Of a DNA stretch of 64,000 nucleotides, positions 1 through 64,000 are shown piece after piece. Below the pieces are notes generated by a model, which was not told the DNA's origin, ran no database searches, and worked only from the letters and a program-made list of their open reading frames with translations. Within the stretch, counting starts at the first letter, position 1. Each line of letters begins with the position of its first letter. The stretch spans positions 898,560 through 962,559 of the forward strand of contig CAVUKA010000001.1 in assembly GCA_963741945.1 (NCBI GenBank). The letters run 5' to 3'. The stretch is from an uncultured Gemmatimonadales bacterium (GTDB taxonomy: Bacteria > Gemmatimonadota > Gemmatimonadetes > Longimicrobiales > RSA9). Position numbers and translations under genes: made by a program.

Positions 1-1590
1 GGAGCCCTTCAGGTCCTCTTCGAACGCCGCGTAGGCGTTGTTGATGGTATAGGAGCGGAGTGCCTGCTCGCGAGTGAGGCGCTGGTCCGGGTCGAAGGGG
101 GTTCCGTCAGGGAGGGTGCGGGAGACCGAAGCCCAGTAGCTGTTGAGCGGATTCACGTCCTCCACCGGGGTGTCGGTCCCGTTGGTCACCACGGCGCCGG
201 TCTTCCACAGCTCCTGCCAGCGGTAGGCGCCGGTGTGCGCCCGCTCGTCGCCGATGCGCTTGGGCACCCAGGGGAAATCGGATGTGGCGTGGACGCCCTG
301 CATGGCCGCGATCACGCCCAGGCTGGCGAAACGCGGGATGTCGGCGGGATCGAGGTGCTGGGCGTGCTCGATGCGCCAGCGCAGGCCGGTCCTGTCCGGA
401 TGCTCCGCCATCACCGTTTCGTAGATATCGAGAACTTCGCGGTTGGCACGGTCACCGATGGCGTGGGTGTTGACCTGGAAGTCGTTGGCGATGGCGATCT
501 CGGCCGCTTCCTTCACTTCTTCCACGGGCTCCAGGACCAGCCCGGTGCTGGACGGCATGTCGGTGTACGGGGCCAGCATCCACGCGCCGTGGGAGCCCAG
601 TGCACCGTCGATCTGCCGCTTGATGGAGCGCACCGTCAGGTGGTTGTTGCCCACGCCGATCATGCGGTACTCGGACAGGTGTTCCGCCATGGTCTGGTTG
701 CTCTCGCCGCGCACCATGACGTACAGGCGGATGGGCAGGGTGCCGGCTTCCGCCATGCGCCGGTAGCCGTCGATCACCCGGAATGACGCCCCGGCGTCGT
801 GGAAGGTGGTGATTCCTCTGGACAGCGCTTCGGTCGCCGCCAGCCGGACCACGCGCTGGAAGTGCTCCCACTTCTCTTCCTCGCTCATCCCCTCCCTGGA
901 CTCGGACAGGGCAGACGAGACCATGCGCTGCGCATTCTCCCGCAACAGGCCCGTGGGCTCGCCAAGAGCGTCGGTGAGAATCTCGCCCCCCTCGGGGGCG
1001 CGCGTCGCGCGGGTGATCCCGGCCAGCGCCATGGCGCGGGCGTTCACCAGCGAAGCGTGGCCGCTGGCGTGCTCCAGGATCACCGGGTTCAGGGGAGACA
1101 CAGTGCTCAGCGCGGCGTGGGTGGGTACCCCTTCCACGGCGTCGGCGGGAACGCTGTCCCACTTTTCCTGGTGCCACCCACGACCCAGTATCCATTCGCC
1201 GGGCGTGGCCTCGGATGCGGCCCTCCCGACCATGGCGACAATGTCGTCCCAGCTCCGAGCGGTCGTCAGGTCGAGCTCGAGCTGCGCTTCGCCCAGTCCC
1301 ATGAAGTGCCCGTGCCCCTCGATGAACGCGGGCATGACAAAGCTTCCACCCAGGTCCAGCACCCGCGTGTCCGGGCCGATGTAGCGACGGATGTCGGCGT
1401 CGCTCCCCACGGCCAGGATGCGGCCCCCTCTCACCGCGACCGCTTCCGCCGTGGGCTGGGCCGAGTCCACCGTGACCACGCGACCGTTCACCAGCGCCAG
1501 GTCCGCGGGCTCACGCACGTCGGCGGCGCACGCGGACAACCCCAGGGCGAGCGTGGCGCCCAGCACCACACTCCTGATCATTTCGTCCAT
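1..1590 (-). CDS. amidohydrolase-3 (YtcJ-like) metal-dependent hydrolase, predicted lipoprotein; C-terminus lies beyond window edge
   Basis: Absent from ORF track because no stop falls in the window. Own reverse translation from ATG 1590 (alt ATG 1581) gives MDEMIRSVVLGATLALGLSAC (lipobox), then FVMPAFIEGHGHF, NTHAIGDRAN and RIEHAQ motifs of the amidohydrolase superfamily. Frame stays open to nt 1; purine-rich SD upstream. Confidence 0.8.
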   Translation of the reverse strand, partial: MDEMIRSVVLGATLALGLSACAADVREPADLALVNGRVVTVDSAQPTAEAVAVRGGRILAVGSDADIRRYIGPDTRVLDLGGSFVMPAFIEGHGHFMGLGEAQLELDLTTARSWDDIVAMVGRAASEATPGEWILGRGWHQEKWDSVPADAVEGVPTHAALSTVSPLNPVILEHASGHASLVNARAMALAGITRATRAPEGGEILTDALGEPTGLLRENAQRMVSSALSESREGMSEEEKWEHFQRVVRLAATEALSRGITTFHDAGASFRVIDGYRRMAEAGTLPIRLYVMVRGESNQTMAEHLSEYRMIGVGNNHLTVRSIKRQIDGALGSHGAWMLAPYTDMPSSTGLVLEPVEEVKEAAEIAIANDFQVNTHAIGDRANREVLDIYETVMAEHPDRTGLRWRIEHAQHLDPADIPRFASLGVIAAMQGVHATSDFPWVPKRIGDERAHTGAYRWQELWKTGAVVTNGTDTPVEDVNPLNSYWASVSRTLPDGTPFDPDQRLTREQALRSYTINNAYAAFEEDLKGS

Positions 1591-1638
1591 GCCTCTCTCC
1601 CTGTTGATCGCCCCCGGCATCGTGCCGCGGGCGAGCGT

Positions 1639-2241
1639 TCACATGATTGCGAAAGCGTTCACCAGGCCCAGCCCCACGAGCGTGTTGAAGATGACGTTCC
1701 CGGCCAGAACGGCCGAGAAGATGCCGAGCAGCGGAAAGCCCAGGAATGCGAGTGGGATCACCAGGATCTCGTTGGGCGCCGGAATGAGCGCGGCGTAGAG
1801 GAACATGAGGAGGAAGGGCAGCCACGGCCGGCGACGCCGCAGCCGCTCCAGCTGCATCAGCCTTCCGTGCAGCCGCGGCGAGAAGACATCCCGTGCGGCG
1901 TGGCCGATCAGGTAGCCGAAGAGGTCCCCGAGCGTCATTCCGACTGCGATGAGCGCCACCGTCGGCACGGGCTGGAGCCCCACGTCCATGAAGAACGGGA
2001 GAAAGGCAATGAGCGGCACCGGCACCACGAGGTTGAAGCCACTGATGGCGGCGGCCGCGACCACGCCCGTGTACCCGAAATGCCGGGCGCCTTCGCGAAC
2101 GAAGTCGTGCTGGGCGGCATACAGGTTGACCCAGATGGCGAACGCCAGGACGAGCGCGAGGAGCCCCACCTTGAGAGCGAAGCGGAGTGCCGCGTGTGGC
2201 CGCGCGCGGCCCCGCCTCCGCGGATTCAGGGCAGCTCCCAT
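1639..2241 (-). CDS. DedA/VTT-like integral membrane protein (family tentative)
   Basis: The last 200 aa of ORF 1639..2796 are hydrophobic multi-TM (VVPVPLIAFLP...GDLFGYLIGHAARD). The upstream part of that ORF is an out-of-frame overlap with the GGDEF-EAL gene, so the start is moved to ATG 2241 (MGAALNPRRRG). Confidence 0.6.
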   Translation of the reverse strand: MGAALNPRRRGRARPHAALRFALKVGLLALVLAFAIWVNLYAAQHDFVREGARHFGYTGVVAAAAISGFNLVVPVPLIAFLPFFMDVGLQPVPTVALIAVGMTLGDLFGYLIGHAARDVFSPRLHGRLMQLERLRRRRPWLPFLLMFLYAALIPAPNEILVIPLAFLGFPLLGIFSAVLAGNVIFNTLVGLGLVNAFAIM

Positions 2242-4760
2242 ACGCGAAACCGGGCGGCAGCCGCGACGTCGCCGGGCATCGGCCGGGCCAACTGATAGCC
2301 CTGGGCCGACTTGCATCCGAGGATGCGGGCCATCCTGAACTGCTCGCGGGTCTCGACGCCCTCCGCCACGACTTCCATCTCCAGCTCGTCGGCGAGCGCC
2401 ACGATGGTACGGACGATCTCGCTGTTCTCGCCGTTCGCCCCGATCGCGCGGATGAAGGAGCCGTCGATCTTCAGGGTATGGGCCGCGAAGCGGTGGAGGT
2501 AGCTCAGCGACGAGTAGCCGATGCCGAAGTCGTCGATCATGAGGCGGACGCCCAGTTCGCGCAGCACCTCCATCATGTGAATGCTCGTCTCGGCCTGCTC
2601 CATCAGCACGTTCTCCGTCAGCTCCAGCCGCAGCGATTCCGGGGGGGCGCCCGTCTCGTCCAGCGCGCCCCGGAGCTGATCGATCATGTCGCGTTGCGAC
2701 AGCTGGGTGGCCGACAGGTTCACGGCCACGTAGGGACCCCGGTCGTCGGCGATCCACCACTCCCGGGCCCGGCGCGTGGCCTCGCGCAGCGTCCACCAGC
2801 TGATCGGGACGATGAGCCCCGTCTCCTCGGCCACGTCCAGGAACTCGTCCGGGCGAAGCAGACCGCGCTCCGGATGCTCCCAGCGCAGCAGCGCCTCGTG
2901 GCCCAGCAGCGACCCATCACTCAGCGACACGATGGGTTGATAGTGGAGCGTGAACTCCTGCCGCTCCACCGCACGGCGGAGCGCCGTCTCCAGCTCCATG
3001 ACGGCCACTGCCTGGTCGTGCATGGCCCGATCGAACACTTCACTCCGCGCCCGCCCCGCGTTCTTCGCGCGGTACATGGCAATGTCCGCGTCGCGCAGGA
3101 TGTCCTCGGCCTTGCGGTACTCCTCCGAGCTGACCGCGATGCCGGCGCTGATGGTGGCATAGACGTCGCGCCGGGCGATGCTGAAGGGAAGCCGCACGGC
3201 CTCGTGGATCCGGTCCGCCACCGCAGTGGCCTCCTCCACGTCGCTCACGCCGTCCAGCAGGAGCGCGAACTCGTCGCCGCCCACGCGCGCGACCGTGTCG
3301 CCGGGCCGGAGGCAGCCTTCCAGGCGCCGCCCGATCTCCACCAGCAGCTGGTCCCCCACGCCGTGCCCGAGGCTGTCGTTCACCACCTTGAACCGATCCA
3401 CATCCAGGAAGAGCACGGCAAACCCGGGCGTGTCCACCCGCCGCCCCCGCTTCACGAACTGGTTCAGGCGGTCCATGAAGAGCGCCCGGTTGGGAAGCCC
3501 GGTGAGGAGGTCGTGCAGAGCGTCGTGGAGCAGCCGGTCCTCCACCTCCTTCCGCTGCGTCACATCCCTCGCGTTCACCACCACGCCGTTCACGGATGCG
3601 TGGTGCAGCAGGTTGCGCCCGACGGCTTCCAGCGTGCGCCAGCCCCCTTCCCGGTCCCTGAAACGCAGTTCGAGCCGAGAGATCATCCCGGGCTGCCCCT
3701 CCGCCACGGCGAAGACCTCCTTCACGCGCGCCAGGTCTTCCGGATGGATGTAGTCGAACACGGACGTGCCGACCATTTCCTCGGGGGTGAAGCCGAGGAC
3801 CCGGCCCACGGATGGACTCTCGTACGCGATGGTGCCATCGGCGGACAGGATGGTGATGGTATCGAGGGCGTTCTCGATCAGCGCGCGGAAGTACTCCTCG
3901 CTCTCGCGCAGGGCGGCCGTCGACCGCTTCCGCTCCGTGATGTCCTCGATGATCCCCTCGTAGCCGACGGTCTCGCCGCCCGCGGCCCGGTGGGCCGTGG
4001 CGGTGATCAGGCAGTCCAGGACGTGACCGTCCCGGTCCGTGAGCCGGACTTCGTAGTTCCGGACCGAGCCGTTCTCCTCGATCGCGCGCTGGAAATGCTC
4101 GCGGTCGGCAGGATCGACGTAGAGCGCGCTGGCGTTCAGCCGCAGGAGCTCGCGGCGGCTGTAGCCGAACAGGTCCAGCATGGAGCGATTCAGGTCGACG
4201 AAGTCGCCGCTCCGGGTGGTGATGTAGAGCGCGTGCCGGGATTCCTCGAACAGCCGGCGATACCGGCGCTCGCTGGCGATGAGCGCCTCCTGCATCCGCT
4301 TCTGCTCGGTGACATCACGGAAGCTCCAGACGCGACCCACCACCCGCGCCCCGATCCGCTGCGGTCGGGAGAACCGCTCGATGACCCGTCCATCCCGGAA
4401 ACGGAGGACATCGTGTCCGGTCCGCTCGGGGTCCTCGTAGAGGGCACGCACCCGGTCCCTGAATGTGGTCGGGTCCTCCAGCTTCTCCACCACGTACTGG
4501 AGCGCCAGCTCGTCATCGGCCGCCGCGAGCACTTCCTCGGGGACGCCCCAGATCTCCACGAAGCGACCGTTGTAGCTGATGATGCGGCTATCCCGGTCCA
4601 CCACCAGAACGCCATCGGTGGTGGAGTCGAGCGCCGCCTTGAGGAGCGAGGCGGAGCGCTCCAGCCGCTCCTGCACCACGCGGAGCTCTTCAGCCTCCCG
4701 TGCATTCTCGTCGACGAGGTGCGGCTCCAGGTCGGACTCCCGGGTCGCGTCCATTTTCAA
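2226..4760 (-). CDS. PAS-PAS-PAS-GGDEF-EAL c-di-GMP signalling protein
   Basis: 844-aa ORF with repeated PAS-like segments, a GGDEF motif (RVGGDEFALLL), and EAL-domain motifs (HEALLRWEHP, DDFGIGYSSLSYL). Confidence 0.9.
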   Translation of the reverse strand: MKMDATRESDLEPHLVDENAREAEELRVVQERLERSASLLKAALDSTTDGVLVVDRDSRIISYNGRFVEIWGVPEEVLAAADDELALQYVVEKLEDPTTFRDRVRALYEDPERTGHDVLRFRDGRVIERFSRPQRIGARVVGRVWSFRDVTEQKRMQEALIASERRYRRLFEESRHALYITTRSGDFVDLNRSMLDLFGYSRRELLRLNASALYVDPADREHFQRAIEENGSVRNYEVRLTDRDGHVLDCLITATAHRAAGGETVGYEGIIEDITERKRSTAALRESEEYFRALIENALDTITILSADGTIAYESPSVGRVLGFTPEEMVGTSVFDYIHPEDLARVKEVFAVAEGQPGMISRLELRFRDREGGWRTLEAVGRNLLHHASVNGVVVNARDVTQRKEVEDRLLHDALHDLLTGLPNRALFMDRLNQFVKRGRRVDTPGFAVLFLDVDRFKVVNDSLGHGVGDQLLVEIGRRLEGCLRPGDTVARVGGDEFALLLDGVSDVEEATAVADRIHEAVRLPFSIARRDVYATISAGIAVSSEEYRKAEDILRDADIAMYRAKNAGRARSEVFDRAMHDQAVAVMELETALRRAVERQEFTLHYQPIVSLSDGSLLGHEALLRWEHPERGLLRPDEFLDVAEETGLIVPISWWTLREATRRAREWWIADDRGPYVAVNLSATQLSQRDMIDQLRGALDETGAPPESLRLELTENVLMEQAETSIHMMEVLRELGVRLMIDDFGIGYSSLSYLHRFAAHTLKIDGSFIRAIGANGENSEIVRTIVALADELEMEVVAEGVETREQFRMARILGCKSAQGYQLARPMPGDVAAAARFRVWELP

Positions 4761-4864
4761 ACGGCTTGCGTCTCGCTGGTTCAGTGGGGCCGGGCGGTGG
4801 GACCGGAGCGCACGCTAACGCGCACCCCACAGCGCCGCAAGCGCGACGACGCCCGCCCGCGCGC

Positions 4865-5737
4865 TCACTCGCCCGCATCCACGGCCGCCACGCGGCCCAG
4901 ACCCGCCCAGTCGATCTCGCCCCAGCCGCGCGCGGCGGCCGAGAGGAAGCGGTCGCGCAGGAGACTGGCAAGTGGGAGCGGCACTTCGGTCTCATCCGCG
5001 GCCCCCAGCGCGTAGCGCACGTCCTTCAGCCCATGCCGGAGCTTGAAGCCCGCCGGTTCGTAGCGCTGCGCCTCGATGAGCCCGCCGTAATTCTCGTAGA
5101 TCGGCGAGCGGAACAGGCGCGTTGCCACCGTGCGGAGGAACTCGCCCGTATCGATGTCGTAGCTGCGCACGAACGTGAACGCTTCCGCCATGGCCTCGAT
5201 GGCGGACGCCAGCAGGAAGTTCCCGGCCAGCTTCACCACGTTGGCCTGCTCCGGCTGCTCCCCGGCCGCCACCACTCCCTGACCCAACGCGTCGAACGCG
5301 GGCGCGCACGCCGACCGGACATCCTCACCGCCGCCCGCGATCACCCACAGCTTGGCCGCCTCCGCCGCCTCGGGGCGGCCGAATACCGGGGCGGCGATGT
5401 AGCGCTGCTCCCGCTCCGCGTGCGCGTCGGCGAGCCGTCGAGACAGGCCGGGGCTGATCGTGCTCATGGACGCGTGGATCGCCCCCGCCGGGAGCCCGGC
5501 CAGCAGACCATCGCTGCCGAACGCCACCCGCTCCACTGCCTCGTCGTCCGAGAGCATCGTGATCGCCAGCTCCGCCTGCCGCGCCGCTTCCTCGGGCGAT
5601 GCGGCGACGGTGGCGCCTTCCATCGCCTCCGCCTTCGACCGCGTCCGATTCCATACCGTTACGGCGTGCCCCTTCGCCACCAGGTTGCGCGCCATCGGTG
5701 CACCCATGCTGCCCATCCCCAGGAATGCCAGTCGCAT
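4865..5737 (-). CDS. NAD(P)-dependent beta-hydroxyacid dehydrogenase family oxidoreductase (3-hydroxyisobutyrate DH-like)
   Basis: Start trimmed to ATG 5737 (MRLAFLGMGSMGAPMARNL, Rossmann GxGxxG), preceded by GAGAGGAGAGAGG. 290 aa. The upstream 58 codons of the track ORF are Arg/Pro-rich. Confidence 0.85.
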   Translation of the reverse strand: MRLAFLGMGSMGAPMARNLVAKGHAVTVWNRTRSKAEAMEGATVAASPEEAARQAELAITMLSDDEAVERVAFGSDGLLAGLPAGAIHASMSTISPGLSRRLADAHAEREQRYIAAPVFGRPEAAEAAKLWVIAGGGEDVRSACAPAFDALGQGVVAAGEQPEQANVVKLAGNFLLASAIEAMAEAFTFVRSYDIDTGEFLRTVATRLFRSPIYENYGGLIEAQRYEPAGFKLRHGLKDVRYALGAADETEVPLPLASLLRDRFLSAAARGWGEIDWAGLGRVAAVDAGE

Positions 5738-5851
5738 CCTCTCTCCTCTCGCGTTCCGGTCCACCGGTCGGATCCCGCGCTCCACCATACGCATGCGGCG
5801 CGCCCCCTGCACCGGAACGCGGGACGCCCGAGGCTGGACCGGCACCGCCTG

Positions 5852-5894
5852 AAAACGGGTCGAGGGCGCCGGCCACGCCGTCGCCCTCGACCCG
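5852..5894 (-). terminator. rho-independent terminator candidate closing the cytochrome operon
   Basis: Perfect 13-bp stem CGGGTCGAGGGCG / CGCCCTCGACCCG (5856-5868 and 5882-5894), followed on the minus strand by TTTT (5852-5855). It lies about 18 nt after the stop at 5913-5915. Confidence 0.6.
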
Positions 5895-5912
5895 TCCGGC
5901 CCCTGCTGCATT

Positions 5913-7316
5913 CTACCGCCCGCGCCGGAGCACCCGCTGATGGAACGCGTCGGGCATCGACCGGATGTCCAGTGGCTGCGACGTGCTGTAGTGGCAGTAG
6001 GAGCAGAGGCCCACGTGCGGCACCGGCCCCATGGCGGGCGGTGAGGGCGGCGTCCTTCCGGACACGGCGTATGCCTCCTGCGCCCTGGCCACGGCGTTGC
6101 GGACGAGACGGTCGCTCAACTCCAGGTTGTGCTCACCGCCCGCGCGGGCGACCAGGTCCACATCCGCCCGCGCGGTGGCCAGCAGCGCCCGGGCGCTGTC
6201 CGGCGGATCCGGCAGCGCCTGCTCGGCTTGCCGCAGATACCGCTGCGCCGCGCCGAGCCGGGACTCGACGCCGCTCGTCCACCAGCCGAGCACCTGCGTA
6301 TACTCCTTCTCGTGGCACAGGGCGCACGCCTGCGCCTCGCCCCGGTACGGACCCACCGAGTCGGCTGCCGTCGGGATGTGACAGGACCGACACGTCACGC
6401 CCGCCAGAAACTTCGCGCTGGGCACCACATCCCCTTCCGGAGAGACGCCCAGGATCAGCTGCTGCTGCGCCGCGTGCACGCCCTGGTGGCACGCCGAGCA
6501 CACACTGCTCTCCGGCCACTGCCCGGGGCCATTCAGCTTCACGCCGTGCTCGGACGTGTGACAATCCGAGCAGATCAGGTCCACTGCCGAGCTCATCGCC
6601 GCCACCCGATGCATGTGCTTCTCGTGGCAGGAATTGCAGGTCACACCACTGTGCAGCGGATGGAGATCACGCCCCACGGCTTTCTGGTTCAGCGCGGCAA
6701 TGTCGGTATGGCACTCCCGGCAGCGCGCGCTCGCCACGTCCGTATTCGCCTCCGAGACGTCGTAGTGGCATCGCACGCATCCGATCTCCATCCACGGCAG
6801 CTCCGAATGCGACACCACCACGCCCTGGCTGGTGAAGCGGGAGTGGTTGGGCCGCTGATGGCACACGCGGCAATCCTCCGGGGCGCGGCTGGACACCTGC
6901 GACAGATGACAGAGGGTGCACGCATCCACCGACGGCTCCAGCGGCTCGCCGCCCGCGTCGTGCGTGTGGCACCCCGCGCACGTGGCCTCGACCGGTCCAC
7001 CCTCGCCGTGGTTCCGGTGGCGGAACTCCACCGTGGCCAACCGGACTTCCGGCGGACCGCCGGCTTCGTGGCAGCCGGAAGCCTGGCACGACGATGACGG
7101 AACGGTGGCGCGACCCCGCTCCCCTGCCGGGCCCTGGTGGCACGCGCGGCATGCGAGGTCCGCGTGCGGATCCGCGCGCTGGGCCGAAGCGGCCGGCGCT
7201 GCGGCCACGACCCCCGTGTCGGCGGCGTTCCCTCGCGATGCCCCCGGCCCGGCCGGCTCGCAGCCGGCCAGGGCGGCAGCCAACGCCAGCATCAGCGTCA
7301 GCAGAAGCTTACCCAT
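5913..7316 (-). CDS. periplasmic multihaem c-type cytochrome lipoprotein (12 CXXCH + 1 CX4CH)
   Basis: Start set to ATG 7316 (MGKLLLTLMLALAAALAGC, lipobox). Counted CRACH, CAGCH, CTLCH, CRVCH, CVRCH, CRECH, CNSCH, CSDCH, CSACH, CRSCH, CALCH, CSYCH plus CQASGCH. The upstream part of track ORF 5913..8120 is shadow sequence over the neighbouring gene. Confidence 0.85.
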   Translation of the reverse strand: MGKLLLTLMLALAAALAGCEPAGPGASRGNAADTGVVAAAPAASAQRADPHADLACRACHQGPAGERGRATVPSSSCQASGCHEAGGPPEVRLATVEFRHRNHGEGGPVEATCAGCHTHDAGGEPLEPSVDACTLCHLSQVSSRAPEDCRVCHQRPNHSRFTSQGVVVSHSELPWMEIGCVRCHYDVSEANTDVASARCRECHTDIAALNQKAVGRDLHPLHSGVTCNSCHEKHMHRVAAMSSAVDLICSDCHTSEHGVKLNGPGQWPESSVCSACHQGVHAAQQQLILGVSPEGDVVPSAKFLAGVTCRSCHIPTAADSVGPYRGEAQACALCHEKEYTQVLGWWTSGVESRLGAAQRYLRQAEQALPDPPDSARALLATARADVDLVARAGGEHNLELSDRLVRNAVARAQEAYAVSGRTPPSPPAMGPVPHVGLCSYCHYSTSQPLDIRSMPDAFHQRVLRRGR

Positions 7317-9346
7317 GTCATCATCCCGATCAGCAAGAGACCCAGTCCGAGAGCGAGGAACCCGAGGATGGCGGCCACCAGCGTCTGCCGCCGGTTCGGC
7401 GGCGGCGCGGGGGCATCCTGCTCCTGGTCCGCCGTCATCGCTCCGGCGCTGCGCGCCTCGATGTGGCCCAGGATGCGCGGGTGCTCCTCCTCCATGTACT
7501 CCACCGTCGCGCGGCCCGTGAACATCACCGCATCCAGGGGGAACTTCTCCGGCCGCAAGTGGACGTTGAAGAAGTGGATGGTGAAGATGAACAGGGTGGC
7601 GAGCATGGCCTCGTCGCCGTGCACCACCGTGGCCACGTTGAAGAACCAGCCGGGGACGAACCCGGCGAACAGCTCCGGCAACCAGAGCATGAGCCCCGTG
7701 CCGCCGATGATCGCCACGCCCCAGAACACGGCGAAGTAGTCGAACTTCTCCATGTAGCTGTAGCGCGCGAACCTGGGCCGCGGTCCCAGCCCCAGGAACC
7801 AGCGGAACTGGTTCGTGAAGTCCGTGATGTCCTGCGGGTGCGGCACGATCGAGTCGGGACCCCACAGTAGCCGGCGCCGATCCGGTGCCCGGATCAGTGC
7901 GCGGATCAGGTAGAACAGGTGCGCGGCGAAATAGCCGAACGTGATCGTCGCGCCGACGCGGTGCAGCAGCCCGGCCATGTGCACGCCGCCGAACAGGTGC
8001 ATCAGGCCCGCGGACCACGGCGCGCAGCTGAAGCGCAGTGGCATCCCGGTGAACACGAGCAGGAAGAAGGAGATGATCACCGCGGCGTGCGTCAGCCGGT
8101 GGTACAGCCGGAATCGCCACACGTAGCGCCCCCGCCCGCGCTGCGCCGCATCGAGCGCCACATCCCGGTTCGGCAGGCGGTATCCGTGACCGCTCTTCCC
8201 CCGCGCCGTGTCAATGGCGATGCGCAGGAGCCAGAGCAGCGTGTGCAGCCCGAACATGGCCATGGTCCCGACCAGGAGCCACGTCATGAACTTGTACGCC
8301 CAGTACAGCAGCGGATTGCGGCTCTTCTCGTGCGGATTCGCGTGCGGGTCGAATTTCGCGAACGACGCCGTCGCATCCGGGTGACACGTCCTGCACGTGG
8401 ACACCAGGTTCCCGGGCGCCACCGTCGACTGCGGATTGTCCGCGCCGTGAATCTGATGCGCGCCGTGACAGTCGGCGCAGGTGGCCGTGGCGGTCGAGCC
8501 CAGCGTCGTCGCCTGCCCATGGTATGAGTCCGCGAACGACTCCGCGTACTCCTCGTGGCAGCGCGCGCACGCCTGGACGGTCAGCTCCGCCGCGTGCGGC
8601 CCTGACGGACCCGCCGTCGGGTGGGCGCCATGGCACGCCGTGCACGTGGGCACCTCGACGTTGCTCAGCTCCACCCCGCCGCCGGCGGTCGCCGCCTTCA
8701 GCGCCAGCCCATGGACGTCAGTCTGCCACGCGCTCGCGATGGAGTCGTGGCACGCACCGCACGTACGCGGCTGCGACGCCGGGCTCAGCCTCGACTCGGG
8801 ACGGTCCGGCGGCATCGCCGCGTGCGGCGCATGGCAGGCGTAGCAGGGCGCTTCGCCCGCGTGTGGATCATCATCGCCCAGGCGCTGCGTCTCGTGGCAG
8901 GCGATGCACCGGTCGACCATTGCTGGCATGGCGTCACCGCCCATCTCCAGTGCGGCCGGCCGCGCCACCTGGTGCGTGGTGTGGCACTGCCTGCAGTCCA
9001 CGCCCGTCCGCCCGTCGCCGGCTGCATGCGCCCCCTCCCGCCACGTCGAAGCCACGTCCTCGTGACACGAGGCGCATGTCTGCGACGCCGCCTCCGCCGG
9101 GTGCGGGAACCGGTCGAACCCCGTGTGGCACCGCGAGCACGAGAACCCGGCGTGGGCGGTGCCGTCCAGCAGCGAGTCCGGGACGAGGAGCGCCCGCGCA
9201 TCAGCGAGACTGCGCGTGTGCTGTCTCAGCAGCTCCAGCTCACCGTGGCACTGGGTGCACGTAAGCGCCTGCTGCGCGGAGCCGGGCGACGCCCAGAGGG
9301 CCGCGGCCACCAGCACCGACAGCCCCATCGCGAGTCGGTGTCTCAT
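7298..9346 (-). CDS. multihaem cytochrome c (11 CXXCH) fused to FdnI/HydC-type cytochrome b membrane domain (CbcL-like)
   Basis: Signal peptide MRHRLAMGLSVLVAAALWASPGSAQQ and 11 CXXCH in the first ~330 aa. Then 4-5 TM helices with conserved His (RFRLYHRLTHAAV...FTGMPL, LLHRVGATITF..AAHLFY, VVHGDEAMLATLFIFTIHFF). ATGA overlap with the upstream regulator gene at 9343-9346. Confidence 0.9.
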   Translation of the reverse strand: MRHRLAMGLSVLVAAALWASPGSAQQALTCTQCHGELELLRQHTRSLADARALLVPDSLLDGTAHAGFSCSRCHTGFDRFPHPAEAASQTCASCHEDVASTWREGAHAAGDGRTGVDCRQCHTTHQVARPAALEMGGDAMPAMVDRCIACHETQRLGDDDPHAGEAPCYACHAPHAAMPPDRPESRLSPASQPRTCGACHDSIASAWQTDVHGLALKAATAGGGVELSNVEVPTCTACHGAHPTAGPSGPHAAELTVQACARCHEEYAESFADSYHGQATTLGSTATATCADCHGAHQIHGADNPQSTVAPGNLVSTCRTCHPDATASFAKFDPHANPHEKSRNPLLYWAYKFMTWLLVGTMAMFGLHTLLWLLRIAIDTARGKSGHGYRLPNRDVALDAAQRGRGRYVWRFRLYHRLTHAAVIISFFLLVFTGMPLRFSCAPWSAGLMHLFGGVHMAGLLHRVGATITFGYFAAHLFYLIRALIRAPDRRRLLWGPDSIVPHPQDITDFTNQFRWFLGLGPRPRFARYSYMEKFDYFAVFWGVAIIGGTGLMLWLPELFAGFVPGWFFNVATVVHGDEAMLATLFIFTIHFFNVHLRPEKFPLDAVMFTGRATVEYMEEEHPRILGHIEARSAGAMTADQEQDAPAPPPNRRQTLVAAILGFLALGLGLLLIGMMTWVSFC

Positions 9347-10695
9347 TCGTCCATTCCGTATTTCTTCAGTCGATTCCGAACCTGGTGACGACTCATCCCG
9401 AGAAGCCGCCCCGCTTCCGTCTTGTTCCCTTCCGCACGGCGGAGCGCCTTGGTCAGAAGCTCCTTTTCCAGCTCTTCCACATCGAGACCCTCCGGCCCCA
9501 GATCCAGCGCCCCCCGGCCCCGCCGCCCTTCACCACGCACCTCCGGTGGCAGCATCTCCGGCTTCAGCACCGACCCATCGGCCAGGAGGACCGTGCGCTC
9601 GATCACATTCCGCAGCTCACGCACGTTGCCGGGCCAGCGGTAGCCCTTCAGCAGCTCCATCGCCTCCGGGGAGACGTCCCGGATCTTCCGGCCCAGCTGG
9701 CGGTTGAACTCCTCTATGAACGTCAGGACGAGGGCCGGGATGTCCGAAGTACGCTCCCGGAGCAGAGGCAGCCGGATCGGAAAGACGCGGAGCCGGTAGT
9801 ACAGGTCCTCCCGGAACTCCTCTTTCTCCACTTCCGCCGCCAGGTCGCGATTCGTGGCGGCGATGAGGCGCGCGTCCACCACCAGGTCCTTGGTCCCGCC
9901 CACTCGCCGGAACCGCTTCTCCTCGATGAAGCGCAGCAGCTTCCCCTGGAGCCGGAGCCCCAGCTCTCCGATCTCATCCAGGAACAGCGTGCCGCCATCC
10001 GCCAGCTCCACCAGCCCCCGCTTCATCGTGCGGGCGTCCGTGAAGGCTCCCTTCTCGTGACCGAACAGCTCCGACTCCATGACCGTTTCCGCCAGCGCGG
10101 AGCAGGTCACGTTGATGAAGGGACCGTCGGAGCGCGGACTCGAATGATGGATCGCCTGCGCCAGCATCCCCTTCCCCGTCCCCGTCTCCCCTTCCAGCAG
10201 CACAGTGGTCCCCTCCGCCGGCGCGACCCGCTTCACCAGGTCGAACACTTCCCGCATCGCCGGGCTGCTCCCCACCACGTCCTCGCCCAGCCCTGCCTGC
10301 TCCCGCAGCGCCCGCACCTCCCGCTGCAGCCGCGTACGCTCCAGGGCGCCGCTGATCGTCGCGCTCAGACGGTCGAAGGAGAACGGCTTCTCCAGGTAGT
10401 CCACCGCCCCCGCGCGCAGCGCCCGCACGGCCGATTGCACCGTGCCGTGCGCCGTCATCACTACGCACACCGTCTCGCCCGTGGCCACCAGATCCTCGAG
10501 GAGACCGGTGCTCTCGCCGTCCGGCAGCTTGATGTCCAGCAGCGCCAGGTCGGGCGTGTGCTTCTCCAGCATCGGCCCCACTTCCGCCAGCCTGGACGCC
10601 GTCACCACGGCGTACCCCTCCCGCTCCAGCCGCTCCGCCGTCACCTGCCGGAGCAGATCGTCATCCTCCAGGATCAGGATTCGCGCGTTGGCCAC
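9343..10695 (-). CDS. sigma-54-dependent response regulator (NtrC family: REC - AAA+ - Fis-type HTH)
   Basis: REC (ILILEDDD, LALLDIKLPDG), Walker A GETGTGKG, ESELFGHEKGAFTDA (GAFTGA variant), and C-terminal HTH (AGRLLGMSRHQVRNRLKKYG). GTG start at 10695. Confidence 0.9.
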   Translation of the reverse strand: MANARILILEDDDLLRQVTAERLEREGYAVVTASRLAEVGPMLEKHTPDLALLDIKLPDGESTGLLEDLVATGETVCVVMTAHGTVQSAVRALRAGAVDYLEKPFSFDRLSATISGALERTRLQREVRALREQAGLGEDVVGSSPAMREVFDLVKRVAPAEGTTVLLEGETGTGKGMLAQAIHHSSPRSDGPFINVTCSALAETVMESELFGHEKGAFTDARTMKRGLVELADGGTLFLDEIGELGLRLQGKLLRFIEEKRFRRVGGTKDLVVDARLIAATNRDLAAEVEKEEFREDLYYRLRVFPIRLPLLRERTSDIPALVLTFIEEFNRQLGRKIRDVSPEAMELLKGYRWPGNVRELRNVIERTVLLADGSVLKPEMLPPEVRGEGRRGRGALDLGPEGLDVEELEKELLTKALRRAEGNKTEAGRLLGMSRHQVRNRLKKYGMDE

Positions 10696-12161
10696 TGGTC
10701 CCCTCCCCCGGCTCGGGCGATGCCGCTGGCGACGTCCGTCGCCTCCTCCCTGGCGCTCCCCACTGCCGGCAGCGTGATGCGTACGGTCGTGCCCTTCCCC
10801 TGCGCGCTCTCGATCTCCAGTGTCCCCTCGTGCGCGGCCACCACCCGGGCCACCAGCGGAAGCCCCAGACCCGTCCCGCCGGGCTTCGTCGAGTAGAACG
10901 GCAGAATCACTTTCTCCGTCTCCTCCGCCGCGATCCCCGGCCCGGTGTCCCGGACCTCGATCGCCGCACGCCCACCCTCCGGCCGCACCACCACCGTGAG
11001 AACGCCGCCCGACTCCATCGCTTCCATCGCGTTCAGGAGCAGGTTGAGGACTGCCTGCTCCAGACGATGCTGGTCACCGCGCACCCGCGGTGTGGCCGGG
11101 TCGTATTGCCGGTCCACCCGTCGCCCCGACGTGTCCGTCAGCCCCGCCAGCTGCACCATCGCGCTGTCCACGGCTTCCGCCACCTCGTACTCGTCGGTCA
11201 ACAGCTCCATCGGCTTCGCCAGCGTGAACAGGTCCTGCATCGTCTCCGCCAGCTTCTCCAGCTGCGCGTCCACCGCGCCCAGGAGCGTTTGCGCCTGGTC
11301 GTTCAGCTCGTACTCCTGCTCCAGCAGACCGACCGCCGACCGGATCGACGCCAGCGGACGCTTGAACTCGTGCGCCATCTCCGCCGCCATCTCGCCCACC
11401 TGCGCGAACCCCGCCTGGCTGGCCAGACGCTCCTCCTGCTCCGCCGCCTTCGCAGCCGATTCCCGCTCCTTGCGCACCAGGTCCACCACCGACGCCTCGA
11501 TCCGATCCAGCTCCGCCGAACCCAGTCCCGGCTCCGACGACAGGATCCCCGCCACCCGCTCCATCGGCGTCATCACCTCCCGCTCCAGCATCGTCGCCAC
11601 GATCAGGATCACCGCCGCAACACTCCCGATCAGCAGCAGCAGCCCGAGCTTCGCCGCCCGGTCCATCGCCGCCTCCAGGGGCGCCAGCGAGAAGTCCACC
11701 TCCAGCACCGCCGCACCCCCCGACTTGATCGGAAGAAACGCGTTCACCGCGTCCCCCGACTGCGTCCGCCGCGCCGTGCCACGCGCCGGTAGCTCCACCG
11801 GCGACGGCACCCACACCCCCGGCCGCTTCGTTCCCTCCTCCAGCACGTCCGTCGATACCAGCACCGTCCCCGACGTCCCGTAGACCCGCGCCGCCGTGAT
11901 CGATTCCAGCTGCGCCAGCTCCCGCAACGCCGACCGCGCCCGCGTCGGCTCCCCCGCCGACATCGCCGCCTCCACCGCCGAACGCACCGAAGCCCCGGCC
12001 AGCAGCGCCTGCTGCTCTGCCGCGGCCTCCGACTGCTCGCGCCAGTACCGGAACGTCAGCGGTGACCCGGCGCCGAACACCACCACCGCCGTTCCCACCG
12101 TCGTCAGCACCAGCTTGGTCCGCAGCGGCTGCCTCCGCAGTCGCTCGATCCACCGAATCAC
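10674..12161 (-). CDS. sensor histidine kinase (two TM, periplasmic sensor, HisKA-HATPase)
   Basis: H-box AHEFKRPLASI, N-box NLLLNAMEAM, G-boxes VRDTGPGI and GTGLGL. The track start is TTG 12251. I prefer GTG 12161 (VIRWIERLRRQ), which has GGAGG 4 nt upstream. Start is uncertain. Confidence 0.8.
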   Translation of the reverse strand: MIRWIERLRRQPLRTKLVLTTVGTAVVVFGAGSPLTFRYWREQSEAAAEQQALLAGASVRSAVEAAMSAGEPTRARSALRELAQLESITAARVYGTSGTVLVSTDVLEEGTKRPGVWVPSPVELPARGTARRTQSGDAVNAFLPIKSGGAAVLEVDFSLAPLEAAMDRAAKLGLLLLIGSVAAVILIVATMLEREVMTPMERVAGILSSEPGLGSAELDRIEASVVDLVRKERESAAKAAEQEERLASQAGFAQVGEMAAEMAHEFKRPLASIRSAVGLLEQEYELNDQAQTLLGAVDAQLEKLAETMQDLFTLAKPMELLTDEYEVAEAVDSAMVQLAGLTDTSGRRVDRQYDPATPRVRGDQHRLEQAVLNLLLNAMEAMESGGVLTVVVRPEGGRAAIEVRDTGPGIAAEETEKVILPFYSTKPGGTGLGLPLVARVVAAHEGTLEIESAQGKGTTVRITLPAVGSAREEATDVASGIARAGGGDQWPTRES

Positions 12162-12303
12162 CCGACCTCCGACGCCCGTGTCCTTGCGCGCGACTTCGCG
12201 CAATGTGTCGCCTGTAACCTGCGCGGTTCCGCGCACTCCGGTAGGGGGCAAACTACGCGGAAAATCGCGGGGGATTCCCCGACACTACCACGGCCACGAC
12301 GCC

Positions 12304-12336
12304 GGGACGGCCGGCCCGTGAGGGTCCGGCCGTCCC
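12304..12336 (-). terminator. strong GC hairpin between membrane-protein gene and kinase gene (terminator/attenuator candidate, no U-tract)
   Basis: 11-bp perfect arms GGGACGGCCGG (12304-12314) and CCGGCCGTCCC (12326-12336), with further CCC/GGG pairing inside the loop. Confidence 0.4.
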
Positions 12337-12374
12337 GCATCTGGTCGGCATCGACTGCGACGCTGCAGGCACGC

Positions 12375-13544
12375 TCAGCCGATGATCAGGAGCGCGGCGA
12401 GGGCGGTGGCATGGGCCACGAGCGCGGAGCCGAAACCGCGTCGCCAGAAGAGGAATCCGAAGGCGAGGGCGGGCACGGCCACCGTCGCCAGGACGAAGCC
12501 GGCGGTCATGGAAGCGCTCGGGAACCCGATCGCCATCACGCCGGGCAGGTAGATCAGGACCTGGGCGAGGGCACCGACGCCCACGGCCAGGGCGGCCGCG
12601 CGGCCGCCGCTCATGTGGAGCTCGCGGAGGAGCAGCCAGGTGACGGCCGTGACCAGGAAGAGCCGCAGCAGGACCTCGTCCAGGAGCGCGGTGGTCAGCA
12701 CGCCGGAGAGGCTGCTGGCCGGGAGCACATAGGCGCCCTGGTAGAAGGGAAGCGCGATCAGTGCCATGCCCACGCCCACCAGGACGGCCACTGCGATGCT
12801 CACGGCCGCGCTCCGCGTGCCACCGAACGCCACGCTGGGGGCCTGCACGGGCAGCCGCTCCAGCAGGATCAGCGACACCGTGACCAGCGGACCCGCCAGC
12901 CACAGCGTTGCGGTCACCGCCAGCAGCACCGCGCCCACCGGCGTCACGCGCAGGTGCACGCCCCAGAGCTCAGGCCGCTCCGCCAGGAACAGCGCCAGCA
13001 GGCCACCGAACAGCGCCGCAACGATCAGCGTGCCGGCCCGCGCGTTCGACCATGAGGCGTATGCACCCCGGATCCCGGTCCACCCCTGCTCGATCCCCAG
13101 CACCACCATCCCGATCCCGACCAGCCACGCCACCCCACACCCGATCAGCGGGGCCATCTTCCCCGTGTACAACGCGACTGACGTCATCCCGATCCACCCC
13201 GCCAGCAGCCACGACACCAGGAGCGCCGGAACCGCGTACACCGCAGCTAGCCCAAGCTGCCCCAGTGCCGCACGCCGATTCACGCCCTCCGGGCGGCCCA
13301 TCCATCCCAGCACCGCCCCGTGCGCGAACCCGAGCCCCGCACCCACCACGAACAGACCGCTGCACGTCAGAAGCAGCGCATGCCCGCTCAGCTTCCCTGC
13401 CAGCGTCATCGCCGCCACCAGGAAGCCACCCGTCAGCACGCCCCCCGCCGCCGCCCAGCTCACCGCTATTTTGCCAACCGGACCGATGCCCCGCCCCAGC
13501 GGGCTCGCTCCCTGGCTCGTGCCTTCCATCGTCGTCGTCGTCAT
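12375..13544 (-). CDS. polytopic membrane protein, function unknown; C-terminal region weakly CPBP (CAAX-protease)-like
   Basis: 389-aa ORF, hydrophobic throughout (about 10 TM by eye). DEVLLR resembles the CPBP EExxxR motif, and a later His sits in FGSALVAHATAL. The other CPBP motifs are not clear. Confidence 0.6.
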   Translation of the reverse strand: MTTTTMEGTSQGASPLGRGIGPVGKIAVSWAAAGGVLTGGFLVAAMTLAGKLSGHALLLTCSGLFVVGAGLGFAHGAVLGWMGRPEGVNRRAALGQLGLAAVYAVPALLVSWLLAGWIGMTSVALYTGKMAPLIGCGVAWLVGIGMVVLGIEQGWTGIRGAYASWSNARAGTLIVAALFGGLLALFLAERPELWGVHLRVTPVGAVLLAVTATLWLAGPLVTVSLILLERLPVQAPSVAFGGTRSAAVSIAVAVLVGVGMALIALPFYQGAYVLPASSLSGVLTTALLDEVLLRLFLVTAVTWLLLRELHMSGGRAAALAVGVGALAQVLIYLPGVMAIGFPSASMTAGFVLATVAVPALAFGFLFWRRGFGSALVAHATALAALLIIG

Positions 13545-13705
13545 CCTCGCCTCCCAGATCGAGGCCCGGTGCTCCGGGCCGTTGCTTCCGACCTTTCCTA
13601 AGTCAAGTCCGGGACCACTCCGGATTTGGACGACGTATTTCCTTTGCTACCAATGGCTTATGGCATTTCGTGCCGGGATCGTCCAGGGTCGGTGCGAGCC
13701 CGGAT

Positions 13706-13745
13706 CGCGCGATATCGCGCGGTTCGGCGCGCGTTAACGCGCGCC
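13706..13745. repeat. two adjacent perfect GC-rich palindromes in an intergenic region
   Basis: CGCGCGATATCGCGCG (13706-13721) and GGCGCGCGTTAACGCGCGCC (13726-13745). Each is its own reverse complement. Confidence 0.8.
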
Positions 13746-13918
13746 CGTTCGACACCGATGGGCGGTCCGACGTGGGTGGGTCGCGCGGTGCGGGACGGCG
13801 CGCGCGGCCTGGATATGGAAGGGGGGACGTTCGATGCTTCCCGACCACACGGTCGGGGCGCCAGGGAGCGCAGGCCCGGTCGGTGGCCCGGGTGCGCGCC
13901 CTGGACGGGCTCAGCGGC

Positions 13919-14410
13919 TCACGGACTCGTTTCGAGCGGTCCGGGGAGCCTGGTGCTGTCGGAGAGGATCTCGGGGCGGAGCTGATGCAGGATGTAGAAG
14001 GCGGCCGCATCGACTTGGCGGGGGGTGAGGCGCGAGATGCCCCAGCCCGGCATTCCGCCTCTGTGCCCGGTGAAGATCACGCGGCGCAGCTCCGCGATGC
14101 TGTCGAACCGGAACCCGGGGTCCACCAGAGACGGGGGGTGGAGGTCATACTCGCGGTCATAGTCGGTGTCGCCCCGGCCGACGGGGCCGTGGCAGCGGCG
14201 ACATATCTGCGCGAAGACCATGTTGCCGGCGTCCACGCGCTGGCGGTCGGATGCCCATTCGAGAGTGTCGAACATCGCCGGCGTGTATGCGCTGTCGGCG
14301 GCCTCGATGCGGGACTCTTCGGAGGGCGGCGAGAACTTGTGGTCTCCGCACGCGGAGAGCACGAGCGTCGCGGCGAGGGCGATGGAGAGGAGGGCTGACG
14401 AGCGGATCAT
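13919..14410 (-). CDS. monohaem class-I-like cytochrome c lipoprotein
   Basis: Start ATG 14410 (MIRSSALLSIALAATLVLSAC, lipobox). Single CRRCH with a downstream Met-containing segment (GGMPGW). ATGA overlap with the upstream gene at 14407-14410. Confidence 0.8.
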   Translation of the reverse strand: MIRSSALLSIALAATLVLSACGDHKFSPPSEESRIEAADSAYTPAMFDTLEWASDRQRVDAGNMVFAQICRRCHGPVGRGDTDYDREYDLHPPSLVDPGFRFDSIAELRRVIFTGHRGGMPGWGISRLTPRQVDAAAFYILHQLRPEILSDSTRLPGPLETSP

Positions 14411-14784
14411 CGCTCCGGCGACCGATCGGGATGGATCAGGCTTGCGCCGGGCGCCAGCTGCTGGGCCACGCTCATGGCGGAGTCGGCGCCGGCGGTGTTG
14501 CCGAGCGCGAGCTCGGCCATGTAGATGCCGAACCAGGCGGCAGCGAGGTCGGGCTGAAGCTCGACGGCCTGCCGGTACTGCGCGAGCGCGGCCTCGTAGT
14601 TGTTGGCGCGGTACGCGGCATTGCCGCTGTCCAGGGCGGCCGACACACCAGCAGGCAGGTTCGCGCGCTCGCTCTTCACCTCTTCGGCGCTGATGCTCCC
14701 GGTCTCCTGGTCGTCCGCGGAACCGCCGCACGCGCTGAGCGTGAGAACGGCGAGAAAGCCGATGCAGGCGACGCTGCGCTTCAT
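14407..14784 (-). CDS. small TPR-like lipoprotein
   Basis: Start ATG 14784 (MKRSVACIGFLAVLTLSACGG, lipobox). TPR-like helices (GNAAYRANNYEAALAQYRQAVELQPDLAAAWFGIYMAELALGN). ATGA overlap with the upstream stop at 14781-14784. It occupies the tail of track ORF 14407..16560. Confidence 0.7.
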   Translation of the reverse strand: MKRSVACIGFLAVLTLSACGGSADDQETGSISAEEVKSERANLPAGVSAALDSGNAAYRANNYEAALAQYRQAVELQPDLAAAWFGIYMAELALGNTAGADSAMSVAQQLAPGASLIHPDRSPER

Positions 14785-15542
14785 TTCCCCTCCGCGAGCT
14801 GAGTGCCGGCGCCGGGCTCCGGCCGGGCGGCCGTGGCCCGAGGGCGAGGCAGCACGTGGCATGCCTCGCAGTTCTCGCCGGGATTGTGGTTGACCATGCC
14901 CTGATGGCAGACCAGGCAGAAGGTGCGCGTCCGCGGCACCGAGGCCACGCTCGGTGGCGCAGCCTGGTGGCACCCGGAGCCGGCGCACCCGAGGTGGACC
15001 TGCGTATTGTGCGCCTGCGGCTTCGGCTGCGGATGGCACGCCATGCAGTTGCGCTGCGGCTGATGGTGCGCCGTGTGGCACTTCGAGCAGTCGACGTCCG
15101 CGGCACTCAGGGCGGTGCCGCCGGTGTGACAGTTCGTGCACGCCAGGCCCTCGTGGACCCGGTGCTGGAACGGCAGCGTCCGCACGGGCCGGTTCAGCGT
15201 TCCGATGGTGATGTCCATGGTCCGACGCACGCGAACCGTGAGCGATCGTACGGTCCGCTGACCATGACACCGCGTGCAGCTCGAGGCTACGGGCAGCGTG
15301 TGGTGGCACGACCGGCAGTCCTGGATGCTCGTGACCGTCAGCGCCCCGTGCTCGCGCTGCATGGAGTGACACGCCGTACAATCCACTCCCCGGTGCTGCG
15401 CGTGGTGAAACGTCACTGTGTCCTGCGGCGGCGCCAGCTCGGCCGAGACGCGCCGGATCCGCGTCGGCCGGGGCCGCCTCCTCGCCGTGAGCGGCGAGAG
15501 CCAGCCGGACGATGCCGGGATCGAGCGGACCGGCGGAGGCAA
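14781..15542 (-). CDS. multihaem cytochrome c module, c3/c7-like (8 CXXCH + 1 CX4CH); 5' boundary unresolved
   Basis: CTACH, CRSCH, CTRCH, CTNCH, CSKCH, CMACH, CLVCH, CEACH plus CAGSGCH. TVTFHHAQH..CTACH is typical of c3/c7 modules. The only start candidate is TTG 15542. This frame is closed by TGA at 15567-15569. Confidence 0.7.
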   Translation of the reverse strand: MPPPVRSIPASSGWLSPLTARRRPRPTRIRRVSAELAPPQDTVTFHHAQHRGVDCTACHSMQREHGALTVTSIQDCRSCHHTLPVASSCTRCHGQRTVRSLTVRVRRTMDITIGTLNRPVRTLPFQHRVHEGLACTNCHTGGTALSAADVDCSKCHTAHHQPQRNCMACHPQPKPQAHNTQVHLGCAGSGCHQAAPPSVASVPRTRTFCLVCHQGMVNHNPGENCEACHVLPRPRATAARPEPGAGTQLAEGK

Positions 15543-16560
15543 CCTGGATCGGGCCGCTGCGACGGATCATGGACAGCGGCCGTACCGGAGGCGGCGCATC
15601 CGTCTGGTAGATGTCCTGGTGACACTCCAGACAGTCGTGGCCGGTGGCATGGATCCGGAACTCGTGCGCCTTGTGGCAGTTGATGCAGTTCTCCAGCACG
15701 CCCGGGTCCAGCCCACGGTGGTACGGCGTCAGCGTATCCGGCTGGGAATGACAGCCGCCCTGGGAACACGATTGCACCGCCTGCTGCGGCGTGGTCTGCC
15801 GGTGCGGATCGTGGCACGCACCGCATTTCGCGTTGTGCGGCTCATCCGCCGGGAAATCCTTGACCAGCGCCCGCATCTGATGGCAGGACAGGCACTCGCT
15901 CGCGTCCGGCCGGATCGCGCTGGCCAGCTGGGCCGGCGTGGCCTCCTGCCCCACCTGCACCGTGAAGTCGTGACACGTGGCGCAGTGGATCGTGAGATTG
16001 CCCATCTTCCCGAGCCGGATCCGGGTGTTCTCGTGACACCCGGCCTGCCCGCACGTCTGGTCCGTGGGAGTGAACTCGTGCAGCCCCGAGGAATGGCACT
16101 CCACGCATTTCAGACCCTGCAGCGACGGGTCGTCCGACTGCATGTGGATCCGGTGCCCGGCCGTGTTCGCGACCTGCCGCCACTCTTCGGGGTTGCCCTT
16201 GATGTGGCACTCTGCGCACGCCGAGTTGGGCACGCTCGCGTGCGCCGTCAGCTCCTTCGGCTGCTCGACGATCTGCTTGAGCCCCATCTCGCTGCGCTGG
16301 ACGATGTTCGGGTGATGACAGGCCTTGCACCCGAGCCCCCGGTGCGCACTCTTCGCGAATCGCTGATACGGATCCTGCATGAGGTGGCATTGCAGGCAGA
16401 ACTGGTTGTCGTGCTGCACGTAGTTGTAGGTCCGGTACATGAAGACCGAGCCTACGGCCAGTGCCGCCAGGACAACCACACCACCCACCACCTGCACCCC
16501 GGTGGGGAGAGCGCGCAGACGCGCGACGAGCTTCGTTAGAAGTGCTCCAAGCCGAGTCAT
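15541..16560 (-). CDS. NapC/NirT/NrfH-family membrane-anchored multihaem quinol-dehydrogenase-like module (9 CXXCH + 2 CX4CH); 3' boundary unresolved
   Basis: N-terminal TM (VVGGVVVLAALAVGSVFMY) followed by FCLQCHLMQDPYQRFAKSAHRGLGCKACH, the NapC/NirT signature arrangement. Haem motifs stop near nt 15600, but there is no in-frame stop until 14407. The end given here is nominal (340 codons). Confidence 0.7.
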
Positions 16561-16757
16561 AGGTCACAGAAGGTAGGACAGCCCCGGTATACGGGCCAGT
16601 CGGGGATCGTCCCAAAGTGCACGCGGTGAAATCCCGCACGACCCGGACCCGCGTTCCCGCCATGGACGCCGCCGTTCAGCCGCTCCGACCCGCGCCGGAG
16701 CCGGACCGCGCGCTTCCGTAGCGAGGAATCCACCTCACGCACGATTGTCGTAGGATA

Positions 16758-16830
16758 TGGGCCGGGTGGGGCTCGAACCCACGACCGTTGGATTAAAAGT
16801 CCACTGCTCTGCCAGCTGAGCTACCGGCCC
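16758..16830 (-). tRNA. tRNA-Lys (anticodon TTT)
   Basis: Reverse complement GGGCCGGTAGCTCAGCTGGCAGAGCAGTGGACTTTTAATCCAACGGTCGTGGGTTCGAGCCCCACCCGGCCCA folds as a cloverleaf: 7-bp acceptor GGGCCGG/CCGGCCC, GTTCGAG T-loop, anticodon loop CTTTTAA. CCA is not encoded. Confidence 0.9.
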
Positions 16831-16920
16831 TCGCGCGCAAACTAAGCCCGTCCCCCTCACGGTATCAATGCGGCGCTTCCGCTCCGCCTCGCCACCCGCA
16901 TCCCGCCGGTCGGCGGGACG

Positions 16921-17382
16921 CTATTCGCTGCCCCGGTCGCGGACACCGGTCCCCGGGCTGGCCAGGTGGGCGGCGCTGTCCCGGGCCCGCTGGGTGCCGA
17001 GGAGGCAACCCACCACGGACGCGGCCATGAGCGCGAGGACCACGATCACGGTCCCGTTGGGGCTCAGGCCGGTCCACTGGCTCCACCCGAAGCCGAGCGC
17101 GACGACCAGGTTGACGAGCACCCACGCCACGAGTGAGGTCAGACCCAGCGCCACGCCATGGAGGATCGGCGCCTCCACGGTCCGGTAGCCGGTGAACCAC
17201 CCTCCGACCAGGAAGCCGACCACCACGGCGGCGATGGCCCAGGCGGAATCACGGCCCGGCTCGACGCCCATCAGTCCGAGGAAGATGAGACCGAACACCA
17301 CCACGGCCGTGACGGCGATGGAGACCAGCCAGCCGGCGAGCACGCGCACCGGGTGGACGTTCTGCAGATGCTCGGTATGCAT
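16921..17382 (-). CDS. small 4-TM membrane protein, unknown function
   Basis: 153-aa ORF with four hydrophobic helices. No motif recognised. Confidence 0.55.
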   Translation of the reverse strand: MHTEHLQNVHPVRVLAGWLVSIAVTAVVVFGLIFLGLMGVEPGRDSAWAIAAVVVGFLVGGWFTGYRTVEAPILHGVALGLTSLVAWVLVNLVVALGFGWSQWTGLSPNGTVIVVLALMAASVVGCLLGTQRARDSAAHLASPGTGVRDRGSE

Positions 17383-17391
17383 GGCGCTCCT

Positions 17392-18039
17392 TCAGTTGAG
17401 TCCGAGCGAGAGCTGGACGGGGACGAACGACCGGCGGTGGTGCGGCGTCGGGCCGAGCGCCCCGAGCGCGGTTACGTGCTCCGCCGTGCCGTAGCCCACA
17501 TTCGTCTCCCAGCCGAAGCCCGGGTAGCGCGGCGCGAGCCGCTTCATCAGCCGGTCACGGGTGGTCTTGGCAACGATGGACGCGCACGCGATCGTGTAGG
17601 ACTTCACATCGCCGCCCACCACGGCCGTGTGCTCGCACCCCAGCTCCGCGGGGAGGCCATCCACGAGGACGTGCTCCGGCCGCTCGCTCAGCCGCGCCAG
17701 CGCCCGGCGCATGGCCAGGTGCGTCGCCCTCAGGATGTTCAGCCGGTCCACCTCGCGAGGGCTCGCTGCCCCGACACCAATGCAGAGAGCCCGCCGCCGG
17801 ATTTCGACGACGAGCTCTTCGCGGACCTTCACGCTCAGCAGCTTCGAGTCCGTCACGCCCGGCACGCGGACTTCGGGCCGGAACATCACCGCCGCCGCCA
17901 CGACCGGGCCGGCCAGAGGGCCGCGGCCGGCCTCGTCGATGCCCGCGATACGGGTGACCCCGTCGGCCCACAGCTCCCGCTCGAGCGCCAGTGGAGCGCC
18001 CCGCCTTCGCCGCCTGTTCCCCGGGCCGCCTCCAGCCAT
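17392..18039 (-). CDS. rnhB: ribonuclease HII
   Basis: GIDEAGRGPLAGPVVAAAV catalytic motif. Conserved position after rplS. Confidence 0.9.
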   Translation of the reverse strand: MAGGGPGNRRRRRGAPLALERELWADGVTRIAGIDEAGRGPLAGPVVAAAVMFRPEVRVPGVTDSKLLSVKVREELVVEIRRRALCIGVGAASPREVDRLNILRATHLAMRRALARLSERPEHVLVDGLPAELGCEHTAVVGGDVKSYTIACASIVAKTTRDRLMKRLAPRYPGFGWETNVGYGTAEHVTALGALGPTPHHRRSFVPVQLSLGLN

Positions 18040-18052
18040 CGGCGACCGACCG

Positions 18053-18400
18053 TCAGCGCTGCTGCTTCTCCCGGATCCTCGCCGCCTTCCCGCGGCGAGC
18101 GCGCAGGTAGTAGAGTTTGGCCCGCCGAACGCGGCCGCGCCGCACCACCTTGATCGAGTCCAGCATCGGGGAGTGGAGCGGGAATACGCGCTCGACCCCG
18201 ATTCCGGCGCTCACTTTCCGGACGGTGAACGTCTCGTTCACACCGCCACCCTGCCGGCCAATGCACACGCCCTCGAACGCCTGCACGCGCTCTTTCTCAC
18301 CCTCGCGTACGCGCACGTTCACCCGGACTGTGTCTCCGGGCGCGAAATCAGGGAGCCCGTCCTGCAGCTGCTCCTGCTCGATCTGCCTCATTATGTCCAT
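18053..18400 (-). CDS. rplS: 50S ribosomal protein L19
   Basis: 115 aa. [29 protein letters not shown] and RRAKLYYLR are typical of L19. Confidence 0.95.
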
Positions 18401-18404
18401 ATCG

Positions 18405-19109
18405 CTAGCCTCGCTCCCGTGACTCCCATAGATCCGGCCGACGCTCCCGCGTCAGCTCCTCCGCCCGCTCGCGCCGCCACGCCTCGATACGGGCGTGGTC
18501 CCCCGACAGCAGCACTTCAGGGACCGTCAGGCCCCGATACTCCGCCGGCCTCGTGTACGACGGCGGACTCAGCATCTCATCGTCGTAAAAGCTGTCCGAC
18601 GCCGCTGACTCGTGCGTTCCCAGCGCGCCCGGCAGCAACCGGACCACTGCGTCCGTCACCGCCAGCGCCGCCACTTCACCGCCACTGACGACGAAATCGC
18701 CCAGCGACAACTCCTCCGTCGCCAGGCTTTCCGCGACCCGGTGGTCCACGTCCTTGTAGTGACCACACAGTAGCGTCAGCTCGCGCTGGACCGCCAGCCT
18801 GACGGCATGCCGGTGTCCGAACCGGCGCCCACGGGCGCTCAGCAGCACGATCGGGCCGTCCGGCCTCCCGGTGCCACCGCCGCCGCCCAGTGACTCCACC
18901 GCCTCGAAGAACGGCTCGGGCTTCATCACCATCCCCGTGCCGCCACCGTACGGCGTGTCGTCCACCGTCCGGTGCCGGTCATGCGTGAAGTCGCGCAGGT
19001 CCACCACGCGGTACTCCACCAGCCCCGCTGCCGCGGCGCGCCCGGGGATGCTCAGCGCGAGCGGCTCACGGAAGAAGTCTGGAAAGATGGTCACAATGTT
19101 GATGCGCAT
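18405..19109 (-). CDS. trmD: tRNA (guanine37-N1)-methyltransferase
   Basis: Start trimmed to ATG 19109 ([13 protein letters not shown]) with GGAGG upstream. [17 protein letters not shown] motif. Confidence 0.9.
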
Positions 19110-19189
19110 CCACCCCTCCTTCCGGATGGGCGGCAAGCCCCGCTGCCGTCCCATCGCCACGACCTCTCCTCGCCCGCCGATCAACGCCC

Positions 19190-19726
19190 TCAGAGGTCCA
19201 GCAGACCCTCCGGCGGATCGATCACCACGCGCCCACCCTCCAGGTCCACTTCCTTCACGACCCGGCTCGCGAACGGCACCAGGTGCACCCGGCCCGCCCC
19301 CTTCACTTCCAGCAGGTGGTGCGGCTCCGTCTCGAATACTTCCCGCACCCGACCCACTTCCTCACCATCCACCGTCTCGACGCGGAGGCCGAGGAGCTGG
19401 TGGTAGAAGACCTCCCCCTCCTCCAGCCCGGCCACTTCCTCCGCCGGAACCAGCAGGTAGCGCCCGGCGATGGCTTCCGCCGCATTCCGGTCCGCCACCC
19501 CTTCAAGCATCACCAGCACGCCGCCCTTGTATGGCCGACTGGCCTCTACTTCCAGCGCGTCCGGCGCCGCCCCGAGTCCACCCTCCCTGTCTCCCAGCAG
19601 CACCCGCGCACCCGGTGCGAACACCTCGGCCGGCCGGTCCGTGAGCAGCCAGATCTGGACTTCGCCCCGCGTGCCGTGAGCTTTGCTCACATGGCCGACG
19701 ACCAGGTACTTCGGATCGTCGCCCAC
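19190..19726 (-). CDS. rimM: 16S rRNA processing protein RimM
   Basis: VVGHVSKAHGTRGEVQIWLLTDRP N-terminal motif. Synteny rpsP-rimM-trmD. Confidence 0.85.
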   Translation of the reverse strand: MGDDPKYLVVGHVSKAHGTRGEVQIWLLTDRPAEVFAPGARVLLGDREGGLGAAPDALEVEASRPYKGGVLVMLEGVADRNAAEAIAGRYLLVPAEEVAGLEEGEVFYHQLLGLRVETVDGEEVGRVREVFETEPHHLLEVKGAGRVHLVPFASRVVKEVDLEGGRVVIDPPEGLLDL

Positions 19727-19732
19727 CGCGCG

Positions 19733-20416
19733 CTACTTCTCCTCGGTCTCGGTCTCGGTCTCGGGCTCGGCCTCGGTCGATGCCTCGGCCTCAGGCTCAG
19801 CTTCGGTCCCGGCCGCGGCTTCAGCTTCGGCCGAGGACTCGGTCGACGCCTCCTGCTCGGCCACGGGGGCTTCCGCGGCGGCTTCCACCTCCGGCAGCGC
19901 CTGCTCCGCGGTCGCGGCTTCCGCCACCTTGGGCGCCTCGGCCTCTACGGCGGCTTTCGTCTCGCCACCCGCCGTGGTCTCCGCCGGCTCCGCCTCGTCG
20001 GCTTCCGGCGCGGCCGCTTCCAACGGGTCCGTGGCGCCGCCCTTCGGAGCCGCTTCCGGAGCCGCTTCCGTCTCGTCGGTCACGGCCTTCGAGGTCGGAC
20101 GCCGCTCGGGCTTGGTCGCTGTCTTCAGCACCGGCGCGGCTTCGCCGGGGACGACGAAGCGCACATCCGAATCGCCGCCCTTCCGGGCCTTCCGCACCAG
20201 CGACGCGGCGCTGTCCGTGATCTCCGCACCCTTGCCCAGCCACTCGTCCACCTTCCCCAGATCCACGCGGAGAAGCGCGGGGCGTGTGCGCGGGTTGTAG
20301 AACCCGACTTCTTCCAGATAGACGCCGTCTCGCGGCGTGCTGCTCTCCGCCACCACCATCCGGTAGTACGGCTGCTTCTTCCGGCCTACACGCCGGAGTC
20401 GGATCCTCACGGACAT
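19733..20416 (-). CDS. rpsP: 30S ribosomal protein S16 with about 140-aa acidic Ala/Glu/Pro/Thr-rich C-terminal extension
   Basis: Start ATG 20416 (MSVRIRLRRVGRKKQPYYRMVVA). The S16 core is about 85 aa, followed by a low-complexity tail ending EAEPETETETEEK. Confidence 0.9.
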   Translation of the reverse strand: MSVRIRLRRVGRKKQPYYRMVVAESSTPRDGVYLEEVGFYNPRTRPALLRVDLGKVDEWLGKGAEITDSAASLVRKARKGGDSDVRFVVPGEAAPVLKTATKPERRPTSKAVTDETEAAPEAAPKGGATDPLEAAAPEADEAEPAETTAGGETKAAVEAEAPKVAEAATAEQALPEVEAAAEAPVAEQEASTESSAEAEAAAGTEAEPEAEASTEAEPETETETEEK

Positions 20417-20568
20417 TTGTACCTCGGTCTTCGGTCTGTTCCGGTTACCCGGGCCGGTCACCATTGCGGCCCATTCCTCCTCGCCGGGCTGAGCCCGGTA
20501 CTTCGCCGTCCTGTCGGAAGTCGATTCCGAACTCGAACCCGAATTCGCGACTCCGCTTCGGCTCGCTG

Positions 20569-21933
20569 CTAGCCCAGTCCCAGCCCTCCGCCCATCCCCA
20601 TCTTCCCGAGCGCGCCGCCACCCATCATTCCGCCCAGTCCCATCTTCCGCATCTGCTTCATCATCTTCTGCATCTGCTGGAACTGCTTCATGAGCTGGTT
20701 GATCTCCTGCACCTTCGTCCCCGATCCCTTCGCGATCCGCAGCCGCCGCGACCCGTTCAGGATCTGCGGCTTCGCACGCTCCTGTGGCGTCATCGAAAGG
20801 ATGATCGCCTCGACGTGCTTCAGCTTCCGCGGGTCCACCTTGGCGTTCTTCAGCATCTTCTTGTTCACGCCCGGCAGCATTCCCAGCAGCCCTTCCAGCG
20901 GGCCGAGCTTCTGCATCTGCCGAAGTGCGCCGAGGAAGTCCTCGAGGTCGAACTTCCCCTCCTCCGCCACCCGCTTCTGCAGCCGCTCGGCTTCCTCCAT
21001 GTCGAACGACTGCTGCGCTCGCTCCACCAGCCCCACCACATCCCCGCGCTGGAGGATCCGGTCCGCCATGCGCGACGGATCGAACACGTCCAGCGCGTCC
21101 ATCCGCTCGCCGATCCCCACGAACTTGATGGGCACGCCCGTCAGTCCCTTGATGGACAGTGCGGCGCCACCTCGCGCATCACCGTCCATCTTCGTCAGGA
21201 CCACACCCGTCAGTCCCAGCGCGCCGTCGAAGCCCTCCGCGATCTTCACCGCTTCCTGCCCCGTCATGGCGTCCGCCACCAGCAGCACTTCCGCCGGCCC
21301 CACGGCCGCCTTCACGCGCTGAAGCTCCTCCATCAGCGCTTCATCGATCTGCAGCCGGCCCGCCGAATCCAGGATCAGCGCCCGGATCCGCTCCGATTTC
21401 GCCCGCTCCAGCGCCCGCGAAGCCAGCGCCGCGACGTCCGTCTCCGCCCGGTCCGCGAACACCGGCACGTCCACCTGCTCGCCCAGCGTCTCCAGCTGGT
21501 CGATCGCCGCCGGACGGTACACGTCCAGCGCGGCCAGCATCGGCTTCTTCCCTTCTCGCTTCAGGCGACGCGCCAGCTTCGCCGCGGTCGTCGTCTTCCC
21601 CGAGCCCTGCAGCCCCACCAGGAGGATCACCGTGGGCGGAACCGGCGCCACCTCCAGCCCTACCCGCTCGTGCCCGAGCAGCTCCACGAGCTCGTCGTGC
21701 ACGATCTTCACCACCTGCTCGCCCGGCTTCACCGACTTCAGCACCTGCTCGCCCACCGCCCGCTCCCGGACCCTGTCCAGGAACCCGCGCGCGAGCTGGT
21801 AGTTCACGTCCGCCTCCAGCAGCGCGCGACGGATCTCCCGGAGCCCTTCGTCGATCATGGACTCCGTGAGCAGTCCGCGCTGGCGGAACCGACCCAGTAC
21901 GCCGTCTAGCCGTTCAGATAGCTCGTCGAACAT
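20569..21933 (-). CDS. ffh: signal recognition particle protein Ffh
   Basis: NG domain (GLQGSGKTTTAAKLA, DTAGR-like DSAGRL) and a Met-rich M domain (MKQFQQMQKMMKQMRKMG). Confidence 0.95.
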   Translation of the reverse strand: MFDELSERLDGVLGRFRQRGLLTESMIDEGLREIRRALLEADVNYQLARGFLDRVRERAVGEQVLKSVKPGEQVVKIVHDELVELLGHERVGLEVAPVPPTVILLVGLQGSGKTTTAAKLARRLKREGKKPMLAALDVYRPAAIDQLETLGEQVDVPVFADRAETDVAALASRALERAKSERIRALILDSAGRLQIDEALMEELQRVKAAVGPAEVLLVADAMTGQEAVKIAEGFDGALGLTGVVLTKMDGDARGGAALSIKGLTGVPIKFVGIGERMDALDVFDPSRMADRILQRGDVVGLVERAQQSFDMEEAERLQKRVAEEGKFDLEDFLGALRQMQKLGPLEGLLGMLPGVNKKMLKNAKVDPRKLKHVEAIILSMTPQERAKPQILNGSRRLRIAKGSGTKVQEINQLMKQFQQMQKMMKQMRKMGLGGMMGGGALGKMGMGGGLGLG

Positions 21934-22066
21934 CCCGAGCGCCCATGTGCGAGAATAACCGATGGGCAGACAATTCGCGCCCGTCCCCCGGTGGCCAAAG
22001 AGCCTATAAAGGTAGGCCGTCCGCCCCGCTAGCTCAAGCCCCCTGCCCTCCCGCTGTCAACGACGG

Positions 22067-22107
22067 ATAGAAACGTCCCCTGGGTTCAACGCATAGAAAT
22101 GTCCCCT
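22067..22107. repeat. 15-bp direct repeat (1 mismatch), 26-bp period, in the ffh / NRPS-operon divergent intergenic region
   Basis: ATAGAAACGTCCCCT (22067-22081) and ATAGAAATGTCCCCT (22093-22107). Confidence 0.75.
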
Positions 22108-22432
22108 CTGGTGGTTCTCATCTCTCCTCCCTGGGCCGGGGGTGAGGGTGCGGACAGGCCGCTACGCACGCGCTCGCATCTTCGACCATGTTCATGATGC
22201 AGCTGTGCTTCCAGGTCCGGACGAGGAGGGGTGCCACCATCTCGGGTGAAGACGTGACACGAAGCACACGAAGGGTCGAAGGGGCGCCAACGGTCGACGT
22301 GGGTGTCGACGAGTGGGCAGGCACGCATTATTCTAAAACGAGTTGGAAGTCCTCGTTTTCCAGCGCGCCCGAGGCCTGTCGGACCCGGATCGGCGCTGGA
22401 GTCCCGTGCGCGCCATCTACCTACATGACCCA

Positions 22433-24280
22433 ATGACTCCAGTCGACAATGGCGTGGAGAGCTCCGCTCTCGCGGCAGGAACCACCCTGCCGTCCATGCT
22501 CGCGATGCAAGCGCAACATGCGCCCACGGCTCCGGCAATCCTGGCGCCGCAACGCACGCCCGTATCATACCAGACGCTGCAGCGACGAGTGGGCGAGCTG
22601 GCTGCCGATCTCACGGACAGGGGCATCGGCCGCGGTGACGCCGTGGCCCTGGTCCTGCCGAATGGCCCGGAGTCGGCCCGTCTCTTTCTGGCGGCGGCTT
22701 CGGTCGGTGCGGCCGCGCCTCTGAACCCGGCGTATCAGGCGCCCGAGCTCGAGTTCTTTCTCGGTGATCTCGCGGCCCGGCTCCTGGTGATCGACGCCGA
22801 TCTGGACTCGCCGGCGCGCGACGTTGCGCGGGGACTGGGGATACCGGTGGTGGAGGCGGTGCGGGAGACGGAAGAGATGGAGGCGGGACTCGTGCGATTC
22901 GGCGGCGACGGAGCAGCAACCACGAGAGCAGCCGCCGACGGGCCCGGCGCCCACGATATCGCCCTTGTACTGCATACCTCCGGTACGACGTCGCGGCCGA
23001 AGCAGGTTCCACTCTCCCACGGCAATCTGATGGCTTCGGCCGCCCACATCGGCAGTGCCCTCCGCCTCAGCCAGGCGGACCGCTGCCTCAATGTGATGCC
23101 GCTCTTCCACATTCATGGGCTCGTCGCGGCCGCTCTCTCGTCGCTACGGGCGGGCGGCAGCGTGGTCTGCACGCCGGGATTCCATGCGCCCGACTTCTTC
23201 GCCTGGATGGAGGAAACAGAGCCAACGTGGTACACGGCGGTGCCGACCATGCACCAGGCGATCCTCGCACGGGCGCAGGCGAACCGGGCCGTGATCGATC
23301 GGGCCCGACTCCGGTTCGTACGGTCGTCCTCCTCCGCCCTCCCTCGCAGCACGCTGGCGGAGCTCGAGACCGTGTTCGCCGTGCCGGTGGTGGAGGCGTA
23401 CGGGATGACCGAAGCCGCGCACCAGATCGCGAGCAACCCGCTGCCGCCTGGAACGCGGAAGCCGGGGTCCGTCGGTCCTGCCGCAGGACCGGCCGTGGCG
23501 ATCCTCGGGCCGGCGGGAGAGCGCTTGGGCGCCGATCAAACCGGCGAGGTGGCGATCCGGGGCCCGAACGTGACCGCCGGGTACGCCCATAACCCGGAGG
23601 CGAACCGAACCGCCTTCGAACACGGCTGGTTCCGGACGGGTGATCAGGGATACCTGGACCGCGACGGATTCGTCTTCCTGACTGGCCGCCTGAAAGAGAT
23701 CATCAATCGGGGAGGCGAGAAGATCGCGCCCGTGGAAGTGGATGAGGCATTGATGGGACACCCAGGGGTGCAGCAAGCGCTGGCGTTCGCCGTCCGTCAC
23801 CCCCAGCTGGGTGAAGACGTCGCGGCGGCGGTGGTGCTCCGTGCGGGCGCGCACGTCGCGGAGCGGGAGCTGCGGGAGTTCGTAGCGACGCGCGTCGCGT
23901 ACTTCAAGGTCCCTCGCCGCGTGCTCTTCCTGAAGGAAATCCCGAAAGGCCCCACCGGCAAGCTCCAGCGGATTGGTCTGGCGGATCGATTGGGAATCCC
24001 GGCGTTCGATGCCGTACCCGTTGACGCGCCCCCTGTGGCGCCCCGGACGCCCGTGGAGGAGATCCTGGCGGCACTCTGGGGGCAGATTCTGCGATGCGAC
24101 CCGCCGGGGGTCTACGACAACTTCTTCGCGGCCGGCGGCGATTCGGTCACGGCTACGCAGCTCGTGGCGCGGGTCCGGGACTCGCTCCGGGTTGAGTTGC
24201 CGCTCCTGTCGTTTTTCGATGCACCCACGGTGGCCGACACCGCCGCGGAGATCGAGCGTCTCCTGGCTGCTGAGTCATGA
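22433..24280 (+). CDS. adenylate-forming enzyme (oxalate-CoA-ligase/AAE3/Pcs60-like) fused to a C-terminal carrier-protein domain
   Basis: LHTSGTTSRPK, MPLFHIHGL, EAYGMTEA, GWFRTGD, INRGGEKI and KLQR adenylation motifs. C-terminal FFAAGGDSVTATQL has the phosphopantetheine Ser codon at 24143-24145. The track start is TTG 22343; ATG 22433 is preferred. Start is uncertain. Confidence 0.85.
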   Translation: MTPVDNGVESSALAAGTTLPSMLAMQAQHAPTAPAILAPQRTPVSYQTLQRRVGELAADLTDRGIGRGDAVALVLPNGPESARLFLAAASVGAAAPLNPAYQAPELEFFLGDLAARLLVIDADLDSPARDVARGLGIPVVEAVRETEEMEAGLVRFGGDGAATTRAAADGPGAHDIALVLHTSGTTSRPKQVPLSHGNLMASAAHIGSALRLSQADRCLNVMPLFHIHGLVAAALSSLRAGGSVVCTPGFHAPDFFAWMEETEPTWYTAVPTMHQAILARAQANRAVIDRARLRFVRSSSSALPRSTLAELETVFAVPVVEAYGMTEAAHQIASNPLPPGTRKPGSVGPAAGPAVAILGPAGERLGADQTGEVAIRGPNVTAGYAHNPEANRTAFEHGWFRTGDQGYLDRDGFVFLTGRLKEIINRGGEKIAPVEVDEALMGHPGVQQALAFAVRHPQLGEDVAAAVVLRAGAHVAERELREFVATRVAYFKVPRRVLFLKEIPKGPTGKLQRIGLADRLGIPAFDAVPVDAPPVAPRTPVEEILAALWGQILRCDPPGVYDNFFAAGGDSVTATQLVARVRDSLRVELPLLSFFDAPTVADTAAEIERLLAAES

Positions 24281-25152
24281 GTCCCGGCAAGGAGTTGCGG
24301 AACCGACTGGAGGGGCGCGCGACGCTCCCCTTCATAGGCGTCTACGACGTCTTCTCGGCGTCGCTCGCCGGGCGCCATTTCGATGCCCTCTTCCTCAGCG
24401 GATTCGGCTTCGCCGCCAGCCACTACGGGCTACCGGACGTGGGGTTCGTGGCATGGCCTGACATGGTTTCACTGGTCCAGCGGATCCGCGCGATCCTGCC
24501 CCGGCACCACCTTCTGGTGGACATCGACGACGGCTACGGGGATCCCGTGGTGGCCGCACGCGTCGCTGCGACCCTCGAACAGGCGGGCGCGTCCGGTGTG
24601 GTCCTGGAAGACCAGCGCCGCCCCCGCCGGTGCGGTCATCTCGGCGGCAAGCAGCTCCTCGAGCTGGATGAGTACCGGCCCAAGCTGGAGCGGGTGCTGC
24701 AGGCCCGCTCCGACCTCTTCATCGTGGCCAGGACCGATGCGAGTGACCCACCGGAAGCGCTTCGGCGGGTGCGGGCATTCGCCGAAGCCGGCGCGGATGC
24801 GGTCCTGGTGGATGGGGTGGACCTCGACGTGGTCCGGACTCTCCGCGGAAAGGTGGACCGTCCTTGGGCATTCAATCAGATCGCCGGGGGCAAAGCCGAG
24901 CCGCGATCGCTTCAGGAGCTGAGTTCGGCAGGAATACAAATGGCCATCTACAGCACGCCTTGCCTGTTCGCCGCGCAGCACGCCATCGACCAGGCGTTGA
25001 CACAGCTCATGGCCGATGGCGGACGTCTCCCCGAAGTCGGCCCCGGCCGCCCCGGATTGGCTGACTGCAACGCCGTCCTCCAGGAAAACCTTGGCGGCGT
25101 GATGCACCCGGAAGCCGCGACGACTGCGGATTCCGGTCTACGGCCCCGCTGA
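24277..25152 (+). CDS. isocitrate lyase / PEP mutase superfamily enzyme, lyase-type active-site loop
   Basis: DIDDGYG and LEDQRRPRRCGHLGGK (the K/R-x-CGH gating loop of ICL, methylisocitrate lyase and oxaloacetate acetylhydrolase-type members). ATGA overlap with the upstream gene at 24277-24280. Confidence 0.85.
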   Translation: MSPGKELRNRLEGRATLPFIGVYDVFSASLAGRHFDALFLSGFGFAASHYGLPDVGFVAWPDMVSLVQRIRAILPRHHLLVDIDDGYGDPVVAARVAATLEQAGASGVVLEDQRRPRRCGHLGGKQLLELDEYRPKLERVLQARSDLFIVARTDASDPPEALRRVRAFAEAGADAVLVDGVDLDVVRTLRGKVDRPWAFNQIAGGKAEPRSLQELSSAGIQMAIYSTPCLFAAQHAIDQALTQLMADGGRLPEVGPGRPGLADCNAVLQENLGGVMHPEAATTADSGLRPR

Positions 25153-28100
25153 TGCCCATGGCCACTCCTCCGCCGGAAAGCCTGTCCCACCTTTCACCCG
25201 CGGCCCGCGATCTACTCGCCCGCCGTTCCCGCGCGGACGAATCGTCCTCAGCGGGCAGCGAGCCACTCAGGCATCGGCCGGGGGCCACCGAAGCTCCGCT
25301 CTCCTTCGGACAACAGCAGGTCTGGTTCTTTGAGCAGCTCGAGCCAGGCAGCGCGGTCTATCACCTGCCGAAGGAAGTGCGACTGCGCGGCCCTCTGGAC
25401 GTCCCGGCGCTCGAGCGGGCGCTCGGCGAGGTTGTCCGCCGACACGAGATCTTGCGCACGCGCTACGGCACGCTGGCCGATGGCGCGATCCGCCAGCTCG
25501 TCCTCCCGGCGGCCGGACGAGTGGAATTGCCGTGCGTCGATGTGACCGCGTCGGCAACGCAAACGGACGAGCCGTCGGACGGCACCCTGGCGCAACCCGA
25601 AGCGCTGGCCAGGGGCGAAGGCTCGCCGTGGCGGCGACAGGTCGGCCTCGATGCGCTGCGGCCCTTCGATCTTGCGGCCGGAGAAGTCTTGCGGGCAAAG
25701 CTGTATCGCTTCGGGTCCGAGGACCACCTGCTTCACCTGGTCTTCCACCACATTGCGTTCGACGGCTGGTCGATGGGAGTGTTCCTGCGCGATCTCGCCA
25801 GCGCCTACGGGGGCGCGCTGCGAGGGGATGCGACGTTGCCGCCTCTCCCGATCCAGTACGGCGACCATGCAGCCTGGGAAGTGAGTCGGCTGGAATCGGG
25901 CAGGTTCGATGACGTCATCGACTACTGGCGACGGCGCCTTCGCGGCGCTCCGCCGGAGTCGACCTTCCCTGCATCCCGTCCGCGGCAGGTGGACCGGACG
26001 TATGCGGCGGCACAGGAGCATCGCCGGCTCCCAGACCACCTGAAGAGCGCTCTCCATGACATGGCCCGTCGACAGAACGCCACCGAGTCCGCCGTGCTCC
26101 TGGCCGCGTTCCAGGTCCTCCTGGCCCGCCACTCCGGGGCGCGGGACGTCGTCGTGGGCGTGCCCGTCGCCGGCCGCACCCGCAGTGAGCAGGAGGACCT
26201 CGTAGGCTATTTCGTCAACATGTTGCCCGCTCGGTTGGACCTTGCCGACGACCCTTCGTTTCGTCAGGTGGTCGACCGGGTCCGGACCGGGCTCCTCGAG
26301 GGCTTCGACCATCAGACCGTGCCGTTCGACCGCATAATCTCCGACCTGCGCGTACATCGCGATGCCGGGATCACGCCGCTCTTCCAGGTGGCGTTCAACG
26401 ACCGGATTCTCCCGAACCAGGGAGCAGAGTTCGAAGGCCTGGACGTGGAGATGCGCGCTGGCTTCCACGCCCGGCACCTGCTTGATCTCAGCCTGGAGGT
26501 CGGGCACGTGGCCGGGACAATCGAGTGCGATCTGACGTACAGCCTGGAGCTGTTCGATCCGGGGTACGCCCGTACCCTCCTCCCTCAGCTCGAAACGGTT
26601 CTCCAGGCAATGATCGCCGACCCTGACGCCGCCATTACAGCGGCTCCCCTTCTTCGGCCGGCGGAGCGCTCACGCATCATCGAAGCGGGCCGGGGTCCCC
26701 GACGTCCAGTTCCTCCTTCGACCCTGATCCACGAGCTGGTGCAGGAGCAGGCCGCTCGGGACCCGGAAGCCAGCGCCATCATCGGTGACGAGGAAACGCT
26801 CACGTACGGAGAGATGAGGCGGCGGGCTGCAAGCCTCGCTGCGCGCCTGCGTAACGCGGGAATCGCCCCGGAGACGCGCGTCGGGGTCTTCGTCGACCGG
26901 TCTCCCGGACAGATCGTCGCCCTCCTCGGGGTCCTCGAGGCGGGCGGCGCCTACGTCCCCCTCGACCCATCCTATCCGCGGGAACGCCTGGCCTTCATTG
27001 CCCATGACTCGGGGATGGAGGCGATCGTCACGACGCGGCGGCTTCGCTCGCGCGTCCCCCTCGATTCGATCCCCGCCCTCTGTCTGGATGACCCGTCCAC
27101 GCCCGACGGCTCCGACGCGGCACCTGCCAGCGTCATCAGGAACGTGCCGTCGGACCCGCTGGCGTACATGATATACACATCCGGCTCCACGGGGACGCCG
27201 AAGGGAGTGGAAGTTACGCACGCCTCGGTGGCGAACCTCGCTGCGGCGGAGCGTGACCTGCTCCGCGTCGCGCCGGCCGATCGCGTGCTGCAGTTCTCGA
27301 CAATCAATTTCGACGTGTCCGTGGCCGAGATCTTCACATCCCTCACGGCCGGTGCGGCCGTGGTGGTGTGCACTCCCTCGATGCTCACATCCGTCCCGCA
27401 GTTCGTGCGCGCGTGCGAGGCGAAGGGTGTGACGCTGCTCTCCATGAGCACCGCCCTCTGGCACGAACTCGTGGTGTCTCTGGCCGAAGGCGATGTCGAG
27501 ATGCCGCCCGCCGTGAGAACCGTGATGATCGGGGGTGAAGCCGCGCGCCCGGACCGCCTTGAACTGTGGCGACGCCACGGCTCGGGCATACCCCTCATCA
27601 ACGGCTATGGACCTACCGAGACCACGGTCTTCGCAACTGCCCAGGACCTGACTCACCCGGTGGCCGGGGAGGACGCCGTTGTTCCGATCGGGCGCCCGCT
27701 GCACAACGTGGATGTACACGTCCTTGACGAGCGGATGGCTGTAGTGCCGGCCGGCGTTCCCGGAGAGCTGTACATCGGTGGCCTGTGCGTCGGCCGGGGT
27801 TACCATGATCGCCCGGAGTTGACCGCGGAGCGGTTCCTTCCGGATCCGTTCTCCGCACGACCGGGGGGACGCCTGTACAGGACGGGAGACATCGTGCGGC
27901 GACGCGAGGATGGCGCCCTGGACTTTCTCGGCCGTCGAGACAACCAGGTCAAGATCCGCGGGTTCCGCATTGAGGCCGGTGAGATCGAGGTGGCAATGGC
28001 TGCGCATCCCTCCGTGCGCACCGCCGTTGTCGTGCCGCGGCCCGATGGCGTGGGTGATCTCCGGCTCGTGGCCTACGTGGTGCCGGCCAGTGGCGTGTTC

Positions 28101-31100
28101 GACCGGCGCGTTCTCGCTGACCACCTCCGACGGTCGCTTCCCGAGTACATGATTCCGACGGCCTTCGTGCGACTCACGGAGCTCCCCCTCCTGCCCAATG
28201 GCAAGGTCGACCGGAAGGCACTTCCGGAACCTGATCCGGTTGGGGAAGCCGCGTTCGAGCCACCCCGGGGCCCCCGCGAGAGCGCGCTGTGCGAGATCTG
28301 GGAGAACGTGCTCGGTGTGCAGCCGATCGGACGGAACGTGGACTTTTTCGATGTCGGCGGCCACTCGCTGTCTGCCATGCTGGTCGTCGGCCGCGCGGAG
28401 GCGGCGCTCGGGATGGAGGTGCCGCTCCGGGCGATCTTTGAGCACCGCACCGTAGCGCGCCTGGCGGCCTTCCTGGAACGTGCAGAACGGGAACGGGGAG
28501 CTCTGTTCCCGCCGATCGAGACCGGGACCGATGTACCCGCCCCGCTCTCCTTTGCGCAGCGACGTCTGTGGTTTCTCGATCGGCTGGCACCGGGAAGACC
28601 AACGTACAACATCCCACTCGCGTTCCAGCTCCGCGGCCACCTTGATCCCTCAGCACTGCGCAGCGCCTTGCGACGGATCGTGGAGCGGCACGAGCCGCTG
28701 CGCTCATGGATCCGCGAGGGCGTCAGCGGACCCGTCCAGGTCGTCGCGCCTGCCGACCTGTTCGAGCTCGCCGTCGAAGAGGTCCCGGGGGGTCCTGAAG
28801 ACTCCCAACCCCGGGTGCTGCGCCGCCTGGAGGAGGAGGCGCACCGTGCGTTTCAGCTCTCGGACGAAATCCCGTTTCGCGCTCATCTCTTCCGGCTGGG
28901 CGCGCGCGAGCACGTGCTCTTCCTCTGCCTTCATCACACCGCTGCGGACGGCTGGTCCGTCGACATCCTCTTCGCGGAGCTTGAAGCGCTCTACGGCGCC
29001 GCCCTCGCCCGTGCGGAGCCGGACCTGCGGGCGCTCCCGGTCTCCTATTCCGACTACGCGAAATGGCAGCATCGGCACGAGGGTCTCCTGCAACCGGGCC
29101 TCGAGCGTTGGGTGAAGCGACTTCAGGGTGCGCGTGCGCTGGAGCTGCCCGTCGACCGCCCGCACACAGGAGTGCAGAGCGGCGCGGGCGGGGAGAGTCG
29201 AGCGCGGCTGGACGGCCACGTTCTGGAAGAACTGCGCGATCTCGCGCGAAGTGAGCAGACCACTCTCCACGTGGCACTATTGACTGCGTTCCACGTCATG
29301 CTTTCCCGGCTCAGCGGCCAGGATGACATCGTAGTCGGCACGCCCGTGGCGGGCCGCGTTCGGCCGGAGCTCGAGCCGCTCGTCGGCATGTTCGCCAACA
29401 CGGTCCCCATTCGCGTGGACCTCTCCGGCGAGCCGTCGTTCCTCGAAGCCTTGCGCCGTGTCCGCGCCGTGACCCTGGCGGTCTACGGTGATGAGGCAGT
29501 GCCGCTCGAAGCCATGGTGGAGGCCAGTGGGGTCGAGCGCGACGGCAGCGCCAATCCTCTGATCCAGGTGGCATTCGCGCTGGCAGCGGACGGTCGACGA
29601 GCGCCCCGGCTGCACGGTCTCGAGGTGGAGGACCTGGAGCTGCAGACGGCTACCGCGAAGTTCGACCTGTACCTCGCGGCCAATCCCAATGCCGATGGTC
29701 TTGCGCTGCGTCTCGAGTACGATGCGGACCTCTTCCAGGGCCGCACCGCCGCGCACCTCCTCGAGCTCTTCAAAACGCTGGTGTCCGCGGCTGTCGCGGA
29801 TCCCGAACGCCCCTTGGCGGATATCGACCTCTCCGACGACGAGGAGCGCCAATGGGCCGTCGACTGGAACCGGACCGAGCGGCCGTTCCCCGGCGACACG
29901 GTGCACGAGCTGTTCACCACGGTGGCCGCACGTACACCCGACGCTGTGGCCGTGGAGGACCCACACGAGCGACTTACATACGCAGACCTGGATGGCCGAA
30001 GCGCAGCGCTGGCCGGGCAGCTGGTGTCGCTGGGGGTGGAGGCGGGCGAGCGGGTCGGCGTGTTCATGGAACCGGGCGCGCCGCTGGTGGTTTCCATGCT
30101 GGGCATTCTTCGGGCGGGCGCCTGCTACGTTCCGCTCGACCCCGCACTCCCTGGCCAGAGACTGGCGCTCCTGATCGAGGACGCGGGCATCCGGCACGTA
30201 GTGGCGTCCGGCCGGGTTCCCCCCGGCCTCCGGGCGACGGGCGTCGAGATCGTGGAGGCCCGCGACGGTCGCGACCAGCGCCTCCGCGACGTGGCCCGGC
30301 CCGCTTCTGTCGCCGCAACCGCGAATGACCTCGCCTACGTCCTCTACACCTCCGGCAGCACGGGCCGGCCCAAGGGCGTGGCCGTACCGCATCGGGCAAT
30401 CGTCCGATTGGTTCGGAACTCCGACTATGTCGACCTCCGGACCGATGACGTGGTGGCGCAGGTCTCCACCCCCAGCTTCGATGCCGCCACATTCGAGATC
30501 TGGGGAGCGCTGCTGAACGGCGCCCGGCTGACCATCCCGGACAGCCGCCTGCTCTCGCCCCGGGAGCTCGAGGGGTTCCTTCGCGACCGAGGAGTGACAA
30601 CGCTGTTTCTGACCACGGCGCTCTTCAACCAGGTGAGCCGGGAGCGCCCCGCTGCATTCGGATCTCTGCGCCAGCTCCTCTTCGGTGGGGAGACCGCCGA
30701 CGCGGAGGCCGCCCGGCGCGTCCTGGATGGCGGCGCCCCGCCGAAGCGCCTGCTGCACGTCTACGGGCCTACCGAAAACACGACATTTTCAACTTGGTAC
30801 GCCGTCCAGCACGTACCGCCCGGTGCCGCCACACTGCCGATCGGGCGCCCGATCGCCAATTCCACCGCGTGGGTCATGGACGCGCGAGGAAAGCTGCAGC
30901 CACGGGGACTCTGGGGCGACCTGTACGTGGGCGGCGTGGGCGTGGCCGCCGGCTATCTCGGGGCGGCCGCGGCTGAGGCCGACCGTTTCGTTCCGGACCC
31001 GTTCGCAAATGCGCCCGACCGCCGGCTTTACCGGACCGGAGACCGCGCGCGCTGGAACCTGGATGGCGAACTCGAGTTTGGCGGTCGACTCGACACCCAG

Positions 31101-32579
31101 GTGAAGCTCCGCGGGTTCCGCATCGAGCTGGCCGAGGTCGAGGCCGCCCTTCGCCGCTCCGCGGGTGTGCGGGATGCCGTCGTCGCGCTCCGGGGCGAGG
31201 GGGCAGGGCGCCACCTCGTCGCCTATGTCGTGACCGGTGAGGACGCCGTGGACCGCTCGACGCTGCAGGACCAGCTCCGCGAGCAGATTCCGGCCTACAT
31301 GGTTCCGACGGCCGTGGTCGCCCTCGATGCGCTCCCCCTCACGCCCAGCGGGAAAGTCGATCGGCAGGCGCTCCCGGAGCCGGACCCGGTCAGGGTCGGC
31401 GGAGCTCGTCCACCTGGAGATCCTCTCGAGCGCCAGATCGCCGCCATATGGGCGTCTCTCCTCGGTGTCGAGGCCGTGAGCGCTCGGGACAGCTTCTTCG
31501 ACCTGGGGGGGAATTCGCTCCTCGCCCTGGAGATGGTTCGCCGCGTGGAGAGTACCACTGGCCGGCGCCTCGAGCTTCGGGCGCTATTCGAGGAGCCCAC
31601 TGTGGCTCATCTCGCCCGCGTGGTCGCCCGCGAGGCGACCTCCACCACCTCCTCCGTCGTCCAGGTGCGAGAAGGGGATCCTGGCGTCCCCCCCTTCATC
31701 TTCTTTCATGGTGACTTCAACGGTGCGGGGCTTTACACTCGCAGATTGTTGGCCGAGATCGATGAGAGTCAGCCGGTCTATATCGTCCACCCACACCAAC
31801 CGGGCGGGCCGGAGACGATCGAAGCCATGGCCCAGGACCTCTACCCCGCCGTGCGCCGTGTACGCCAACATGGCCCCTTCCGCCTGGGCGGCCACTGCAA
31901 CGGGGGCGTCGTGGCGTTCGAAATGGCCCAGCGACTCGTCGCGGCAGGCGAGACCGTGGACCTGCTGGTCCTGGTGGACGTGCCAGGTCGCAACATCGGC
32001 CTGGCGCGCTACGCCGCCTTCCTCGACCAGGTCGGTCATGCGGCCCGCCTCACCTCCGAACGCCGCCGCGCCCTCTTCCGGGCGACGCGTGGATCGGCTC
32101 AGCGGCTGGTGCATGGCTGGATGAGCGCGGGAGAAGGGGGAGGTTCGTATCTCGCCGCCCCGCGGCGAACTGTCTTTCTCAGCTCCTGGCTGGTCGGTGA
32201 AGCCCGCCGTGTCGCGACCCGTCTCTTCCACGCGGTCCGCCGATGGACGGGCGGCGCAGACGCGTCCCGGCCTCGCCACCCGTACGTGGAGCGACTCGAA
32301 CGAGCAGCCTACTTCGGTTTGGCCATGGAAGCCTACGTCCCCAAGCGCTTTGCTGGCCCGGTCGTCATCGTTGCGCCCGAGCAGGAGAGTACGGACTCCG
32401 TGTCCGTTTCCGCACCGGCTCGGCTCTGGGCCCGGGTTGCCGATCACGCCGAGGTGTTCCGGATCGACGGCGATCACCTGAGTGTGATCGCGGAGGACAG
32501 TCAGCCCTTCGGTCGTCTTCTCGCCCGTCTGCTGCGCCAGGCAGGGCGCCCGCTCCGGGGCGCCAACCCTCGTGAGTGA
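25152..32579 (+). CDS. non-ribosomal peptide synthetase, two modules: C-A-T-C-A-T-TE
   Basis: C1 HHIAFDGWS (nt 25746). A1 LAYMIYTSGSTGTPKGV. T1 GGHSLSA (Ser 28365-28367). C2 HHTAADGWS (28932). A2 LAYVLYTSGSTGRPKGV. T2 GGNSLLA (Ser 31515-31517). TE elbow GGHCNGG (Cys 31896-31898) with GDHLSV. No E domain motifs seen. TGATG overlap with the upstream gene. Confidence 0.95.
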   Translation: MPMATPPPESLSHLSPAARDLLARRSRADESSSAGSEPLRHRPGATEAPLSFGQQQVWFFEQLEPGSAVYHLPKEVRLRGPLDVPALERALGEVVRRHEILRTRYGTLADGAIRQLVLPAAGRVELPCVDVTASATQTDEPSDGTLAQPEALARGEGSPWRRQVGLDALRPFDLAAGEVLRAKLYRFGSEDHLLHLVFHHIAFDGWSMGVFLRDLASAYGGALRGDATLPPLPIQYGDHAAWEVSRLESGRFDDVIDYWRRRLRGAPPESTFPASRPRQVDRTYAAAQEHRRLPDHLKSALHDMARRQNATESAVLLAAFQVLLARHSGARDVVVGVPVAGRTRSEQEDLVGYFVNMLPARLDLADDPSFRQVVDRVRTGLLEGFDHQTVPFDRIISDLRVHRDAGITPLFQVAFNDRILPNQGAEFEGLDVEMRAGFHARHLLDLSLEVGHVAGTIECDLTYSLELFDPGYARTLLPQLETVLQAMIADPDAAITAAPLLRPAERSRIIEAGRGPRRPVPPSTLIHELVQEQAARDPEASAIIGDEETLTYGEMRRRAASLAARLRNAGIAPETRVGVFVDRSPGQIVALLGVLEAGGAYVPLDPSYPRERLAFIAHDSGMEAIVTTRRLRSRVPLDSIPALCLDDPSTPDGSDAAPASVIRNVPSDPLAYMIYTSGSTGTPKGVEVTHASVANLAAAERDLLRVAPADRVLQFSTINFDVSVAEIFTSLTAGAAVVVCTPSMLTSVPQFVRACEAKGVTLLSMSTALWHELVVSLAEGDVEMPPAVRTVMIGGEAARPDRLELWRRHGSGIPLINGYGPTETTVFATAQDLTHPVAGEDAVVPIGRPLHNVDVHVLDERMAVVPAGVPGELYIGGLCVGRGYHDRPELTAERFLPDPFSARPGGRLYRTGDIVRRREDGALDFLGRRDNQVKIRGFRIEAGEIEVAMAAHPSVRTAVVVPRPDGVGDLRLVAYVVPASGVFDRRVLADHLRRSLPEYMIPTAFVRLTELPLLPNGKVDRKALPEPDPVGEAAFEPPRGPRESALCEIWENVLGVQPIGRNVDFFDVGGHSLSAMLVVGRAEAALGMEVPLRAIFEHRTVARLAAFLERAERERGALFPPIETGTDVPAPLSFAQRRLWFLDRLAPGRPTYNIPLAFQLRGHLDPSALRSALRRIVERHEPLRSWIREGVSGPVQVVAPADLFELAVEEVPGGPEDSQPRVLRRLEEEAHRAFQLSDEIPFRAHLFRLGAREHVLFLCLHHTAADGWSVDILFAELEALYGAALARAEPDLRALPVSYSDYAKWQHRHEGLLQPGLERWVKRLQGARALELPVDRPHTGVQSGAGGESRARLDGHVLEELRDLARSEQTTLHVALLTAFHVMLSRLSGQDDIVVGTPVAGRVRPELEPLVGMFANTVPIRVDLSGEPSFLEALRRVRAVTLAVYGDEAVPLEAMVEASGVERDGSANPLIQVAFALAADGRRAPRLHGLEVEDLELQTATAKFDLYLAANPNADGLALRLEYDADLFQGRTAAHLLELFKTLVSAAVADPERPLADIDLSDDEERQWAVDWNRTERPFPGDTVHELFTTVAARTPDAVAVEDPHERLTYADLDGRSAALAGQLVSLGVEAGERVGVFMEPGAPLVVSMLGILRAGACYVPLDPALPGQRLALLIEDAGIRHVVASGRVPPGLRATGVEIVEARDGRDQRLRDVARPASVAATANDLAYVLYTSGSTGRPKGVAVPHRAIVRLVRNSDYVDLRTDDVVAQVSTPSFDAATFEIWGALLNGARLTIPDSRLLSPRELEGFLRDRGVTTLFLTTALFNQVSRERPAAFGSLRQLLFGGETADAEAARRVLDGGAPPKRLLHVYGPTENTTFSTWYAVQHVPPGAATLPIGRPIANSTAWVMDARGKLQPRGLWGDLYVGGVGVAAGYLGAAAAEADRFVPDPFANAPDRRLYRTGDRARWNLDGELEFGGRLDTQVKLRGFRIELAEVEAALRRSAGVRDAVVALRGEGAGRHLVAYVVTGEDAVDRSTLQDQLREQIPAYMVPTAVVALDALPLTPSGKVDRQALPEPDPVRVGGARPPGDPLERQIAAIWASLLGVEAVSARDSFFDLGGNSLLALEMVRRVESTTGRRLELRALFEEPTVAHLARVVAREATSTTSSVVQVREGDPGVPPFIFFHGDFNGAGLYTRRLLAEIDESQPVYIVHPHQPGGPETIEAMAQDLYPAVRRVRQHGPFRLGGHCNGGVVAFEMAQRLVAAGETVDLLVLVDVPGRNIGLARYAAFLDQVGHAARLTSERRRALFRATRGSAQRLVHGWMSAGEGGGSYLAAPRRTVFLSSWLVGEARRVATRLFHAVRRWTGGADASRPRHPYVERLERAAYFGLAMEAYVPKRFAGPVVIVAPEQESTDSVSVSAPARLWARVADHAEVFRIDGDHLSVIAEDSQPFGRLLARLLRQAGRPLRGANPRE

Positions 32580-33321
32580 GATCGCGCGTTCTGGTGAGCC
32601 GCCCCCGCTACAACCCGACGAGGTTCATGTCTGGCGCGCTGTTCTCGGGCTCGATCCAGCGGTCGAGCCAATGCTGGACCGTTTCCTTTCACATGCCGAG
32701 CACAGGCGCGCGACGCTGTTCCACCGGACAGCCGATGCCCGGCTCTTCCGCTTCGCGCATGGTTTCCTGCGACTGATTCTCGCCCGCTACACCGGCACCC
32801 TCGATCCAGGCGCGATCTCGCTGGCGAACGATGCTCGGGGAAAGCCGCGGCTTGCCCGCGCCAGCGGCTGCCGTCCTGTCGAATTCAATCTCTCGCATTC
32901 CGGGGATGCGGTCCTTGTCGCTTTGACCCGAACTCGGCACGTCGGTGTCGACGTCGAGACCCTGGATCGCGCGCCCGATGCCGAGGCCATCGCCCGTCGC
33001 TTCTTCGCTGCGCCGGAGCTGGCCCGCATTCTCGCCAGCCCGCCGGCGCAGCGTGCCGGGTTATTCCTGCGACACTGGGTCATGAAGGAAGCGTTCGTGA
33101 AAGGGTTGGGGCTCGGTCTCGGCGCCATCGACCTCAAGGCGTTCGCCATGGACCCCGACGCCACGAATGGACGCATCCATCCGCTCACGCGCGAGATGCA
33201 CCGGCACTCGAAGACCTGGGCAGTGGCCGAGGTCGCGGCCCCTGAGGGCCACGTCGCCGCCGTTGCCGTCAACACCCCCGTGCTCCGCTGGAAGGGCTTC
33301 GCCTGGCAAGGCCCGATCTGA
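32572..33321 (+). CDS. Sfp-type 4'-phosphopantetheinyl transferase
   Basis: FNLSHSGDAVLVAL, VGVDVE and WVMKEAFVKGLG motifs. GTG start overlaps the NRPS stop (32572-32579). Confidence 0.85.
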   Translation: MSEIARSGEPPPLQPDEVHVWRAVLGLDPAVEPMLDRFLSHAEHRRATLFHRTADARLFRFAHGFLRLILARYTGTLDPGAISLANDARGKPRLARASGCRPVEFNLSHSGDAVLVALTRTRHVGVDVETLDRAPDAEAIARRFFAAPELARILASPPAQRAGLFLRHWVMKEAFVKGLGLGLGAIDLKAFAMDPDATNGRIHPLTREMHRHSKTWAVAEVAAPEGHVAAVAVNTPVLRWKGFAWQGPI

Positions 33322-33358
33322 TCTGCCTTGCAACTTCGATCGCTTCGCCTCTTCGAGC

Positions 33359-33408
33359 CCTTCGTGTCACGCTGTTCGGGGAGCTGTTCCTTCGTGTCAC
33401 GCTGTTCG
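33359..33408. repeat. perfect 20-bp direct repeat with exact 30-bp period, upstream of the haem-motif sensor kinase gene
   Basis: CCTTCGTGTCACGCTGTTCG at 33359-33378 and again at 33389-33408. Additional CTTCG and GCTGTTC submotifs lie nearby. Confidence 0.85.
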
Positions 33409-33556
33409 CCGAGCCGTACGGGACCGCGCGGACGTTCGTCGCCCGCGCGGGGCGTTCCCCCACGTCGCTGCGGGTGATTTTCCTCCTTGACATGATGTTC
33501 CCTACAAATGAACCTCCAGTCGGGAAGCCCCTGCTGACCTCTGTCGTTGGAGGTTC

Positions 33557-35191
33557 GTGAGTTTCAAGAATCTGGGCACGCGGATCGCCCTGACCGCGGG
33601 TTTTTTCACGCTCGTCAGCGTGGGGCTCCTTTCGTTCATCCTGGTCCAGCGTCAGCGGGAGCAGGTGCGGGCGGAGGTCGTGCATGGCTCGGAGAGCCTG
33701 GCGGACGCCATCGCGCTGAGTGTGCACCGGGACATGCAGCTGAACCACCGCGGGGGCGTCCGCGAGATGCTCGAGACGGTAGGCCAGCACGAAGGCATCG
33801 CCGGCATTCGCCTGTACAACCGTGAAGGCCGCATCTCCTACTCTTCCGACCCGGCCGAAGTCGGGCGGGTGGTGCCCCGGAGCTCCGAAGCCTGCGTGAC
33901 GTGCCATGCCAACGGGCAGGCGACGGCAACCGTGGAGCCGGACCGCCGCTGGCGCATCTTCACGGGGCAGGATGGGGAGCGCCTGCTCGGGACGATCCAC
34001 GTGATCCGCAACGAGCCCGGGTGTCAGGGAGCCGGGTGCCACGCGTCGCCGGCACAGCAGAGCGTGCTCGGAGTCCTGGATGTGGCCATGTCCATGGCGC
34101 CCGTGGAGCGCCGCCTGGCCTCCGACACCCGCGACGCGCTCCTGATCTCCCTCCTCGCCGTCGCGGTGATCACGCTCCTCCTCGTGCTCCTGGTGCGCCG
34201 GAGCGTGCGTCGCCCGATCCAGCGGATGGTGAGCGCCACGCGGCGGATGGTGGAGGAGACGGGGTCGCTCCCCGTGCCCCGCGGGACGGCACCGGAGATC
34301 GCGATCCTGGCCGAGTCCTTCAACGAGATGATCGAGAGCCTGGCGAGCTCGAAGCAGCGCCTCGAGGACTGGGCGGAAACGCTCGAGGAGCGCGTCTCCT
34401 CGAAAGCGCAGGAGCTCCGGGAAGCCCAGTTCGAGGTGCTCCAGGCGGAGAAGCTCTCCTCCGTCGGCCTGGTAGCGGCCGGGATCGCCCACGAGCTGAA
34501 CAGCCCGCTCATGGCCATCATCACCTTCTCGCACCTGGTCAAGTCGGCCGTGCCCGATGACGAGGGCGCGCAGGAGGACCTCCGCATGATCGAGCGGGAG
34601 GCGAACCGCTGCGCGGCCATCATCCGGCAGCTCCTCGACTACTCGCGTAAGCAGGCGGAAGACCCGGAGACCCACCCCCAATCCGTGGCCCCGGTGCTCG
34701 AGCGGGCGCTCGAGCTGGTGAAGGTGGAGCTTCAGAATGGCGGCTTCCGGGTGACGACCGAGCTGTCGCCCGACCTCCCCTCCGTCGAGGTGAACGATCA
34801 GCAGCTCATGCAGGTGTTCGTCAACCTCATCATGAACGCGCTCCACGCCATGGGCGACGACGGTGGCGAGATCCTGTTCCGGGGCGACACCGTGCGGCGC
34901 GACGATTTCCCGAACGTGGACTGGCCGCTCCACGGTGGCACCGAAGCCGTCCGCATTCGCGTCCGGGACACCGGGCCCGGGATCGCGCGGGAGAAGTTCT
35001 CGAAGATCTTCGATCCGTTCTACACGACCAAGCCGGTGGGCCAGGGCTCCGGCCTCGGACTCGCCGTATCCCTCGGGATCGTACGCGGCTATCGGGGTAC
35101 GATCATGGTGGACAGCGATGGCGAGTCGTGGACGGAGTTCACGATCCTCTTGCCGACGGCGGAGAACCCTGCAATGGCCTTGACCTCATGA
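33557..35191 (+). CDS. sensor histidine kinase with extracytoplasmic domain carrying c-type haem-binding motifs
   Basis: GTG start with GGAGG upstream. TM1 (FFTLVSVGLLSFILV), sensor region with CVTCH (33893-33907) and CQGAGCH (34022-34042), then TM2 (LLISLLAVAVITLLLVLLV). HAMP-like linker, H-box AHELNSPLMAI, NLIMNALHAM, VRDTGPGI, GSGLGL. Confidence 0.85.
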   Translation: MSFKNLGTRIALTAGFFTLVSVGLLSFILVQRQREQVRAEVVHGSESLADAIALSVHRDMQLNHRGGVREMLETVGQHEGIAGIRLYNREGRISYSSDPAEVGRVVPRSSEACVTCHANGQATATVEPDRRWRIFTGQDGERLLGTIHVIRNEPGCQGAGCHASPAQQSVLGVLDVAMSMAPVERRLASDTRDALLISLLAVAVITLLLVLLVRRSVRRPIQRMVSATRRMVEETGSLPVPRGTAPEIAILAESFNEMIESLASSKQRLEDWAETLEERVSSKAQELREAQFEVLQAEKLSSVGLVAAGIAHELNSPLMAIITFSHLVKSAVPDDEGAQEDLRMIEREANRCAAIIRQLLDYSRKQAEDPETHPQSVAPVLERALELVKVELQNGGFRVTTELSPDLPSVEVNDQQLMQVFVNLIMNALHAMGDDGGEILFRGDTVRRDDFPNVDWPLHGGTEAVRIRVRDTGPGIAREKFSKIFDPFYTTKPVGQGSGLGLAVSLGIVRGYRGTIMVDSDGESWTEFTILLPTAENPAMALTS

Positions 35192-36651
35192 CCGACGAAG
35201 TGAGCTGGACCGAGCCCCCGCACGTGCTCGCCGTGGATGACGAGCAGGTGGTCTGCGAAAGCATCCGCCGCGTCCTCACCGGCGAAGGCTATGTGGTCAA
35301 GACCACCACCTCCCCGCGCGAGGGCCTCGACATGATCCGCAAGGAGACGTTCGACCTCCTGCTCCTCGACATCAAGATGCCCGAGATGGACGGGATCGAG
35401 CTCCTGCGCCGCGTCAAGGACCTGTCTCCAGAGACCGAAGCCATCGTCATTACCGGCTACGGCACCATCGAGACGGCCATCGAGGCCACCAAGCTCGGCG
35501 CCTTCGACTACCTCGAGAAGCCCGTCAGCCCCCCGGCTCTCATCGTCACCACGGCCCGCGCACTCGAGCGCAAGCACCTCGTCGATCTCACCCGGCGTCT
35601 CCGCTCCGAGCTCGACACCCGCTATTCCGTGGGCAACGTGATCTGCTCCTCCCCCGCCATGCGCAAGGTCATGGACCTCGTGGCCAAGGTCGCTCCCACC
35701 AACAGCACCGTGCTCATCACGGGAGAGACCGGCACCGGGAAGGAAGTCATCGCGCGCGCGCTCCATTACAACAGCCGTCGCAACGACGGGCCGTTCATCG
35801 TTGCCGACTGCGCCTCGCTCAGCGAGTCCCTCCTCGAGTCCGAGCTCTTCGGCCACGTCCGCGGCGCCTTCACGGGTGCCGCCAGGGACCGGAAGGGCCT
35901 CGCCGAGGCCGCGCGCGGCGGAACGCTCTTCCTCGACGAGATCAGCACCATCTCCCCCAAGGTGCAGGGCAGCCTCCTCCGCCTCATTCAGGAGCACGAG
36001 ATCCGACCCGTCGGCGCGGACAGGACCATCTCCGTCGACGTCCGCGTCATCGCCGCCACCAACCGCGACCTCCAGGAGCTCGTCGATGACGGCTCCTTTC
36101 GCGACGACCTCTTCTACCGCCTGAGCGTCTTCGCCATCCGCCTCCCGCCCCTGCGCGAGCGCAAGGAAGAGATTCCGCTCCTCGCCCACCACTTCGTCCA
36201 GCGCATCGGCGAAGAGGTCGGCAAGCAGATCGACGCCATCTCGCCCCAGGCCATGGCCCTCCTCGAAGCCCACGACTGGCCCGGCAACGTCCGCGAGCTC
36301 GAAAACGTCATCGAGCGCGCCGTCCTGCTCTCCGAAGGACGCACCATCCAGCCCCAGGCCGTTCCCCTCGCCGCCGAACACTCCGCGGCCCGCTGGGACG
36401 ACGTGCCCGACGACGCCGCCACCCTCGCAGAACGGAAGAAGGAGATCCGCGCCCAGGCCGTCGAGGACCTCGAGAAGCTGTTCGTCCTCAAGGCCCTCCG
36501 CGGCGCCGACTGGAACGTCTCCGAAGCCGCCCGCCGCGCCGGCATGCAGCGCCCCAACCTGCACGCCCTCATGCGCAAGTACGACATCACCACCCCGTCC
36601 GGCGACACCGGGGAAGAAGACACGGAGCAAGAGGGCGCCGGGGCATCCTGA
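35188..36651 (+). CDS. sigma-54-dependent response regulator (NtrC family)
   Basis: Start ATG 35188 (MTDEVSW), ATGA overlap with the kinase stop. REC (VLAVDDE, LLLLDIKMPEMDG), GETGTGKE, ESELFGHVRGAFTGA, HTH (AARRAGMQRPNLHALMRKY). Confidence 0.9.
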   Translation: MTDEVSWTEPPHVLAVDDEQVVCESIRRVLTGEGYVVKTTTSPREGLDMIRKETFDLLLLDIKMPEMDGIELLRRVKDLSPETEAIVITGYGTIETAIEATKLGAFDYLEKPVSPPALIVTTARALERKHLVDLTRRLRSELDTRYSVGNVICSSPAMRKVMDLVAKVAPTNSTVLITGETGTGKEVIARALHYNSRRNDGPFIVADCASLSESLLESELFGHVRGAFTGAARDRKGLAEAARGGTLFLDEISTISPKVQGSLLRLIQEHEIRPVGADRTISVDVRVIAATNRDLQELVDDGSFRDDLFYRLSVFAIRLPPLRERKEEIPLLAHHFVQRIGEEVGKQIDAISPQAMALLEAHDWPGNVRELENVIERAVLLSEGRTIQPQAVPLAAEHSAARWDDVPDDAATLAERKKEIRAQAVEDLEKLFVLKALRGADWNVSEAARRAGMQRPNLHALMRKYDITTPSGDTGEEDTEQEGAGAS

Positions 36652-36722
36652 CGCCTCTTCTCCACCCCCTCTTCGGACGGGGCGCCATGGCTCCATGGCG
36701 TCCTCCGATCCACCCCTCCTGA

Positions 36723-36747
36723 GGGTGTATATCCTTCGCATACACCC
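36723..36747. promoter_or_regulatory. upstream activator site candidate 1 (GTGTAT-N9-ATACAC palindrome)
   Basis: GGGTGTAT-ATCCTTCGC-ATACACCC, with perfect 8-bp inverted arms. Confidence 0.55.
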
Positions 36748-36838
36748 ATCGTGACCCCACCAAGAAGCACCCTAAGTCAATAGGCCACAACGCATTATGG
36801 ATACCCTGTCCCGATTCTCTCCCCTCCCCCGGCCGTGA

Positions 36839-36861
36839 GGTGTATACGGTCTGTATACACT
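36839..36861. promoter_or_regulatory. upstream activator site candidate 2 (GTGTAT-N9-ATACAC palindrome)
   Basis: GTGTAT (36840-36845), 9-nt spacer, ATACAC (36855-36860). Same core and spacing as site 1; centres are 115 bp apart. Confidence 0.55.
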
Positions 36862-36954
36862 CTCGCCCCTTCCAGGCCCCTCACCGCCCGATCGCACTAC
36901 CCGCTAACGCTTTGTGCACCAACGTGTTATGGAAATCGTGATAAAATTCCCATT

Positions 36955-36972
36955 TGCGGCACGACCGTTGCC
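36955..36972 (+). promoter_or_regulatory. sigma-54 (-24/-12) promoter
   Basis: tgcGGCACGaccgTTGCc: GG at 36958-36959 and GC at 36970-36971 (12-nt offset) fits TGGCACG-N4-TTGC. It lies about 45 nt upstream of ATG 37014 and downstream of the two palindromes and an AT-rich stretch (36921-36950). Confidence 0.7.
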
Positions 36973-37013
36973 CTCTACAAGGCCGAACGGGATCGGGTCC
37001 GGAGTGGACGGAG

Positions 37014-37442
37014 ATGGGCTGCCCGAGGAAGGAGGGGCCGGAAGTGGGAGCACGGGAACAAGGATCCACGGTCTTGCTGTCGGATGCTGGCGGCTACGGC
37101 GCGCTGGCGGGCCGGCTGTCGGGCTCCGGGCACGCGGTGGTGTGGTACTCGAGCCTGGAGGAGCTGCTCCGGGAGCATCCATTGTCGACGATTGCGGTGC
37201 TGGTGGTGCACGGCAAGGCGGCGCCGAAAGGGGTGCTGCTGGCCACGCTGGGTCGGATGAACCTGGAGTACCCGCGCATGCAGAAGGTGGCGGTGATGGA
37301 AGGTCCGCTGCCGCTGCCGATCGCCGAGTACCTGACCGCGTGCGGAGTGGAGCTGGTGTGGTCGGAGTCGCGGGAGGAAGCGTTGACGCGGCTGACGACG
37401 GTTCTGGAGCGTGTTCACGAGCGTGCGGGCTGGCTCGCCTGA
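37014..37442 (+). CDS. receiver-like (pseudo-receiver) domain protein lacking the phospho-acceptor Asp
   Basis: 142 aa from ATG 37014 (GGAG SD). Alternating beta/alpha pattern with G/C-rich third positions. STVLLSDAG replaces the DD pocket and IAVLVVHGK has His where the acceptor Asp is expected. No conserved Thr/Lys. TTG 36954 is rejected because it lies upstream of the sigma-54 promoter. Confidence 0.6.
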   Translation: MGCPRKEGPEVGAREQGSTVLLSDAGGYGALAGRLSGSGHAVVWYSSLEELLREHPLSTIAVLVVHGKAAPKGVLLATLGRMNLEYPRMQKVAVMEGPLPLPIAEYLTACGVELVWSESREEALTRLTTVLERVHERAGWLA

Positions 37443-37477
37443 GGCGGCGGTCCGCGCTTGAACGAAGGAGGAGCGAG

Positions 37478-38095
37478 ATGAGAAGGAACGGCAAGGTCCT
37501 GGTGGTGGACGACGAGGAAGCCGTCCGCACGAGCTGGAACCGCTACCTGTCGGAGCGCGACTTCGACGTGACGACGGCGGAAGACGGGAAGGTGGCCATG
37601 GACTGGCTCGCGCGTGAGCCGGTGGATGTGGTGGTTGCCGACCTGAAGATGCCGACTGTGAGCGGGATCGAGCTGCTGGAGTGGATGAAGGGTGAGGCGC
37701 CGGACACCCCGTTCATCCTGTTGACGGGTTTCGGGAACGATGACGTGAAGCGTCGGGTGCGGGAGCTCGGCGGGTTCGAGTACCTGGACAAGCCGGTGAG
37801 TCCGGAGGTACTGGCGGCCGTCGTCACGGCGGCCATGTTGAAGAAGGAGCAGGAGGAGTCGGCCGCGGCGGAGGCCGAGGCGGTGTCGCCGATGCGGGCG
37901 GAGCCGGAGCTGACGGAGTCGTCGGAAGCCGAGCGTGGTGCCATGGGCAGCACGGGCGAGGTCTTAACCGGCCTGGTGGTGGCGCCGATACTGGGTCTGG
38001 CGTTCGTGATGTTCCTGCCGGTGATCGGCTTCGCGGCGTTCTTCAAGGTCGCGGCGGAAGCAGTGAGCAAGCGGTTCAAGCCAGCGAACACGTGA
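37478..38095 (+). CDS. single-domain response regulator receiver with C-terminal transmembrane anchor
   Basis: ATG 37478 after GAAGGAGGAG. Canonical REC (VLVVDDEE, VVVADLKMP, ILLTGFG, EYLDKP), an acidic linker, then the hydrophobic helix VLTGLVVAPILGLAFVMFLPVIGFAAFF. Confidence 0.8.
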   Translation: MRRNGKVLVVDDEEAVRTSWNRYLSERDFDVTTAEDGKVAMDWLAREPVDVVVADLKMPTVSGIELLEWMKGEAPDTPFILLTGFGNDDVKRRVRELGGFEYLDKPVSPEVLAAVVTAAMLKKEQEESAAAEAEAVSPMRAEPELTESSEAERGAMGSTGEVLTGLVVAPILGLAFVMFLPVIGFAAFFKVAAEAVSKRFKPANT

Positions 38096-38116
38096 GCCTG
38101 AGAAGCTGAGGAGAAG

Positions 38117-40375
38117 GTGATGAGCGGATCCATGCGAGGGGCGGCCGGGGGTGCGGTAGTGCTGCTCCTCATGCTCCTGGGGGAGGGGGTCGGCGCCGGC
38201 GCGGTCCGAGCGCAGACGCCTCAGCAGAAGTACGTGGAAGGCGCGTGTGCGTCGTGCCACGACAGCGACGCGGTGCTGCGGGCGCAGGCGCTCCCGCATG
38301 CGAGCTCGGTGTCGTGCCTCGACTGCCACCACATGGGGCTCCAGACCACGAGCCGGGCTGCGCTGAAGGCCCGGCAGCTGGACGCCTGCCGCAGCTGTCA
38401 TGAGACGGAAGCGGCCGAGACCGGGCACGGAGCGGGGGACGCGACGTGCCTGGACTGCCATGTGATCCATGGCGAGCCGCGGCTGGATTGGGCGAAGAAG
38501 AGTCTCTCCGCCCGGTGCGCGTCGTGCCACGATACTCCGCACAAGCTCCACACCGGCGTCGAGGCGGGAGCACCGCTGTGCGTGGACTGTCATGATGTCC
38601 ACCATACGCGGCAGCGGGCGGCGCAAGAGGAAGTGCGCACGGCAGCGGCGACCGGCGACGTTTCCGAGGTTTCCGCGGGGGAAACCCCGCCGATGATTTC
38701 GGCGTGTGTGTCGTGTCACGAGGACGTCCATCCGTCGCATCCCAAGAAGGGGCGGGACGCGGTCGACTGCGTGCAGTGCCACGACCCGGACGCGGCCGAG
38801 CCGGTGGCGCGCGACAGTGTCCGTCTGGCGGCGGCGTGTGCCAGCTGCCACGAGGACGCGCACCGGACACACCAGGGCGTTGGAGAGGGTGCGCCGCTGT
38901 GCATAGACTGTCACTCGTTCGCGAACGACCCTCCCATCACCGAGCTCCCGGTGGCCGTGATCGCGGACCGCTGCGCGGTGTGCCACCCGGACGCCATGCA
39001 GGAATACCTGAGGGGGGGCCACTCCGTGGGGCTGACGTCGCACGCTTCGCACAAGAGCGTCCCCACCTGCCTGACGTGCCACGTGGACATGCTGGAGGGG
39101 GAGACGAACCGCGCGCCGAACCGCATGGCGGCGGCGAGCACGTGCATCGGCTGCCACAGCAACAAGAAGCTGGCGGAGACGTACGGACTGTCCACGACCG
39201 TGGTGACGTCGTACGAGGACGACTATCACGGCACGACGCTCGGCTTCATGAAGGCAGCCGGGTCGGCCGACTCCGTGGCCGTGCTCACCTGCGAAGACTG
39301 CCACGGCGCACACGCGGTGGGCTGGAGCAAGGAGAAGGTGGTGAGCGAGGTGTGCGAGCGCTGCCACAAGAACGCCAGCCCGAAGCTGGCGGGCGCGTGG
39401 CTCGGCCATGAGCCTCCTGGCCCGCACAACCAGCTGCCCACGTGGCTGGTCAGCATGTTCTACTATTTCCTGATTCCCTTCATGCTGATCGGGCTCTCCC
39501 TGATCATCCTCTACGAGGCGCTCCATGGGCAGCGCCACCGGGCGTGGTCACGGAAGGTCCGCTCCATCTGGGCGCGCCTCACGGGGAAGCAGACCGAGCG
39601 GCCGCGGATGATCAGGCGCTTCACGGTGTGGGAGCAGCTGCAACACGCCCTGGGGTTGACCACCTTCATCACACTCGTGGTCACGGGGTTGCCGCAGCTC
39701 CGGCCCGACCTGGCCACGGCCGATGCCATCATCGGGTTCTTCGGCGGAATCGGAACTACGCGGCTGGTCCACCGGATCGCGGGGTTCTCCTTCGCGACCC
39801 TGCTGGTCGTGCACGTCGGGCTCGCCATCGTGAACGCGATCCGCAAGCGCCGGATGCCGATCATGCTTCCCACGCTCGAGGACTTCGACAAGGCCGTCGG
39901 CACGGTCCGTCACTTCATCGAGAGCACGCCCAGGCCGAAGGTCGGGAAGTTCGACTTCGCGCAGAAGTTCGAATATGGCGGCCTGCTCATGGGCGGCCTG
40001 GTCATGACGTTCACCGGGATCGCCCTGGTCTGGCCGGAAGTGGCCACGCGCCTGCTCCCGGGCGAGTGGATGGCGGCCATGCGCACCATGCACGGCTACG
40101 AGGCCACGTTCGCCACGCTCGTGGTGGTCCTCTGGCACTCGTGGGGAGTGATCTTCCGGCCGGAGATCTTCCCGCTCGACACGTCGATCTTCACCGGCAA
40201 GGTGAGCGTGGAGCGGCTGAGGGAGGAGCACTGGCTGGAGTACGCGCGCCTCTTCCCGGAGGAGGCGGCTAAGGAAGCCGCGCAGGAAGCCGCAGAGCGC
40301 GCGGCCGGTGAAACATCGGGTCGGGGGGGTGCAGGCAGTGAGAAGGCGGTGCCGGACGCGCCGCCGAACGCCTGA
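38117..40375 (+). CDS. multihaem cytochrome c (15 CXXCH) fused to FdnI/HydC-type cytochrome b membrane domain (CbcL-like), paralogue of 7298..9346
   Basis: Signal peptide and 15 CXXCH in about 430 aa, then TM helices with His conserved relative to the paralogue (RFTVWEQLQHAL..VTGLP, LVHRIAGFSF..VVHVGL, MHGYEATFATLVVVLWHSW). Start is GTG 38117 or ATG 38120. Confidence 0.9.
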   Translation: MMSGSMRGAAGGAVVLLLMLLGEGVGAGAVRAQTPQQKYVEGACASCHDSDAVLRAQALPHASSVSCLDCHHMGLQTTSRAALKARQLDACRSCHETEAAETGHGAGDATCLDCHVIHGEPRLDWAKKSLSARCASCHDTPHKLHTGVEAGAPLCVDCHDVHHTRQRAAQEEVRTAAATGDVSEVSAGETPPMISACVSCHEDVHPSHPKKGRDAVDCVQCHDPDAAEPVARDSVRLAAACASCHEDAHRTHQGVGEGAPLCIDCHSFANDPPITELPVAVIADRCAVCHPDAMQEYLRGGHSVGLTSHASHKSVPTCLTCHVDMLEGETNRAPNRMAAASTCIGCHSNKKLAETYGLSTTVVTSYEDDYHGTTLGFMKAAGSADSVAVLTCEDCHGAHAVGWSKEKVVSEVCERCHKNASPKLAGAWLGHEPPGPHNQLPTWLVSMFYYFLIPFMLIGLSLIILYEALHGQRHRAWSRKVRSIWARLTGKQTERPRMIRRFTVWEQLQHALGLTTFITLVVTGLPQLRPDLATADAIIGFFGGIGTTRLVHRIAGFSFATLLVVHVGLAIVNAIRKRRMPIMLPTLEDFDKAVGTVRHFIESTPRPKVGKFDFAQKFEYGGLLMGGLVMTFTGIALVWPEVATRLLPGEWMAAMRTMHGYEATFATLVVVLWHSWGVIFRPEIFPLDTSIFTGKVSVERLREEHWLEYARLFPEEAAKEAAQEAAERAAGETSGRGGAGSEKAVPDAPPNA

Positions 40376-40406
40376 CGCCCGCGAGCCCCTGGCGACGCAT
40401 GGATCC

Positions 40407-40437
40407 GGGCCCGCCGACCGTCACGGTCGGCGGGCCC
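40407..40437. terminator. bidirectional terminator hairpin between convergent genes
   Basis: GGGCCCGCCGACCG-tca-CGGTCGGCGGGCCC: a 14-bp perfect stem between the cytochrome stop (40375) and the purA stop (40444). Confidence 0.6.
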
Positions 40438-40443
40438 TCGCCG

Positions 40444-41733
<1,290 letters not shown>

Positions 41734-41740
41734 GCGGTGA

Positions 41741-42943
41741 CTATGGCCCGCCGTCGCGCTCCCCCGCAAGACGCGATTTCCCGTCCGATGCCAGCATGCG
41801 CATCGCGGCGGCGAGCAGGGTCGCGCCATCGGCCGCTCCCCGGCCGTCCAGCCGCTCCGCGGAGTCGCCCGGACGATGCACGCGCAGGAGCGAGCGGCGA
41901 CGGCCTCGCAGCACCGTGAGGGCGGGGAAGCCGGCAGCGGCGAGCGGCACGTGGTCCGCGGTGAGCAAGCGCGGCAGCCGTTGCCGCCGCACGGGCAGCT
42001 CCAGCGCGCTCGCCGCGGTCAGGAGCGCCGCGGCCAGGTGAGGCGCGCTCCCCCGCCGCCGGGCCCAGCCGTATCCCTCGGCCACGTAGAAGGGGCCCTC
42101 GTCGTCCAGGCCGTCCACGTTGATCACGCCCTGCACCGGTGGCAGCCGGGTGGCCACGTCGCGGGCACCGGCAAGGTCCATCTCCTCGGCATCGGTGATC
42201 AGGAACGCGATGTCGCCCCGTTCCTCCCGCTTGGCCACAGCCAGCAGCGCGGCCAGGCCGGAAGCGTTGTCCAGCGCCCCCGGGGAGCTGTTGCTCACCC
42301 GACCGCCGGCGAGCACGATGCCGCACGCCACCAGCACGCCGCCCGCCGCGATCTGTGGAGCGCCGAGACCACCCACGCCGACCAGCTCCAGCGCCGCGAG
42401 CGCCACCAGTCCGAGCCAGGCCGCCACGGCCCCGGACGCCGCCAGGCCGCGCGCCAGCGTCGGGATGCTCTGCCCTTTCGAGTCGCGGTGCGCCATGAGG
42501 ATCCATCCCGGCCGGCGGCCGGGGCGCCGGAAGAGCAGATTGGCGCCCCGAACGCGCGCCCACGGGAGGCGTCTCGTGGCCAGACTCCCCAGCGCGATCG
42601 GCAGGAGGGCCAGCGCGAGCGTCGCGCCGAGCACGGCGAGTGCGGACACGGCGAGGCCGGTGCGCAGGAGCCACGTGGCCGCCACGCCGCCGAGGACGAT
42701 CGCGACCGCGGACGCCATCAGGCCGAAGCGGCCATGGAGCGTGGAAAAGGAGAATTCGAGCGTTTCCGCTTCGTACCCGAGCGCGGCGAAGCGCTCACGG
42801 AGTTCGGCCTCCACGGCATCCGCCCCCTCCGAGCCGCAAAGGCGGGGTCGAGCCAGCGCCCGCACGTGGTCGCGGATCTCGGAACGGTCGGTGGGCGGGA
42901 CTTCGGCGGCCTGCGCGCGGGCTTCCTGGATATCGATCGGCAT
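41741..42943 (-). CDS. M28-family metallopeptidase with inserted transmembrane segments
   Basis: M28 metal-ligand motifs ILMAHRDS, GALDNASG, DAEEMDLAG and TADHVPL, interrupted by hydrophobic stretches. Confidence 0.7.
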   Translation of the reverse strand: MPIDIQEARAQAAEVPPTDRSEIRDHVRALARPRLCGSEGADAVEAELRERFAALGYEAETLEFSFSTLHGRFGLMASAVAIVLGGVAATWLLRTGLAVSALAVLGATLALALLPIALGSLATRRLPWARVRGANLLFRRPGRRPGWILMAHRDSKGQSIPTLARGLAASGAVAAWLGLVALAALELVGVGGLGAPQIAAGGVLVACGIVLAGGRVSNSSPGALDNASGLAALLAVAKREERGDIAFLITDAEEMDLAGARDVATRLPPVQGVINVDGLDDEGPFYVAEGYGWARRRGSAPHLAAALLTAASALELPVRRQRLPRLLTADHVPLAAAGFPALTVLRGRRRSLLRVHRPGDSAERLDGRGAADGATLLAAAMRMLASDGKSRLAGERDGGP

Positions 42944-42964
42944 GACCCCGGCGTTCGGTTGACC

Positions 42965-43897
42965 TCAGATCAACCCTGCCTCCTGCATCACCCGGGCCAC
43001 GCCGGCGCGCTGCTTCTCGCTCAGCGGGCTCAGCGGCGGCCTGGGCGGGCCGCCTTCCCAGCCGAGGAGGTCCAGTCCGGCCTTCACGCCCCGGGCCCCG
43101 AACGCCGCCACGATGTCCCGGTGAGCCGGGGTGAGCCGCTCCTGGATTGCGCCGGCCTCCCGCAGCCGACCCGCCCGGAAGTGCTCCAGCATCTCGCCAT
43201 ATTCCACCGGAGCGAGGAGCCCGAGGGCGACGATGCCGCCCGCGGCTCCCATTTCGAGCGCCGCGTAAAGCAACGCGCCACTGCCCACGAACAGCTGGCA
43301 TGAGCCGTCGCAGGCCTCCGTGTACTCGGCGAAGCGCTTCAGGTCCCCGGAAGAATCCTTGATCCCCGCGATGTTGGGGTGGCGAGCGAGCTCCCCCATG
43401 AGGCCGGGATCGAGGGTGACGTGGGTGAACTTCGGCATGTGGTACACCAGCACGGGCACCGGCGATGCGTCGGCGACGGCCGTGTAGTGGTCACGCAGGT
43501 CCGCGGCGGACAGGGACACGCCGAAGTACGACGGCGGATGCACCAGCACGGCGTCCACGCCGGCGTCGGCGAAGCGCTTCGCTCGCCGGACCACTCCGCG
43601 CGTCGACTCGGCGCCCGCCCCGGCCACGAGCGGCCGCATGGATGGAATCACGTCGCGTGCGTATTCCGTCAGGCGCACCATCTCGTCTTCGTCCAGCAAC
43701 GCCCCTTCACCCGTGGAGCCGAAGACCACGAATCCGTCGATGGGAGTCTGCAGCCACCGGCGCAAGCTGTCGCGGAAGCTCACCGGGGCGATATCGCCCG
43801 TCACGGGGTCGAACGGCGTCGTCACGGGGACGAACAGGCCGGACAGCCACCCGTGGTCCGTTTCGCCTCGGCTCCGCTCCTCCGCTCGCTCAGGCAA
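42965..43897 (-). CDS. DapA/N-acetylneuraminate-lyase family (class I aldolase) protein, second paralogue
   Basis: GFVVFGSTGEGALLDEDE and general DHDPS-family layout. Distinct from the dapA at 48398..49294. Confidence 0.75.
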   Translation of the reverse strand: MPERAEERSRGETDHGWLSGLFVPVTTPFDPVTGDIAPVSFRDSLRRWLQTPIDGFVVFGSTGEGALLDEDEMVRLTEYARDVIPSMRPLVAGAGAESTRGVVRRAKRFADAGVDAVLVHPPSYFGVSLSAADLRDHYTAVADASPVPVLVYHMPKFTHVTLDPGLMGELARHPNIAGIKDSSGDLKRFAEYTEACDGSCQLFVGSGALLYAALEMGAAGGIVALGLLAPVEYGEMLEHFRAGRLREAGAIQERLTPAHRDIVAAFGARGVKAGLDLLGWEGGPPRPPLSPLSEKQRAGVARVMQEAGLI

Positions 43898-44951
43898 GGG
43901 TCCTCATCTTCAGCTCGAAGTCCGATGGGTTGCTGGCCGCCTGCTTGGCCACTTCGAAGTCCACCAGGCCCTTGGCCACCAGCTCCGTGAGATGCTGGTC
44001 GAAAGTCTGAGACCGGTACTGCTGGCGCCCTTCCGCAATCAGGTCCGTGATCTCCTCCATCCGCTGCGGATCCAGGATCAGGTCCCGGATGGTGGCCGTG
44101 GCGATCATCACTTCCACCGCCGCAATCCGTCCGGACCCGTCCTTGCGCGGCAGCAGTCGCTGGCTGATCACGGCCTGGATCGTGTCGGCCAGCCGGACGC
44201 GCACCATCTCCTGTTCCTCGCGTGGGAACACGGACACCACGCGCGTCAGCGTCTTCACCGCGTTCTGCGTGTGCAGCGTCGAAAACACAAGGTGCCCGGT
44301 TTCCGCCGCCTTCAGCGCGATGTCGATGGTCTCGGTGTCGCGCATCTCGCCCACGAGGATCGTGTCAGGGTCCTCGCGCAGCGCTGCCCGCAGCCCCTTG
44401 TTGAACGACTCCGTGTCCGTGCCCACTTCCCGCTGCGTGATGGAGCTCATGTTGTCCCTGTGCAGGAACTCGATGGGATCCTCCAGCGTCAGGATGTGGT
44501 GGGATCGGTGGTTGTTCACGTGGTTCAGCATGGCCGCGAGCGTCGTGCTCTTCCCCGCGCCCGTGATCCCCGTGACCAGCACCATCCCCCGGTTCGACAG
44601 CGCGATGTCCGACAAGACATCGGGGAGCGCCAGCTCCTCCATCGTCGGGATCTCCACCGGGATCACCCGCATGATGATCCCCATCGTCCCGCGCTGCCGC
44701 AGCACGTTCACCCGGAAGCGGCCCACGCCGGGCGCCCCCCAGGAGCAGTCGTAGTCTCGCAGCTTGTCGATGTTGCCCCGCTCCCATTCGGGAACGAGCT
44801 GCTGGGCCAGCTGGCGTGTCTGCGCCGGCGAGACCTGCTGCTTCGTGATCGGGACCAGGTCGCCATACACGCGCGCCCGGATGTAGTCACCCGCCTTGAT
44901 GTGGATGTCCGACGCGCCACGGCGGATGGCGCTTTTCAGGATCTCGATCAT
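43890..44951 (-). CDS. pilT: type IV pilus retraction ATPase PilT
   Basis: MIEILKSAIRRGASDIHIKAG, Walker A GITGAGKSTT, ILVGEMRD, FSTLHT. Confidence 0.9.
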   Translation of the reverse strand: MIEILKSAIRRGASDIHIKAGDYIRARVYGDLVPITKQQVSPAQTRQLAQQLVPEWERGNIDKLRDYDCSWGAPGVGRFRVNVLRQRGTMGIIMRVIPVEIPTMEELALPDVLSDIALSNRGMVLVTGITGAGKSTTLAAMLNHVNNHRSHHILTLEDPIEFLHRDNMSSITQREVGTDTESFNKGLRAALREDPDTILVGEMRDTETIDIALKAAETGHLVFSTLHTQNAVKTLTRVVSVFPREEQEMVRVRLADTIQAVISQRLLPRKDGSGRIAAVEVMIATATIRDLILDPQRMEEITDLIAEGRQQYRSQTFDQHLTELVAKGLVDFEVAKQAASNPSDFELKMRTLA

Positions 44952-44989
44952 GGCTTCAGATGTGAGAGGATCCGGGGATGAGACACAAG

Positions 44990-46021
44990 TTAATAGCCTT
45001 CAGCCACATCGACCACGTTCAGCAGGGGGCGTCCGCTGACCCAGCGGTCGACGTTCTCCCGGACCAGCCCCAGCTCACGCTCCCAGAATGCGTGGCTGTA
45101 GCCCGACGTGTGCGGTGTCACCAGGGCCCCCGGCGCGGCCCAGAGGGGGTGGTCGGGTGGCAGCGGCTCCTGCTGGAATACGTCCAGGGCGGCCCCCCGG
45201 AGGCGGCCATCCCGCAGCGCGTCCGCCAGCGCCTCCTCATCCACGATGCCTCCCCGCGATACGTTCACCAGCACGGCATCAGGGCGCATGCGCGCGATCC
45301 GGTCGGCATCCATGAGCCCGTGCGTGGCCGCGGTTTCCGGCAGCGCCAGGACCACGTAGTGGCTGCGGGCGAGGAGCGTCTCCAGGGCGTCGTCGCCCGC
45401 GAGAACATCGACCCCGTCCACTCCTTCGGACCGCCCGGGATGCCGCCGCGTGGCCACGACGTTCGCTCCGAACGCGCGTGCCCGCGTCGCCACGGCGCGC
45501 CCGATCCCGCCGAAGCCAATGATCCCCACCGTGCTCCGACCGAGCTCGCGAACCGGCGACGCCTCACGGTCGAACCAGCGCTTGTCCCAGCGCCGCTTCC
45601 GCTGGTTCGACACGGCGGTGTCCAGTCCACGGGCGAAATACAGCAGGTATCCCAGAACGGTCTCGGCCACGGGGACCGCATGGATGCCCGCGGAGTTGGT
45701 GAATACCAGGTCCCGTGCGCGCAGCTCGGGCGTGAGGGAGCCGCGCACGCCGGCCGCCGCGCTGTGGACCCAGCGCAGGGATCGACCCGCGCGGAGGAGG
45801 GCCGCGGGGATGCCGAAGCCCACGTAGACCTCGGCCCCCTCCACCGCGTTCAGCGAGGCGGCCGAAGCCCCATCGGCGCCATCGCCCCTGCCATCCGCGG
45901 GAGCGTCCACGACCACGAGCTCCCACTCCTCTGGCAGCGCGGTCCGGAGCTCCTCCACGAGAACGGGCGGCAGCGTGAAGATCGGCCGCGCGTCCGCCAG
46001 GTCGACCACGAGGCGGGGCAT
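44990..46021 (-). CDS. D-isomer-specific 2-hydroxyacid dehydrogenase family protein
   Basis: NAD-binding GIIGFGGIGRAVA, RGGIVDEEAL, and TPHTSG catalytic His region. Confidence 0.85.
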   Translation of the reverse strand: MPRLVVDLADARPIFTLPPVLVEELRTALPEEWELVVVDAPADGRGDGADGASAASLNAVEGAEVYVGFGIPAALLRAGRSLRWVHSAAAGVRGSLTPELRARDLVFTNSAGIHAVPVAETVLGYLLYFARGLDTAVSNQRKRRWDKRWFDREASPVRELGRSTVGIIGFGGIGRAVATRARAFGANVVATRRHPGRSEGVDGVDVLAGDDALETLLARSHYVVLALPETAATHGLMDADRIARMRPDAVLVNVSRGGIVDEEALADALRDGRLRGAALDVFQQEPLPPDHPLWAAPGALVTPHTSGYSHAFWERELGLVRENVDRWVSGRPLLNVVDVAEGY

Positions 46022-46701
46022 CAGCGACGCGCCACCCGCTCGACGCCCTCGATCTCCAGCAGGCGCTGCACGAGGGCGGCCGCGTTCCGGCCCGGGCCGA
46101 TGACGCGGTACTCCAGCGTGAGGTGATGCTCGCCCCGCTCAGCTTCGGACAGATGGTACTCGAAGGAGCCGGCCAGCGTCGACTCTACACGCGGCACGAC
46201 GTCCGTGCCCAGTGCGGCGGTGATCTGGACCACGTGCTCCTCCCGCCGCCGCAGCGCTGGCTCGATCTGCGCCAGCACCAGCAGCGCCACGATCACGAGT
46301 GCGGTGGCCACGACGGCATCGCCGTACGCCCCCGCGCCGACGGCCATCCCGATGGCCGCCACCACCCAGAGCGTGGCCGCCGTGGTCAGCCCTATCACGG
46401 AACCGCGCGACTGGATGATCGTCCCCGCCCCCAGGAATCCGATCCCGCTCACGATCTGGGCGGCGATCCGCCCCGGATCCGCCGTTCCCGCCGGGTTCCC
46501 CAACGCCGCCACCTCGAGGGACAGCTCGGTCACCAGCGCCGCCCCCAGGCAGATCAGGAGGTTGGTGCGAAACCCGGCTGGCTTTCCGCTCCATTCCCGC
46601 TCCAGCCCGATCATCCCGCCCAGCAGCGCGGCCAGGGCGAGGCGGCCGAAGAGTTCGGTATGGAGCCAGCCGAGGTCCGCAATTCCAGAGAGCTCCGGCA
46701 T
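46021..46701 (-). CDS. MgtC/SapB family membrane protein
   Basis: LALAALLGGMIGLEREWSGKPAGFRTNLLICLGAAL signature, with a soluble C-terminal domain. Confidence 0.8.
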   Translation of the reverse strand: MPELSGIADLGWLHTELFGRLALAALLGGMIGLEREWSGKPAGFRTNLLICLGAALVTELSLEVAALGNPAGTADPGRIAAQIVSGIGFLGAGTIIQSRGSVIGLTTAATLWVVAAIGMAVGAGAYGDAVVATALVIVALLVLAQIEPALRRREEHVVQITAALGTDVVPRVESTLAGSFEYHLSEAERGEHHLTLEYRVIGPGRNAAALVQRLLEIEGVERVARR

Positions 46702-46803
46702 CGGATCCTTTCGCGTGGCTCCAGGGTCGTGCCCGGCCGGTCACCGGGCTCGGAATATGGGGCTATGCTACCGCACCGCGCGCGCGGGGGCGAGGGGGGC
46801 GGC

Positions 46804-47511
46804 TCAGTCGTTCAGGCGCCGCAGCTCTTTCAGCAGGCTCGTCTTGTCCTTCGTCTTCGCATCCACCTTCTTGATCTCGCGCGCGGGCTGGCCCGCCACC
46901 ACGGTCATGGGCGGGACGTCCCGCGTCACCACCGCGCCGGCCGCAACCACGGACCCGCGGCCCACGGTCACCCCCTCGAGCACCACCGCGTTGGCCCCGA
47001 TCAGGACCTCGTCCTCGATCACCACCGGTTGCGCGCTCGGCGGCTCCAACACGCCGGCCAGGACCGCGCCCGCACCCACGTGACAGTCCCGACCCACCAG
47101 GGCGCGGGCGCCCACCACGCAGTTCATGTCCAGCATGGTCCCGGCGCCGACCACCGCGCCGACATTCACCACCGCCCCCATCATCCCGATCACCCGCTCG
47201 CCGATCTCCGCTCCCGCCCGGATGATGCAGCCGGGCTCGATGCGGGCGGGCACCTGTTTCAGGTCCAGCAGCGGGATGGCCGAGTTCCGGCGGTCGTTCG
47301 CCACGTGGTAGTACATGACGCTGCCGTGCTCCAGCACCTGTGCCACCGACTCCCACTCCCCTATCAGGATCGTCGTCCCCGTCCCTGCGGGAAACACCTT
47401 GACCCCGTTTCCGGGCTCCACTTCCAGCGTCCCGTCGTGGCGCACGTGCACCGTGACCGGGGTGCTCTTCTTCGCGTTCGCGATCAGGTCGCGGATCTCC
47501 TGATAGTCCAT
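46804..47511 (-). CDS. dapH: tetrahydrodipicolinate N-acetyltransferase (DapH-type)
   Basis: DRRNSAIPLLDLK, ARIEPG, and hexapeptide repeats (GAGAVLAGVLEPPSAQPVVIEDEVLIGANAVVLEGV) closely resemble Bacillus-type DapH as I recall it. Confidence 0.85.
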   Translation of the reverse strand: MDYQEIRDLIANAKKSTPVTVHVRHDGTLEVEPGNGVKVFPAGTGTTILIGEWESVAQVLEHGSVMYYHVANDRRNSAIPLLDLKQVPARIEPGCIIRAGAEIGERVIGMMGAVVNVGAVVGAGTMLDMNCVVGARALVGRDCHVGAGAVLAGVLEPPSAQPVVIEDEVLIGANAVVLEGVTVGRGSVVAAGAVVTRDVPPMTVVAGQPAREIKKVDAKTKDKTSLLKELRRLND

Positions 47512-47594
47512 GGGTTCGGCCTCGTGCTCGTGTTCGGGATCGTTGTCGGTGCCGCGCGAGCCGCGGGTGAGCCCCGCTCAGGTCCCGGCCGGAC

Positions 47595-48401
47595 TCAGCC
47601 GGTCAGTCCCAGCACGTCCGCCATCAGGTAGCGCCCCGGCTCGCGGCCGGCCAGCCAGCGGGCCGCGACCAGCGCGCCCTCGGCGAACAGCTCCCGGGTC
47701 TGCGCGGCATGGGAGAGGGCGATGCGCTCGTGTCCGCCGATGAAGTGGACCGTGTGCTCGCCGGCCACGTCGCCCCCGCGCAGCGCGTGGAATCCAATCT
47801 CACCGGTGGGTCGCGGGCCGGTCCGCCCGCTGCGCCCGTCCCGTCGCGCGTCCTCGAGATCGCCGCCCCGGCCGGCCGCCACCGCCCGCCCCAGGGCCAG
47901 CGCCGTGCCGCTGGGCGCGTCCTCCTTCCGCCGGTGGTGCGTCTCGACCACTTCCACGTCGTACGCCTCCGGGCCCAGCGCGCGCGCCGCCGTCTCCACC
48001 AGTCGCAGCAGGAGGTTCACGCCCACACTGAAATTCGCCGCCACGAGCACGGCGCCGGCGGCCGCTGCGCCGTCGAGCGCCGCTCCGGTGTCATCATCGA
48101 TGCCGGTAGTGCCCACCAGCAGGGCGCGCCCCGCCAGCGCGCCACCGTGGCGCCGGAGCAGCGTGGCCAGGTAGGCGGGGGCGGAAAAGTCGATCACGGC
48201 CGCGGCCCGCTCGATGAGCGGCCCGGCGTCATCCATGGACACGAGCGCATCGTAGCCCAGCTCGACGGAGTCGTGCTCGTCGGCGTCGGGGGCGATCCCG
48301 CCGATCCCGCGCAGGTCGTCCGCATCGCGGATGAGGGCGCCGAGCGTCCGTCCCATGCGGCCGGTCGCGCCGGAGACCACGATGTCGAGCGGCGTGCTCA
48401 C
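47595..48401 (-). CDS. dapB: 4-hydroxy-tetrahydrodipicolinate reductase
   Basis: VVSGATGRMGR N-terminal NAD motif, and EVVETHHRRKEDAPSGTA (the E-x-HH-x-K-x-DAPSGTA motif). GTGA overlap with dapA. Confidence 0.9.
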   Translation of the reverse strand: MSTPLDIVVSGATGRMGRTLGALIRDADDLRGIGGIAPDADEHDSVELGYDALVSMDDAGPLIERAAAVIDFSAPAYLATLLRRHGGALAGRALLVGTTGIDDDTGAALDGAAAAGAVLVAANFSVGVNLLLRLVETAARALGPEAYDVEVVETHHRRKEDAPSGTALALGRAVAAGRGGDLEDARRDGRSGRTGPRPTGEIGFHALRGGDVAGEHTVHFIGGHERIALSHAAQTRELFAEGALVAARWLAGREPGRYLMADVLGLTG

Positions 48402-49294
48402 GACCGCGGCTCCAGCCCCACACCTCTCGCCGCGGCCACGAGCCGGTCTCGCTCTTCCTGCGTCAGCGGCACGAGAGGGAGCCGGAGCGGCCCCACATCG
48501 AAGCCGAGCCAGCCGGTGAGCGTCTTGACGGGGATCGGGTTCGAGACGGCGAAAAGCGCTCGGATGAGCGGGAGGTAGCGCAGCTGGAGGTCGGTGGCGG
48601 TGCCCGTGTCGCCTTCCAGGTACGCGTGGACCATCCGGCTCGTGTCCGCCGGCGCCACGTTCCCCAGCACACTGATCACGCCCCGGCCGCCCAGGGACAG
48701 CACGGGCAGGACCTGGTCATCGTTCCCGCTCCACAGTGTGAGGCGATCCCGGACCAGCGCGGCAAGGTCCGCGATGAGCGACAGATCGCCCGAGGCTTCC
48801 TTGACCCCGAGCACGCGCTCGTCCTGCGCCAGCTCCGCCACCGTGGAGGGCGCGATCGGCACCGCCGTCCGCCCGGGCACGTTGTAGATGATGGCGGGCA
48901 GCTCCCCCGCGTTCATCACGGCCCGGAAATGCGCGATCAGGCCACGCTGCGGCGGCTTGTTGTACGGGGGGGCGCTGAGCAGCAGCGCGTCCGCGCCCGC
49001 CTTCCTCGCCCCTTCCGCCAGCCGCGAAACCATCGCGGTGTCGCTCCCGCCGCAGCCGGCGATCACCGGCACCTGACCCGCCACTTCTTCCGCCACCACG
49101 GCCACCGCTCGTGCCTGCTCCTCCGGCGTCATCACGGCCGCTTCACCGGTCGAGCCGCAGACGATCAGCGCGTCCGTGCCTTCGTCCATGTGGAAGCGGA
49201 CCAGCTGCCGCAGCACCGCCGCATTCACACCGCCCTCGTCGAACGGCGTGATCAGGGCCACGCCGGATCCGCTGAACAACGGTTCTCTTGCCAT
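48398..49294 (-). CDS. dapA: 4-hydroxy-tetrahydrodipicolinate synthase
   Basis: GSGVALITPF, VCGSTGEA, IIYNVPGRT. Operon with dapB. Confidence 0.9.
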   Translation of the reverse strand: MAREPLFSGSGVALITPFDEGGVNAAVLRQLVRFHMDEGTDALIVCGSTGEAAVMTPEEQARAVAVVAEEVAGQVPVIAGCGGSDTAMVSRLAEGARKAGADALLLSAPPYNKPPQRGLIAHFRAVMNAGELPAIIYNVPGRTAVPIAPSTVAELAQDERVLGVKEASGDLSLIADLAALVRDRLTLWSGNDDQVLPVLSLGGRGVISVLGNVAPADTSRMVHAYLEGDTGTATDLQLRYLPLIRALFAVSNPIPVKTLTGWLGFDVGPLRLPLVPLTQEERDRLVAAARGVGLEPRS

Positions 49295-49573
49295 TTACGG
49301 GTTGTTCAGGTCGTGGAGGTCGCCCGGCGTCGCATCGCCACCCGGGTCGTCGGTCGCCAGGTCCCGCTCCGTCATGTCCTCGAAATCCTCCTGCACCTCG
49401 TCCGGCGCCCTGGACGCATCGAAGCGGCGGAAGACCTGGTTCCCGCACTTCTCGCACGTGAGGTCCGGTGGCGGAGACTCCCCGTCCACGAACTCGTAAT
49501 CCCGCCCGCACTCCAGGCACGTCATCACCAGCACATCGTTCCGCTCCTCGCCGCCTCGTCCGCTCTCCGCCAT
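49295..49573 (-). CDS. small zinc-ribbon protein (CxxC...CxxC) with acidic tail
   Basis: ATG 49573 (MAESGRGGE). TCLECG and TCEKCG pairs. The upstream part of the track ORF is Arg/Pro-rich shadow. Confidence 0.5.
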   Translation of the reverse strand: MAESGRGGEERNDVLVMTCLECGRDYEFVDGESPPPDLTCEKCGNQVFRRFDASRAPDEVQEDFEDMTERDLATDDPGGDATPGDLHDLNNP

Positions 49574-49764
49574 GGCGCTGCTCCTTGGCTGCATTCCCGG
49601 ATCAACGCTGTCCCGAGCGCAAGATCTCTGCCGGCTTCTGTCCTGCCCTGCCACCCCGCCATATCTTCTTCGCGCCGCCGGCCCTGGCGCCTGCCCCGCG
49701 CCGTCAAGGATACCCGCACGAACCAGCGGCAGCAACGACCGGATCCCCCAACGGAGCCACGCGC

Positions 49765-50604
49765 ATGGACCCACGGGAGCTCGAGCGGGTCACCCTGGAA
49801 GCCGCCCGCAAGGCCGTCGACGTGCACGTCGCCGAAGCGGGCACGCTCGACCCGAGCGAATGGGCGGAGAAGGGCACGGCGGACTTCGTCACCCGGGTGG
49901 ACCGGGAGGCCGAGGCCCGGGTGGTGGAGCATATCCGCTCCTCCTTCCCCTCTCACGACATCCTGGCGGAGGAGTCCGCCGCGGTCGAGGATGCCGCAGC
50001 GCTCCGGGCGCGCTTCGACACGGCCGAGTGGCTGTGGATCGTGGACCCGCTGGACGGGACCACCAACTACCTCCACGACTATCCCATGTACGCCGCCTCC
50101 GTGGCCGTGGCGCACCGGGGCGACATCGTGGCCGGCGCCGTTGTCGACGGCACCACGGGCGCCGAGTGGAGCGCCCGGCTGGGGGATGGCGCCCGCCTCG
50201 ATGGCGAGCTGATCCAGGTGTCTTCCACGCAGCGCCTCGACCGCGCGCTCGTCGGCACGGGTTTCCCCTTCAAGGTGCTCCACCTCCTCCCGGCCTACCT
50301 CCGCCAGTTCAAGGCGGTCATCCGGCGCACCTCCGGCGTTCGGCGAGGCGGCTCGGCCGCGCTCGACCTGTGCCACCTGGCAACCGGCTGGCTCGACGGG
50401 TTCTGGGAGCTCTGGCTCGCCCCCTGGGACATCGCGGCGGGCACCCTCATCGTGCGCGAAGCGGGCGGGGTGGTCACGTCCGTGGACGGCGACCCGGACG
50501 TGCGCGCCGGCGGCGCGATCCTGGCCGGGAACCCGGCCATCCACCGCGAGCTCGGGCGGCTCCTGGCCACGGCAGCCGGAGCGCACGAGCCGGAAACCGG
50601 CTGA
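49765..50604 (+). CDS. inositol monophosphatase family protein (SuhB-like)
   Basis: ATG 49765 (MDPRELER). ILAEES, WIVDPLDGTTNY, and WDIAAG motifs. Confidence 0.85.
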   Translation: MDPRELERVTLEAARKAVDVHVAEAGTLDPSEWAEKGTADFVTRVDREAEARVVEHIRSSFPSHDILAEESAAVEDAAALRARFDTAEWLWIVDPLDGTTNYLHDYPMYAASVAVAHRGDIVAGAVVDGTTGAEWSARLGDGARLDGELIQVSSTQRLDRALVGTGFPFKVLHLLPAYLRQFKAVIRRTSGVRRGGSAALDLCHLATGWLDGFWELWLAPWDIAAGTLIVREAGGVVTSVDGDPDVRAGGAILAGNPAIHRELGRLLATAAGAHEPETG

Positions 50605-50712
50605 GCGGCGCCGGCCACCGCACTGGTTTGGCCCGGCGCCCGCGGCACGGCTACATTCGCCAGGCGACCAGCCGCCCCACCCCGACCCACGACAGAGACC
50701 GGAGCCGCTGCC

Positions 50713-53685
50713 ATGCCCCGAACACCGCCCCTCCCAGCGGGGGCTGCCGTCGCCATCACGCGCGCGGCCGCCCTCGTCGCCTGCGCAAGCTTCCTTCTCC
50801 CCGCGTCCTCCACCGCCCAGGCGCCGGACCGCCACGCGCGCGTCCCGGACCTCTACCGCGAGCTCGCGTTCCGCGAGATCGGCCCGGCGGTGACGGGCGG
50901 GCGCATCCACGACATCGAAGCGCTCCCGTTCGATCCGTCGACCCTGTACGTCGCGGCGGCCACGGGCGGGATCTGGAAGTCGACCAACAAGGGCACCACG
51001 TGGACCCCGATCTTCGATGATCAGCCGAACAGCACGTTCGGCGACCTCGCCATCGCCCCGTCGGACCCGAACGTGATCTGGGCGGGGACGGGCGAGCAGA
51101 ACAACCGGCAAAGCACGTCGTGGGGGAATGGCGTCTACCGGTCCACGGACGCAGGCAGGACGTGGACGCACCTGGGGCTCGCCCAGACGCGGCACATCGG
51201 CAGGATCGTCGTGCACCCCACGAACCCGGACGTGGCCTGGGTCGCCGCGCAGGGCAACCTCTGGGCGCCGGGCCCCGACCGCGGCGTCTACATGACGACC
51301 GACGGCGGGAGACACTGGCAGAAGACGCTGTTCGTGGACACGCTCACCGGCGCCACGGACCTGGCCATGGACGCCTGTGACCCGAACACCCTGTACGCGG
51401 CCACGTACCAGCGGCTACGACGCACCTGGGGGTTCAACGGGGGCGGCCCCGGGAGCGGGATCTGGAAGAGCACCGACGGCGGTCGCCAGTGGCAGCGGAT
51501 CGAGGCCGGCCTCCCGGCGGGTGATCGGGGGCGGATCGGCATCGCGGCCGCGGCCGACCTGTGCGGGATCGTGAACGCCATCGTGGAGCACCCAGTCGCC
51601 GGGGGCGTATACCGCACGGAGGACGGCGGGGCCACCTGGTCGCGGATGAGCGACCGCGACATCCGGCCCATGTACTACAGCACGATCTACATCGACCCGA
51701 CGGATGCCAACCGCGTCTACACCCTCGCCACCTACTCGGGTCGCAGCGAGGACGGGGGCCGCACGTGGACGGATGTGTCGGGCCGCATCGCCTACGACGT
51801 GGGCGTCCACAGCGATCACCACGCCATGTGGATCGACCCGCGCAACCCGGAGCACTACTACCTGGGCGGCGACGGTGGGCTTTACGAGACGTGGGACCGG
51901 GGCGCCAGCTACATCCGCATGAACAACATCCCGGTCGCGCAGGCCTACGCCATCGGCGCCGACATGCGGGACCCATACTGGCTCTACGTGGGGCTGCAGG
52001 ACAACCACTCGTGGATGGGCCCCAGCGCCACGCGCCACTGGGCCGGGATTCTCGGCGGCGACTGGCGGCAGATCGGGTTCAGCGATGGCATGTACCAGCA
52101 GGCCGACGCCAGCGGGCGCTACATCTACAGCAACAACGAGAACGGCGGCTACACGCGCGTCGACGCGTTCACGGGCGACCGCATGGACATCCGCCCGGTT
52201 CCGCCGGAGGAAGAGCCCGGGTACCGCTTCGACTGGGTGGCGCCCAGCCTCCTCTCCCGGCACGATCCGAACACGTTCTACGCGGGCGGCAACCGCCTCT
52301 TCATCTCCCACGACCGCGGCCTGACCTGGGCGCGGACGCCGGACCTCACGCGCCAGGTCGACCGGGACACCCTCACCCTCATGGGCGTACGGGGCGCCGA
52401 CATCACGATCTCGAAGAACGACGGCACGGCCAGCTATGGCGAGATCGTGACCATCGCCGAGTCGCCTCTGGAATCGCGGGTCCTCTGGGTTGGCGTCGAC
52501 GATGGCAGCCTGCTCGTCTCCCGGGATCGCGGCGACATGTGGACGCGGGTGGACCGCAACGTCCGCGGTGTGCCCGAGGGGACGTACGTCAGCCGGGTCA
52601 TCGGATCCCGGCGCGGCCCCGGCGTCGCCTACGCCACCTTCGACGCGCACCGTGATGGGAACTTCGCGCCCTACGTTTTCCGGACTTCCGACTTCGGCCG
52701 CACCTGGACGCCCCTCACTCACGGGCTGGACCCGGAAGGCTCGGTCAACGTGATCGTGGAGCACCCGGCCAACCCGGACATCCTCTTCCTCGGCACCGAG
52801 CACGCCCTCTGGGCTTCCAGCGACGCGGGTGGCTCCTGGCAGCGATTTGGCGCCAACCTTCCCACCACGGCCTATGACGACCTCCTGATCCACCCGCGGG
52901 ACGGCGACCTGATCGCCGCCACGCACGGCCGCGGAATCTGGATCCTGGACGATGCTTCGGCCGTGGCCCACGCCCCCGCGCCCGACGACGACGTCCTCTT
53001 CCCCGTCCGCGAGGCCACCATCAAGCAGTTCTGGAAGGACACATCGTATCGCGGGATGGCGGACTGGGCGGGCGGGAACCCGCCGGACGGGGCGATCCTC
53101 GACTATTTCCTGGCGCTCCCGGCAGAAAACGCTCGCCTTGTCATCACCCGCGGCGACGACACTGTTCGCGTTCTCGATGTCAGCGGCGGAGCCGGCGTGG
53201 TCCACCGCGTGGTCTGGGACCTCCGCCACGCGCCCCTGGAGCCGGGCACCCCGGCCACGTCTCCGAGCGACAACGCGGCGCTCCCGCACCCCACCGGTCC
53301 GCGCGGACCGCTCGTCTCCCCCGGCAGCTATGCGGTCACGCTCGAAGCGGACGGCCGTCGCGCTCGCCGCCCGCTCGTGGTGCGTGGCGATCCTCTCATG
53401 CCCATGCTGACCGGCGCCGACTACCGTGCCCGGGAAGCGTTTCTGCTCGGGACCATGGAGCTCCAGCGCCAGGCCGCGGCGGCCGCCGCGGCGCGCCCGG
53501 CCGGAGCCGACGGACGGGCTGATCTGGCGCGCGTCCGGCGCGAAGCCGGCGCGCTGTTCCGGGAGATGGAAGGCGGAGGCGTGCAGCCGGGCACGCTCTA
53601 CCCGCCGACGCCGGAGCAGCGGCGTCGGCTCGAATCGCTGCGCGAGCGTTTGACGGAGGCGAACGCGGGCGCCGGCTCGGTGTAG
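50713..53685 (+). CDS. secreted BNR/Asp-box repeat protein (sortilin/VPS10-like beta-propeller)
   Basis: Signal peptide. About ten SxDxGxTW-type Asp boxes (STNKGTTW, STDAGRTW, TTDGGRHW, STDGGRQW, TEDGGATW, SEDGGRTW, SHDRGLTW, TSDFGRTW, SSDAGGSW, etc.). Confidence 0.8.
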   Translation: MPRTPPLPAGAAVAITRAAALVACASFLLPASSTAQAPDRHARVPDLYRELAFREIGPAVTGGRIHDIEALPFDPSTLYVAAATGGIWKSTNKGTTWTPIFDDQPNSTFGDLAIAPSDPNVIWAGTGEQNNRQSTSWGNGVYRSTDAGRTWTHLGLAQTRHIGRIVVHPTNPDVAWVAAQGNLWAPGPDRGVYMTTDGGRHWQKTLFVDTLTGATDLAMDACDPNTLYAATYQRLRRTWGFNGGGPGSGIWKSTDGGRQWQRIEAGLPAGDRGRIGIAAAADLCGIVNAIVEHPVAGGVYRTEDGGATWSRMSDRDIRPMYYSTIYIDPTDANRVYTLATYSGRSEDGGRTWTDVSGRIAYDVGVHSDHHAMWIDPRNPEHYYLGGDGGLYETWDRGASYIRMNNIPVAQAYAIGADMRDPYWLYVGLQDNHSWMGPSATRHWAGILGGDWRQIGFSDGMYQQADASGRYIYSNNENGGYTRVDAFTGDRMDIRPVPPEEEPGYRFDWVAPSLLSRHDPNTFYAGGNRLFISHDRGLTWARTPDLTRQVDRDTLTLMGVRGADITISKNDGTASYGEIVTIAESPLESRVLWVGVDDGSLLVSRDRGDMWTRVDRNVRGVPEGTYVSRVIGSRRGPGVAYATFDAHRDGNFAPYVFRTSDFGRTWTPLTHGLDPEGSVNVIVEHPANPDILFLGTEHALWASSDAGGSWQRFGANLPTTAYDDLLIHPRDGDLIAATHGRGIWILDDASAVAHAPAPDDDVLFPVREATIKQFWKDTSYRGMADWAGGNPPDGAILDYFLALPAENARLVITRGDDTVRVLDVSGGAGVVHRVVWDLRHAPLEPGTPATSPSDNAALPHPTGPRGPLVSPGSYAVTLEADGRRARRPLVVRGDPLMPMLTGADYRAREAFLLGTMELQRQAAAAAAARPAGADGRADLARVRREAGALFREMEGGGVQPGTLYPPTPEQRRRLESLRERLTEANAGAGSV

Positions 53686-53693
53686 GAGCGAGA

Positions 53694-64000: not shown

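Follow-up and report, generated by a model that had tools for sequence, protein, structure and literature searches.

A 64,000-nucleotide stretch of DNA from an uncultured Gemmatimonadales bacterium (the window) encodes two proteins, A and B, that each fuse a multihaem c-type domain to a dihaem b-type membrane domain. Both belong to the CbcL/MtrH/MtoC family, have the FdnI fold and carry four ligand histidines. On the evidence of sequence, A falls in the CbcL clade and has two haems more than CbcL, and B is an ancient paralogue from a clade so far seen only in Gemmatimonadota. Motif counts on the two open reading frames gave 11 CXXCH motifs for A, spanning residues 30-322, and 15 for B, spanning residues 44-417, while a scan of both frames for the variants CX3CH, CX4CH and CXXCK found none. 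A preliminary description of this DNA had reported the same two reading frames and motif counts, and its coordinates and motifs were confirmed exactly. The positions of the genes and of the features around them are collected in Table 1, where loci from related genomes are denoted by L numbers.

Table 1. Genes, domains and candidate control elements of the window, with positions counted from its first letter
Feature	Position	Strand	Remarks
Gene C12, lipoprotein	5913..7316	-	467 aa, 12 CXXCH; start overlaps A end by 19 nt
Gene A, cytochrome bc fusion, CbcL clade	7298..9346	-	682 aa, 11 CXXCH, six TM helices
A, membrane dihaem-b domain	7301..8326	-	residues 341-682
A, signal peptide and periplasmic 11-haem c domain	8327..9346	-	residues 1-340
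Sigma-54 response regulator, A operon	9343..10695	-	Pfam: receiver, AAA+, HTH
Histidine kinase, A operon	10674..12251	-	Pfam: HisKA, HATPase_c; start uncertain
Polytopic membrane protein, first gene of A operon	12375..13544	-	389 aa
Sigma-54-type promoter TGGTCCCGGACTTGA, tentative	13603..13617	-	58 nt before first A-operon gene
Two GC-rich palindromes GCGCGCGTTAACGCGCGC, CGCGCGATATCGCGCG, A operon	13706..13744	-	candidate activator-binding sites, tentative
NrfH/NapC-type membrane-anchored multihaem cytochrome	14781..16560	-	9 + 8 CXXCH, two frames
Histidine kinase, B cassette	33557..35191	+	Pfam: HAMP, HisKA, HATPase_c
Sigma-54 response regulator, B cassette	35188..36651	+	Pfam match; syntenic in L088, L089
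Palindrome 1 GTGTATATCCTTCGCATACAC, upstream	36725..36745	+	conserved in L088, L083, L089
Palindrome 2 GTGTATACGGTCTGTATACAC, upstream	36840..36860	+	113-117 bp from palindrome 1 in all four loci
Sigma-54 -24/-12 promoter CGGCACGACCGTTGC, B cassette	36957..36971	+	
Small conserved ORF	37074..37442	+	122 aa; 63% identical in L083
Receiver-domain protein, hydrophobic C-terminal segment	37478..38095	+	205 aa; Pfam: Response_reg
Gene B, 15-haem, five-TM cytochrome bc fusion	38117..40375	+	752 aa

Family placement, haem ligands and fold

A BLASTP comparison aligned A and B over 557 residues at 28% identity with E = 2e-52, so that the similarity between them is far above chance, and the alignment includes all four sequence blocks that had been quoted earlier for a common C-terminal membrane domain. 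For comparison with CbcL, its orthologues from Geomonas propionica and Trichlorobacter thiogenes stood in for GSU0274; both are present in the CbcL alignment of PMC9129911. A query assembled from machine-read pieces of that alignment matched five short fragments, and these served as seeds for the genome scan that yielded the orthologues. The neighbour-joining tree groups A with CbcL and places B on the other deep branch, which rules out a recent duplication as the origin of the pair. The named relatives that point to the taxon of the window are Longimicrobiales and Gemmatimonadota.

Four candidate b-haem ligands do not vary among the diverse relatives compared (29 of 29). These are H420, H462, H576 and H591 in A, equivalent to H510, H552, H659 and H674 in B, and in the family alignment they match H18, H57, H155 and H169 of FdnI from E. 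coli, which bears out the earlier suggestion that the conserved histidines suit two b haems. The membrane domains had likewise been assigned to the FdnI/HydC family, and here too the assignment held. B scores 45.9 bits against PF01292 (Pfam cut-off 30.1), the family profile matches the FdnI chain 1kqf_C at E = 1.9e-10, and in Foldseek 1kqf_C ranks first for the models of both A and B, with a probability of 1.00 and target TM-scores of 0.74 and 0.77. A misses the PF01292 cut-off, and its NCBIfam FdnI matches are weak. In both proteins the c domain comes after a hydrophobic N-terminus, and within each clade the CXXCH motifs do not vary.

The AlphaFold2 model of A, which was built without haems and has a mean pLDDT of 87.2, places the TM helices at residues 345-381, 414-438, 455-486, 531-555, 567-596 and 652-681. 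In the c domain all 11 CXXCH motifs are unchanged in 42 homologues, and 11 more histidines (65, 82, 107, 125, 162, 175, 212, 242, 276, 297 and 335) are invariant in the same set; bis-His ligation therefore fits, and all 11 c haems of A appear to be ligated in this way. A is 35-36% identical to the CbcL orthologues over approximately 600-626 aa (E = 1e-114 to 1e-122). Its membrane domain shares 45-49% identity with fragments of this domain from Desulfuromonadales-like CbcL proteins, including one from Desulfuromonas thiophila. A fifth histidine has been described in the first TM helix of CbcL (bioRxiv 10.1101/2021.04.15.440034). It is H368 in A, is found in 28 of the 29 relatives, CbcL orthologues among them, and occurs throughout the CbcL branch; H596 is a further conserved histidine. 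The two extra haems of A relative to CbcL are placed at the N-terminus by BLAST and in the middle by MAFFT.

Translation of B may begin at the ATG at 38120, and in its database copy the protein is 751 aa long. In the B model the membrane part, with a pLDDT of 80-92, consists of five TM helices followed by a charged tail; the six helices of CbcL proper were not found in this model, and a strongly hydrophobic C-terminal segment is absent from most of the B-clade members sampled. At the column of the CbcL-type fifth histidine B has Tyr or Ile, depending on the alignment, and across the B clade the residue varies between I, H and N. B also carries a histidine, H470, four residues beyond this column. 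The four b-haem ligands and the 15 haem-c sites are kept throughout the B clade, and its named members are Gemmatimonadota without exception.

The preliminary description had called both proteins CbcL-like, and this is supported, with a reservation. Comparison with the CbcL orthologues confirmed the fused architecture, but only A falls in the CbcL clade, while B, which has five TM helices, belongs to the other deep branch and lacks two of the histidines conserved in CbcL. The earlier suggestion that the two proteins differ in haem number so as to suit different potentials or partners is a possibility.

Gene neighbourhoods and candidate control elements

The operon that contains A is conserved in three related loci (L081, L084 and L087). 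Its first gene, for the 389-aa polytopic protein, is syntenic in all three, and the protein has no match in Pfam or NCBIfam. The kinase has two TM helices, with no CXXCH in its sequence, and the stop codon of the response regulator overlaps the start codon of A as ATGA. A cytochrome comparable to C12 (468-502 aa) comes after the CbcL-like gene or genes in each of the three loci, and the counterpart in L081/L082 is 38% identical to C12. A search for intrinsic terminators after C12 and after B found none. The GG-N10 spacing of the tentative promoter and its upstream distance from the ATG (49-58 nt) are kept in L087, L081 and L084, with the -12 GC degenerate in the window and in L087; the two GC-rich palindromes are partly conserved in L087.

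Synteny and promoter elements of the B cassette are conserved in a different set of loci (L083, L088 and L089). In its periplasmic domain, the B kinase contains a CXXCH at C113 and a CX4CH at C155-H161, both of which are kept in the L088 and L089 orthologues, and the kinase appears to sense through a periplasmic c-type haem. In L083 the response regulator was seen as a 101-residue tblastn fragment, 70% identical, at a truncated contig end. The palindrome occurs twice in the window, where 0.03 matches are expected, and in each of the four loci 116-117 bp separate palindrome 2 from the promoter that follows it. The sigma-54 consensus is not enriched across the whole window (45 matches against 57 expected), and only the positionally conserved matches are meaningful. 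The 122-aa ORF has no family match in Pfam or NCBIfam, and an ORF occupies the same position in L088 and L089. A gene for the receiver-domain protein lies directly 5' of every B-type gene examined.

The window also encodes an NrfH/NapC-type cytochrome, a putative second type of quinol dehydrogenase.

Proposed working of A and B and other readings

We consider it probable that A and B, as members of the CbcL/MtrH/MtoC family, work in the inner membrane as quinol:cytochrome-c oxidoreductases made of a single polypeptide, each under its own kinase and sigma-54 activator. For both proteins we infer that quinol is oxidised, which way electrons flow, what the partners are and any link to extracellular acceptors. 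A Sec signal would export the N-terminal multihaem c domain, one helix would bring the chain back to the cytoplasm, and an FdnI-type four-helix bundle would then hold two stacked b haems through the four invariant histidines. Menaquinol would likely be oxidised at a site on the cytoplasmic side, as in FdnI, with electrons passing the membrane via the two b haems and leaving through the periplasmic wire of c haems. The next carrier after A is probably the co-transcribed 12-haem lipoprotein C12. A and B would be the outputs of separate pairs of histidine kinase and sigma-54 activator, and the presence of a separate pair for each gene points to their use under different conditions.

Relatives of A and B are annotated as 'cytochrome b subunit of formate dehydrogenase', and the match of both folds to FdnI would also suit proteins that anchor an enzyme of the formate dehydrogenase or hydrogenase type in the membrane. 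We rejected this role, which we regard as scarcely credible, because there are no catalytic genes nearby: neither FdnGH nor NiFe genes adjoin A or B in the window or their counterparts in the related loci examined, and genes for molybdopterin, NiFe or FeS subunits are likewise absent next to A and B. The electron partner is instead fused to the membrane domain as the multihaem c domain. The direction of electron flow could also be the opposite of that proposed, with A and B acting as quinone reductases fed by a periplasmic or extracellular donor, for example Fe(II), as proposed for MtoC. An FdnI-type bundle can in principle work both ways, and a survey of the family (Zhong and Shi 2018, PMC6295460) describes members from Fe(III) reducers and Fe(II) oxidisers alike, with no sequence signature of direction known. 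Nevertheless, we think this reversal unlikely, since A clusters with the CbcL quinol oxidases of the Geobacterales, its haems appear to have the bis-His ligation that gives a low potential in CbcL (about -0.19 V), and no mtoA- or mtoB-like genes were identified among the window genes scanned (about 24 of the 48 called).

The same scan found no porin or MtrB-type outer-membrane conduit, as would be expected if A and B were general periplasmic electron hubs like CymA that feed soluble or periplasmic terminal reductases. The company the genes keep is also consistent with such hubs: neighbours in relatives include monohaem cytochromes c, NapC/NirT-type cytochromes and Crp-type regulators, and in the window an NrfH-like cytochrome and a monohaem c are encoded close by. 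We nonetheless find hubs of this kind a rather doubtful explanation, as no terminal reductase gene adjoins A or B and the conserved partner of A is a large multihaem lipoprotein, typical of long-range electron relays. Finally, B always comes after the receiver-domain protein and the small ORF, downstream of the kinase and activator pair, an arrangement that could mean it is chiefly a redox-sensing or signalling part of its two-component cassette and not a bulk respiratory enzyme. This is very improbable in our judgement: the B kinase has haem-c sensor motifs of its own, the whole B clade retains its 15 haem-c sites as well as the full set of four histidines for the b haems, and the respiratory cbcBA operon of Geobacter likewise includes hypothetical genes and a response regulator.

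Within the proposal that A and B oxidise quinol, we suggest tentatively, as a possibility that we hold with some doubt, that B is a self-contained redox-switch module, so far known from Gemmatimonadota only, in which a kinase with a periplasmic haem-c sensor signals to a sigma-54 regulator and this to a quinol oxidoreductase. The regulator would bind the two GTGTATA-N7-TATACAC sites and turn on the 15-haem B, which would work without the extra histidine proposed to gate CbcL.

Comparison with known systems and significance

CbcL function has been established in Geobacter sulfurreducens only. A shares with CbcL (GSU0274) and its Desulfuromonadales orthologues the same fusion of a multihaem c domain to an FdnI-like dihaem b domain, six TM helices, apparent bis-His haem ligation, the lack of accessory catalytic subunits, and five conserved histidines (one in each of TM1-3 and two in TM5) together with H596. 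It differs in having 11 haems where CbcL has 9, in being followed by a gene for a 12-haem lipoprotein, and in its operon, which also encodes a kinase and a sigma-54 activator; expression of cbcL, by contrast, is reported to be constitutive. B is further removed from CbcL, with 25-26% identity to the orthologues, 15 haems, five TM helices and neither H596 nor the aligned fifth histidine.

In the passages considered, the family survey (PMC6295460) reports the CbcL/MtrH/MtoC fusion from 15 phyla, with one Gemmatimonadetes homologue, and describes members with 3-23 haem motifs and mostly six TM helices, some having five, often with cytochrome genes next to them. Since this range of phyla and haem numbers was already known, A and B add to a known family and are not a new type. 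Their fused architecture is that of the surveyed family, MtrH and MtoC being compared by description only; the sigma-54 two-component cassettes and a 15-haem clade confined to Gemmatimonadota go beyond what is reported in those passages of the survey.

In E. coli, formate dehydrogenase-N has FdnI (1KQF chain C) as its gamma subunit, and this protein, like HydC/HyaC, has the four-helix dihaem b bundle in common with A and B. A and B are only 18-20% identical to FdnI and, unlike it, have a fused c domain and no FdnGH partners; both have an extra N-terminal TM helix, and A has an extra C-terminal one as well. The B cassette also resembles CbcBA/BccR of G. sulfurreducens, a sigma-54 operon of one or more hypothetical genes, a response regulator and a bc cytochrome. 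An adjoining gene encodes a receiver/AAA+/HTH activator in both cases, and the likeness is one of design: CbcB is reported to have no sequence homology to CbcL, with four TM helices and three histidines, the fourth ligand coming from CbcA, whereas B carries all four ligands itself.

CbcL-type enzymes are the exit for electrons from the quinone pool to periplasmic and extracellular acceptors. To our knowledge, extracellular respiration has not been demonstrated in the Gemmatimonadota. Although the CbcL-type gene family itself is not new, the window brings together, in one genome of this phylum, a gene of the CbcL clade and a divergent paralogue that both have regulators of their own. For this phylum of soils and sediments, which is poorly understood, A and B are candidate markers of respiration that is anaerobic or linked to metals. 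The pair offers a natural comparison of the effects that a fifth histidine, a sixth helix and the number of haems have on working potential, and the regulation of B lends itself to direct experiment through its conserved palindromes, its promoter and the haem-motif kinase. If B is indeed a redox-switch module, the A operon, B and the NrfH-type cytochrome would form a branched quinol-oxidase system switched by transcription, a Gemmatimonadota system analogous to ImcH, CbcL and CbcBA in Geobacter.

Membrane domains of the two fusion proteins

The open reading frames of A and B, the two cytochrome c-b fusion genes, lie where the preliminary description placed them and carry the 11 and 15 CXXCH motifs it counted (table); a motif scan of both proteins found no variant haem motifs. 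The window has a G+C content of 69%, and the named close relatives are metagenome-assembled genomes (MAGs) of Longimicrobiales, Gemmatimonadales and Gemmatimonadota. A and B align by BLASTP over 557 residues with 28% identity (E = 2e-52), and this alignment contains all the sequence blocks from which a shared C-terminal membrane domain had been proposed.

Positions of A, B and neighbouring genes in the window
Feature	Position	Strand	Description
A	7298..9346	minus	682 aa, 11 CXXCH (residues 30-322)
Overlap of regulator and A	9343..9346		ATGA
Cytochrome c lipoprotein	13919..14410	minus	monohaem, Cytochrome_CBB3 domain
TPR lipoprotein	14407..14784	minus	small
NrfH/NapC-type cytochrome	14781..16560	minus	membrane-anchored, 9 CXXCH (NCBIfam NrfH E = 9e-17); range includes the following 8-CXXCH ORF
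Non-ribosomal peptide synthetase-like ORF	25377..32579	plus	~2400 aa, directly upstream of the B cassette
B	38117..40375	plus	752 aa, 15 CXXCH (residues 44-417)

Judged by sequence and by predicted fold, the membrane domains of both proteins are FdnI/HydC-like. B scores 45.9 bits on Pfam PF01292, above the cut-off of 30.1; A falls below this cut-off and has only weak NCBIfam FdnI matches. A profile built from 14 membrane domains matches FdnI, the gamma subunit of E. coli formate dehydrogenase-N (1kqf_C), with E = 1.9e-10 and gives no other meaningful PDB match. The AlphaFold2 model of A has a mean pLDDT of 87.2 and a pTM of 0.77, and that of B a pLDDT of 71 overall and 80-92 over the membrane part. 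For both models 1kqf_C is the top Foldseek match (probability 1.00, target TM-scores 0.74 and 0.77), followed in the case of B by the hydrogenase-1 cytochrome b of E. coli.

In the profile alignment the invariant histidines of the family fall on FdnI H18, H57, H155 and H169, which bind the two b haems of that protein. The putative ligands, H420, H462, H576 and H591 in A and the equivalent H510, H552, H659 and H674 in B, are conserved without exception in the 29 diverse relatives compared and inside the A and B clades. Both the family membership and the conservation of axial histidines anticipated in the preliminary description were therefore borne out. Further conserved histidines are H335, H476 and H596 in A and H431 and H566 in B. 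H335 is invariant and directly precedes the first transmembrane helix, and H476, 14 residues past the ligand H462, is kept in the A and B clades, with Ala or Thr in its place in Geobacterales CbcL.

Relationship of A and B to CbcL

CbcL was represented by orthologues rather than by GSU0274 of Geobacter sulfurreducens, namely those of Geomonas propionica Red259 (616 aa) and Trichlorobacter thiogenes (615 aa), two species included in a published alignment of CbcL relatives with >65% identity (PMC9129911); both proteins came from a genome scan and have 9 CXXCH each. A is 35-36% identical to these orthologues over ~600-626 residues (E = 1e-114 to 1e-122). The membrane domain alone reaches 45-49% identity with fragments of this domain from Desulfuromonadales-like CbcL proteins, including one of Desulfuromonas thiophila; these fragments are closer to A than B is. 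CbcL is described as having nine N-terminal c haems and six transmembrane helices; A shares the six predicted helices and all five described histidines, of which H368 lies in the first helix, but has two haems more. Eleven motifs are found in 40 of 41 similar-length homologues of A, and other relatives carry 9, 14, 19, 21 or 23. The c domain of A also contains 11 invariant non-motif histidines, which suggests bis-His ligation of its haems, as in CbcL. A CbcL-like gene (642 aa, 6 CXXCH) also occurs in a record titled Campylobacter jejuni isolate_S4 (L059), an unexpected taxon that may reflect contamination.

Only A falls within the CbcL clade. B is just 25-26% identical to the CbcL orthologues, and a neighbour-joining tree of the membrane domains places A and CbcL on one deep branch and B on the other, alongside stand-alone cytochrome b proteins and a group of more distantly related fusions. 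The B clade has sharp limits, with ~50 clusters at 38-82% identity before a drop to 30%, and its named members are all Gemmatimonadota. Most full-length members examined have 15 CXXCH. H596, together with a hydrophobic C-terminal helix, is present in A and every sampled CbcL-branch member and is conserved on that branch only; in the B clade H596 is replaced, the residue at the fifth-histidine position varies, and a strongly hydrophobic C-terminal segment is missing from most members sampled. The deep split in the tree rules out a recent duplication, and this position, the low identity to CbcL and the features of the B clade together identify A and B as ancient paralogues.

Gene order and regulation

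A is the fourth gene of an operon encoding a membrane protein without known family, a histidine kinase, a sigma-54 response regulator, A and the 12-haem lipoprotein C12; the regulator's stop overlaps the start of A, and the start of C12 overlaps its end. This order is kept in the sister genome (L087), where the A orthologue is 85% identical, and in more distant relatives with two or three tandem CbcL-like genes. In 4/4 loci a sigma-54-type GG-N10 element precedes the first gene by 49-58 nt; it is a tentative promoter only, given the degenerate -12 motif of the window copy. In three loci with tandem copies behind the kinase and regulator pair (L081, L082, L084), gene calling joins the c domain of the first copy to the regulator and makes the b domain a separate 297-aa gene. 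In four divergent relatives 39-43% identical to A (P0015, P0032, P0034, P0035; 1133-1142 aa), of which the only named one is from Gemmatimonadales, the sigma-54 regulator and the CbcL-like protein form a single reading frame that passes from HTH to signal-peptide core with no stop codon between. Such fusions could be real membrane-tethered proteins or gene-call artefacts.

The evidence for regulation is stronger for B. Its cassette opens with a kinase and a sigma-54 regulator, which an intergenic region separates from a small ORF, a receiver-domain protein gene and B itself. This order is complete also in L088 and L089; the truncated contig of L083 covers it only from the regulator's C-terminal fragment onward. 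Across these three loci the B orthologues show 82%, 56-58% and 47% identity. The intergenic region contains two GTGTATA-N7-TATACAC palindromes (0.03 expected), 113-117 bp apart, with a -24/-12 promoter 116-117 bp past the second, all in 4/4 loci. Two transmembrane helices of the kinase flank a periplasmic domain with conserved CXXCH and CX4CH motifs, and the kinase may therefore sense via a c-type haem. In layout the cassette resembles the Geobacter cbcBA operon with its activator BccR. Directly upstream of the B-type cassette of L089, a Gemmatimonadota MAG, is a 468-aa multihaem cytochrome (L089:1-1349) equal in length to the C12 orthologue of L087, so this MAG may have an A-type module next to its B-type one.

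Between the A operon and the NrfH-like cytochrome are the CBB3 and TPR lipoprotein genes, syntenic in L087. The NrfH-like ORF is followed by an 8-CXXCH ORF in a different frame; in the sister genome (L087:2695-4510) the frame breaks elsewhere, after residue 228, and the remainder is one ORF. The pair is probably a single gene of ~590 aa and 17 haems, with a separate indel in each assembly. The sister-genome counterpart of the peptide synthetase-like ORF has Condensation, AMP-binding and PP-binding domains.

Proposed electron path and place in the family

By analogy with FdnI and CbcL, menaquinol would be oxidised near the cytoplasmic-side b haem, and electrons would traverse the membrane via the two b haems and exit along the periplasmic c haems to a partner, probably C12 in the case of A. 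Neither an outer-membrane conduit nor a terminal reductase gene was found among the scanned window genes (about half of the 48 called). Electron flow in A and B could run either way, since members of the CbcL/MtrH/MtoC family are found in iron reducers and iron oxidisers alike, according to the survey of Zhong and Shi (2018; PMC6295460). The survey also records homologues in 15 phyla, including Gemmatimonadetes, with 3-23 haem motifs and five or six transmembrane helices. Set against that survey, the original observation is correct and A and B enlarge an already known kind of protein; of more interest are the B clade, so far found only in Gemmatimonadota, and the dedicated sigma-54 cassettes.

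Follow-up and report, generated by a model that had tools for sequence, protein, structure and literature searches.

The locus at 16560..14781 on the minus strand of the window (the whole 64,000-nt stretch of DNA that was analysed, with a GC content of 69%) is one gene for an NrfH/NapC-anchored 20-haem cytochrome that carries a 1-nt indel. Its single-gene ancestry was shown by comparison with homologous proteins and loci. With modest confidence we infer that the one extra nucleotide is a consensus or assembly indel rather than a real mutation, and because the break most likely has this origin the organism would really carry an intact gene. The main value of the result lies in annotation: the locus should be recorded as one frame-interrupted (or corrected) gene, and neither as a 717-aa fusion nor as two cytochromes. 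The underlying family, a strictly conserved NrfH-anchored cytochrome with 20 haems that is widespread in Longimicrobiales/Gemmatimonadota, is annotated but uncharacterised, and the interrupted gene itself is an ordinary one, of low interest as a recoding candidate. The coordinates are collected in Table 1.

Table 1. Features of the cytochrome locus and of the NRPS cluster; positions are counted from the first letter of the window.
Feature	Position	Strand	Remarks
Frame-0 ORF	16560..14407	(-)	ATG 16560, stop codon 14409-14407, 717 aa, no internal stop
+1 frame	15566..14784	(-)	8 CXXCH + 1 CX4CH (CAGSGCH) = 9 haem motifs
5' part of cytochrome gene	15481..16560	(-)	frame 0 from ATG 16560
3' part of cytochrome gene	14781..15441	(-)	+1 frame; 9 haem motifs in c3/c7-like modules
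Break interval	15442..15480	(-)	net +1 nt (3n+1), inside Ala/Pro-rich spacer
TGA 15569-15567 and TTG 15542-15540 of the shifted frame	15540..15569	(-)	not gene signals
Base run GGCCCCGGCC	within 15400-15520		break region
Joined-protein stretch spanning the break			RLALAAHGEEAAP...APPQDTVTFHH (LALAAH...QDTVTFHH)
TPR lipoprotein	14407..14784	(-)	125 aa, MKRSVACIGFLAVLTLSAC...; in frame 0
Mono-haem cytochrome c lipoprotein	13919..14410	(-)	Cytochrome_CBB3 domain; ATGA-coupled (14410-14407); conserved operon partner
Stand-alone A-T protein	22568-24265	(+)	NRPS cluster
PEP-mutase/isocitrate-lyase-like protein	24274-25152	(+)	NRPS cluster
C-A-T-C-A-T-TE megasynthetase	25065-32579	(+)	NRPS cluster; ~2500 aa; lower GC3, ~0.80-0.83
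Phosphopantetheinyl transferase	32935-33318	(+)	NRPS cluster

A sequence-only reading of this DNA had described an ORF running without a stop from 16560 to 14407 with 9 CXXCH and 2 CX4CH motifs, and eight further CXXCH in a +1 frame that is closed upstream by a TGA and offers a TTG start. All of these were found. The 11 haem motifs of frame 0 fall at residues 55-314, and beyond residue 314 the ORF is Ala/Arg/Gly/Pro-rich and devoid of haem motifs. The +1 frame is closed upstream by TGA 15569-15567, has TTG 15542 as its earliest start and terminates at TGA 14783-14781. As the first of three options between which it made no choice, the same reading had considered a protein of ~590 aa and 17 haems interrupted by a 1-nt indel; the single gene and the indel stood, and the haem count was corrected to 20 (11 in frame 0 and 9 in the +1 frame) because the CX4CH of the shifted frame had been overlooked. 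The openness of frame 0 over this length is expected by chance at this GC content (P ~0.13), as stops at this offset occur at 0.0077 per codon in this genome's genes and 13% of 262-codon stretches are open. The broken ORF extends as far as 14407 because the TPR gene happens to sit in frame 0. The distribution of 20 invariant motifs over two frames is far beyond chance.

The principal evidence for one gene came from a 592-aa query in which frame 0 (16560..15451) was joined to frame +1 (15449..14784). It recovered at least 119 homologues, each a single protein of 525-636 aa, with 89-100% query coverage and 47-65% identity; among the 120 matches listed, all but one are single proteins of this size. 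They derive from Longimicrobiales/Gemmatimonadota MAGs and from metagenomes, and some are titled "NapC/NirT family cytochrome c". In the alignment of the 119 homologues, every sequence (119/119) has 19 haem motifs out of the 20, and the last one is present in 118/119. The window has them all: frame 0 accounts for 11 and frame +1 for nine. When the two halves were searched separately by tblastn, they lay in the same frame every time at eight loci (L002, L003 and L005-L010), and the closest relative (L001/L004) is continuous across the site of the window's break. The orthologous loci therefore show the continuous ORF that the sequence-only reading had proposed to look for, and a separate stop with an export-competent start, the opposite outcome, was absent from 119/119 homologues and 8/8 loci. 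Since the homologues are single proteins, the motifs are invariant and both halves are co-framed at eight loci, one gene is the ancestral and general state.

The break lies in the spacer between the two haem-rich halves, which is Ala/Pro/Gly/Ser-rich and 2-30 residues long in the homologues. The frame jump had been located near 15430-15566; its existence was borne out, and homology together with codon usage narrowed it to 15480-15442. The junction alignment limits the break to 15483..15435: on the frame-0 side, the conserved P[IV]R[LV]ASAGP.DP..[AV]RLALAAH is read as PIQVASAGPLDPGIVRLALAAH and ends at 15484, and on the +1 side the conserved QDTV.F.H.QHRGV[ED]C..CH is read from ~15434. DNA alignment with the closest relative revealed in-frame length differences within the spacer in addition to a net one-base excess in the window. 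In a codon-usage likelihood scan, with frequencies drawn from 18,068 of the window's codons, 15480-15442 was the only place where the switch stayed within 3 log units; positions upstream of 15483 and those downstream of 15441 were disfavoured by at least 3.6 log units. The GC3 frame plot had suggested a switch near 15570, which was overruled by homology and codon likelihood; the plot is misleading here because every frame of the spacer has a high GC content and several codons of frame 0 end in T in this part. At the TGA of 15567-15569 and the TTG of 15542 it is still frame 0 that is conserved as coding sequence, so they are neither gene signals nor boundaries. The sole homopolymer of four or more bases in the break interval is CCCC (15473-15470). 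A 10-bp palindrome, CTCGGCCGAG (15447-15438), overlaps the interval and extends 4 nt past it, and a repeat search around the junction gave weak GC-rich inverted repeats and nothing more.

Immediately downstream, the ATG of the TPR gene (14784-14782) overlaps the TGA of the cytochrome gene (14783-14781) as ATGA, and the same overlap is present in the closest relative (L001). The coupling to the TPR gene had been noted from the letters and taken as support for translation of the shifted frame; it is indeed present, and it marks that frame as the ancestral coding frame, not as the product of a frameshift in use. After the cytochrome and the TPR lipoprotein, the operon encodes the mono-haem cytochrome c lipoprotein, then a membrane protein of 406 aa, a histidine kinase followed by a sigma-54 response regulator, and finally two MtrC-like multihaem cytochromes of 672 aa and at least 377 aa; the operon is conserved in relatives. 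The latter two, at 5913-9334 (-) downstream of the kinase and sigma-54 regulator pair, match Paired_CXXCH, c7 and MtrC/MtrF domain II/IV, and L001, L003 and L004 have the 672-aa cytochrome in synteny. A scan for sigma-54 promoters gave 45 matches against 57 expected by chance, none of them upstream of 16560. A tRNA-Lys(UUU) gene at 16758-16830 (-) lies immediately upstream of the cytochrome gene and separates it from the gene of a DUF3792-like membrane protein (16921-17391). The cytochrome cluster is adjoined by an 833-aa signalling protein with a PAS x3-GGDEF-EAL arrangement at 2262-4760 (-).

The gene shows no decay past the break. In comparison with the closest relative (L001/L004), dN/dS was 0.09 over the 226 N-terminal codons, 0.19 in the middle part and 0.11 over the 215 codons past the break, with amino acid identities of 77-91% per segment. 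Downstream of the break 9/9 haem motifs are intact, and there is no second lesion and no stop in the +1 frame before the end of the gene. GC3 is 0.88-0.89. An old pseudogene was dismissed on these values, as both relaxed selection and secondary lesions are absent. Since decay and a second lesion are lacking and the ATGA coupling is kept in both genomes, the break is either not real or very recent.

The first of these two options, an error of the consensus or assembly, is the one that we hold somewhat the more probable. It is favoured by the complete lack of decay and by the CCCC homopolymer in the length-variable spacer, a kind of site at which mixed strains may corrupt a consensus. A precedent is found in the closest relative. 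The genome MFD01721.bin.1.53 (L004) is a Nanopore-only assembly with one Medaka round from the Microflora Danica catalogue (PMC12313526). It carries its own 1-nt insertion in the same gene, CAG to CGAG at ~5996-5999 of L001 (~6681-6684 of L004), directly after the invariant haem-7 CLxCH, and the called ORFs on its 898-kb contig are split to 239 and 376 aa. Isolated indels thus occur in the assemblies of this clade. Nevertheless, the prior for an artefact is weakened by the clean remainder of the window, which implies a low assembly error rate: no other frame breaks were seen in the GC3/ORF map of the window or in ~35 genes by Pfam, and three abutting ORFs at 62.5-64 kb, a 2240-aa NRPS segment, PBP1, LigA, SRP54 and others were intact when spot-checked. 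A search for a second copy of the strain's sequence gave nothing above 77% amino acid identity in the genome and metagenome collections, and neither the 717-aa ORF nor L19 had an exact match on record.

A very recent frameshift mutation, either fixed or a strain variant, that inactivates the cytochrome is the alternative with the most weight, a serious one that we consider appreciably less probable than an artefact. The product would consist of 11 haems followed by ~230 aa of nonsense and would be fused in frame to the TPR lipoprotein, and translation of the coupled downstream genes would be disturbed as well. That the window is otherwise without frame breaks fits such a mutation, since random sequencing errors must be rare here. 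The ~12 other syntenic genes are intact in both the window and MFD01721.bin.1.53, so that in the sister genome this gene only is broken, at a different site, and this could reflect a relaxed need for the cytochrome in the lineage; it could also be redundant, given the further candidates for multihaem cytochromes and quinol oxidases at 5913-9334 and 38159-40267. Yet the coincidence is weak, as a sole break in the ~9 kb of coding sequence that was compared would hit this 1.8-kb gene with a chance of ~0.19, and the break of L004 comes from a Nanopore-only assembly. The dN/dS and the haem motifs downstream of the break, the absence of a second lesion and the GC3 likewise give no sign of relaxed selection. 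The stronger proposition, that the extra base is real and that the lineage shared with MFD01721.bin.1.53 has repeatedly switched off the cytochrome by independent 1-nt insertions, is improbable. If true, it would mean either that the gene is being lost or that it is turned on and off reversibly, and low-level +1 frameshifting might still yield some full-length protein.

Programmed +1 ribosomal frameshifting within the spacer, by which the unaltered sequence would yield the complete 20-haem protein, had been among the options of the sequence-only reading and was rejected as highly improbable. Three features would suit recoding: both frames are undamaged and evolve under purifying selection, the shifted frame is the one to which the next gene is coupled, and a GGAGG-like GAGGAGG (15483-15477) stands just upstream of the break interval. 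The break itself, however, is conserved nowhere: 119/119 homologues, 8/8 loci and the closest relative (77% amino acid identity) read through the site. Known +1 slippery codon pairs include CUU UGA, CCC-N and CUU AGG, and 15480-15442 contains neither an in-frame stop nor a known pair of this kind; no frame-0 P-site codon in this interval re-pairs in +1. Transcriptional slippage is no better placed, as the interval has no A/T homopolymer to support it. An Rfam scan of 14300-16900 detected only a tRNA and no element in the gene. The likeness to prfB (RF2) is limited to the need of a shift into the +1 frame for the full-length product, whereas here the in-frame stop and a CUU-type slippery codon are missing and the break is conserved in no orthologue. 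The shift of prfB is conserved across most bacteria.

The remaining option, an 11-haem NapC/NrfH-like protein and a separate 9-haem protein started from TTG 15542, overlapping or made by read-through, is scarcely credible: a TTG-initiated ORF (15542..14781) does exist, but the first gene has no stop before 14407, the TTG lies inside the PIQVASAGPLDPGIVRLALAAH motif that is conserved in frame 0, codon usage disfavours frame +1 by at least 5 log units upstream of 15483, none of the 120 matches listed is split here, and the ORF, which starts as MPPPVRSIPASSGWLSPLTARRRPRP..., lacks a signal peptide or TM segment. Attachment of c-type haem requires periplasmic export, and with a 15-residue hydropathy that peaks at 0.35, where the real anchor reaches 2.54, the product of this ORF would not be exportable alone for it. 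The two-gene reading was thus rejected on the missing export signal as well as on the single-protein homologues, the co-framed loci and the position of the TTG.

Returning to the single interrupted gene, the rejoined frames would encode a protein of ~590 aa with an N-terminal TM helix, an NrfH/NapC-type tetrahaem module and 16 further c-type haems. The 5' part holds the anchor, the tetrahaem module, seven more haem motifs and then the conserved PIQVASAGPLDPGIVRLALAAH motif that ends at 15484. An AlphaFold2 model of the rejoined protein from a 46-sequence alignment had a mean pLDDT of 58.8, in which only the TM helix (residues 20-47, pLDDT 90-95) is confident, and Kyte-Doolittle hydropathy over 15 residues reaches its maximum of 2.54 at residues 22-36. 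The CXXCH motifs of the tetrahaem module start at residues 55, 78, 115 and 152, each invariant in 119/119 homologues. Haem 1 has the form CXXCHXM (CLQCHLM, residues 55-61) and its Met is likewise invariant in 119/119; in NrfH, the Met of CXXCHXM at haem 1 is a ligand of the quinol-site haem. Pfam PF03264 matched with 28.5 bits against a cut-off of 24.1, although over profile positions 7-76 of 174 only, and the NrfH equivalog TIGR03153 reached 56.4 bits, below its cut-off of 134.2. The best PDB profile match was NrfH of Desulfovibrio vulgaris (2j7a_C, E=7e-6, query 19-85). Judged from these profiles, the protein is by its N-terminal module a member of the NapC/NirT superfamily, NrfH-like and not an NrfH orthologue. 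For the other 16 haems the resemblance is to ActA of alternative complex III and to c3/c7 modules.

As a separate observation, the P[IV]R[LV]ASAGP motif (15484-15549 (-), residues 338-359) is highly conserved in the top ~30 homologues examined. It is free of haem motifs, separates the two haem-rich halves and has variable spacers on both sides; it could be the source of a distal His ligand or a docking helix.

The most likely function, which we infer, is that of a quinol dehydrogenase that would feed a periplasmic or outward haem wire, analogous to CymA or ImcH. Electrons would pass from the quinol pool along this wire in the periplasm and would be delivered to the co-encoded mono-haem cytochrome c lipoprotein and to the neighbouring MtrC-like multihaem cytochromes. 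Independently of the frameshift, the family is a reasonable candidate for the step from quinol to periplasm within a chain of extracellular or periplasmic electron transfer in Gemmatimonadota. A second quinol-oxidase candidate is found at 38159-40267 (+), where a 703-aa multihaem cytochrome c is fused to a C-terminal cytochrome b561 (Ni_hydr_CYTB) domain in a CbcL-like arrangement. Ahead of it lie a HAMP histidine kinase and a sigma-54 response regulator of its own (33548-36642 (+)) and a 1-mismatch match to the sigma-54 -24/-12 promoter at 36957-36971 (+) (CGGCACGACCGTTGC), such matches being not above chance window-wide. The stretch at 22337-33321 (+) is an NRPS cluster.

The N-terminal part has its closest counterpart in the NrfH/NapC/NirT/CymA family, with which it shares a single N-terminal TM helix, four CXXCH motifs within the following ~100 aa and the CXXCHXM of haem 1. 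The members of that family have 160-200 aa and four haems, in contrast to ~590 aa and 20 haems here, and no nrfA, nap or tor partner gene is present nearby. The C-terminal half is similar to c3/c7 and poly-c3 cytochromes (PpcA, the 16-haem HmcA and nonahaem cytochrome c): it scored 33.5 bits with Cytochrome_C7 and 32.4 bits with Cytochrom_CIII, gave PDB profile matches to c3 and PpcA of E ~1e-4 and has CX4CH sites as in c3. Unlike in those proteins, the modules are fused to a membrane anchor, and the HmcA equivalog scored 15.9 against a cut-off of 400. ImcH of Geobacter sulfurreducens is an inner-membrane multihaem quinol oxidase with a NapC/NirT domain that acts in extracellular electron transfer (PMC6295460). 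The likeness of the present protein to it is one of concept and analogy only, namely a NapC/NirT-type quinol module that is extended by extra c-type haems. The setting is also comparable, as the genome of the window has a CbcL-like fusion of cytochrome b with multihaem cytochrome c and MtrC-like cytochromes. ImcH itself has seven haems and several TM helices.

Follow-up and report, generated by a model that had tools for sequence, protein, structure and literature searches.

The operon described here raises the question which acyl group primes a nonribosomal peptide synthetase (NRPS) that begins with a condensation (C) domain, and which enzymes may supply it. It occupies positions 22433-33321 of a 64,000-nt stretch of DNA (the window) from the genome of an uncultured member of the Gemmatimonadales (Gemmatimonadota) and comprises four co-directional, overlapping ORFs, all on the + strand, with the following features:

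22433..24280, + strand: loader, AAE3/oxalate-CoA-ligase-like adenylation domain with fused carrier (T) domain (Pfam, phmmer against PDB, pocket residues)
24277..25152, + strand: C-C lyase of the ICL/PEP-mutase superfamily, distinct subfamily; candidate oxaloacetate acetylhydrolase (OAH) (Pfam, PDB and family alignments)
25152..32579, + strand: NRPS, 2475 aa, C1-A1-T1-C2-A2-T2-TE (Pfam, NCBIfam, motifs)
25290..26651, + strand: C1 condensation domain, LCL-like (PDB relatives; HHIAFDG at aa 199)
26742..28205, + strand: A1 adenylation domain, code DVASMGGVFK (extracted by alignment)
28284..28475, + strand: T1 carrier domain, GGHSL (Pfam, motif)
28539..29852, + strand: C2 condensation domain, HHTAADG at aa 1261 (Pfam, motif)
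29898..31376, + strand: A2 adenylation domain, code DAFFLGVTFK (extracted by alignment)
31434..31631, + strand: T2 carrier domain, GGNSL (Pfam, motif)
31662..32576, + strand: divergent thioesterase (TE) domain with Cys nucleophile (Pfam, alignment with NocB TE)
32572..33321, + strand: Sfp-type 4'-phosphopantetheinyl transferase (PPTase), 249 aa (Pfam ACPS and AASDHPPT_N)

The loader and lyase genes are joined by ATGA at 24277-24280, the lyase and NRPS genes by TGATG at 25150-25154, and the NRPS and PPTase genes overlap by GTGAGTGA at 32572-32579. An earlier, sequence-only reading had placed the four ORFs and their junctions in the same way, and the identities it gave them (adenylase-carrier fusion, PEP_mutase/ICL protein, C-A-T-C-A-T-TE NRPS and Sfp-type PPTase) were confirmed by Pfam. 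GC3 was approximately 0.80 in the four operon genes compared with approximately 0.89 in their neighbours. The upstream genes ffh-rimM-trmD-rnhB and the downstream genes for a histidine kinase and a sigma-54 regulator are unrelated to the operon, indicating that the four-gene cluster is a self-contained island.

Pfam divides the loader into AMP-binding, AMP-binding_C and PP-binding domains, with the adenylation domain at aa 1 to ~525 and the carrier domain at aa ~544-606 (PP-binding, 46.7 bits), in which Ser571 of the motif GGDS is the phosphopantetheinyl serine. Among PDB sequences, phmmer ranked A. thaliana AAE3 first (408 bits, E 4e-121), followed by Lathyrus OCS (398 bits) and yeast Pcs60 (355 bits), compared with 226 bits for the next family, malonyl-CoA synthetase, and 223 bits for FadD13. 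The likeness to AAE3 motifs noted in the sequence-only reading is real, and the identity between loader and AtAAE3 amounts to 44.6% over 504 aa. In AtAAE3, oxalate is contacted by Ser289, His319 and Lys500, a trio reported as particular to oxalyl-CoA synthetases (PMC8905533). They correspond to S300, H330 and K510 of the loader and are present in 120 of its 120 closest homologues. Further pocket residues of AtAAE3 are either kept (H214 as H226, H216 as H228, M314 as M325) or conservatively changed (V215 to I227, C288 to S299, A313 to G324). Loader homologues without a fused carrier domain exist elsewhere, with 57-62% identity. By sequence comparison, the adenylation domain is closest to the characterised oxalyl-CoA synthetases among the characterised ANL families; both the PDB scores and the oxalate-specific residues uphold its proposed grouping with oxalate-CoA ligases and apart from fatty and aryl acid ligases.

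The NRPS contains two Condensation, two AMP-binding and two PP-binding domains and one Thioesterase domain (Pfam). Since it starts with a C domain, the acyl donor must come from the carrier domain of the loader. C1 had been called a starter C domain, but assignment as a dedicated starter C (Cs) domain is rejected: among PDB sequences it scores highest with Txo2, Txo1 and a DhbF-like protein (216-229 bits), compared with 54, 80 and 111 bits for the lipo-initiation starter C domains RzmA-Cs, CDA-C1 and SrfAA-Cs, so that by PDB scores C1 is an ordinary LCL-like domain. We take the small residues at positions 239, 278, 301 and 322 of the A1 pocket to suggest a large hydrophobic or aromatic substrate. 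The A2 code, which also occurs in the related clusters L001 and L013, is presumably Ile/Val-like, judging from published codes. In the TE domain (Pfam Thioesterase, 57 bits), the nucleophile motif GHCNGG (nt 31890-31907) has Cys in place of Ser; this Cys aligns with the catalytic Ser of the NocB TE, and the GxCxG motif recurs in related clusters. The PPTase (PF01648, 64 bits; PF22624, 30.6 bits; NCBIfam HetI, 133 bits, below the cut-off of 370) is predicted from its sequence to phosphopantetheinylate all three carrier domains.

The lyase matches Pfam PEP_mutase with 120 bits and keeps the fold, the Mg-binding set D82, D84 and E111, and a gating loop, EDQRRPRRCGH, with the catalytic Cys119 (C119-G120-H121). 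When its active-site columns were set against petal death protein (PDP), 2,3-dimethylmalate lyase (DMML), OAH and methylisocitrate lyase (MICL), the loop Lys was found replaced by an invariant Arg (R117) and its Glu partner by Asp (D179); D85 (for Thr), A203 (for Glu), C229 and F231 are further invariant substitutions of the subfamily. An active-site serine (Ser281 in A. niger) is a marker of OAH (PMC8224569, PMC3256194). Ser226 of the lyase, inside the invariant YSTPCLF, shares an alignment column with the serines of C. parasitica OAH (IFSF) and PDP, whereas Pro fills this column in DMML, MICL and 4iqd, and Ser226 is invariant in 83 of 83 lyase-family sequences drawn from three contexts. PDP, which shares this serine, is a promiscuous enzyme. 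Assignment as MICL was rejected on two grounds, a score of 148 bits for TIGR02317 (prpB) against the NCBIfam cut-off of 354, and the replacement of the succinate binders T212 and R241 of E. coli PrpB by invariant Ile202 and Phe231. BLASTP identities were 34.2% to PDP, 34.1% to 4iqd, 33.6% to DMML, 32.4% to OAH and 32.2% to MICL, so that the lyase stands about as far from OAH as from PDP, DMML and MICL (32-34% identity). Because of this, and of the family-specific active-site changes, we regard oxalate formation from oxaloacetate as no more than a plausible activity of the lyase. The earlier proposal of an oxalate-forming lyase stood as far as the exclusion of MICL and the marker serine are concerned, but not in a particular closeness to OAH.

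The coupling of the loader-carrier fusion and the lyase to a two-module NRPS suggests that the starter unit is a two-carbon (C2) acid, oxalate being the likeliest, and that the operon probably makes an N-oxalyl dipeptide. In such a pathway, the lyase would cleave oxaloacetate to oxalate and acetate, and the AAE3-like domain, judging from homology and pocket residues, would adenylate oxalate and thioesterify the fused carrier domain, made holo by the in-cluster PPTase, instead of CoA. C1, which is seen to head the NRPS, would condense oxalyl-S-T with the first amino acid, module 2 would add Ile or Val, and the Cys-type TE would release HOOC-CO-NH-X-(Ile/Val)-OH. An X-Ile/Val dipeptide carrying an N-oxalyl or, as second choice, an N-glyoxylyl group is our best reading of the product, with about an even chance of being correct. 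All comparisons proposed with the sequence-only reading that could be run in silico favoured it. Its oxalate-primed dipeptide is supported by the sequence tests on loader and lyase, but the lyase is not OAH-specific, the cassette is widespread and C1 is of an ordinary type.

The same assembly logic might operate with another small acid, which we regard as rather unlikely but still a serious contender. The lyase would then free glyoxylate or pyruvate from a 2-hydroxy acid of the isocitrate, malate or citramalate type, and the loader would tether a 2-oxo acid, malonate or glycolate, giving rise to an N-glyoxylyl or N-pyruvoyl dipeptide. Glyoxylate and pyruvate are generic products of ICL-family lyases, the lyase is not specifically OAH-like and has active-site changes of its own, and three loader pocket positions differ from AAE3. 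AAE3-type enzymes retain measurable activity with glyoxylate, and LsOCS prefers oxalate just 61-fold over glyoxylate. The preference of LsOCS over malonate is 10^4-fold, however, and enzymes of the AAE3 type use malonate, succinate, glycolate and lactate very poorly or not at all. The loader family shows no variation at Ser289 and His319, which bind oxalate at its distal carboxylate, and the marker serine of the lyase favours a gem-diol substrate (oxaloacetate). Moreover, a TPP enzyme of the Oxc/HACL family (332 bits to oxalyl-CoA decarboxylase compared with 181 to ALS) adjoins loader and/or lyase in the loci L132, L104, L105, L025 and L056; such neighbours speak for oxalyl or formyl thioesters and connect the clusters with oxalyl thioesters independently.

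The combination of loader, lyase and an NRPS with an initial C domain occurs again in Gemmatimonadales, Burkholderiales, Gammaproteobacteria, Cyanobacteria and Phycisphaerae, where the NRPSs have one, two or at least three modules and first-module specificity codes that differ among all clusters compared. Loader and lyase together act as a portable starter cassette, attached to NRPSs of varying length and specificity in many phyla; relatives of the cassette are widespread in environmental bacteria, well beyond this one genome. The lyase does not always accompany the carrier-fused loader. In a metagenome scan, it was found in the retrieved flanks of 7 of 44 carrier-fused loader loci, which is a lower bound because many contigs were short, and in none of those of 36 unfused CoA-ligase homologues (Fisher p = 0.015). 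The lyase subfamily is bacterial, with at least 495 species and three different genomic contexts. In the second context, the lyase is coupled to the ligase/carrier pair of a cassette that consists of a ligase, a free carrier protein and a membrane protein; here, too, its neighbours are a pair that activates an acid and loads it onto a carrier. This ligase has Ser in place of His319, so that recognition of the acid would not require His319 if the loader and this ligase shared one substrate. In at least 44 actinomycete genomes, the lyase gene stands alone, without conserved neighbours.

Such lone lyases, together with the 37 of 44 fused-loader/NRPS loci (short contigs among these) that have no lyase in the retrieved flanks, would fit a lyase that is not the supplier of the acid. 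In that case, the loader would take its acid, oxalate or a different one, from general metabolism, and the lyase might have a separate task, for example in anaplerotic balancing, in self-protection, or in altering or breaking down the product. We consider this arrangement improbable, since the lyase gene lies, translationally coupled, between the loader and NRPS genes of this operon as well as in L001 and L002, recurs beside two unrelated adenylase and carrier pairs, and was never seen beside unfused CoA-ligase homologues. Observations that we counted against the oxalate-primed pathway are the equal distance of the lyase from OAH, PDP, DMML and MICL, its invariant active-site changes, the lone lyases, the loader loci without lyase, the glyoxylate activity and the three substitutions in the loader pocket, as well as the marker serine shared with the promiscuous PDP and the second-context ligase without His319.

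An ordinary lipopeptide or acyl-peptide cluster, in which a FadD7-like loader would activate a fatty or aryl acid, is very doubtful. The best NCBIfam model of the loader is indeed the FadD7 family fatty acid-CoA ligase, but its 425 bits fall short of the model cut-off (650), no solved fatty or aryl acid ligase exceeds 223 bits compared with 408 bits for AAE3, the loader has a closed, oxalate-type pocket and C1 bears little resemblance to lipo-initiation starter C domains. A phosphonate peptide cluster with a PEP mutase or carboxy-PEP mutase, as in the biosynthesis of phosphinothricin tripeptide, which likewise uses an A-T loader and C-A-T modules, is hardly credible despite the Pfam family name PEP_mutase and the annotation of the best PDB match of the lyase as CPEP-mutase, given the scores for TIGR02320 (PEP_mutase, 72 bits, cut-off 320) and TIGR02319 (CPEP mutase, 119 bits, cut-off 420), the lyase-type Cys gating loop, and a 64-kb window in which no phosphonopyruvate decarboxylase, TPP decarboxylase or other phosphonate gene was found.

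Several known systems come close to parts of this operon. The oxalate-CoA ligases AtAAE3, LsOCS and Pcs60, the closest solved relatives of the loader, share with it the ANL core motifs and the oxalate contacts, but they are free-standing enzymes that load the oxalyl group onto CoA, serving oxalate catabolism or beta-ODAP synthesis, whereas the loader has a C-terminal fused carrier domain and is predicted to pass the acyl group to an NRPS C domain. Fungal OAH, PDP and DMML have the fold, the Mg-binding Asp/Glu set and the Cys-Gly-His loop in common with the lyase, and fungal OAH also the marker serine, and the absence of succinate-binding residues is a further likeness; unlike fungal OAH, the lyase is bacterial, and it shares only 32-34% identity with characterised lyases and has its own invariant substitutions. 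C-starting NRPSs fed by a separate carrier are known from DhbE/DhbB-DhbF, EntE/EntB-EntF, MxcE/F-MxcG and FAAL-ACP lipoinitiation, and partial NCBIfam matches of the NRPS to MxcG and EntF mirror this trans-primed layout. In contrast to aryl-acid and FAAL priming, the adenylase here belongs to the oxalate-CoA-ligase clade, is fused to its carrier and is encoded together with a dedicated lyase. Fum10 of fumonisin biosynthesis is placed by CDD in the AAE3/Pcs60 subfamily. In the Fum10/Fum14 system, an acyl-CoA-synthetase-type enzyme activates a small polycarboxylic acid, which a PCP-C NRPS protein then transfers (PMC7711896). Fum10, likened here by description, and Fum14 differ from the operon in being fungal, in using a tricarboxylic acid, in forming an ester on a polyketide and in having no fused carrier. 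The acyltransferase of the plant beta-ODAP pathway is of the BAHD type. This pathway turns an oxalyl thioester made by AAE3 into an N-oxalyl amino acid (PMC8905533), but it uses oxalyl-CoA, with neither a carrier protein nor an NRPS.

The sequence-only reading knew of no described NRPS primed in this way. Our literature search found no published description of the four-gene cluster, but priming by a free-standing A-T loader is well known, and the cassette occurs widely. What is new here is an oxalate-type starter cassette, a variant of NRPS priming for which we found no earlier account.

The cluster occupies 22433-33321 and consists of four co-directional ORFs with overlapping junctions, which together with their Pfam domains are as follows:

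22433-24280 (+): gene 1, the loader, an AAE3-like adenylation domain fused to a carrier (T) domain (AMP-binding, AMP-binding_C, PP-binding)
24277-24280: junction of genes 1 and 2, ATGA
24277-25152 (+): gene 2, the lyase, an ICL/PEP-mutase-superfamily protein (PEP_mutase/ICL)
25150-25154: junction of genes 2 and 3, TGATG
25152-32579 (+): gene 3, the NRPS, order C-A-T-C-A-T-TE (two Condensation, two AMP-binding, two PP-binding and one Thioesterase domain)
32572-32579: junction of genes 3 and 4, GTGAGTGA
32572-33321 (+): gene 4, an Sfp-type PPTase (ACPS, AASDHPPT_N)

The four-gene NRPS operon described in the sequence-only reading is thereby confirmed in coordinates and domains, and all three overlapping junctions were found exactly as it had placed them. 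Ffh, encoded upstream of the cluster, has 86-90% identity to proteins of MAGs named Longimicrobiales or Gemmatimonadota, which places the host among uncultured Gemmatimonadota. Both C domains contain HHxxxDG and all three carrier domains the serine of GGxS. GC3 is approximately 0.80 in the four cluster genes versus 0.89 in their neighbours. Upstream lie ffh, rimM, trmD and rnhB, downstream a histidine kinase and a sigma-54 response regulator, and farther away in the window multihaem cytochromes, purA, and dapA-like and signalling genes. Since these flanks are unrelated to the cluster, it constitutes a compact four-gene island. No transporter, MbtH or tailoring enzyme was found in the 64 kb, which besides the cluster contain housekeeping, signalling and cytochrome genes only, and the oxalate catabolism genes for Oxc, Frc, YfdE and YfdV were likewise not found in the window. 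When the operon was scanned for promoters and terminators, no signal exceeded shuffled expectation. The PPTase stop and the histidine-kinase gene are separated by 235 nt, and this spacer contains two tandem copies of a sequence beginning CCTTCGTGTCACGCTGTTCG (33359-33417), 90% identical and spaced by 30 nt, which may be a regulator binding site. Extracellular or periplasmic electron transfer is suggested for this Gemmatimonadota genome by three genes for large multihaem c-type cytochromes, one of which carries a fused cytochrome b561-like membrane domain:

7298-9529 (-): multihaem c-type cytochrome
14407-16560 (-): multihaem c-type cytochrome
38117-40375 (+): multihaem c-type cytochrome

When the loader was compared with all PDB sequences by phmmer, the three structurally characterised oxalate-CoA ligases ranked highest, namely A. 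thaliana AAE3 (408 bits, E 4e-121), Lathyrus OCS (398 bits) and yeast Pcs60 (355 bits), followed by malonyl-CoA synthetase as the next family (226 bits) and, below that, by fatty-acyl, aryl and amino-acid adenylases. BLASTP gave 44.6% identity to AtAAE3 across 504 residues, and the likeness to AAE3 noted in the sequence-only reading is thus borne out by alignment. The top NCBIfam model, 'FadD7 family fatty acid-CoA ligase', scored 425 bits, well below its cut-off of 650, so that this family name is not applicable. The oxalate pocket of AtAAE3 is formed by V215-H216, C288-S289, A313-M314, H319 and K500, and conservation of S289 and H319 is reported to be limited to oxalyl-CoA synthetases (PMC8905533). 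At these positions, the loader has I-H, S-S, G-M, H and K, and S289, H319, H216, M314 and K500 are invariant across an alignment of its 120 closest homologues. In contrast to the loader, the characterised oxalate-CoA ligases do not have a C-terminal carrier domain.

The main rival to activation of oxalate is that the same assembly logic operates with glyoxylate or another small acid. For this type of pocket, kcat/KM values of 1.1e5 for oxalate, 1.8e3 for glyoxylate and 12 for malonate were reported, and activity with succinate, glycolate or lactate was not detectable (PMC8905533). The first condensation domain, C1, is nearest to ordinary LCL-type domains (Txo2, Txo1 and a DhbF-like protein, 216-229 bits) and far from lipo-initiation starter C domains. 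A function as fatty or aryl acid loader is rejected on the PDB scores, the pocket residues and the type of C1.

Assignment of the lyase is less straightforward. It scored below every curated equivalog model of NCBIfam, including those for prpB (148 bits, cut-off 354), CPEP mutase (119 bits, cut-off 420) and PEP mutase (72 bits, cut-off 320), and it is 32-34% identical to each of petal death protein, dimethylmalate lyase, oxaloacetate acetylhydrolase (OAH), methylisocitrate lyase and the Bacillus protein 4iqd; with identities this close, similarity alone gives no assignment. In a column-by-column comparison, the Cys-Gly-His of the gating loop was invariant, which marks the protein as a lyase-type member of the superfamily. 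The ligands of the succinate carboxylate in methylisocitrate lyase, T212 and R241, are replaced by Ile and Phe, and in this respect the protein resembles acetate- and propionate-releasing enzymes. Methylisocitrate lyase, isocitrate lyase and PEP mutase are rejected as identities on the curated cut-offs and the substrate-binding residues. Ser226, located in an invariant YSTPCLF motif, corresponds in the alignment to a serine in both C. parasitica OAH (IFSF) and petal death protein, whereas proline occupies this position in dimethylmalate lyase and methylisocitrate lyase. A conserved active-site serine, Ser281 in A. niger, is cited as a marker of OAH activity (PMC8224569, PMC3256194), and the match of Ser226 to this marker relies on secondary citations together with our own alignment. 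Other invariant substitutions are peculiar to the subfamily (D85 for Thr, R117 for the loop Lys, D179 and A203 each for Glu, and C229), and for this reason formation of oxalate from oxaloacetate by the lyase is plausible as the best-supported guess only.

In the pathway based on oxalate, the lyase would hydrolyse oxaloacetate to oxalate and acetate, and the loader, judging by homology and pocket residues, would form oxalyl-AMP and transfer the oxalyl group to its own carrier domain. The domain order of the NRPS is established, and the chemistry predicted from it is formation of N-oxalyl-aa1-S-T1 by C1 and of N-oxalyl-aa1-(Ile/Val)-S-T2 by C2, with phosphopantetheine arms supplied by the PPTase and product release by the TE. 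The specificity code of A1 is DVASMGGVFK and that of A2 is DAFFLGVTFK, which we take to specify Ile/Val. The TE is divergent and has Cys in place of Ser in its nucleophile motif GHCNGG (31890-31907, NRPS residues 2247-2252), aligned on the nucleophile of NocB. GxCxG is likewise present in the TEs of many related clusters from other genomes or metagenomes (L001, L002, L028, L054, L064, L090, L095, L098, L099, L103, L119, L128 and P0062), and SulM and ObiF, other known Cys-TEs, form strained rings (beta-lactam, beta-lactone). The interpretation first drawn from the sequence, an N-oxalyl dipeptide primed by oxalate made in situ, is thus partly supported; it is strong with respect to the loader and plausible with respect to the source of oxalate, and its product is a prediction.

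The loader-lyase starter system is widespread and not unique to the window. Homologues with the same A-T fusion gave 8000 matches at E < 1e-30, with 57-64% identity, a few of them named oxalate-CoA ligase by JGI. The trio of loader, lyase and NRPS was present at all three loader-homologue loci looked up: a syntenic relative between ffh and a kinase (L001, 81% identity), a one-module version, C-A-T-TE (L002), and a Gemmatimonadales cluster of at least three modules with the lyase gene first (L003). Comparison of L001:10001-20852 with the window showed Ffh to be more than 90% identical (same 90% cluster) and the cluster genes only 63-83%, indicating that the cluster evolves faster than its flanks. 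In L001, the A1 code is DAARIGVVWK instead of DVASMGGVFK, and the PPTase either forms part of the NRPS ORF (2707 aa) or directly adjoins it.

In a scan with one genome per species, the lyase family was found in at least 495 species, and three contexts were distinguished among the 80 best loci. In context (a), comprising 13 of these 80, the lyase accompanies an AAE3-like A-T loader and a C-starting NRPS in Gemmatimonadales, Burkholderiales, Gammaproteobacteria, Cyanobacteria, Phycisphaerae and Nitrospiraceae. The first-module specificity codes in this context all differ, with Gly-like, Thr-like and Gln-like codes among them, and therefore the cap is conserved and the peptide is not. A reciprocal metagenome scan with the loader family retrieved 44 carrier-fused and 36 unfused homologues. 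C domains were present in the retrieved flanks of 19/44 fused versus 0/36 unfused homologues (Fisher p 1.6e-6), from which it follows that the carrier fusion marks NRPS priming; ICL-like lyases were present in 7/44 versus 0/36 (Fisher p 0.015). The counts for fused homologues are lower bounds because many contigs were short. The fused loader is often, but not necessarily, accompanied by the lyase.

In context (b), found in Accumulibacter, Propionivibrio, Methylophilaceae, Verrucomicrobia and others, the lyase shares a cassette with a polytopic membrane protein, another ANL ligase (28% identity to the loader, Ser in place of His319) and a free carrier protein of 85 aa (GLIDSLALV), the stop codon of which overlaps the start of the lyase gene. 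The lyase is the last gene of the cassette at L014:6797-10834, and further cassettes are found at L005-L011, L016-L021, L023, L024, L026, L027, L030, L032, L033 and L044. The free carrier protein was found in 19/21 loci and an LtaS/sulfatase-family protein in 6/19. The 458-aa membrane protein had no match in Pfam, NCBIfam or PDB, and an MBOAT/DltB identity, which had been an impression by eye, found no support there. In our reading, the layout of the cassette would recall a Dlt-type envelope-acylation system. Context (c) consists of lone lyase genes in Streptomyces, Kutzneria, Amycolatopsis, Actinomadura and relatives (L029, L031, L034, L036, L038, L040 and L042-L084), with 56-59% identity. 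Across 44 of these actinomycete loci, no conserved neighbours were found except an SBF-like transporter in 10/44. The active-site columns are identical in all three contexts, including the lone orthologues, and the lyase is thus probably isofunctional throughout.

At five loci, the loader and/or the lyase adjoin a TPP enzyme of the oxalyl-CoA decarboxylase/2-hydroxyacyl-CoA lyase (Oxc/HACL) family:

L132:3950-5686: Oxc/HACL-family TPP gene
L105:3826-5439: Oxc/HACL-family TPP gene
L104:2548-3933: Oxc/HACL-family TPP gene
L025:15225-16847: Oxc/HACL-family TPP gene
L056:1231-2829: Oxc/HACL-family TPP gene

The enzyme scored 332 bits against oxalyl-CoA decarboxylase (PDB 8vzj) versus 181 against acetolactate synthase, and no gene of this family was found in the window. 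Such enzymes could convert oxalyl-S-carrier to formyl or 2-hydroxyacyl units, and their proximity is a separate line of evidence, from gene context, for oxalyl or formyl thioesters as the currency of these clusters. AAE3-like loaders also exist as A-T-TE tridomain forms (L085:6988-12694 (P0062), P0092, P0100, L094 and L095). The one in L085 is located among glycosyltransferase, sulfotransferase, Asn-synthase-like and Bac_transf genes without lyase or C domain, a layout which suggests that the same acyl group is passed to a glycan or lipid.

Taken together, we propose with limited confidence that loader and lyase form a widespread route from oxaloacetate to a carrier-bound oxalyl (C2 dicarboxyl) block that feeds varied downstream machines. 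In this tentative scheme, these would be NRPSs of one to at least three modules producing N-oxalyl amino acids or peptides, Oxc/HACL-type TPP enzymes, and the cassette of ligase, free carrier and polytopic membrane protein decorating an envelope component. The N-oxalyl products would be oxamic acids, plausibly acting as 2-oxoglutarate or pyruvate mimics or as metal binders.

That an NRPS starting with a C domain is primed by a separate adenylase and carrier is classical, examples being aryl-acid siderophores and FAAL-ACP lipoinitiation. In fungi, Fum10/Fum14 set a precedent for activating a small polycarboxylic acid for use by an NRPS-type C domain (PMC7711896), and plants form N-oxalyl amino acids via AAE3 and oxalyl-CoA (PMC8905533). 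In the open-access literature, we found no description of a carrier-fused enzyme of the oxalate-CoA-ligase clade that feeds an NRPS, of its pairing with an ICL/PEPM lyase, or of the bacterial lyase subfamily itself, and searches for N-oxalyl/NRPS, oxalate starter unit/ICL and bacterial oxalyl-CoA synthetase returned no relevant bacterial system. Hundreds of uncharacterised clusters, mostly belonging to uncultured phyla of soil and water (Gemmatimonadota, Binatia, Verrucomicrobiota, Cyanobacteria), can be found through the loader motifs MPLFHIHG and YGMTEA(A/S)H combined with a fused T domain, or through the lyase motifs D(I/V)DDGY and EDQxRPRxCGH, and the lyase brings to notice a large bacterial ICL/PEPM subfamily of at least 495 species. 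N-oxalylglycine and other N-oxalyl amino acids are classic inhibitors of 2-oxoglutarate oxygenases, and by analogy the predicted products could be bioactive antimetabolites. If confirmed, the pathway would add oxalate to the repertoire of NRPS starter units and would show recruitment as a carrier-loading enzyme of the oxalate-CoA-ligase clade, which to our knowledge has so far been described only in oxalate catabolism and beta-ODAP synthesis.

Follow-up and report, generated by a model that had tools for sequence, protein, structure and literature searches.

Several described systems resemble parts of the locus analysed here. In Geobacter sulfurreducens, the REC-sigma54-HTH protein BccR is needed for the sigma-54-dependent induction of cbcBA as the potential falls, and the cbcBA operon combines a sigma-54 promoter with two hypothetical genes, a response regulator, and a b-type plus a multihaem c-type cytochrome (Joshi, Chan & Bond 2021). 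CbcL (GSU0274) unites an N-terminal periplasmic multihaem c domain and a C-terminal HydC/FdnI-like dihaem b domain. The CbcL/MtrH/MtoC proteins are inner-membrane quinol oxidases or quinone reductases, and their homologues with 3-23 haems have already been catalogued in 15 phyla, including Gemmatimonadetes. On the sensory side, the sCache_haem family (DUF3365/Tll0287, PF11845; PF21563) keeps a CXXCH motif in 99% of its members and includes GSU0935 and GSU0582, which are redox-linked spin/ligand switches with Em values of -251 and -156 mV, respectively. GSU0935 reports redox state via Met-on/Met-off switching.

The window, i.e., the whole 64,000-nucleotide stretch of DNA from an uncultured Gemmatimonadales bacterium, had been assigned a six-element redox-sensing module in a first-pass annotation, and all six elements are indeed present at positions 33557-40375. 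On the plus strand, a sensor kinase and an NtrC-type activator are followed by a 362-bp control region, a pseudo-receiver, a tail-anchored canonical receiver, and a cytochrome c/b fusion with 15 CXXCH motifs. The comparison of gene order that had been recommended showed the five genes to be collinear in 39 independent, related genome loci with unrelated flanks, which is far beyond chance; no flanking gene family was common to more than 12 loci. These 39 loci are from Gemmatimonadales and Longimicrobiales MAGs and from MAGs labelled Proteobacteria or Myxococcaceae, and all loci compared came from uncultured MAGs. The five genes and their control region form one self-contained unit, as had been proposed, and this unit is kept in about forty Gemmatimonadota genomes. 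It is best explained, with a probability that we put at about 0.6, as a two-component switch that governs a respiratory cytochrome in a sigma-54-dependent manner.

The locus shares with the BccR/cbcBA system (GSU0598; GSU0597-GSU0593) a REC-sigma54-HTH activator that adjoins a sigma-54-dependent operon, and in both cases the operon encodes small proteins without assigned function, a response regulator, and quinone-reactive dihaem b and multihaem c cytochromes. However, bccR is divergently transcribed and no cognate kinase or sensor has been identified for it, whereas a putative haem-sensor kinase is built into the unit described here. The b and c (7 haems) cytochromes of Geobacter are separate proteins, in contrast to the one c/b fusion with 15 haems, and a pseudo-receiver and a tail-anchored receiver serve as accessory proteins here. 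The regulatory logic is not new, with BccR/sigma-54/cbcBA as a published analogue, and fusions of the CbcL type as well as haem-Cache sensors have been described before. Each part has a known relative, and the earlier view that the architecture had not been described holds only for the way in which the parts are combined here and for the two accessory receivers.

The sensor histidine kinase (544 aa, 33557-35191, plus strand), recognised by Pfam domains, TM helices, and motifs, starts with a GTG that has GGAGG, a likely ribosome binding site, 5 nt upstream. It consists of TM1 (aa 12-30), a periplasmic sensor, TM2 (aa 195-213), HAMP, HisKA with the H-box residue H312, and HATPase_c, and its full-length orthologues number hundreds. 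The sensor domain (aa 31-194, 33647-34138) was modelled by AlphaFold as a single-Cache/PDC fold with a pLDDT of 82.5; the top match among PDB folds was 3B42/GSU0935, and 3B47/GSU0582 was also matched. The PDB profile match was borderline (E=0.023), and sub-threshold matches to sCache_3_2 and Mcp40H-20_sensor were found in 17-18 of 21 members. In the profile alignment, C156, C161, and H162 of the CX4CH motif CQGAGCH (aa 156-162, nt 34022-34042) fall on Cys140, Cys143, and His144 of GSU0935, and the invariant M60 (nt 33734-33736), a candidate distal haem ligand, falls on Met60. Judged by sequence and predicted fold, the periplasmic domain is a homologue of the characterised haem-c redox sensor GSU0935.

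The first-pass annotation had relied on a CXXCH motif, CVTCH (aa 113-117, nt 33893-33907), to call this protein a haem-motif kinase. The motif is present and the homology to haem sensors supports the name, but the haem ligands of the family align with CX4CH, which the annotation had not noted, and the CXXCH therefore represents an additional, putative haem site. In 39 of 40 kinase orthologues, neither motif varies, and we regard the sensor as a putative dihaem domain; a conserved distal or sixth ligand of the extra haem was looked for among the orthologues and not found. The single-Cache fold, the aligned haem ligands, and the fused signalling output are shared with sCache_haem proteins. Differences are the CX4CH in place of the family CXXCH, the second CXXCH between beta2 and beta3, an output through a HAMP histidine kinase and not an MCP, and scores below the Pfam cut-offs (sCache_3_2, PF21563, PF11845).

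The ATG of the activator gene (487 aa, 35188-36651, plus strand) overlaps the TGA of the kinase gene, in agreement with the noted ATGA-type translational coupling. Pfam matches to Sigma54_activat (E=5e-68), Response_reg, and HTH_8, the REC residues D17/D18 and D61, and an AAA+ domain with the Walker A motif GETGTGK and GAFTGA identify an NtrC-type sigma-54 activator.

Classical NtrB/NtrC-type sigma-54 control regions possess tandem enhancer sites, an IHF bend, and a -24/-12 promoter. The control region of the unit resembles them in that two sites of dyad symmetry lie about 110-230 bp upstream, with an IHF-like core between these sites and the promoter, in the spacing of 12 nt between the GG and GC elements, and in the GAFTGA AAA+ activator, but TGTAT-N9-ATACA, the putative recognition sequence, is particular to the present family, and the target is a respiratory cytochrome, not a nitrogen-assimilation gene. 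The two palindromes recognised in the first pass are putative upstream activator sites, a distal one at 36726-36744 (TGTATatccttcgcATACA) and a proximal one at 36841-36859 (TGTATacggtctgtATACA); the two are 115 bp apart, and 108 bp separate the proximal site from the downstream -24 GG. Their extended forms, GTGTAT-N9-ATACAC at 36725-36745 and 36840-36860, were found twice, compared with 0.00 expected from shuffles. Such palindromes are kept in 42 of 45 loci, usually as two sites about 115 bp apart, and in most loci the distal site lies at -276 to -291 relative to the first gene of the operon. Altogether, 74 sites lie upstream of the operon across the 45 loci, and both strands of about 1 Mb of sequence from these loci contained no further site.

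An AT-rich stretch (enrichment computed) contains, 38 nt before the -24 GG, an IHF-like core (CAANNNNTTR; CAACGTGTTA, 36920-36929, plus strand) that would be the binding site of IHF. In 22 of 44 loci, this core falls between -37 and -39, compared with a background frequency of 0.007 per 50 nt. The predicted sigma-54 promoter (cGGCACGaccgTTGCc, 36957-36972, plus strand) has GG at -24 and GC at -12, and transcription is predicted to start near 36983. Taken alone, the -24/-12 motif is weakly significant, with two matches in the window versus 0.42 expected and 9 of 100 shuffles reaching two; 44 of 45 loci carry the pattern GG[CT]A[CT]-N5-6-[TG]TG[CA] at a constant distance. Conservation makes the control region a strong phylogenetic footprint, and the conserved site pair, IHF-like core, and -24/-12 element support the suggested link from activator to promoter. 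In locus L015, promoter and activator sites are kept although the regulators are located elsewhere, and in L019, an extra 15-haem paralogue lies beside the activator, directly after its own -24/-12 element. A search for rpoN had no match, either in the window or across 1.05 Mb of related loci, and its presence therefore rests on the two GAFTGA activators.

The last gene (38117-40375, plus strand; start at ATG 38120 in the public annotation) encodes a 752-aa cytochrome with exactly 15 CXXCH motifs. A signal peptide is followed by a periplasmic multihaem domain (aa ~31-435), a linker TM segment, and a four-helix b domain of FdnI/HydC type with invariant His, and Pfam matches are Cytochrome_C7, Paired_CXXCH_1, Cytochrom_c3_2, and, C-terminally, Ni_hydr_CYTB. 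The proposed 15-haem c/b fusion with CbcL domain layout is thereby corroborated. Among 51 close homologues, 42 have 15 motifs and 7 have 9, and the alignment has invariant Cys/His columns. CbcL itself has 9 haems and not 15, the CbcL/MtrH/MtoC family including a 9-haem subclade, and cbcL is constitutive in Geobacter, whereas the gene here lies behind a predicted sigma-54 promoter. The cytochrome probably connects the quinone pool with the periplasm; the related loci encode no periplasmic or outer-membrane partner alongside it. The intergenic gaps are 35 nt between pseudo-receiver and receiver and 21 nt between receiver and cytochrome. Between the convergent cytochrome and purA genes, a GC-rich hairpin (40407-40437; 14-bp stem, 3-nt loop; dG -44.7 kcal/mol for a 70-nt stretch) likely marks the end of the operon. 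This function is predicted from folding, because a T-run-based terminator scan had no match there; its sole match fell within the cytochrome gene, on the minus strand.

In the mechanism that we favour, kinase and activator would be expressed from their own upstream promoter. The single-Cache domain would hold a covalent haem c in the pocket of C156/C161/H162 with M60 as distal ligand, as computed homology suggests, and a second haem on CVTCH may pass electrons from periplasmic cytochromes or bind gas. The signal would alter autophosphorylation of H312 and, as is typical of these families, subsequent phosphotransfer to D61 of the activator. Phosphorylated activator bound at the two TGTAT-N9-ATACA sites would loop over the IHF-like bend and open the promoter at 36957-36972, and pseudo-receiver, receiver, and cytochrome would be transcribed as one operon. 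Electrons would then move between the quinone pool at the b domain and periplasmic partners at the 15 c haems, with the cytochrome most likely acting as a CbcL-like quinol oxidase.

A periplasmic redox signal, as first assumed, agrees with the homology to a haem-c redox sensor, but it is one of two live options. With unchanged wiring, the kinase could sense nitric oxide (or CO/O2) instead of redox poise, and the operon would feed quinol electrons to periplasmic N-oxide reduction or detoxification. The sCache_haem domains fused to signalling modules that have been tested so far have NO-sensor-like properties, NO binds to GSU0582 and GSU0935 whether they are oxidised or reduced, and CO binds to the reduced forms, with displacement of Met60, and the missing conserved sixth ligand of the extra haem is as expected of a gas-binding site. 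However, nitrite, NO, or N2O reductase genes are linked in none of the loci, the gene under control encodes a CbcL-type protein with 15 haems, reminiscent of the Geobacter system that responds to potential, and the Met-ligated pocket is the one demonstrated to switch with redox state. We consider gas sensing unlikely, though a live alternative to redox sensing.

The postulated export of electrons is one of two conceivable directions: the cytochrome family occurs in Fe(II) oxidisers as well as Fe(III) reducers, and locus L012 stems from a MAG labelled 'Mn-Gemmatimonadetes'. Electrons could instead flow from periplasmic or extracellular donors of the Fe(II)/Mn(II) type to quinone, as with MtoC/MtrH in iron oxidisers. 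This direction appears improbable, as no outer-membrane conduit or porin-cytochrome gene is linked in the related loci and the sole characterised fused homologue, CbcL, oxidises menaquinol. That the regulator genes and the receiver/cytochrome genes are mere neighbours, with another target of the activator and chance palindromes and -24/-12 element, would fit the weak significance of the single promoter match and the window's paralogous module, which has no -24/-12 element between activator and cytochrome. It is nevertheless highly improbable and effectively refuted by the conservation of the control region, since 42-44 of 45 loci keep the order, the promoter, and the two sites with their spacing although their flanks are unrelated, and the sites are confined to this position in these loci.

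The roles of the two accessory receivers are the weakest step of the switch mechanism. The pseudo-receiver (37014-37442, plus strand; 142 aa from ATG 37014) more likely starts at GTG 37044 (132 aa, AAGGAGG 8 nt upstream), because homologues are 131-133 aa long. Its sequence had no Pfam, NCBIfam, or PDB match, and all 105 homologues are annotated as hypothetical. The AlphaFold model (pLDDT 79) has (beta-alpha)5 receiver topology, Foldseek returned TadZ/CpaE atypical receivers and REC domains (E about 1e-5), and the alignment lacks a conserved phospho-acceptor Asp and K-P, with conserved alpha3-beta4 and alpha4-beta5 surfaces; model and alignment thus bear out its designation as a small pseudo-receiver. 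The closest structural matches, TadZ/CpaE N-terminal domains (4DAD, 4DN6, 4LDA), likewise have no conserved phosphorylation pocket, but they head a ParA/MinD-like ATPase, whereas the pseudo-receiver stands alone, at 16-20% identity and without a Pfam family. Most likely, it would bind a true receiver domain via its alpha4-beta5 face.

The tail-anchored receiver (205 aa, 37478-38095, plus strand) has a canonical Response_reg domain (E=3e-27; D10/D11, D55, T83, K105), and an acidic/Ala-rich linker joins it to one C-terminal TM helix (~aa 162-184, nt 37961-38029), confirming its membrane anchor. This helix is highly conserved, with the motif L..AP..GLAFV.FLP.IG in an alignment of 45 orthologues, and about 11 full-length representative clusters were found in 1.8 billion proteins. 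At the kinase-contact-type positions of alpha1, the receiver has the same residues (V, S, R, L) as the activator and not those of the window's paralogous activator, which is no more than a hint of a shared kinase. Held at the membrane beside the kinase, the co-induced receiver would most likely accept phosphate from it and therefore tune or damp the response. If so, negative feedback is as likely as the feed-forward wiring initially envisaged. In locus L050, a canonical REC domain with an alpha1 like that of the activator occupies the pseudo-receiver slot.

The five plus-strand genes and the single long intergenic region that the first-pass annotation had placed at 33557-40375 were found exactly there, in a window of about 68-70% GC whose closest relatives are Gemmatimonadota MAGs. 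In the kinase (33557-35191), a periplasmic stretch of 164 aa between two transmembrane helices precedes the HAMP, HisKA (H312), and HATPase_c domains. The ATG of the activator gene (35188-36651) overlaps the kinase stop codon (ATGA), and the encoded protein contains a REC domain (D61), an AAA+ domain with the GETGTGK (Walker A) and GAFTGA motifs, and a Fis-type HTH, as expected for an NtrC-family enhancer-binding protein. After a gap of 362 bp, three further genes, which encode the pseudo-receiver, the tail-anchored receiver, and the cytochrome, follow with spacers of 35 and 21 nt. A GC hairpin with a 14-bp stem at 40407-40437 is a candidate for the 3' end of the unit. The module is bordered on one side by an NRPS/phosphopantetheinyl-transferase gene pair that ends at 33321, and on the other by purA (40444-41829, minus strand), which is convergent with the cytochrome gene.

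To survey conservation, we collected 60 loci from species-representative genomes with a cytochrome profile (these loci carry L numbers) and read their gene order by tblastn with domain-level queries. The arrangement recurred: sensor domain, kinase core, activator, pseudo-receiver, tail-anchored receiver, and cytochrome were found in this order in 39 loci, with several further loci interrupted by contig ends. The 39 loci derive from Gemmatimonadales and Longimicrobiales MAGs, and also from MAGs labelled Proteobacteria (L043) and Myxococcaceae (L045), and protein identities are as low as 27-50%. Adjacent regulators are absent in L039, L042, and the Acidobacteriota branch of the cytochrome (L051-L058), and L015 keeps the three-gene operon with non-adjacent regulators. 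A search for conserved neighbours across the loci revealed no linked partner or conduit gene, because the commonest flanking families, namely Ku, a MerR/TPR protein, a peptidase, and an ABC permease, recur in no more than 12 loci each and have unrelated functions. As the order is kept in 39 loci and the flanks are not shared, we regard the five genes as a self-contained unit that is maintained vertically and/or horizontally.

The control region contains the palindrome GTGTAT-N9-ATACAC at 36725-36745 and 36840-36860, the only two copies in the window (0.00 expected), and a -24/-12 element, cGGCACGaccgTTGCc, at 36957-36972 that matches a sigma-54 promoter. This predicted promoter has GG and GC 12 nt apart, resembles TGGCACG-N4-TTGCW, lies at an apt distance from the gene, and is accompanied by enhancer sites. 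A -24/-12 match alone is weak evidence, as the window contains two with 0.42 expected. The comparison of control regions covered the 45 loci with enough upstream sequence, and the element GG[CT]A[CT]-N5-6-[TG]TG[CA] was present in 44 of them, 30-73 nt from the first operon gene in 42 loci and at a mapped distance of 8-10 nt in L024 and L034. TGTAT-N9-ATACA with at most one mismatch was found in 42/45 loci, usually as a pair with a spacing of about 115 bp, in which the proximal member is about 110 bp from the -24 GG. All 74 of these palindromes are located upstream of the operon, and both strands of the loci are otherwise free of them. In the related loci, the 50-nt stretch before the -24 element is AT-enriched, and an IHF-like core, [CA]AANNNNTT[AG], occurs at a fixed position of -37 to -39 in half of them (22/44; background 0.007 per 50 nt); the window copy is CAACGTGTTA at 36920-36929. 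The predicted layout is thus the textbook order of enhancer, IHF-like bend, and -24/-12 element, and its conservation constitutes a strong phylogenetic footprint for the putative control of the operon by the activator. We consider activator-dependent sigma-54 transcription of the three-gene operon very likely.

In the subclade with nine haem motifs (L030-L036), the -12 element is a TTGA/GTGA variant. L030, L031, and L033-L036, which have cytochromes of about 590 aa, carry TGGCA[CT]-N5-TTGA/GTGA without the usual -12 GC and keep TGTAT-N9-ATACA. The idea that this subclade is promoterless was rejected, since it carries the TGGCA[CT]-N5-[TG]TGA variant. L019 represents a natural experiment: an extra 742-aa 15-haem cytochrome paralogue (6222-8450) lies right after the activator gene and upstream of the pseudo-receiver gene, behind an element of its own, TGGCATGCCGCTTGCA, at 6233; the promoter of the normal operon is retained at 8723. 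In some loci (L004 8780-8798, L014 5073-5095, L044 8776-8794, and L041 5089-5113), a TTGTACC-N5-GGTACAA palindrome, which is not evident in the window, abuts the -24 element and could be the site for a second regulator. An RpoN box was found neither in the window nor in 1.05 Mb of related loci, and Gemmatimonadota lie outside the coverage of a published paper on sigma-54 regulons. An Rfam search of 33000-41000 retrieved no RNA family, a sigma-70 scan found no promoter, and the single match of a terminator scan is on the minus strand inside the cytochrome gene.

For the kinase, the AlphaFold model of residues 31-194 (pLDDT 82.5) shows a long N-terminal helix and a five-stranded sheet, i.e., a single-Cache/PDC fold located extracytoplasmically between TM1 and TM2. 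The best Foldseek match in the PDB was 3B42, the haem-c sensor domain of the Geobacter chemoreceptor GSU0935, followed by WalK, KinD, DctB, CitA, and 3B47 (GSU0582), and 3B42 also came first when the sensor-domain profile was compared with PDB sequences (E=0.023). The first-pass annotation had noted a CXXCH motif in the extracytoplasmic domain of the kinase. This motif is indeed present (CVTCH, aa 113) and, together with GC-X4-CH at aa 156-162, is invariant in 39 of 40 kinase orthologues, the exception being the frameshifted L044, but it is an additional motif. The profile alignment places Cys140-Gln-Ser-Cys143-His144 of GSU0935 on C156...C161-H162 of the kinase, and the distal ligand Met60 on its invariant M60 (GSU0935 numbering with a chain offset of 34 derived from the alignment). 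The motif at aa 113 was therefore dropped as the sensor haem, as the family motif falls on CX4CH.

According to a 2026 preprint that names the family of these Geobacter sensors sCache_haem, its CXXCH is 99% conserved and its signalling members behave like NO sensors. Neither of the family profiles exceeded its curated cut-off: PF21563 matched 17 of 21 members, with a best E value of 9.5e-5 and with 18.8 bits for the window domain (cut-off 27), and PF11845 matched 4 of 21 with E values of at least 0.17. Because of these sub-cut-off scores, of the CX4CH (C156-H162) at the position where the family has CXXCH, and of the additional canonical CXXCH, we interpret the sensor as a divergent, probably dihaem, sCache_haem variant. 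Periplasmic sensing by haem is a likely function. In the oxidised state, GSU0935 and GSU0582 are high-spin, and reduction makes them low-spin with Met as a ligand; their Em values are -251 and -156 mV, and both bind NO and, when reduced, also CO. As the signal, we favour redox over NO by roughly three to one.

The 752-aa cytochrome has a signal peptide with a hydrophobic N-terminus (aa 12-30) and exactly 15 CXXCH motifs between aa 44 and 417, with matches to multihaem Pfam families, as in the periplasmic multihaem part of the CbcL/MtrH/MtoC family. Its C-terminal b domain matches Ni_hydr_CYTB above the cut-off (E=7e-12), contains transmembrane helices, and is HydC/FdnI-like, with weak matches to TIGR01583 and TIGR02125 and with invariant histidines at 510, 552, 566, 659, and 674. 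The likeness to CbcL (GSU0274) is one of domain layout, with a multihaem N-terminal periplasmic domain joined to a HydC/FdnI-like b domain; no solved structure matched among PDB sequences. About 50 close homologues (38-82% identity) were found, with 15 haem motifs in 42 and nine in 7; Verrucomicrobiota, Omnitrophota, and other groups have more distant homologues (25-30% identity). Members of the CbcL/MtrH/MtoC family with 3-23 haems had already been recorded from 15 phyla, in iron reducers and iron oxidisers alike. The cytochrome quite probably transfers electrons, in one direction or the other, between the quinone pool and the periplasm.

The 132-142-aa protein encoded first in the operon has no Pfam, NCBIfam, or PDB sequence match, and its 105 homologues are all annotated as hypothetical and lack Pfam domains. 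As most of them have 131-133 aa, the GTG at 37044 is favoured as the true start. AlphaFold predicts a receiver fold of (beta-alpha)5 topology (pLDDT 79), and Foldseek listed the atypical receivers TadZ/CpaE first, followed by HupR, NtrX, and other REC domains (E about 1e-5 to 1e-4, TM 0.6-0.7). The residue at the end of beta3 is variable (H, D, L, or N), there is a single acidic residue after beta1, and Lys-Pro after beta5 is absent from the alignment. The fold alone thus matches a canonical receiver and the catalytic residues do not, in full agreement with the initial label of a pseudo-receiver. Conservation concentrates on the alpha3-beta4 and alpha4-beta5 surfaces. In the distant locus L050 (3732-4902, labelled Pirellulaceae), the pseudo-receiver slot is occupied by a canonical receiver (DD, D, T, K) with an activator-like alpha1, which hints at an origin of the pseudo-receiver from a true receiver, and the gene that follows keeps the conserved transmembrane tail.

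This tail belongs to the 205-aa receiver, in which D10/D11, D55, T83, and K105 are conserved in 45 orthologues (Pfam E=3e-27), as in canonical receivers. The striking conservation of its single C-terminal transmembrane helix (L..AP..GLAFV.FLP.IG) speaks for a specific contact with another helix and against a role as a mere anchor. The alpha1 residues V, S, R, and L, at positions that contact the kinase in other systems, are those of the activator and differ from the residues of its paralogue in another part of the window, which weakly supports one kinase shared by receiver and activator. A search of 1.8 billion representative proteins with this receiver returned mostly generic REC domains and about 11 full-length clusters.

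A phosphate sink or feedback role of the two receivers is our preferred guess, held with low confidence. An alternative that we consider improbable is that the tail-anchored receiver is a phosphorylation-controlled regulatory subunit of the cytochrome that acts directly in the membrane. Its helix would then dock on the b domain or on the kinase transmembrane bundle, the pseudo-receiver would serve as an adaptor, and one haem sensor would set both the amount of cytochrome (via the activator) and its activity (via the receiver). If true, this would be a two-component system acting on a respiratory enzyme itself, and a genetic handle on the so far unexplained gating by potential that CbcL shows in Geobacter (bioRxiv 2022.08.31.506072).

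Our overall model, in which a haem sensor kinase would control a quinone-linked cytochrome through the activator and a sigma-54 promoter, has a probability of about 0.6; it builds on comparative evidence and structural prediction, with every locus from an uncultured organism. The closest system on record is the cbcBA operon of Geobacter. There, transcription from a sigma-54 promoter covers two hypothetical genes along with those for a response regulator, the dihaem b cytochrome CbcB, and the 7-haem c cytochrome CbcA, and the adjacent REC-sigma54-HTH protein BccR is needed for induction as the potential drops below about -0.2 V. The logic is common to both, whereas cbcBA is without an identified sensor kinase and the Gemmatimonadota unit includes one, together with a fused 15-haem cytochrome and the pair of pseudo-receiver and tail-anchored receiver. 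Every part is of a known kind and the assembly is a new variation; the literature searched gave no description of the module in Gemmatimonadota.

The module bears on the ways in which redox poise in the periplasm or outside the cell is sensed by bacteria, and in which they select one of several quinol-oxidising cytochromes. Here such a cytochrome is tied to a candidate sensor, probably a dihaem variant of a haem-Cache domain with characterised redox and gas sensing, and a precise enhancer sequence is predicted, so that reconstruction and testing of the whole chain in a heterologous host would be feasible. The module also adds two uncharacterised protein types, a pseudo-receiver family without a Pfam model and the tail-anchored receiver. 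For Gemmatimonadota, a phylum that is abundant in soil and sediment but poorly cultured, it is a pointer to regulated electron transfer through multihaem proteins.

Several side aspects concern the surroundings. In L044, the kinase gene (5548-7069) is frameshifted in the sensor domain and the kinase core, which reflects an assembly error or a decaying copy. The genes directly upstream of the module (25152-33321) encode an NRPS of 2475 aa, which has two modules and ends in a thioesterase-like region, and a 4'-phosphopantetheinyl transferase, a synteny found in the closest relative (L001/L002) and not in other loci. Upstream of the kinase gene, the 20-bp direct repeat CCTTCGTGTCACGCTGTTCG occurs twice, 30 bp apart (33359-33408), and a perfect TTGACA hexamer (33488-33493), for which no -10 partner was found, precedes the GTG start by about 60 nt; this stretch may be the control region of the kinase/activator operon. 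The only other GGCACR-N4-TTGC match in the window (59149-59162, minus strand) is located some 300 nt upstream of the gene for a trehalose-6-phosphate-synthase-like protein (57310-58851, minus strand), from which a gene for a REC-GGDEF protein (59408-60466) diverges; this match may be due to chance, as two matches occurred in 9 of 100 shuffles.

A paralogous module on the minus strand (5913-12251) comprises the kinase HK2 (10674-12251) with a CHASE8-like sensor and no haem motif, the sigma-54 activator EBP2 (9343-10695), an 11-CXXCH cytochrome (7298-9346) whose b domain is 30% identical to that of the main cytochrome, and a 12-CXXCH cytochrome (about 5913-7290). No -24/-12 element was found between the genes of EBP2 and the 11-CXXCH cytochrome. 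Similar second modules adjoin the main one in L006, L048, and L052. The gene at 14407-16560 (minus strand) encodes a protein of 717 aa that contains 9 CXXCH motifs, is NapC/NirT-like at its N-terminus, and ends in TPR repeats; together with the paralogous module it forms a cytochrome-rich neighbourhood 20-30 kb upstream of the main module.

Follow-up and report, generated by a model that had tools for sequence, protein, structure and literature searches.

A predicted two-haem c sensor kinase beside a candidate sigma-54-dependent multihaem cytochrome operon in an uncultured Gemmatimonadales bacterium

Results and Discussion

K1 carries two conserved Cys-His motifs in an extracytoplasmic loop

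The periplasmic sensor domain of the histidine kinase K1 very likely belongs to the Geobacter type of c-haem sensor domain, in a form with two haems. K1 is encoded in a 64,000-nucleotide stretch of DNA (the window) from an uncultured Gemmatimonadales bacterium (GCA_963741945.1, contig CAVUKA010000001.1, positions 898,560 to 962,559), upstream of genes for a sigma-54-dependent regulator, RR1, and for a multihaem cytochrome c fused to a cytochrome b-type membrane domain (c::b fusion; Table 1). Our analysis suggests that K1 is most likely a periplasmic redox (or NO/CO) sensor controlling this quinol-linked cytochrome, with a logic like that of the BccR-CbcBA system of Geobacter. What is known is the kind of sensor itself, which has already been glimpsed in the literature.

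Table 1. Features of the K1 and K2 modules, in positions of the window
Feature	Position	Strand	Evidence
K1 kinase, 544 aa: TM1, predicted di-haem sensor, TM2, HAMP, HisKA, HATPase_c	33557..35191	+	ORF; Pfam; N-terminus aligns with homologues
TM1 of K1 (about aa 9-31)	33581..33649	+	Kyte-Doolittle hydropathy
K1 periplasmic sensor domain (about aa 32-189), single-Cache / PAS-like	33650..34123	+	AF2, Foldseek, PF21563
Met60 codon, candidate distal haem ligand	33734..33736	+	Near-invariant; aligns with 'YMM' of GSU0935
CVTCH (aa 113-117), extra candidate haem-c site in expanded beta2-beta3 loop	33893..33907	+	Conservation; no counterpart in GSU0935 or K2
CQGAGCH (aa 156-162), CX4CH at canonical haem site between beta4 and beta5	34022..34042	+	Aligns with CQSCH of 3b42
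Ser164 codon; His at this position in about 90% of family	34046..34048	+	Family alignment
TM2 of K1 (about aa 190-213)	34124..34195	+	Hydropathy
K1 HAMP domain (aa 212-262)	34190..34342	+	PF00672, E 7e-8
K1 HisKA (aa 305-367, His312 in AHELNSP) and HATPase_c (aa 415-535)	34469..35161	+	Pfam
RR1, sigma-54-dependent response regulator (REC, AAA+, HTH_8)	35188..36651	+	Pfam; 486-aa orthologues in L081, L082
Palindrome 1 (GTGTAT-N-ATACAC), candidate activator binding site	36725..36747	+	Kept in L081, L082
Palindrome 2, 115 bp downstream of palindrome 1	36840..36862	+	Kept in L081, L082
Sigma-54 promoter-like site CGGCACGACCGTTGC (GG-N10-GC)	36957..36971	+	1 mismatch
Conserved small protein, about 133 aa	37044..37442	+	Aligned to L081, L082 orthologues
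Receiver-only response regulator, C-terminal TM segment	37478..38095	+	PF00072, E 3e-27; orthologues in L081, L082
15-CXXCH multihaem cytochrome c fused to cytochrome b561-type membrane domain, 752 aa	38117..40375	+	Pfam; motif count
RR2, sigma-54 regulator, K2 partner	9343..10695	-	
11-haem cytochrome c::b-like fusion, K2 partner	7298..9346	-	
K2 kinase, 495 aa, single-Cache / CHASE8-like sensor, no Cys, no detectable HAMP	10674..12161	-	ORF, Pfam, model

The start and length of K1 were matched by an identical 544-aa public gene call, and its kinase core is NtrB/AtoS/ZraS-like according to NCBIfam. Since TM1 and TM2 flank the Cys-His motifs and HAMP follows directly after TM2, ahead of HisKA and HATPase_c, both motifs lie in an extracytoplasmic loop. 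A preliminary description of this DNA had located CVTCH and CQGAGCH between the two TM helices, at coordinates that proved exact, and had raised the concern that topology might put them in the cytoplasm; hydropathy and the HAMP domain place them outside it. A direct repeat was also seen upstream of K1 and is not conserved in relatives.

For a protein of K1 composition (5 Cys and 12 His in 544 aa), a CXXCH motif is expected by chance about 0.001 times, and C352 is the sole K1 cysteine outside the two motifs. All 126 relatives retrieved through a word index have a CX2CH followed by a CX4CH 42-45 residues on, and the pair was present in 144 of 150 representatives with mutual identity of no more than 50%. 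Column conservation among the 150 diverse representatives was 100% for C113, C116 and H117 and 99% for C156, C161 and H162, with the motif histidines retained in 151/151 and 149/151 sequences, respectively. This near-invariance rules out a chance origin of the motifs. CX4CH is a described haem-c motif (PMC11492766). Met60 is kept in 150/151 sequences, and the alignment pairs it with the 'YMM' segment of GSU0935. Residue 164 is His in 253/272 family sequences and Ser, Pro or Asp in the subclade that contains K1.

The sensor domain is related to the Geobacter c-haem sensors

We modelled the K1 sensor with AF2 (pLDDT 85, pTM 0.81). The model has a single-Cache fold in the order alpha1-alpha2-beta1-beta2-loop-beta3-beta4-beta5-alphaC. 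Foldseek matched it to WalK, GSU0935 (3b42), KinD, DctB and CitA, with GSU0935 at rank 2 and E values of 4e-6 to 1e-5 against WalK and GSU0935. The lowest-confidence parts of this apo model are the two motif loops, and a short helix is predicted at model residues 85-88, in the CVTCH region.

The profile match to 3b42 was weak (E 0.017) and collinear, with CQSCH falling on CX4CH. The K1 sensor had no Pfam or NCBIfam match above threshold, and a single-sequence PDB search returned just a weak cytochrome c551 motif match. Against PF21563, the family of GSU0582 and GSU0935, K1 itself scored 18.7 bits, below the gathering cutoff of 27 and over its C-terminal half only; PF21563 was matched by 30/34 members of the two-motif family (E <= 0.01, best 4e-7) and by 32/77 in another set. 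The HMM comparison with known haem-c families suggested in the preliminary description thus yielded a profile link to GSU0935/GSU0582, with K1 below threshold. Membership of the Tll0287 family (PF11845) was rejected, with no match for K1 or for 34 relatives and with two motifs per domain, not one.

GSU0582 and GSU0935 (PDB 3B47, 3B42) bind haem c with Met60 as a switchable axial ligand; their midpoint potentials are -156 and -251 mV, and CO and NO can bind to them (PMC8396549). Like the K1 sensor, they are periplasmic single-Cache domains between two TM helices with HAMP following, and their haem-c motif, placed ahead of the last beta strand and after the one before it, aligns residue for residue with that of K1. 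The conserved helix alpha1 Met of the K1 family is a candidate counterpart of their switchable ligand. They differ in having a chemoreceptor output, where K1 is a histidine kinase, and CX2CH at the canonical site, where K1 has CX4CH; relative to GSU0935, at about 19% identity, K1 has about 17 extra beta2-beta3 residues bearing the second CXXCH. Because the proven CXXCH site of GSU0935/GSU0582 aligns with CX4CH, it is CVTCH that would be the extra, second haem site. The reading of the K1 motifs as c-type haem sensing, proposed earlier from sequence, is therefore strengthened by their periplasmic location, their near-invariance and the alignment of the second motif to the proven GSU0935 site.

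Sensors with two motifs received brief mention in 2006 and 2013, and none is known to have been characterised. They comprise GSU0599 and GSU0591 (Londer 2006, as cited in PMC8396549) and Adeh_2011 and Adeh_3383 (PMC3831638), which, as far as these descriptions go, resemble K1 in being signal-transduction homologues of GSU0582/0935 with an extra haem motif and the signature CX2-4CH. The sCache_heme domains (DUF3365 / Tll0287-like, PF11845) also resemble K1 in consisting of a Cache domain with an inserted cytochrome-derived haem-motif fragment, many with HAMP/kinase outputs, and have haem-less Cache relatives, as in the pair of K1 and the second kinase of the window, K2 (Deshpande et al. 2026 preprint, PMC12889525). 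K1 differs from the domains of that preprint, each of which is said to have a single, strictly conserved CXXCH; forms with two haems or with CX4CH go unmentioned there. DcrA of Desulfovibrio vulgaris, by its description in PMC8396549, likewise uses a periplasmic c-type haem for redox potential or oxygen, but is a chemoreceptor with a single haem.

K1 is coupled to a sigma-54 activator upstream of a multihaem cytochrome operon

The RR1 start codon overlaps the K1 stop as ATGA, and K1 is thus translationally coupled to this sigma-54 activator. The pair fits the NtrB/NtrC type, with a HisKA plus HATPase_c kinase and a REC / sigma-54 AAA+ / HTH regulator. The palindrome pattern found downstream of RR1 has two matches in the window against 0.01 expected. 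CGGCACGACCGTTGC is among three one-mismatch sigma-54 matches within the window, and a perfect TGGCACGNCCCTTGC stands at the same place in two related loci, L081 and L082. These loci, at 52-53% identity, share the operon order of kinase, sigma-54 regulator, 133-aa protein, receiver and multihaem c::b. No Pfam family was matched by the small protein. The c::b fusion matched Cytochrome_C7, Paired_CXXCH_1, c3_2 and Ni_hydr_CYTB in Pfam, and the same gene is present in L082, while its counterpart in L081 is an intact ORF of 733 aa. This 15-haem fusion is likely the target of the K1/RR1 system.

The Geobacter sigma-54 regulator BccR switches on the bc-type cytochrome CbcBA when the potential drops, according to a study that names no sensor (10.1101/2021.04.15.440034). 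There, as in the window, a receiver-containing sigma-54 regulator adjoins an operon behind a sigma-54 promoter, and the products of the CbcBA operon also include hypothetical proteins, another response regulator and inner-membrane cytochromes of b-type and multihaem c-type; the same study calls CbcL a bc-cytochrome, which makes it similar to the c::b fusion here (10.1101/2021.04.15.440034). With a sigma-54 promoter-like site and candidate activator sites before a b/multihaem c operon, the window fits a BccR-CbcBA-like layout, as do L081 and L082. The two systems differ in that the b and c parts form one 752-aa, 15-haem polypeptide in the window, where the kinase and regulator are also co-directional with the target operon, and in phylum, the nearest named relative here being Longimicrobiales. 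The two-component protein GSU0599 has the locus tag adjoining that of bccR (GSU0598), a parallel that consists of this adjacency and the motif count given in the review.

The sensor family is widespread and its neighbours vary

The family comprises at least 463 clusters at 50% identity (E <= 1e-30), and a scan of species-representative genomes confirmed at least 569 family loci. Members were found in Acidobacteriota, Zixibacteria, Ignavibacteria, KSB1, Deltaproteobacteria and Gemmatimonadota-like genomes. Among 77 full-length members, 76 have HAMP and 72 have HisKA plus HATPase. A sigma-54 regulator lies directly 3' of the kinase in 48/71 family loci, and in 47/65 loci a cytochrome c / NrfC-like / NrfD-like module precedes the kinase; the common neighbours are genes for cytochrome c, NrfC-like and NrfD-like proteins and an M54 peptidase. 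Multihaem c::b fusions were rejected as a family-wide neighbour, being found at just 3/80 loci (L005, L022 and L039 adjoin them). As most family members are away from multihaem c::b genes, the target differs between lineages. Loss of His164 does not track the multihaem context, since L005, L022 and L039 retain this residue.

Proposed mechanism and alternatives

We think it probable that the K1 domain binds two c-type haems, that these drive switching of the kinase and that RR1 activates the c::b operon. The first haem would occupy the canonical GSU0582/GSU0935 site at CX4CH, with His162 as the proximal and Met60 probably as the distal ligand; the second would be held by the added CXXCH (His117) in the enlarged beta2-beta3 loop. 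A change in haem redox state brought about by periplasmic carriers or the ambient potential, or binding of a diatomic ligand, would alter axial ligation and shift the N- and C-terminal helices, which are predicted to be continuous with TM1 and TM2. HAMP would pass this change to the kinase core, K1 would phosphorylate RR1, and RR1 bound at the two palindromes would fire the sigma-54 promoter, driving expression of the small protein, the membrane-anchored receiver and the 15-haem cytochrome c::cytochrome b quinol-linked oxidoreductase. Since His164, the one further conserved residue that could act as a distal ligand, is missing from the K1 subclade, one haem may be five-coordinate, which would suit gas sensing as well as redox sensing.

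The signal might accordingly be a diatomic gas (NO, CO or O2) and not redox potential, the ligand displacing or replacing an axial ligand and so switching the kinase. Signal-coupled sCache_heme domains act as NO-binding sensors (PMC12889525), GSU0582/0935 take CO and NO with displacement of Met60 (PMC8396549), and the loss of His164 in the K1 subclade would leave one haem without an obvious sixth ligand. We nonetheless consider it unlikely that a gas is sensed in place of redox potential, given that the candidate target genes and the family neighbours are quinone-linked electron-transfer modules, not genes of NO detoxification or denitrification, that two adjacent haems suit electron exchange better than a single gas site, and that about 90% of the family retains Met60 and His164, implying two six-coordinate haems.

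The four Cys and two His residues could serve without haem, as a Zn or Fe-S site or as a reversible disulfide pair forming a periplasmic thiol redox switch, and CXXC plus CX4C formally fits a tetra-Cys metal site or two disulfides; AF2 also modelled the apo domain with confidence. Such an arrangement is nevertheless very improbable: the invariant His right after the second Cys in both motifs is the signature of haem c and not of Zn or Fe-S, CX4CH aligns to a crystallographically proven haem site, Met60 is co-conserved with the motifs, and the host has many c-type cytochromes, so maturation machinery is present. We give equally little credence to the domain being mainly an electron-transfer module, a small membrane-anchored cytochrome that acts together with the respiratory proteins encoded nearby and for which kinase control is secondary. 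Co-transcription of the domain with cytochrome c / NrfC / NrfD genes is frequent, redox roles have been proposed for stand-alone sCache_heme proteins (PMC12889525), and the two-motif GSU0591 carries a cytochrome c family annotation (PMC8396549). Against this stand the near-universal HAMP and kinase core, which give the family a signal-transducer architecture, and the sigma-54 regulator paired at most loci.

The K1 module bears on the question of how redox potential outside the cytoplasm is sensed by bacteria whose respiration uses metals, electrodes or other extracellular acceptors. A predicted two-haem sensor combined with a sigma-54 activator and a quinol-linked multihaem cytochrome provides a concrete candidate for the BccR-type input, and the window holds a compact circuit that lends itself to testing, with sensor, regulator, two candidate operator sites, promoter and target. 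A tentative extension of the mechanism, which may well not hold, is that the family as a whole is a distinct, widespread di-haem potential sensor with one His/Met and one His/His c-haem, that it supplies the input so far lacking for BccR-type sigma-54 control of inner-membrane cytochromes and that the K1 subclade is a combined redox and gas sensor. The closely spaced haems would then trade electrons with carriers in the periplasm or with quinol-linked modules, kinase activity would be set by the respiratory-chain potential, and the loss of His164 in the K1 subclade would open one haem to ligand.

A second kinase in the window has a related sensor without the motifs

The preliminary description had also pointed to a second kinase, K2, with a related sensor lacking the Cys-His motifs; indeed, K2 has no cysteine at all. 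Its start at 12161 is backed by homologue alignments and by a public gene call that gives the identical 495-aa protein. Against CHASE8 (PF17152), K2 scored 23.1 bits, under the cutoff of 27, and one K2 homologue, P0277, has a precomputed PF17152 match. The sensor segments quoted as related, IRLYNREGRISYSSD in K1 and ARVYGTSGTVLVSTD in K2, were aligned by BLASTP and form the beta1-beta2 hairpin in both models. Overall, the two sensors are 22% identical (BLASTP E 1e-4; hhalign probability 49%), and we rejected the view that K1 and K2 are close paralogues.

The comparison of predicted structures proposed earlier revealed the same single-Cache fold in both sensors, with K2 lacking both motif-bearing loop expansions and an hhalign gap of 16 residues at the CX4CH loop. 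The suggested haem-plus/haem-minus contrast therefore holds for the shared fold and the absence of the motif loops, but the two kinases are distant relatives, and because K2 has no detectable HAMP they are not a clean controlled contrast. K1 and K2 each belong to one of two paralogous modules made up of a kinase, a sigma-54 regulator and a multihaem cytochrome c::b, and the haem-less sister module can be used for comparison within the same genome.

Two putative haem sites in the periplasmic loop of kinase K1

Translation of the K1 ORF placed CVTCH and CQGAGCH exactly where the preliminary description had put them and, as it had claimed, between two transmembrane (TM) helices; C352 is the only cysteine outside the motifs. 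Since the HAMP domain and the ATP-dependent core can only lie in the cytoplasm, the loop bearing both motifs is periplasmic, the compartment of c-type haem attachment. The opposite, cytoplasmic placement, which the description had raised as fatal to its reading, is thus not what the topology indicates.

A word-index search with K1 aa 1-215 returned 13 relatives (32-63% identity), in all of which the four Cys and two His are invariant. Profile searching gave 418 matches, and all 126 sequences retrieved have CX2CH followed 42-45 residues on by CX4CH. When 1.84 billion cluster representatives were searched exhaustively with an HMM, 2914 matched at E <= 1e-3 and, under the stricter cut of E <= 1e-30, 463; among the best 150 the pair is present in 144, the second site is CX3CH in 2, and the first motif alone was matched in 4. 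Across K1 and these 150, conservation is 100% at C113, C116 and H117, 99% at C156, C161, H162 and Met60, and 90% for His at position 164. A chance origin of the K1 motifs was ruled out by this near-invariance and by the low expectation for CXXCH (about 0.001 per protein from K1 composition, by our own arithmetic). What the analysis adds is a signature shared across the family, in which about 43 residues separate CX2CH from CX4CH and Met60 is also present, together with the breadth of its occurrence.

Features in and around the K1 and K2 modules
Feature	Position (nt)	Strand	Remark
c3/c7-like multihaem protein	5913..~7300	-	near K2 module
K2 module	7298..12161	-	
Class I cytochrome c domain protein	13919..15106	-	near K2 module
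NapC/NirT-like multihaem protein with TPR repeats	14407..16560	-	near K2 module
PEP mutase-family gene	24277..25152		upstream of K1
Candidate non-ribosomal peptide synthetase-like ORF	25152..32579		2475 aa
4'-phosphopantetheinyl transferase	32572..33321		directly upstream of K1
Direct repeat CCTTCGTGTCACGCTGTTCG, two copies	33359-33378, 33389-33408		30 bp apart, about 150 bp 5' of K1 start
TTGACA	about 33488		upstream of K1
K1 module	33557..40375	+	
K1 ORF	33557..35191	+	544 aa
K1 TM helices			about aa 9-31 and 190-213, hydropathy
CVTCH	33893-33907	+	aa 113-117
CQGAGCH	34022-34042	+	aa 156-162
K1 residue 164 codon	34046-34048	+	Ser
K1 HAMP			aa 212-262, Pfam
K1 HisKA			aa 305-367, Pfam
K1 HATPase_c			aa 415-535, Pfam
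Spacer 3' of RR1			360 bp; two palindromes and sigma-54 promoter-like site
Palindromes GTGTAT-N-ATACAC	36725-36747, 36840-36862		115 bp apart
Sigma-54 promoter-like GG-N10-GC site	36957-36971		after palindromes
Conserved protein	37044..37442		about 133 aa, after promoter-like site
Receiver-only response regulator	37478..38095		C-terminal hydrophobic TM-like segment
Cytochrome, 15 CXXCH and b561-type membrane domain			752 aa, downstream of receiver
Five large ORFs	40399..47631	+	382-506 aa, 3' of cytochrome gene

The K1 sensor resembles known c-haem sensors

The K1 sensor has no above-threshold match in Pfam or NCBIfam; weak Pfam matches are to sCache_3_2 (N-terminal half) and PF21563 Mcp40H-20_sensor (C-terminal half). 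The search against haem-c sensor families that the description had suggested was informative at the family level, K1 itself falling below the Pfam threshold: PF21563 was matched by 30 of 34 trimmed family sensors and, at full length, by 32 of 77 proteins, and the best match of the family profile among PDB sequences, in two collinear stretches, was the Geobacter sensor GSU0935 (3b42). Family 'NEPsCqgaeCH' aligns with GSU0935 'NEQRCQSCH', and the invariant Met60 falls on its 'GYMMKG' segment.

An AlphaFold2 model of K1 aa 30-195 (pLDDT 85, pTM 0.81) has the order alpha1-alpha2-beta1-beta2-loop-beta3-beta4-loop-beta5-alphaC, with a 35-residue beta2-beta3 loop forming a short helix at CVTCH and an 18-residue beta4-beta5 loop containing CQGAGCH; confidence is lowest in these two loops, as expected of an apo model. 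Foldseek against the PDB returned the single-Cache sensors WalK, KinD, DctB and CitA, with GSU0935 at rank 2 (E 1e-5, 19% identity). From the alignment and the structural matches, CQGAGCH is predicted to occupy the haem position that is canonical for a known type of sensor; GSU0935 lacks the about 17 residues that carry CVTCH in K1. These comparisons support placing the K1 sensor among the periplasmic c-haem Cache/PAS sensors, a kind already known, as an uncharacterised form with two predicted haems.

GSU0582 and GSU0935 carry one c-type haem apiece, which changes from high-spin to low-spin on reduction, probably because Met60 binds; they bind CO and NO with displacement of Met60, and with midpoints of -156 and -251 mV were proposed as redox-potential sensors (PMC8396549). 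A 2026 preprint regroups them with DUF3365/Tll0287 as 'sCache_heme', a Cache scaffold that gained a cytochrome-derived CXXCH fragment and whose signal-coupled members act as NO sensors; neither two-haem nor CX4CH forms are mentioned there (PMC12889525). Haem-c attachment through a CX4CH motif has been described (PMC11492766). Relatives with two motifs have so far received no more than brief mention: PMC8396549, citing Londer 2006, lists twelve G. sulfurreducens transducers with 'CX2-4CH', the two-motif GSU0591 and GSU0599 included, and Adeh_2011 and Adeh_3383 are said to carry 'an additional heme-binding motif' (PMC3831638). Literature searches with these four locus tags found no paper characterising their haem domains. 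New relative to such mentions are the signature, its breadth and the proposed regulatory link, the kind itself being already known.

A distant haem-less relative

The description had paired K1 with the haem-less kinase K2. K2 indeed lacks Cys-His motifs, having no cysteine anywhere, and its proposed start at 12161 agrees with homologue N-termini and an identical 495-aa public gene call. The whole proteins are 26% identical (E 6e-27), mostly in the kinase core, and the sensors alone 22% (E 1e-4); profile-profile comparison of the sensor families (probability 49%, E 1.7e-4) opened a 16-residue gap in K2 exactly at the CX4CH loop. The suggested comparison of models gave a common element order (K2, pLDDT 88) with shorter loops in K2 (beta2-beta3, 25 residues versus 35; beta4-beta5 turn, 5 versus 18). 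The K2 sensor also matches CitA and WalK in structure; in Pfam K2 weakly resembles CHASE8, and HAMP was not detected. The haem-plus/haem-minus contrast thus holds for a shared fold without the motif-loop expansions, but the pair are old, distant relatives, and recent duplication was rejected on sensor identity and profile probability.

The K2 module consists of K2, a sigma-54 regulator sharing 45% identity with RR1, the K1 partner regulator, and an 11-haem c::b-like fusion, which is 27% identical (E 5e-53) to the 15-CXXCH fusion on the K1 side. By these similarities the two modules are paralogous; only the plus-strand module has the haem sensor, small protein and membrane-anchored receiver. 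Given the further c-type cytochromes around the K2 module, the host clearly matures many.

A probable, conserved regulatory link to a multihaem cytochrome

The K1 stop overlaps the ATG of the sigma-54-dependent regulator RR1 (ATGA). The palindrome in the spacer 3' of RR1 has 2 matches in the window versus 0.01 expected, and the promoter-like site is one of only three 1-mismatch sigma-54 matches there. Two relatives, L081 and L082 (52-53% identity), have the same gene order, both palindromes and, where the promoter site lies, a perfect TGGCACGNCCCTTGC (palindrome-to-promoter stretches 13110-13353 and 7808-8052, respectively), and keep the about 133-aa protein, for which no Pfam family was found, and the receiver between promoter and cytochrome gene. 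With order, palindromes and promoter site all conserved, the functional inference that has the best support is a putative circuit in which the kinase acts through the regulator and the promoter on the cytochrome operon; this conserved, putative link of the sensor to a multihaem quinol-linked cytochrome is further added value.

The repeat 5' of K1 was not found 5' of its orthologues in L081 and L082. The upstream genes at 24277..33321 are probably unrelated to the sensor, since relatives carry TPR and Ku genes there. The five ORFs 3' of the cytochrome gene, without Pfam matches at E <= 0.001, may, in this GC-rich DNA, be spurious frames opposite genes on the minus strand.

With one genome scanned per species, at least 569 family loci were confirmed, in named lineages that include Acidobacteriota, Zixibacteria, Ignavibacteria, KSB1, Deltaproteobacteria and Eisenbacteria. 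Among the 80 loci kept for neighbour counts, a sigma-54 regulator lies directly 3' of the kinase in 48/71, followed by an M54 peptidase in 36/66; NrfC-like 4Fe-4S and NrfD-like membrane proteins lie 5' in 47/65 and a small cytochrome c in 16/65. An adjacent multihaem c::b fusion occurs in 3/80 (L005, L022, L039). In most Acidobacteriota-type loci the order is small class I cytochrome c, NrfC-like, NrfD-like, di-haem-motif kinase, sigma-54 regulator, archaemetzincin-like M54 peptidase. A sensor kinase beside quinone-linked periplasmic electron-transfer modules is a recurring theme.

Proposed signalling and alternatives

In the mechanism we propose, haem redox state or ligand binding would alter axial ligation in the K1 sensor, moving helices through TM1/TM2 and HAMP and changing kinase activity; RR1 phosphorylation would then drive sigma-54 transcription of the cytochrome operon. 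The haem-carrying sensor read from K1 in the preliminary description is supported. Two alternatives are unlikely. Against a disulfide switch or a metal site without haem stand the invariant histidine that follows the second Cys of each motif and the alignment of CQGAGCH with a haem site known from a crystal structure. Against a role in electron transfer alone stands the completeness of the signalling architecture; among K1 and 76 full-length representatives, HAMP is present in 76/77 and a complete kinase core in 72/77.

Sensing of a gas rather than of redox state is a live alternative. Position 164, two residues beyond the second motif, is His in 253/272 family sequences (CH-x-H-P). K1 has Ser there, and about 19 relatives, K1's nearest among them, have Ser, Pro or Asp and tend to carry a Gly before the second Cys (C-x-G-x-G-C-H). 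The change may mark a lost distal ligand; should His164 serve as distal ligand to the added haem, one haem of K1 may have an open coordination site, which keeps gas sensing in play beside redox sensing.

The proposed chain resembles BccR-CbcBA of Geobacter, in which a sigma-54 regulator induces a bc-type cytochrome: BccR (GSU0598) is needed for CbcBA induction as potential falls, and that paper names no sensor (10.1101/2021.04.15.440034). The next locus tag, GSU0599, appears in PMC8396549 as a two-haem-motif two-component protein; by analogy, this adjacency and motif count suggest that GSU0599-BccR could be the Geobacter counterpart of the K1-RR1 link.
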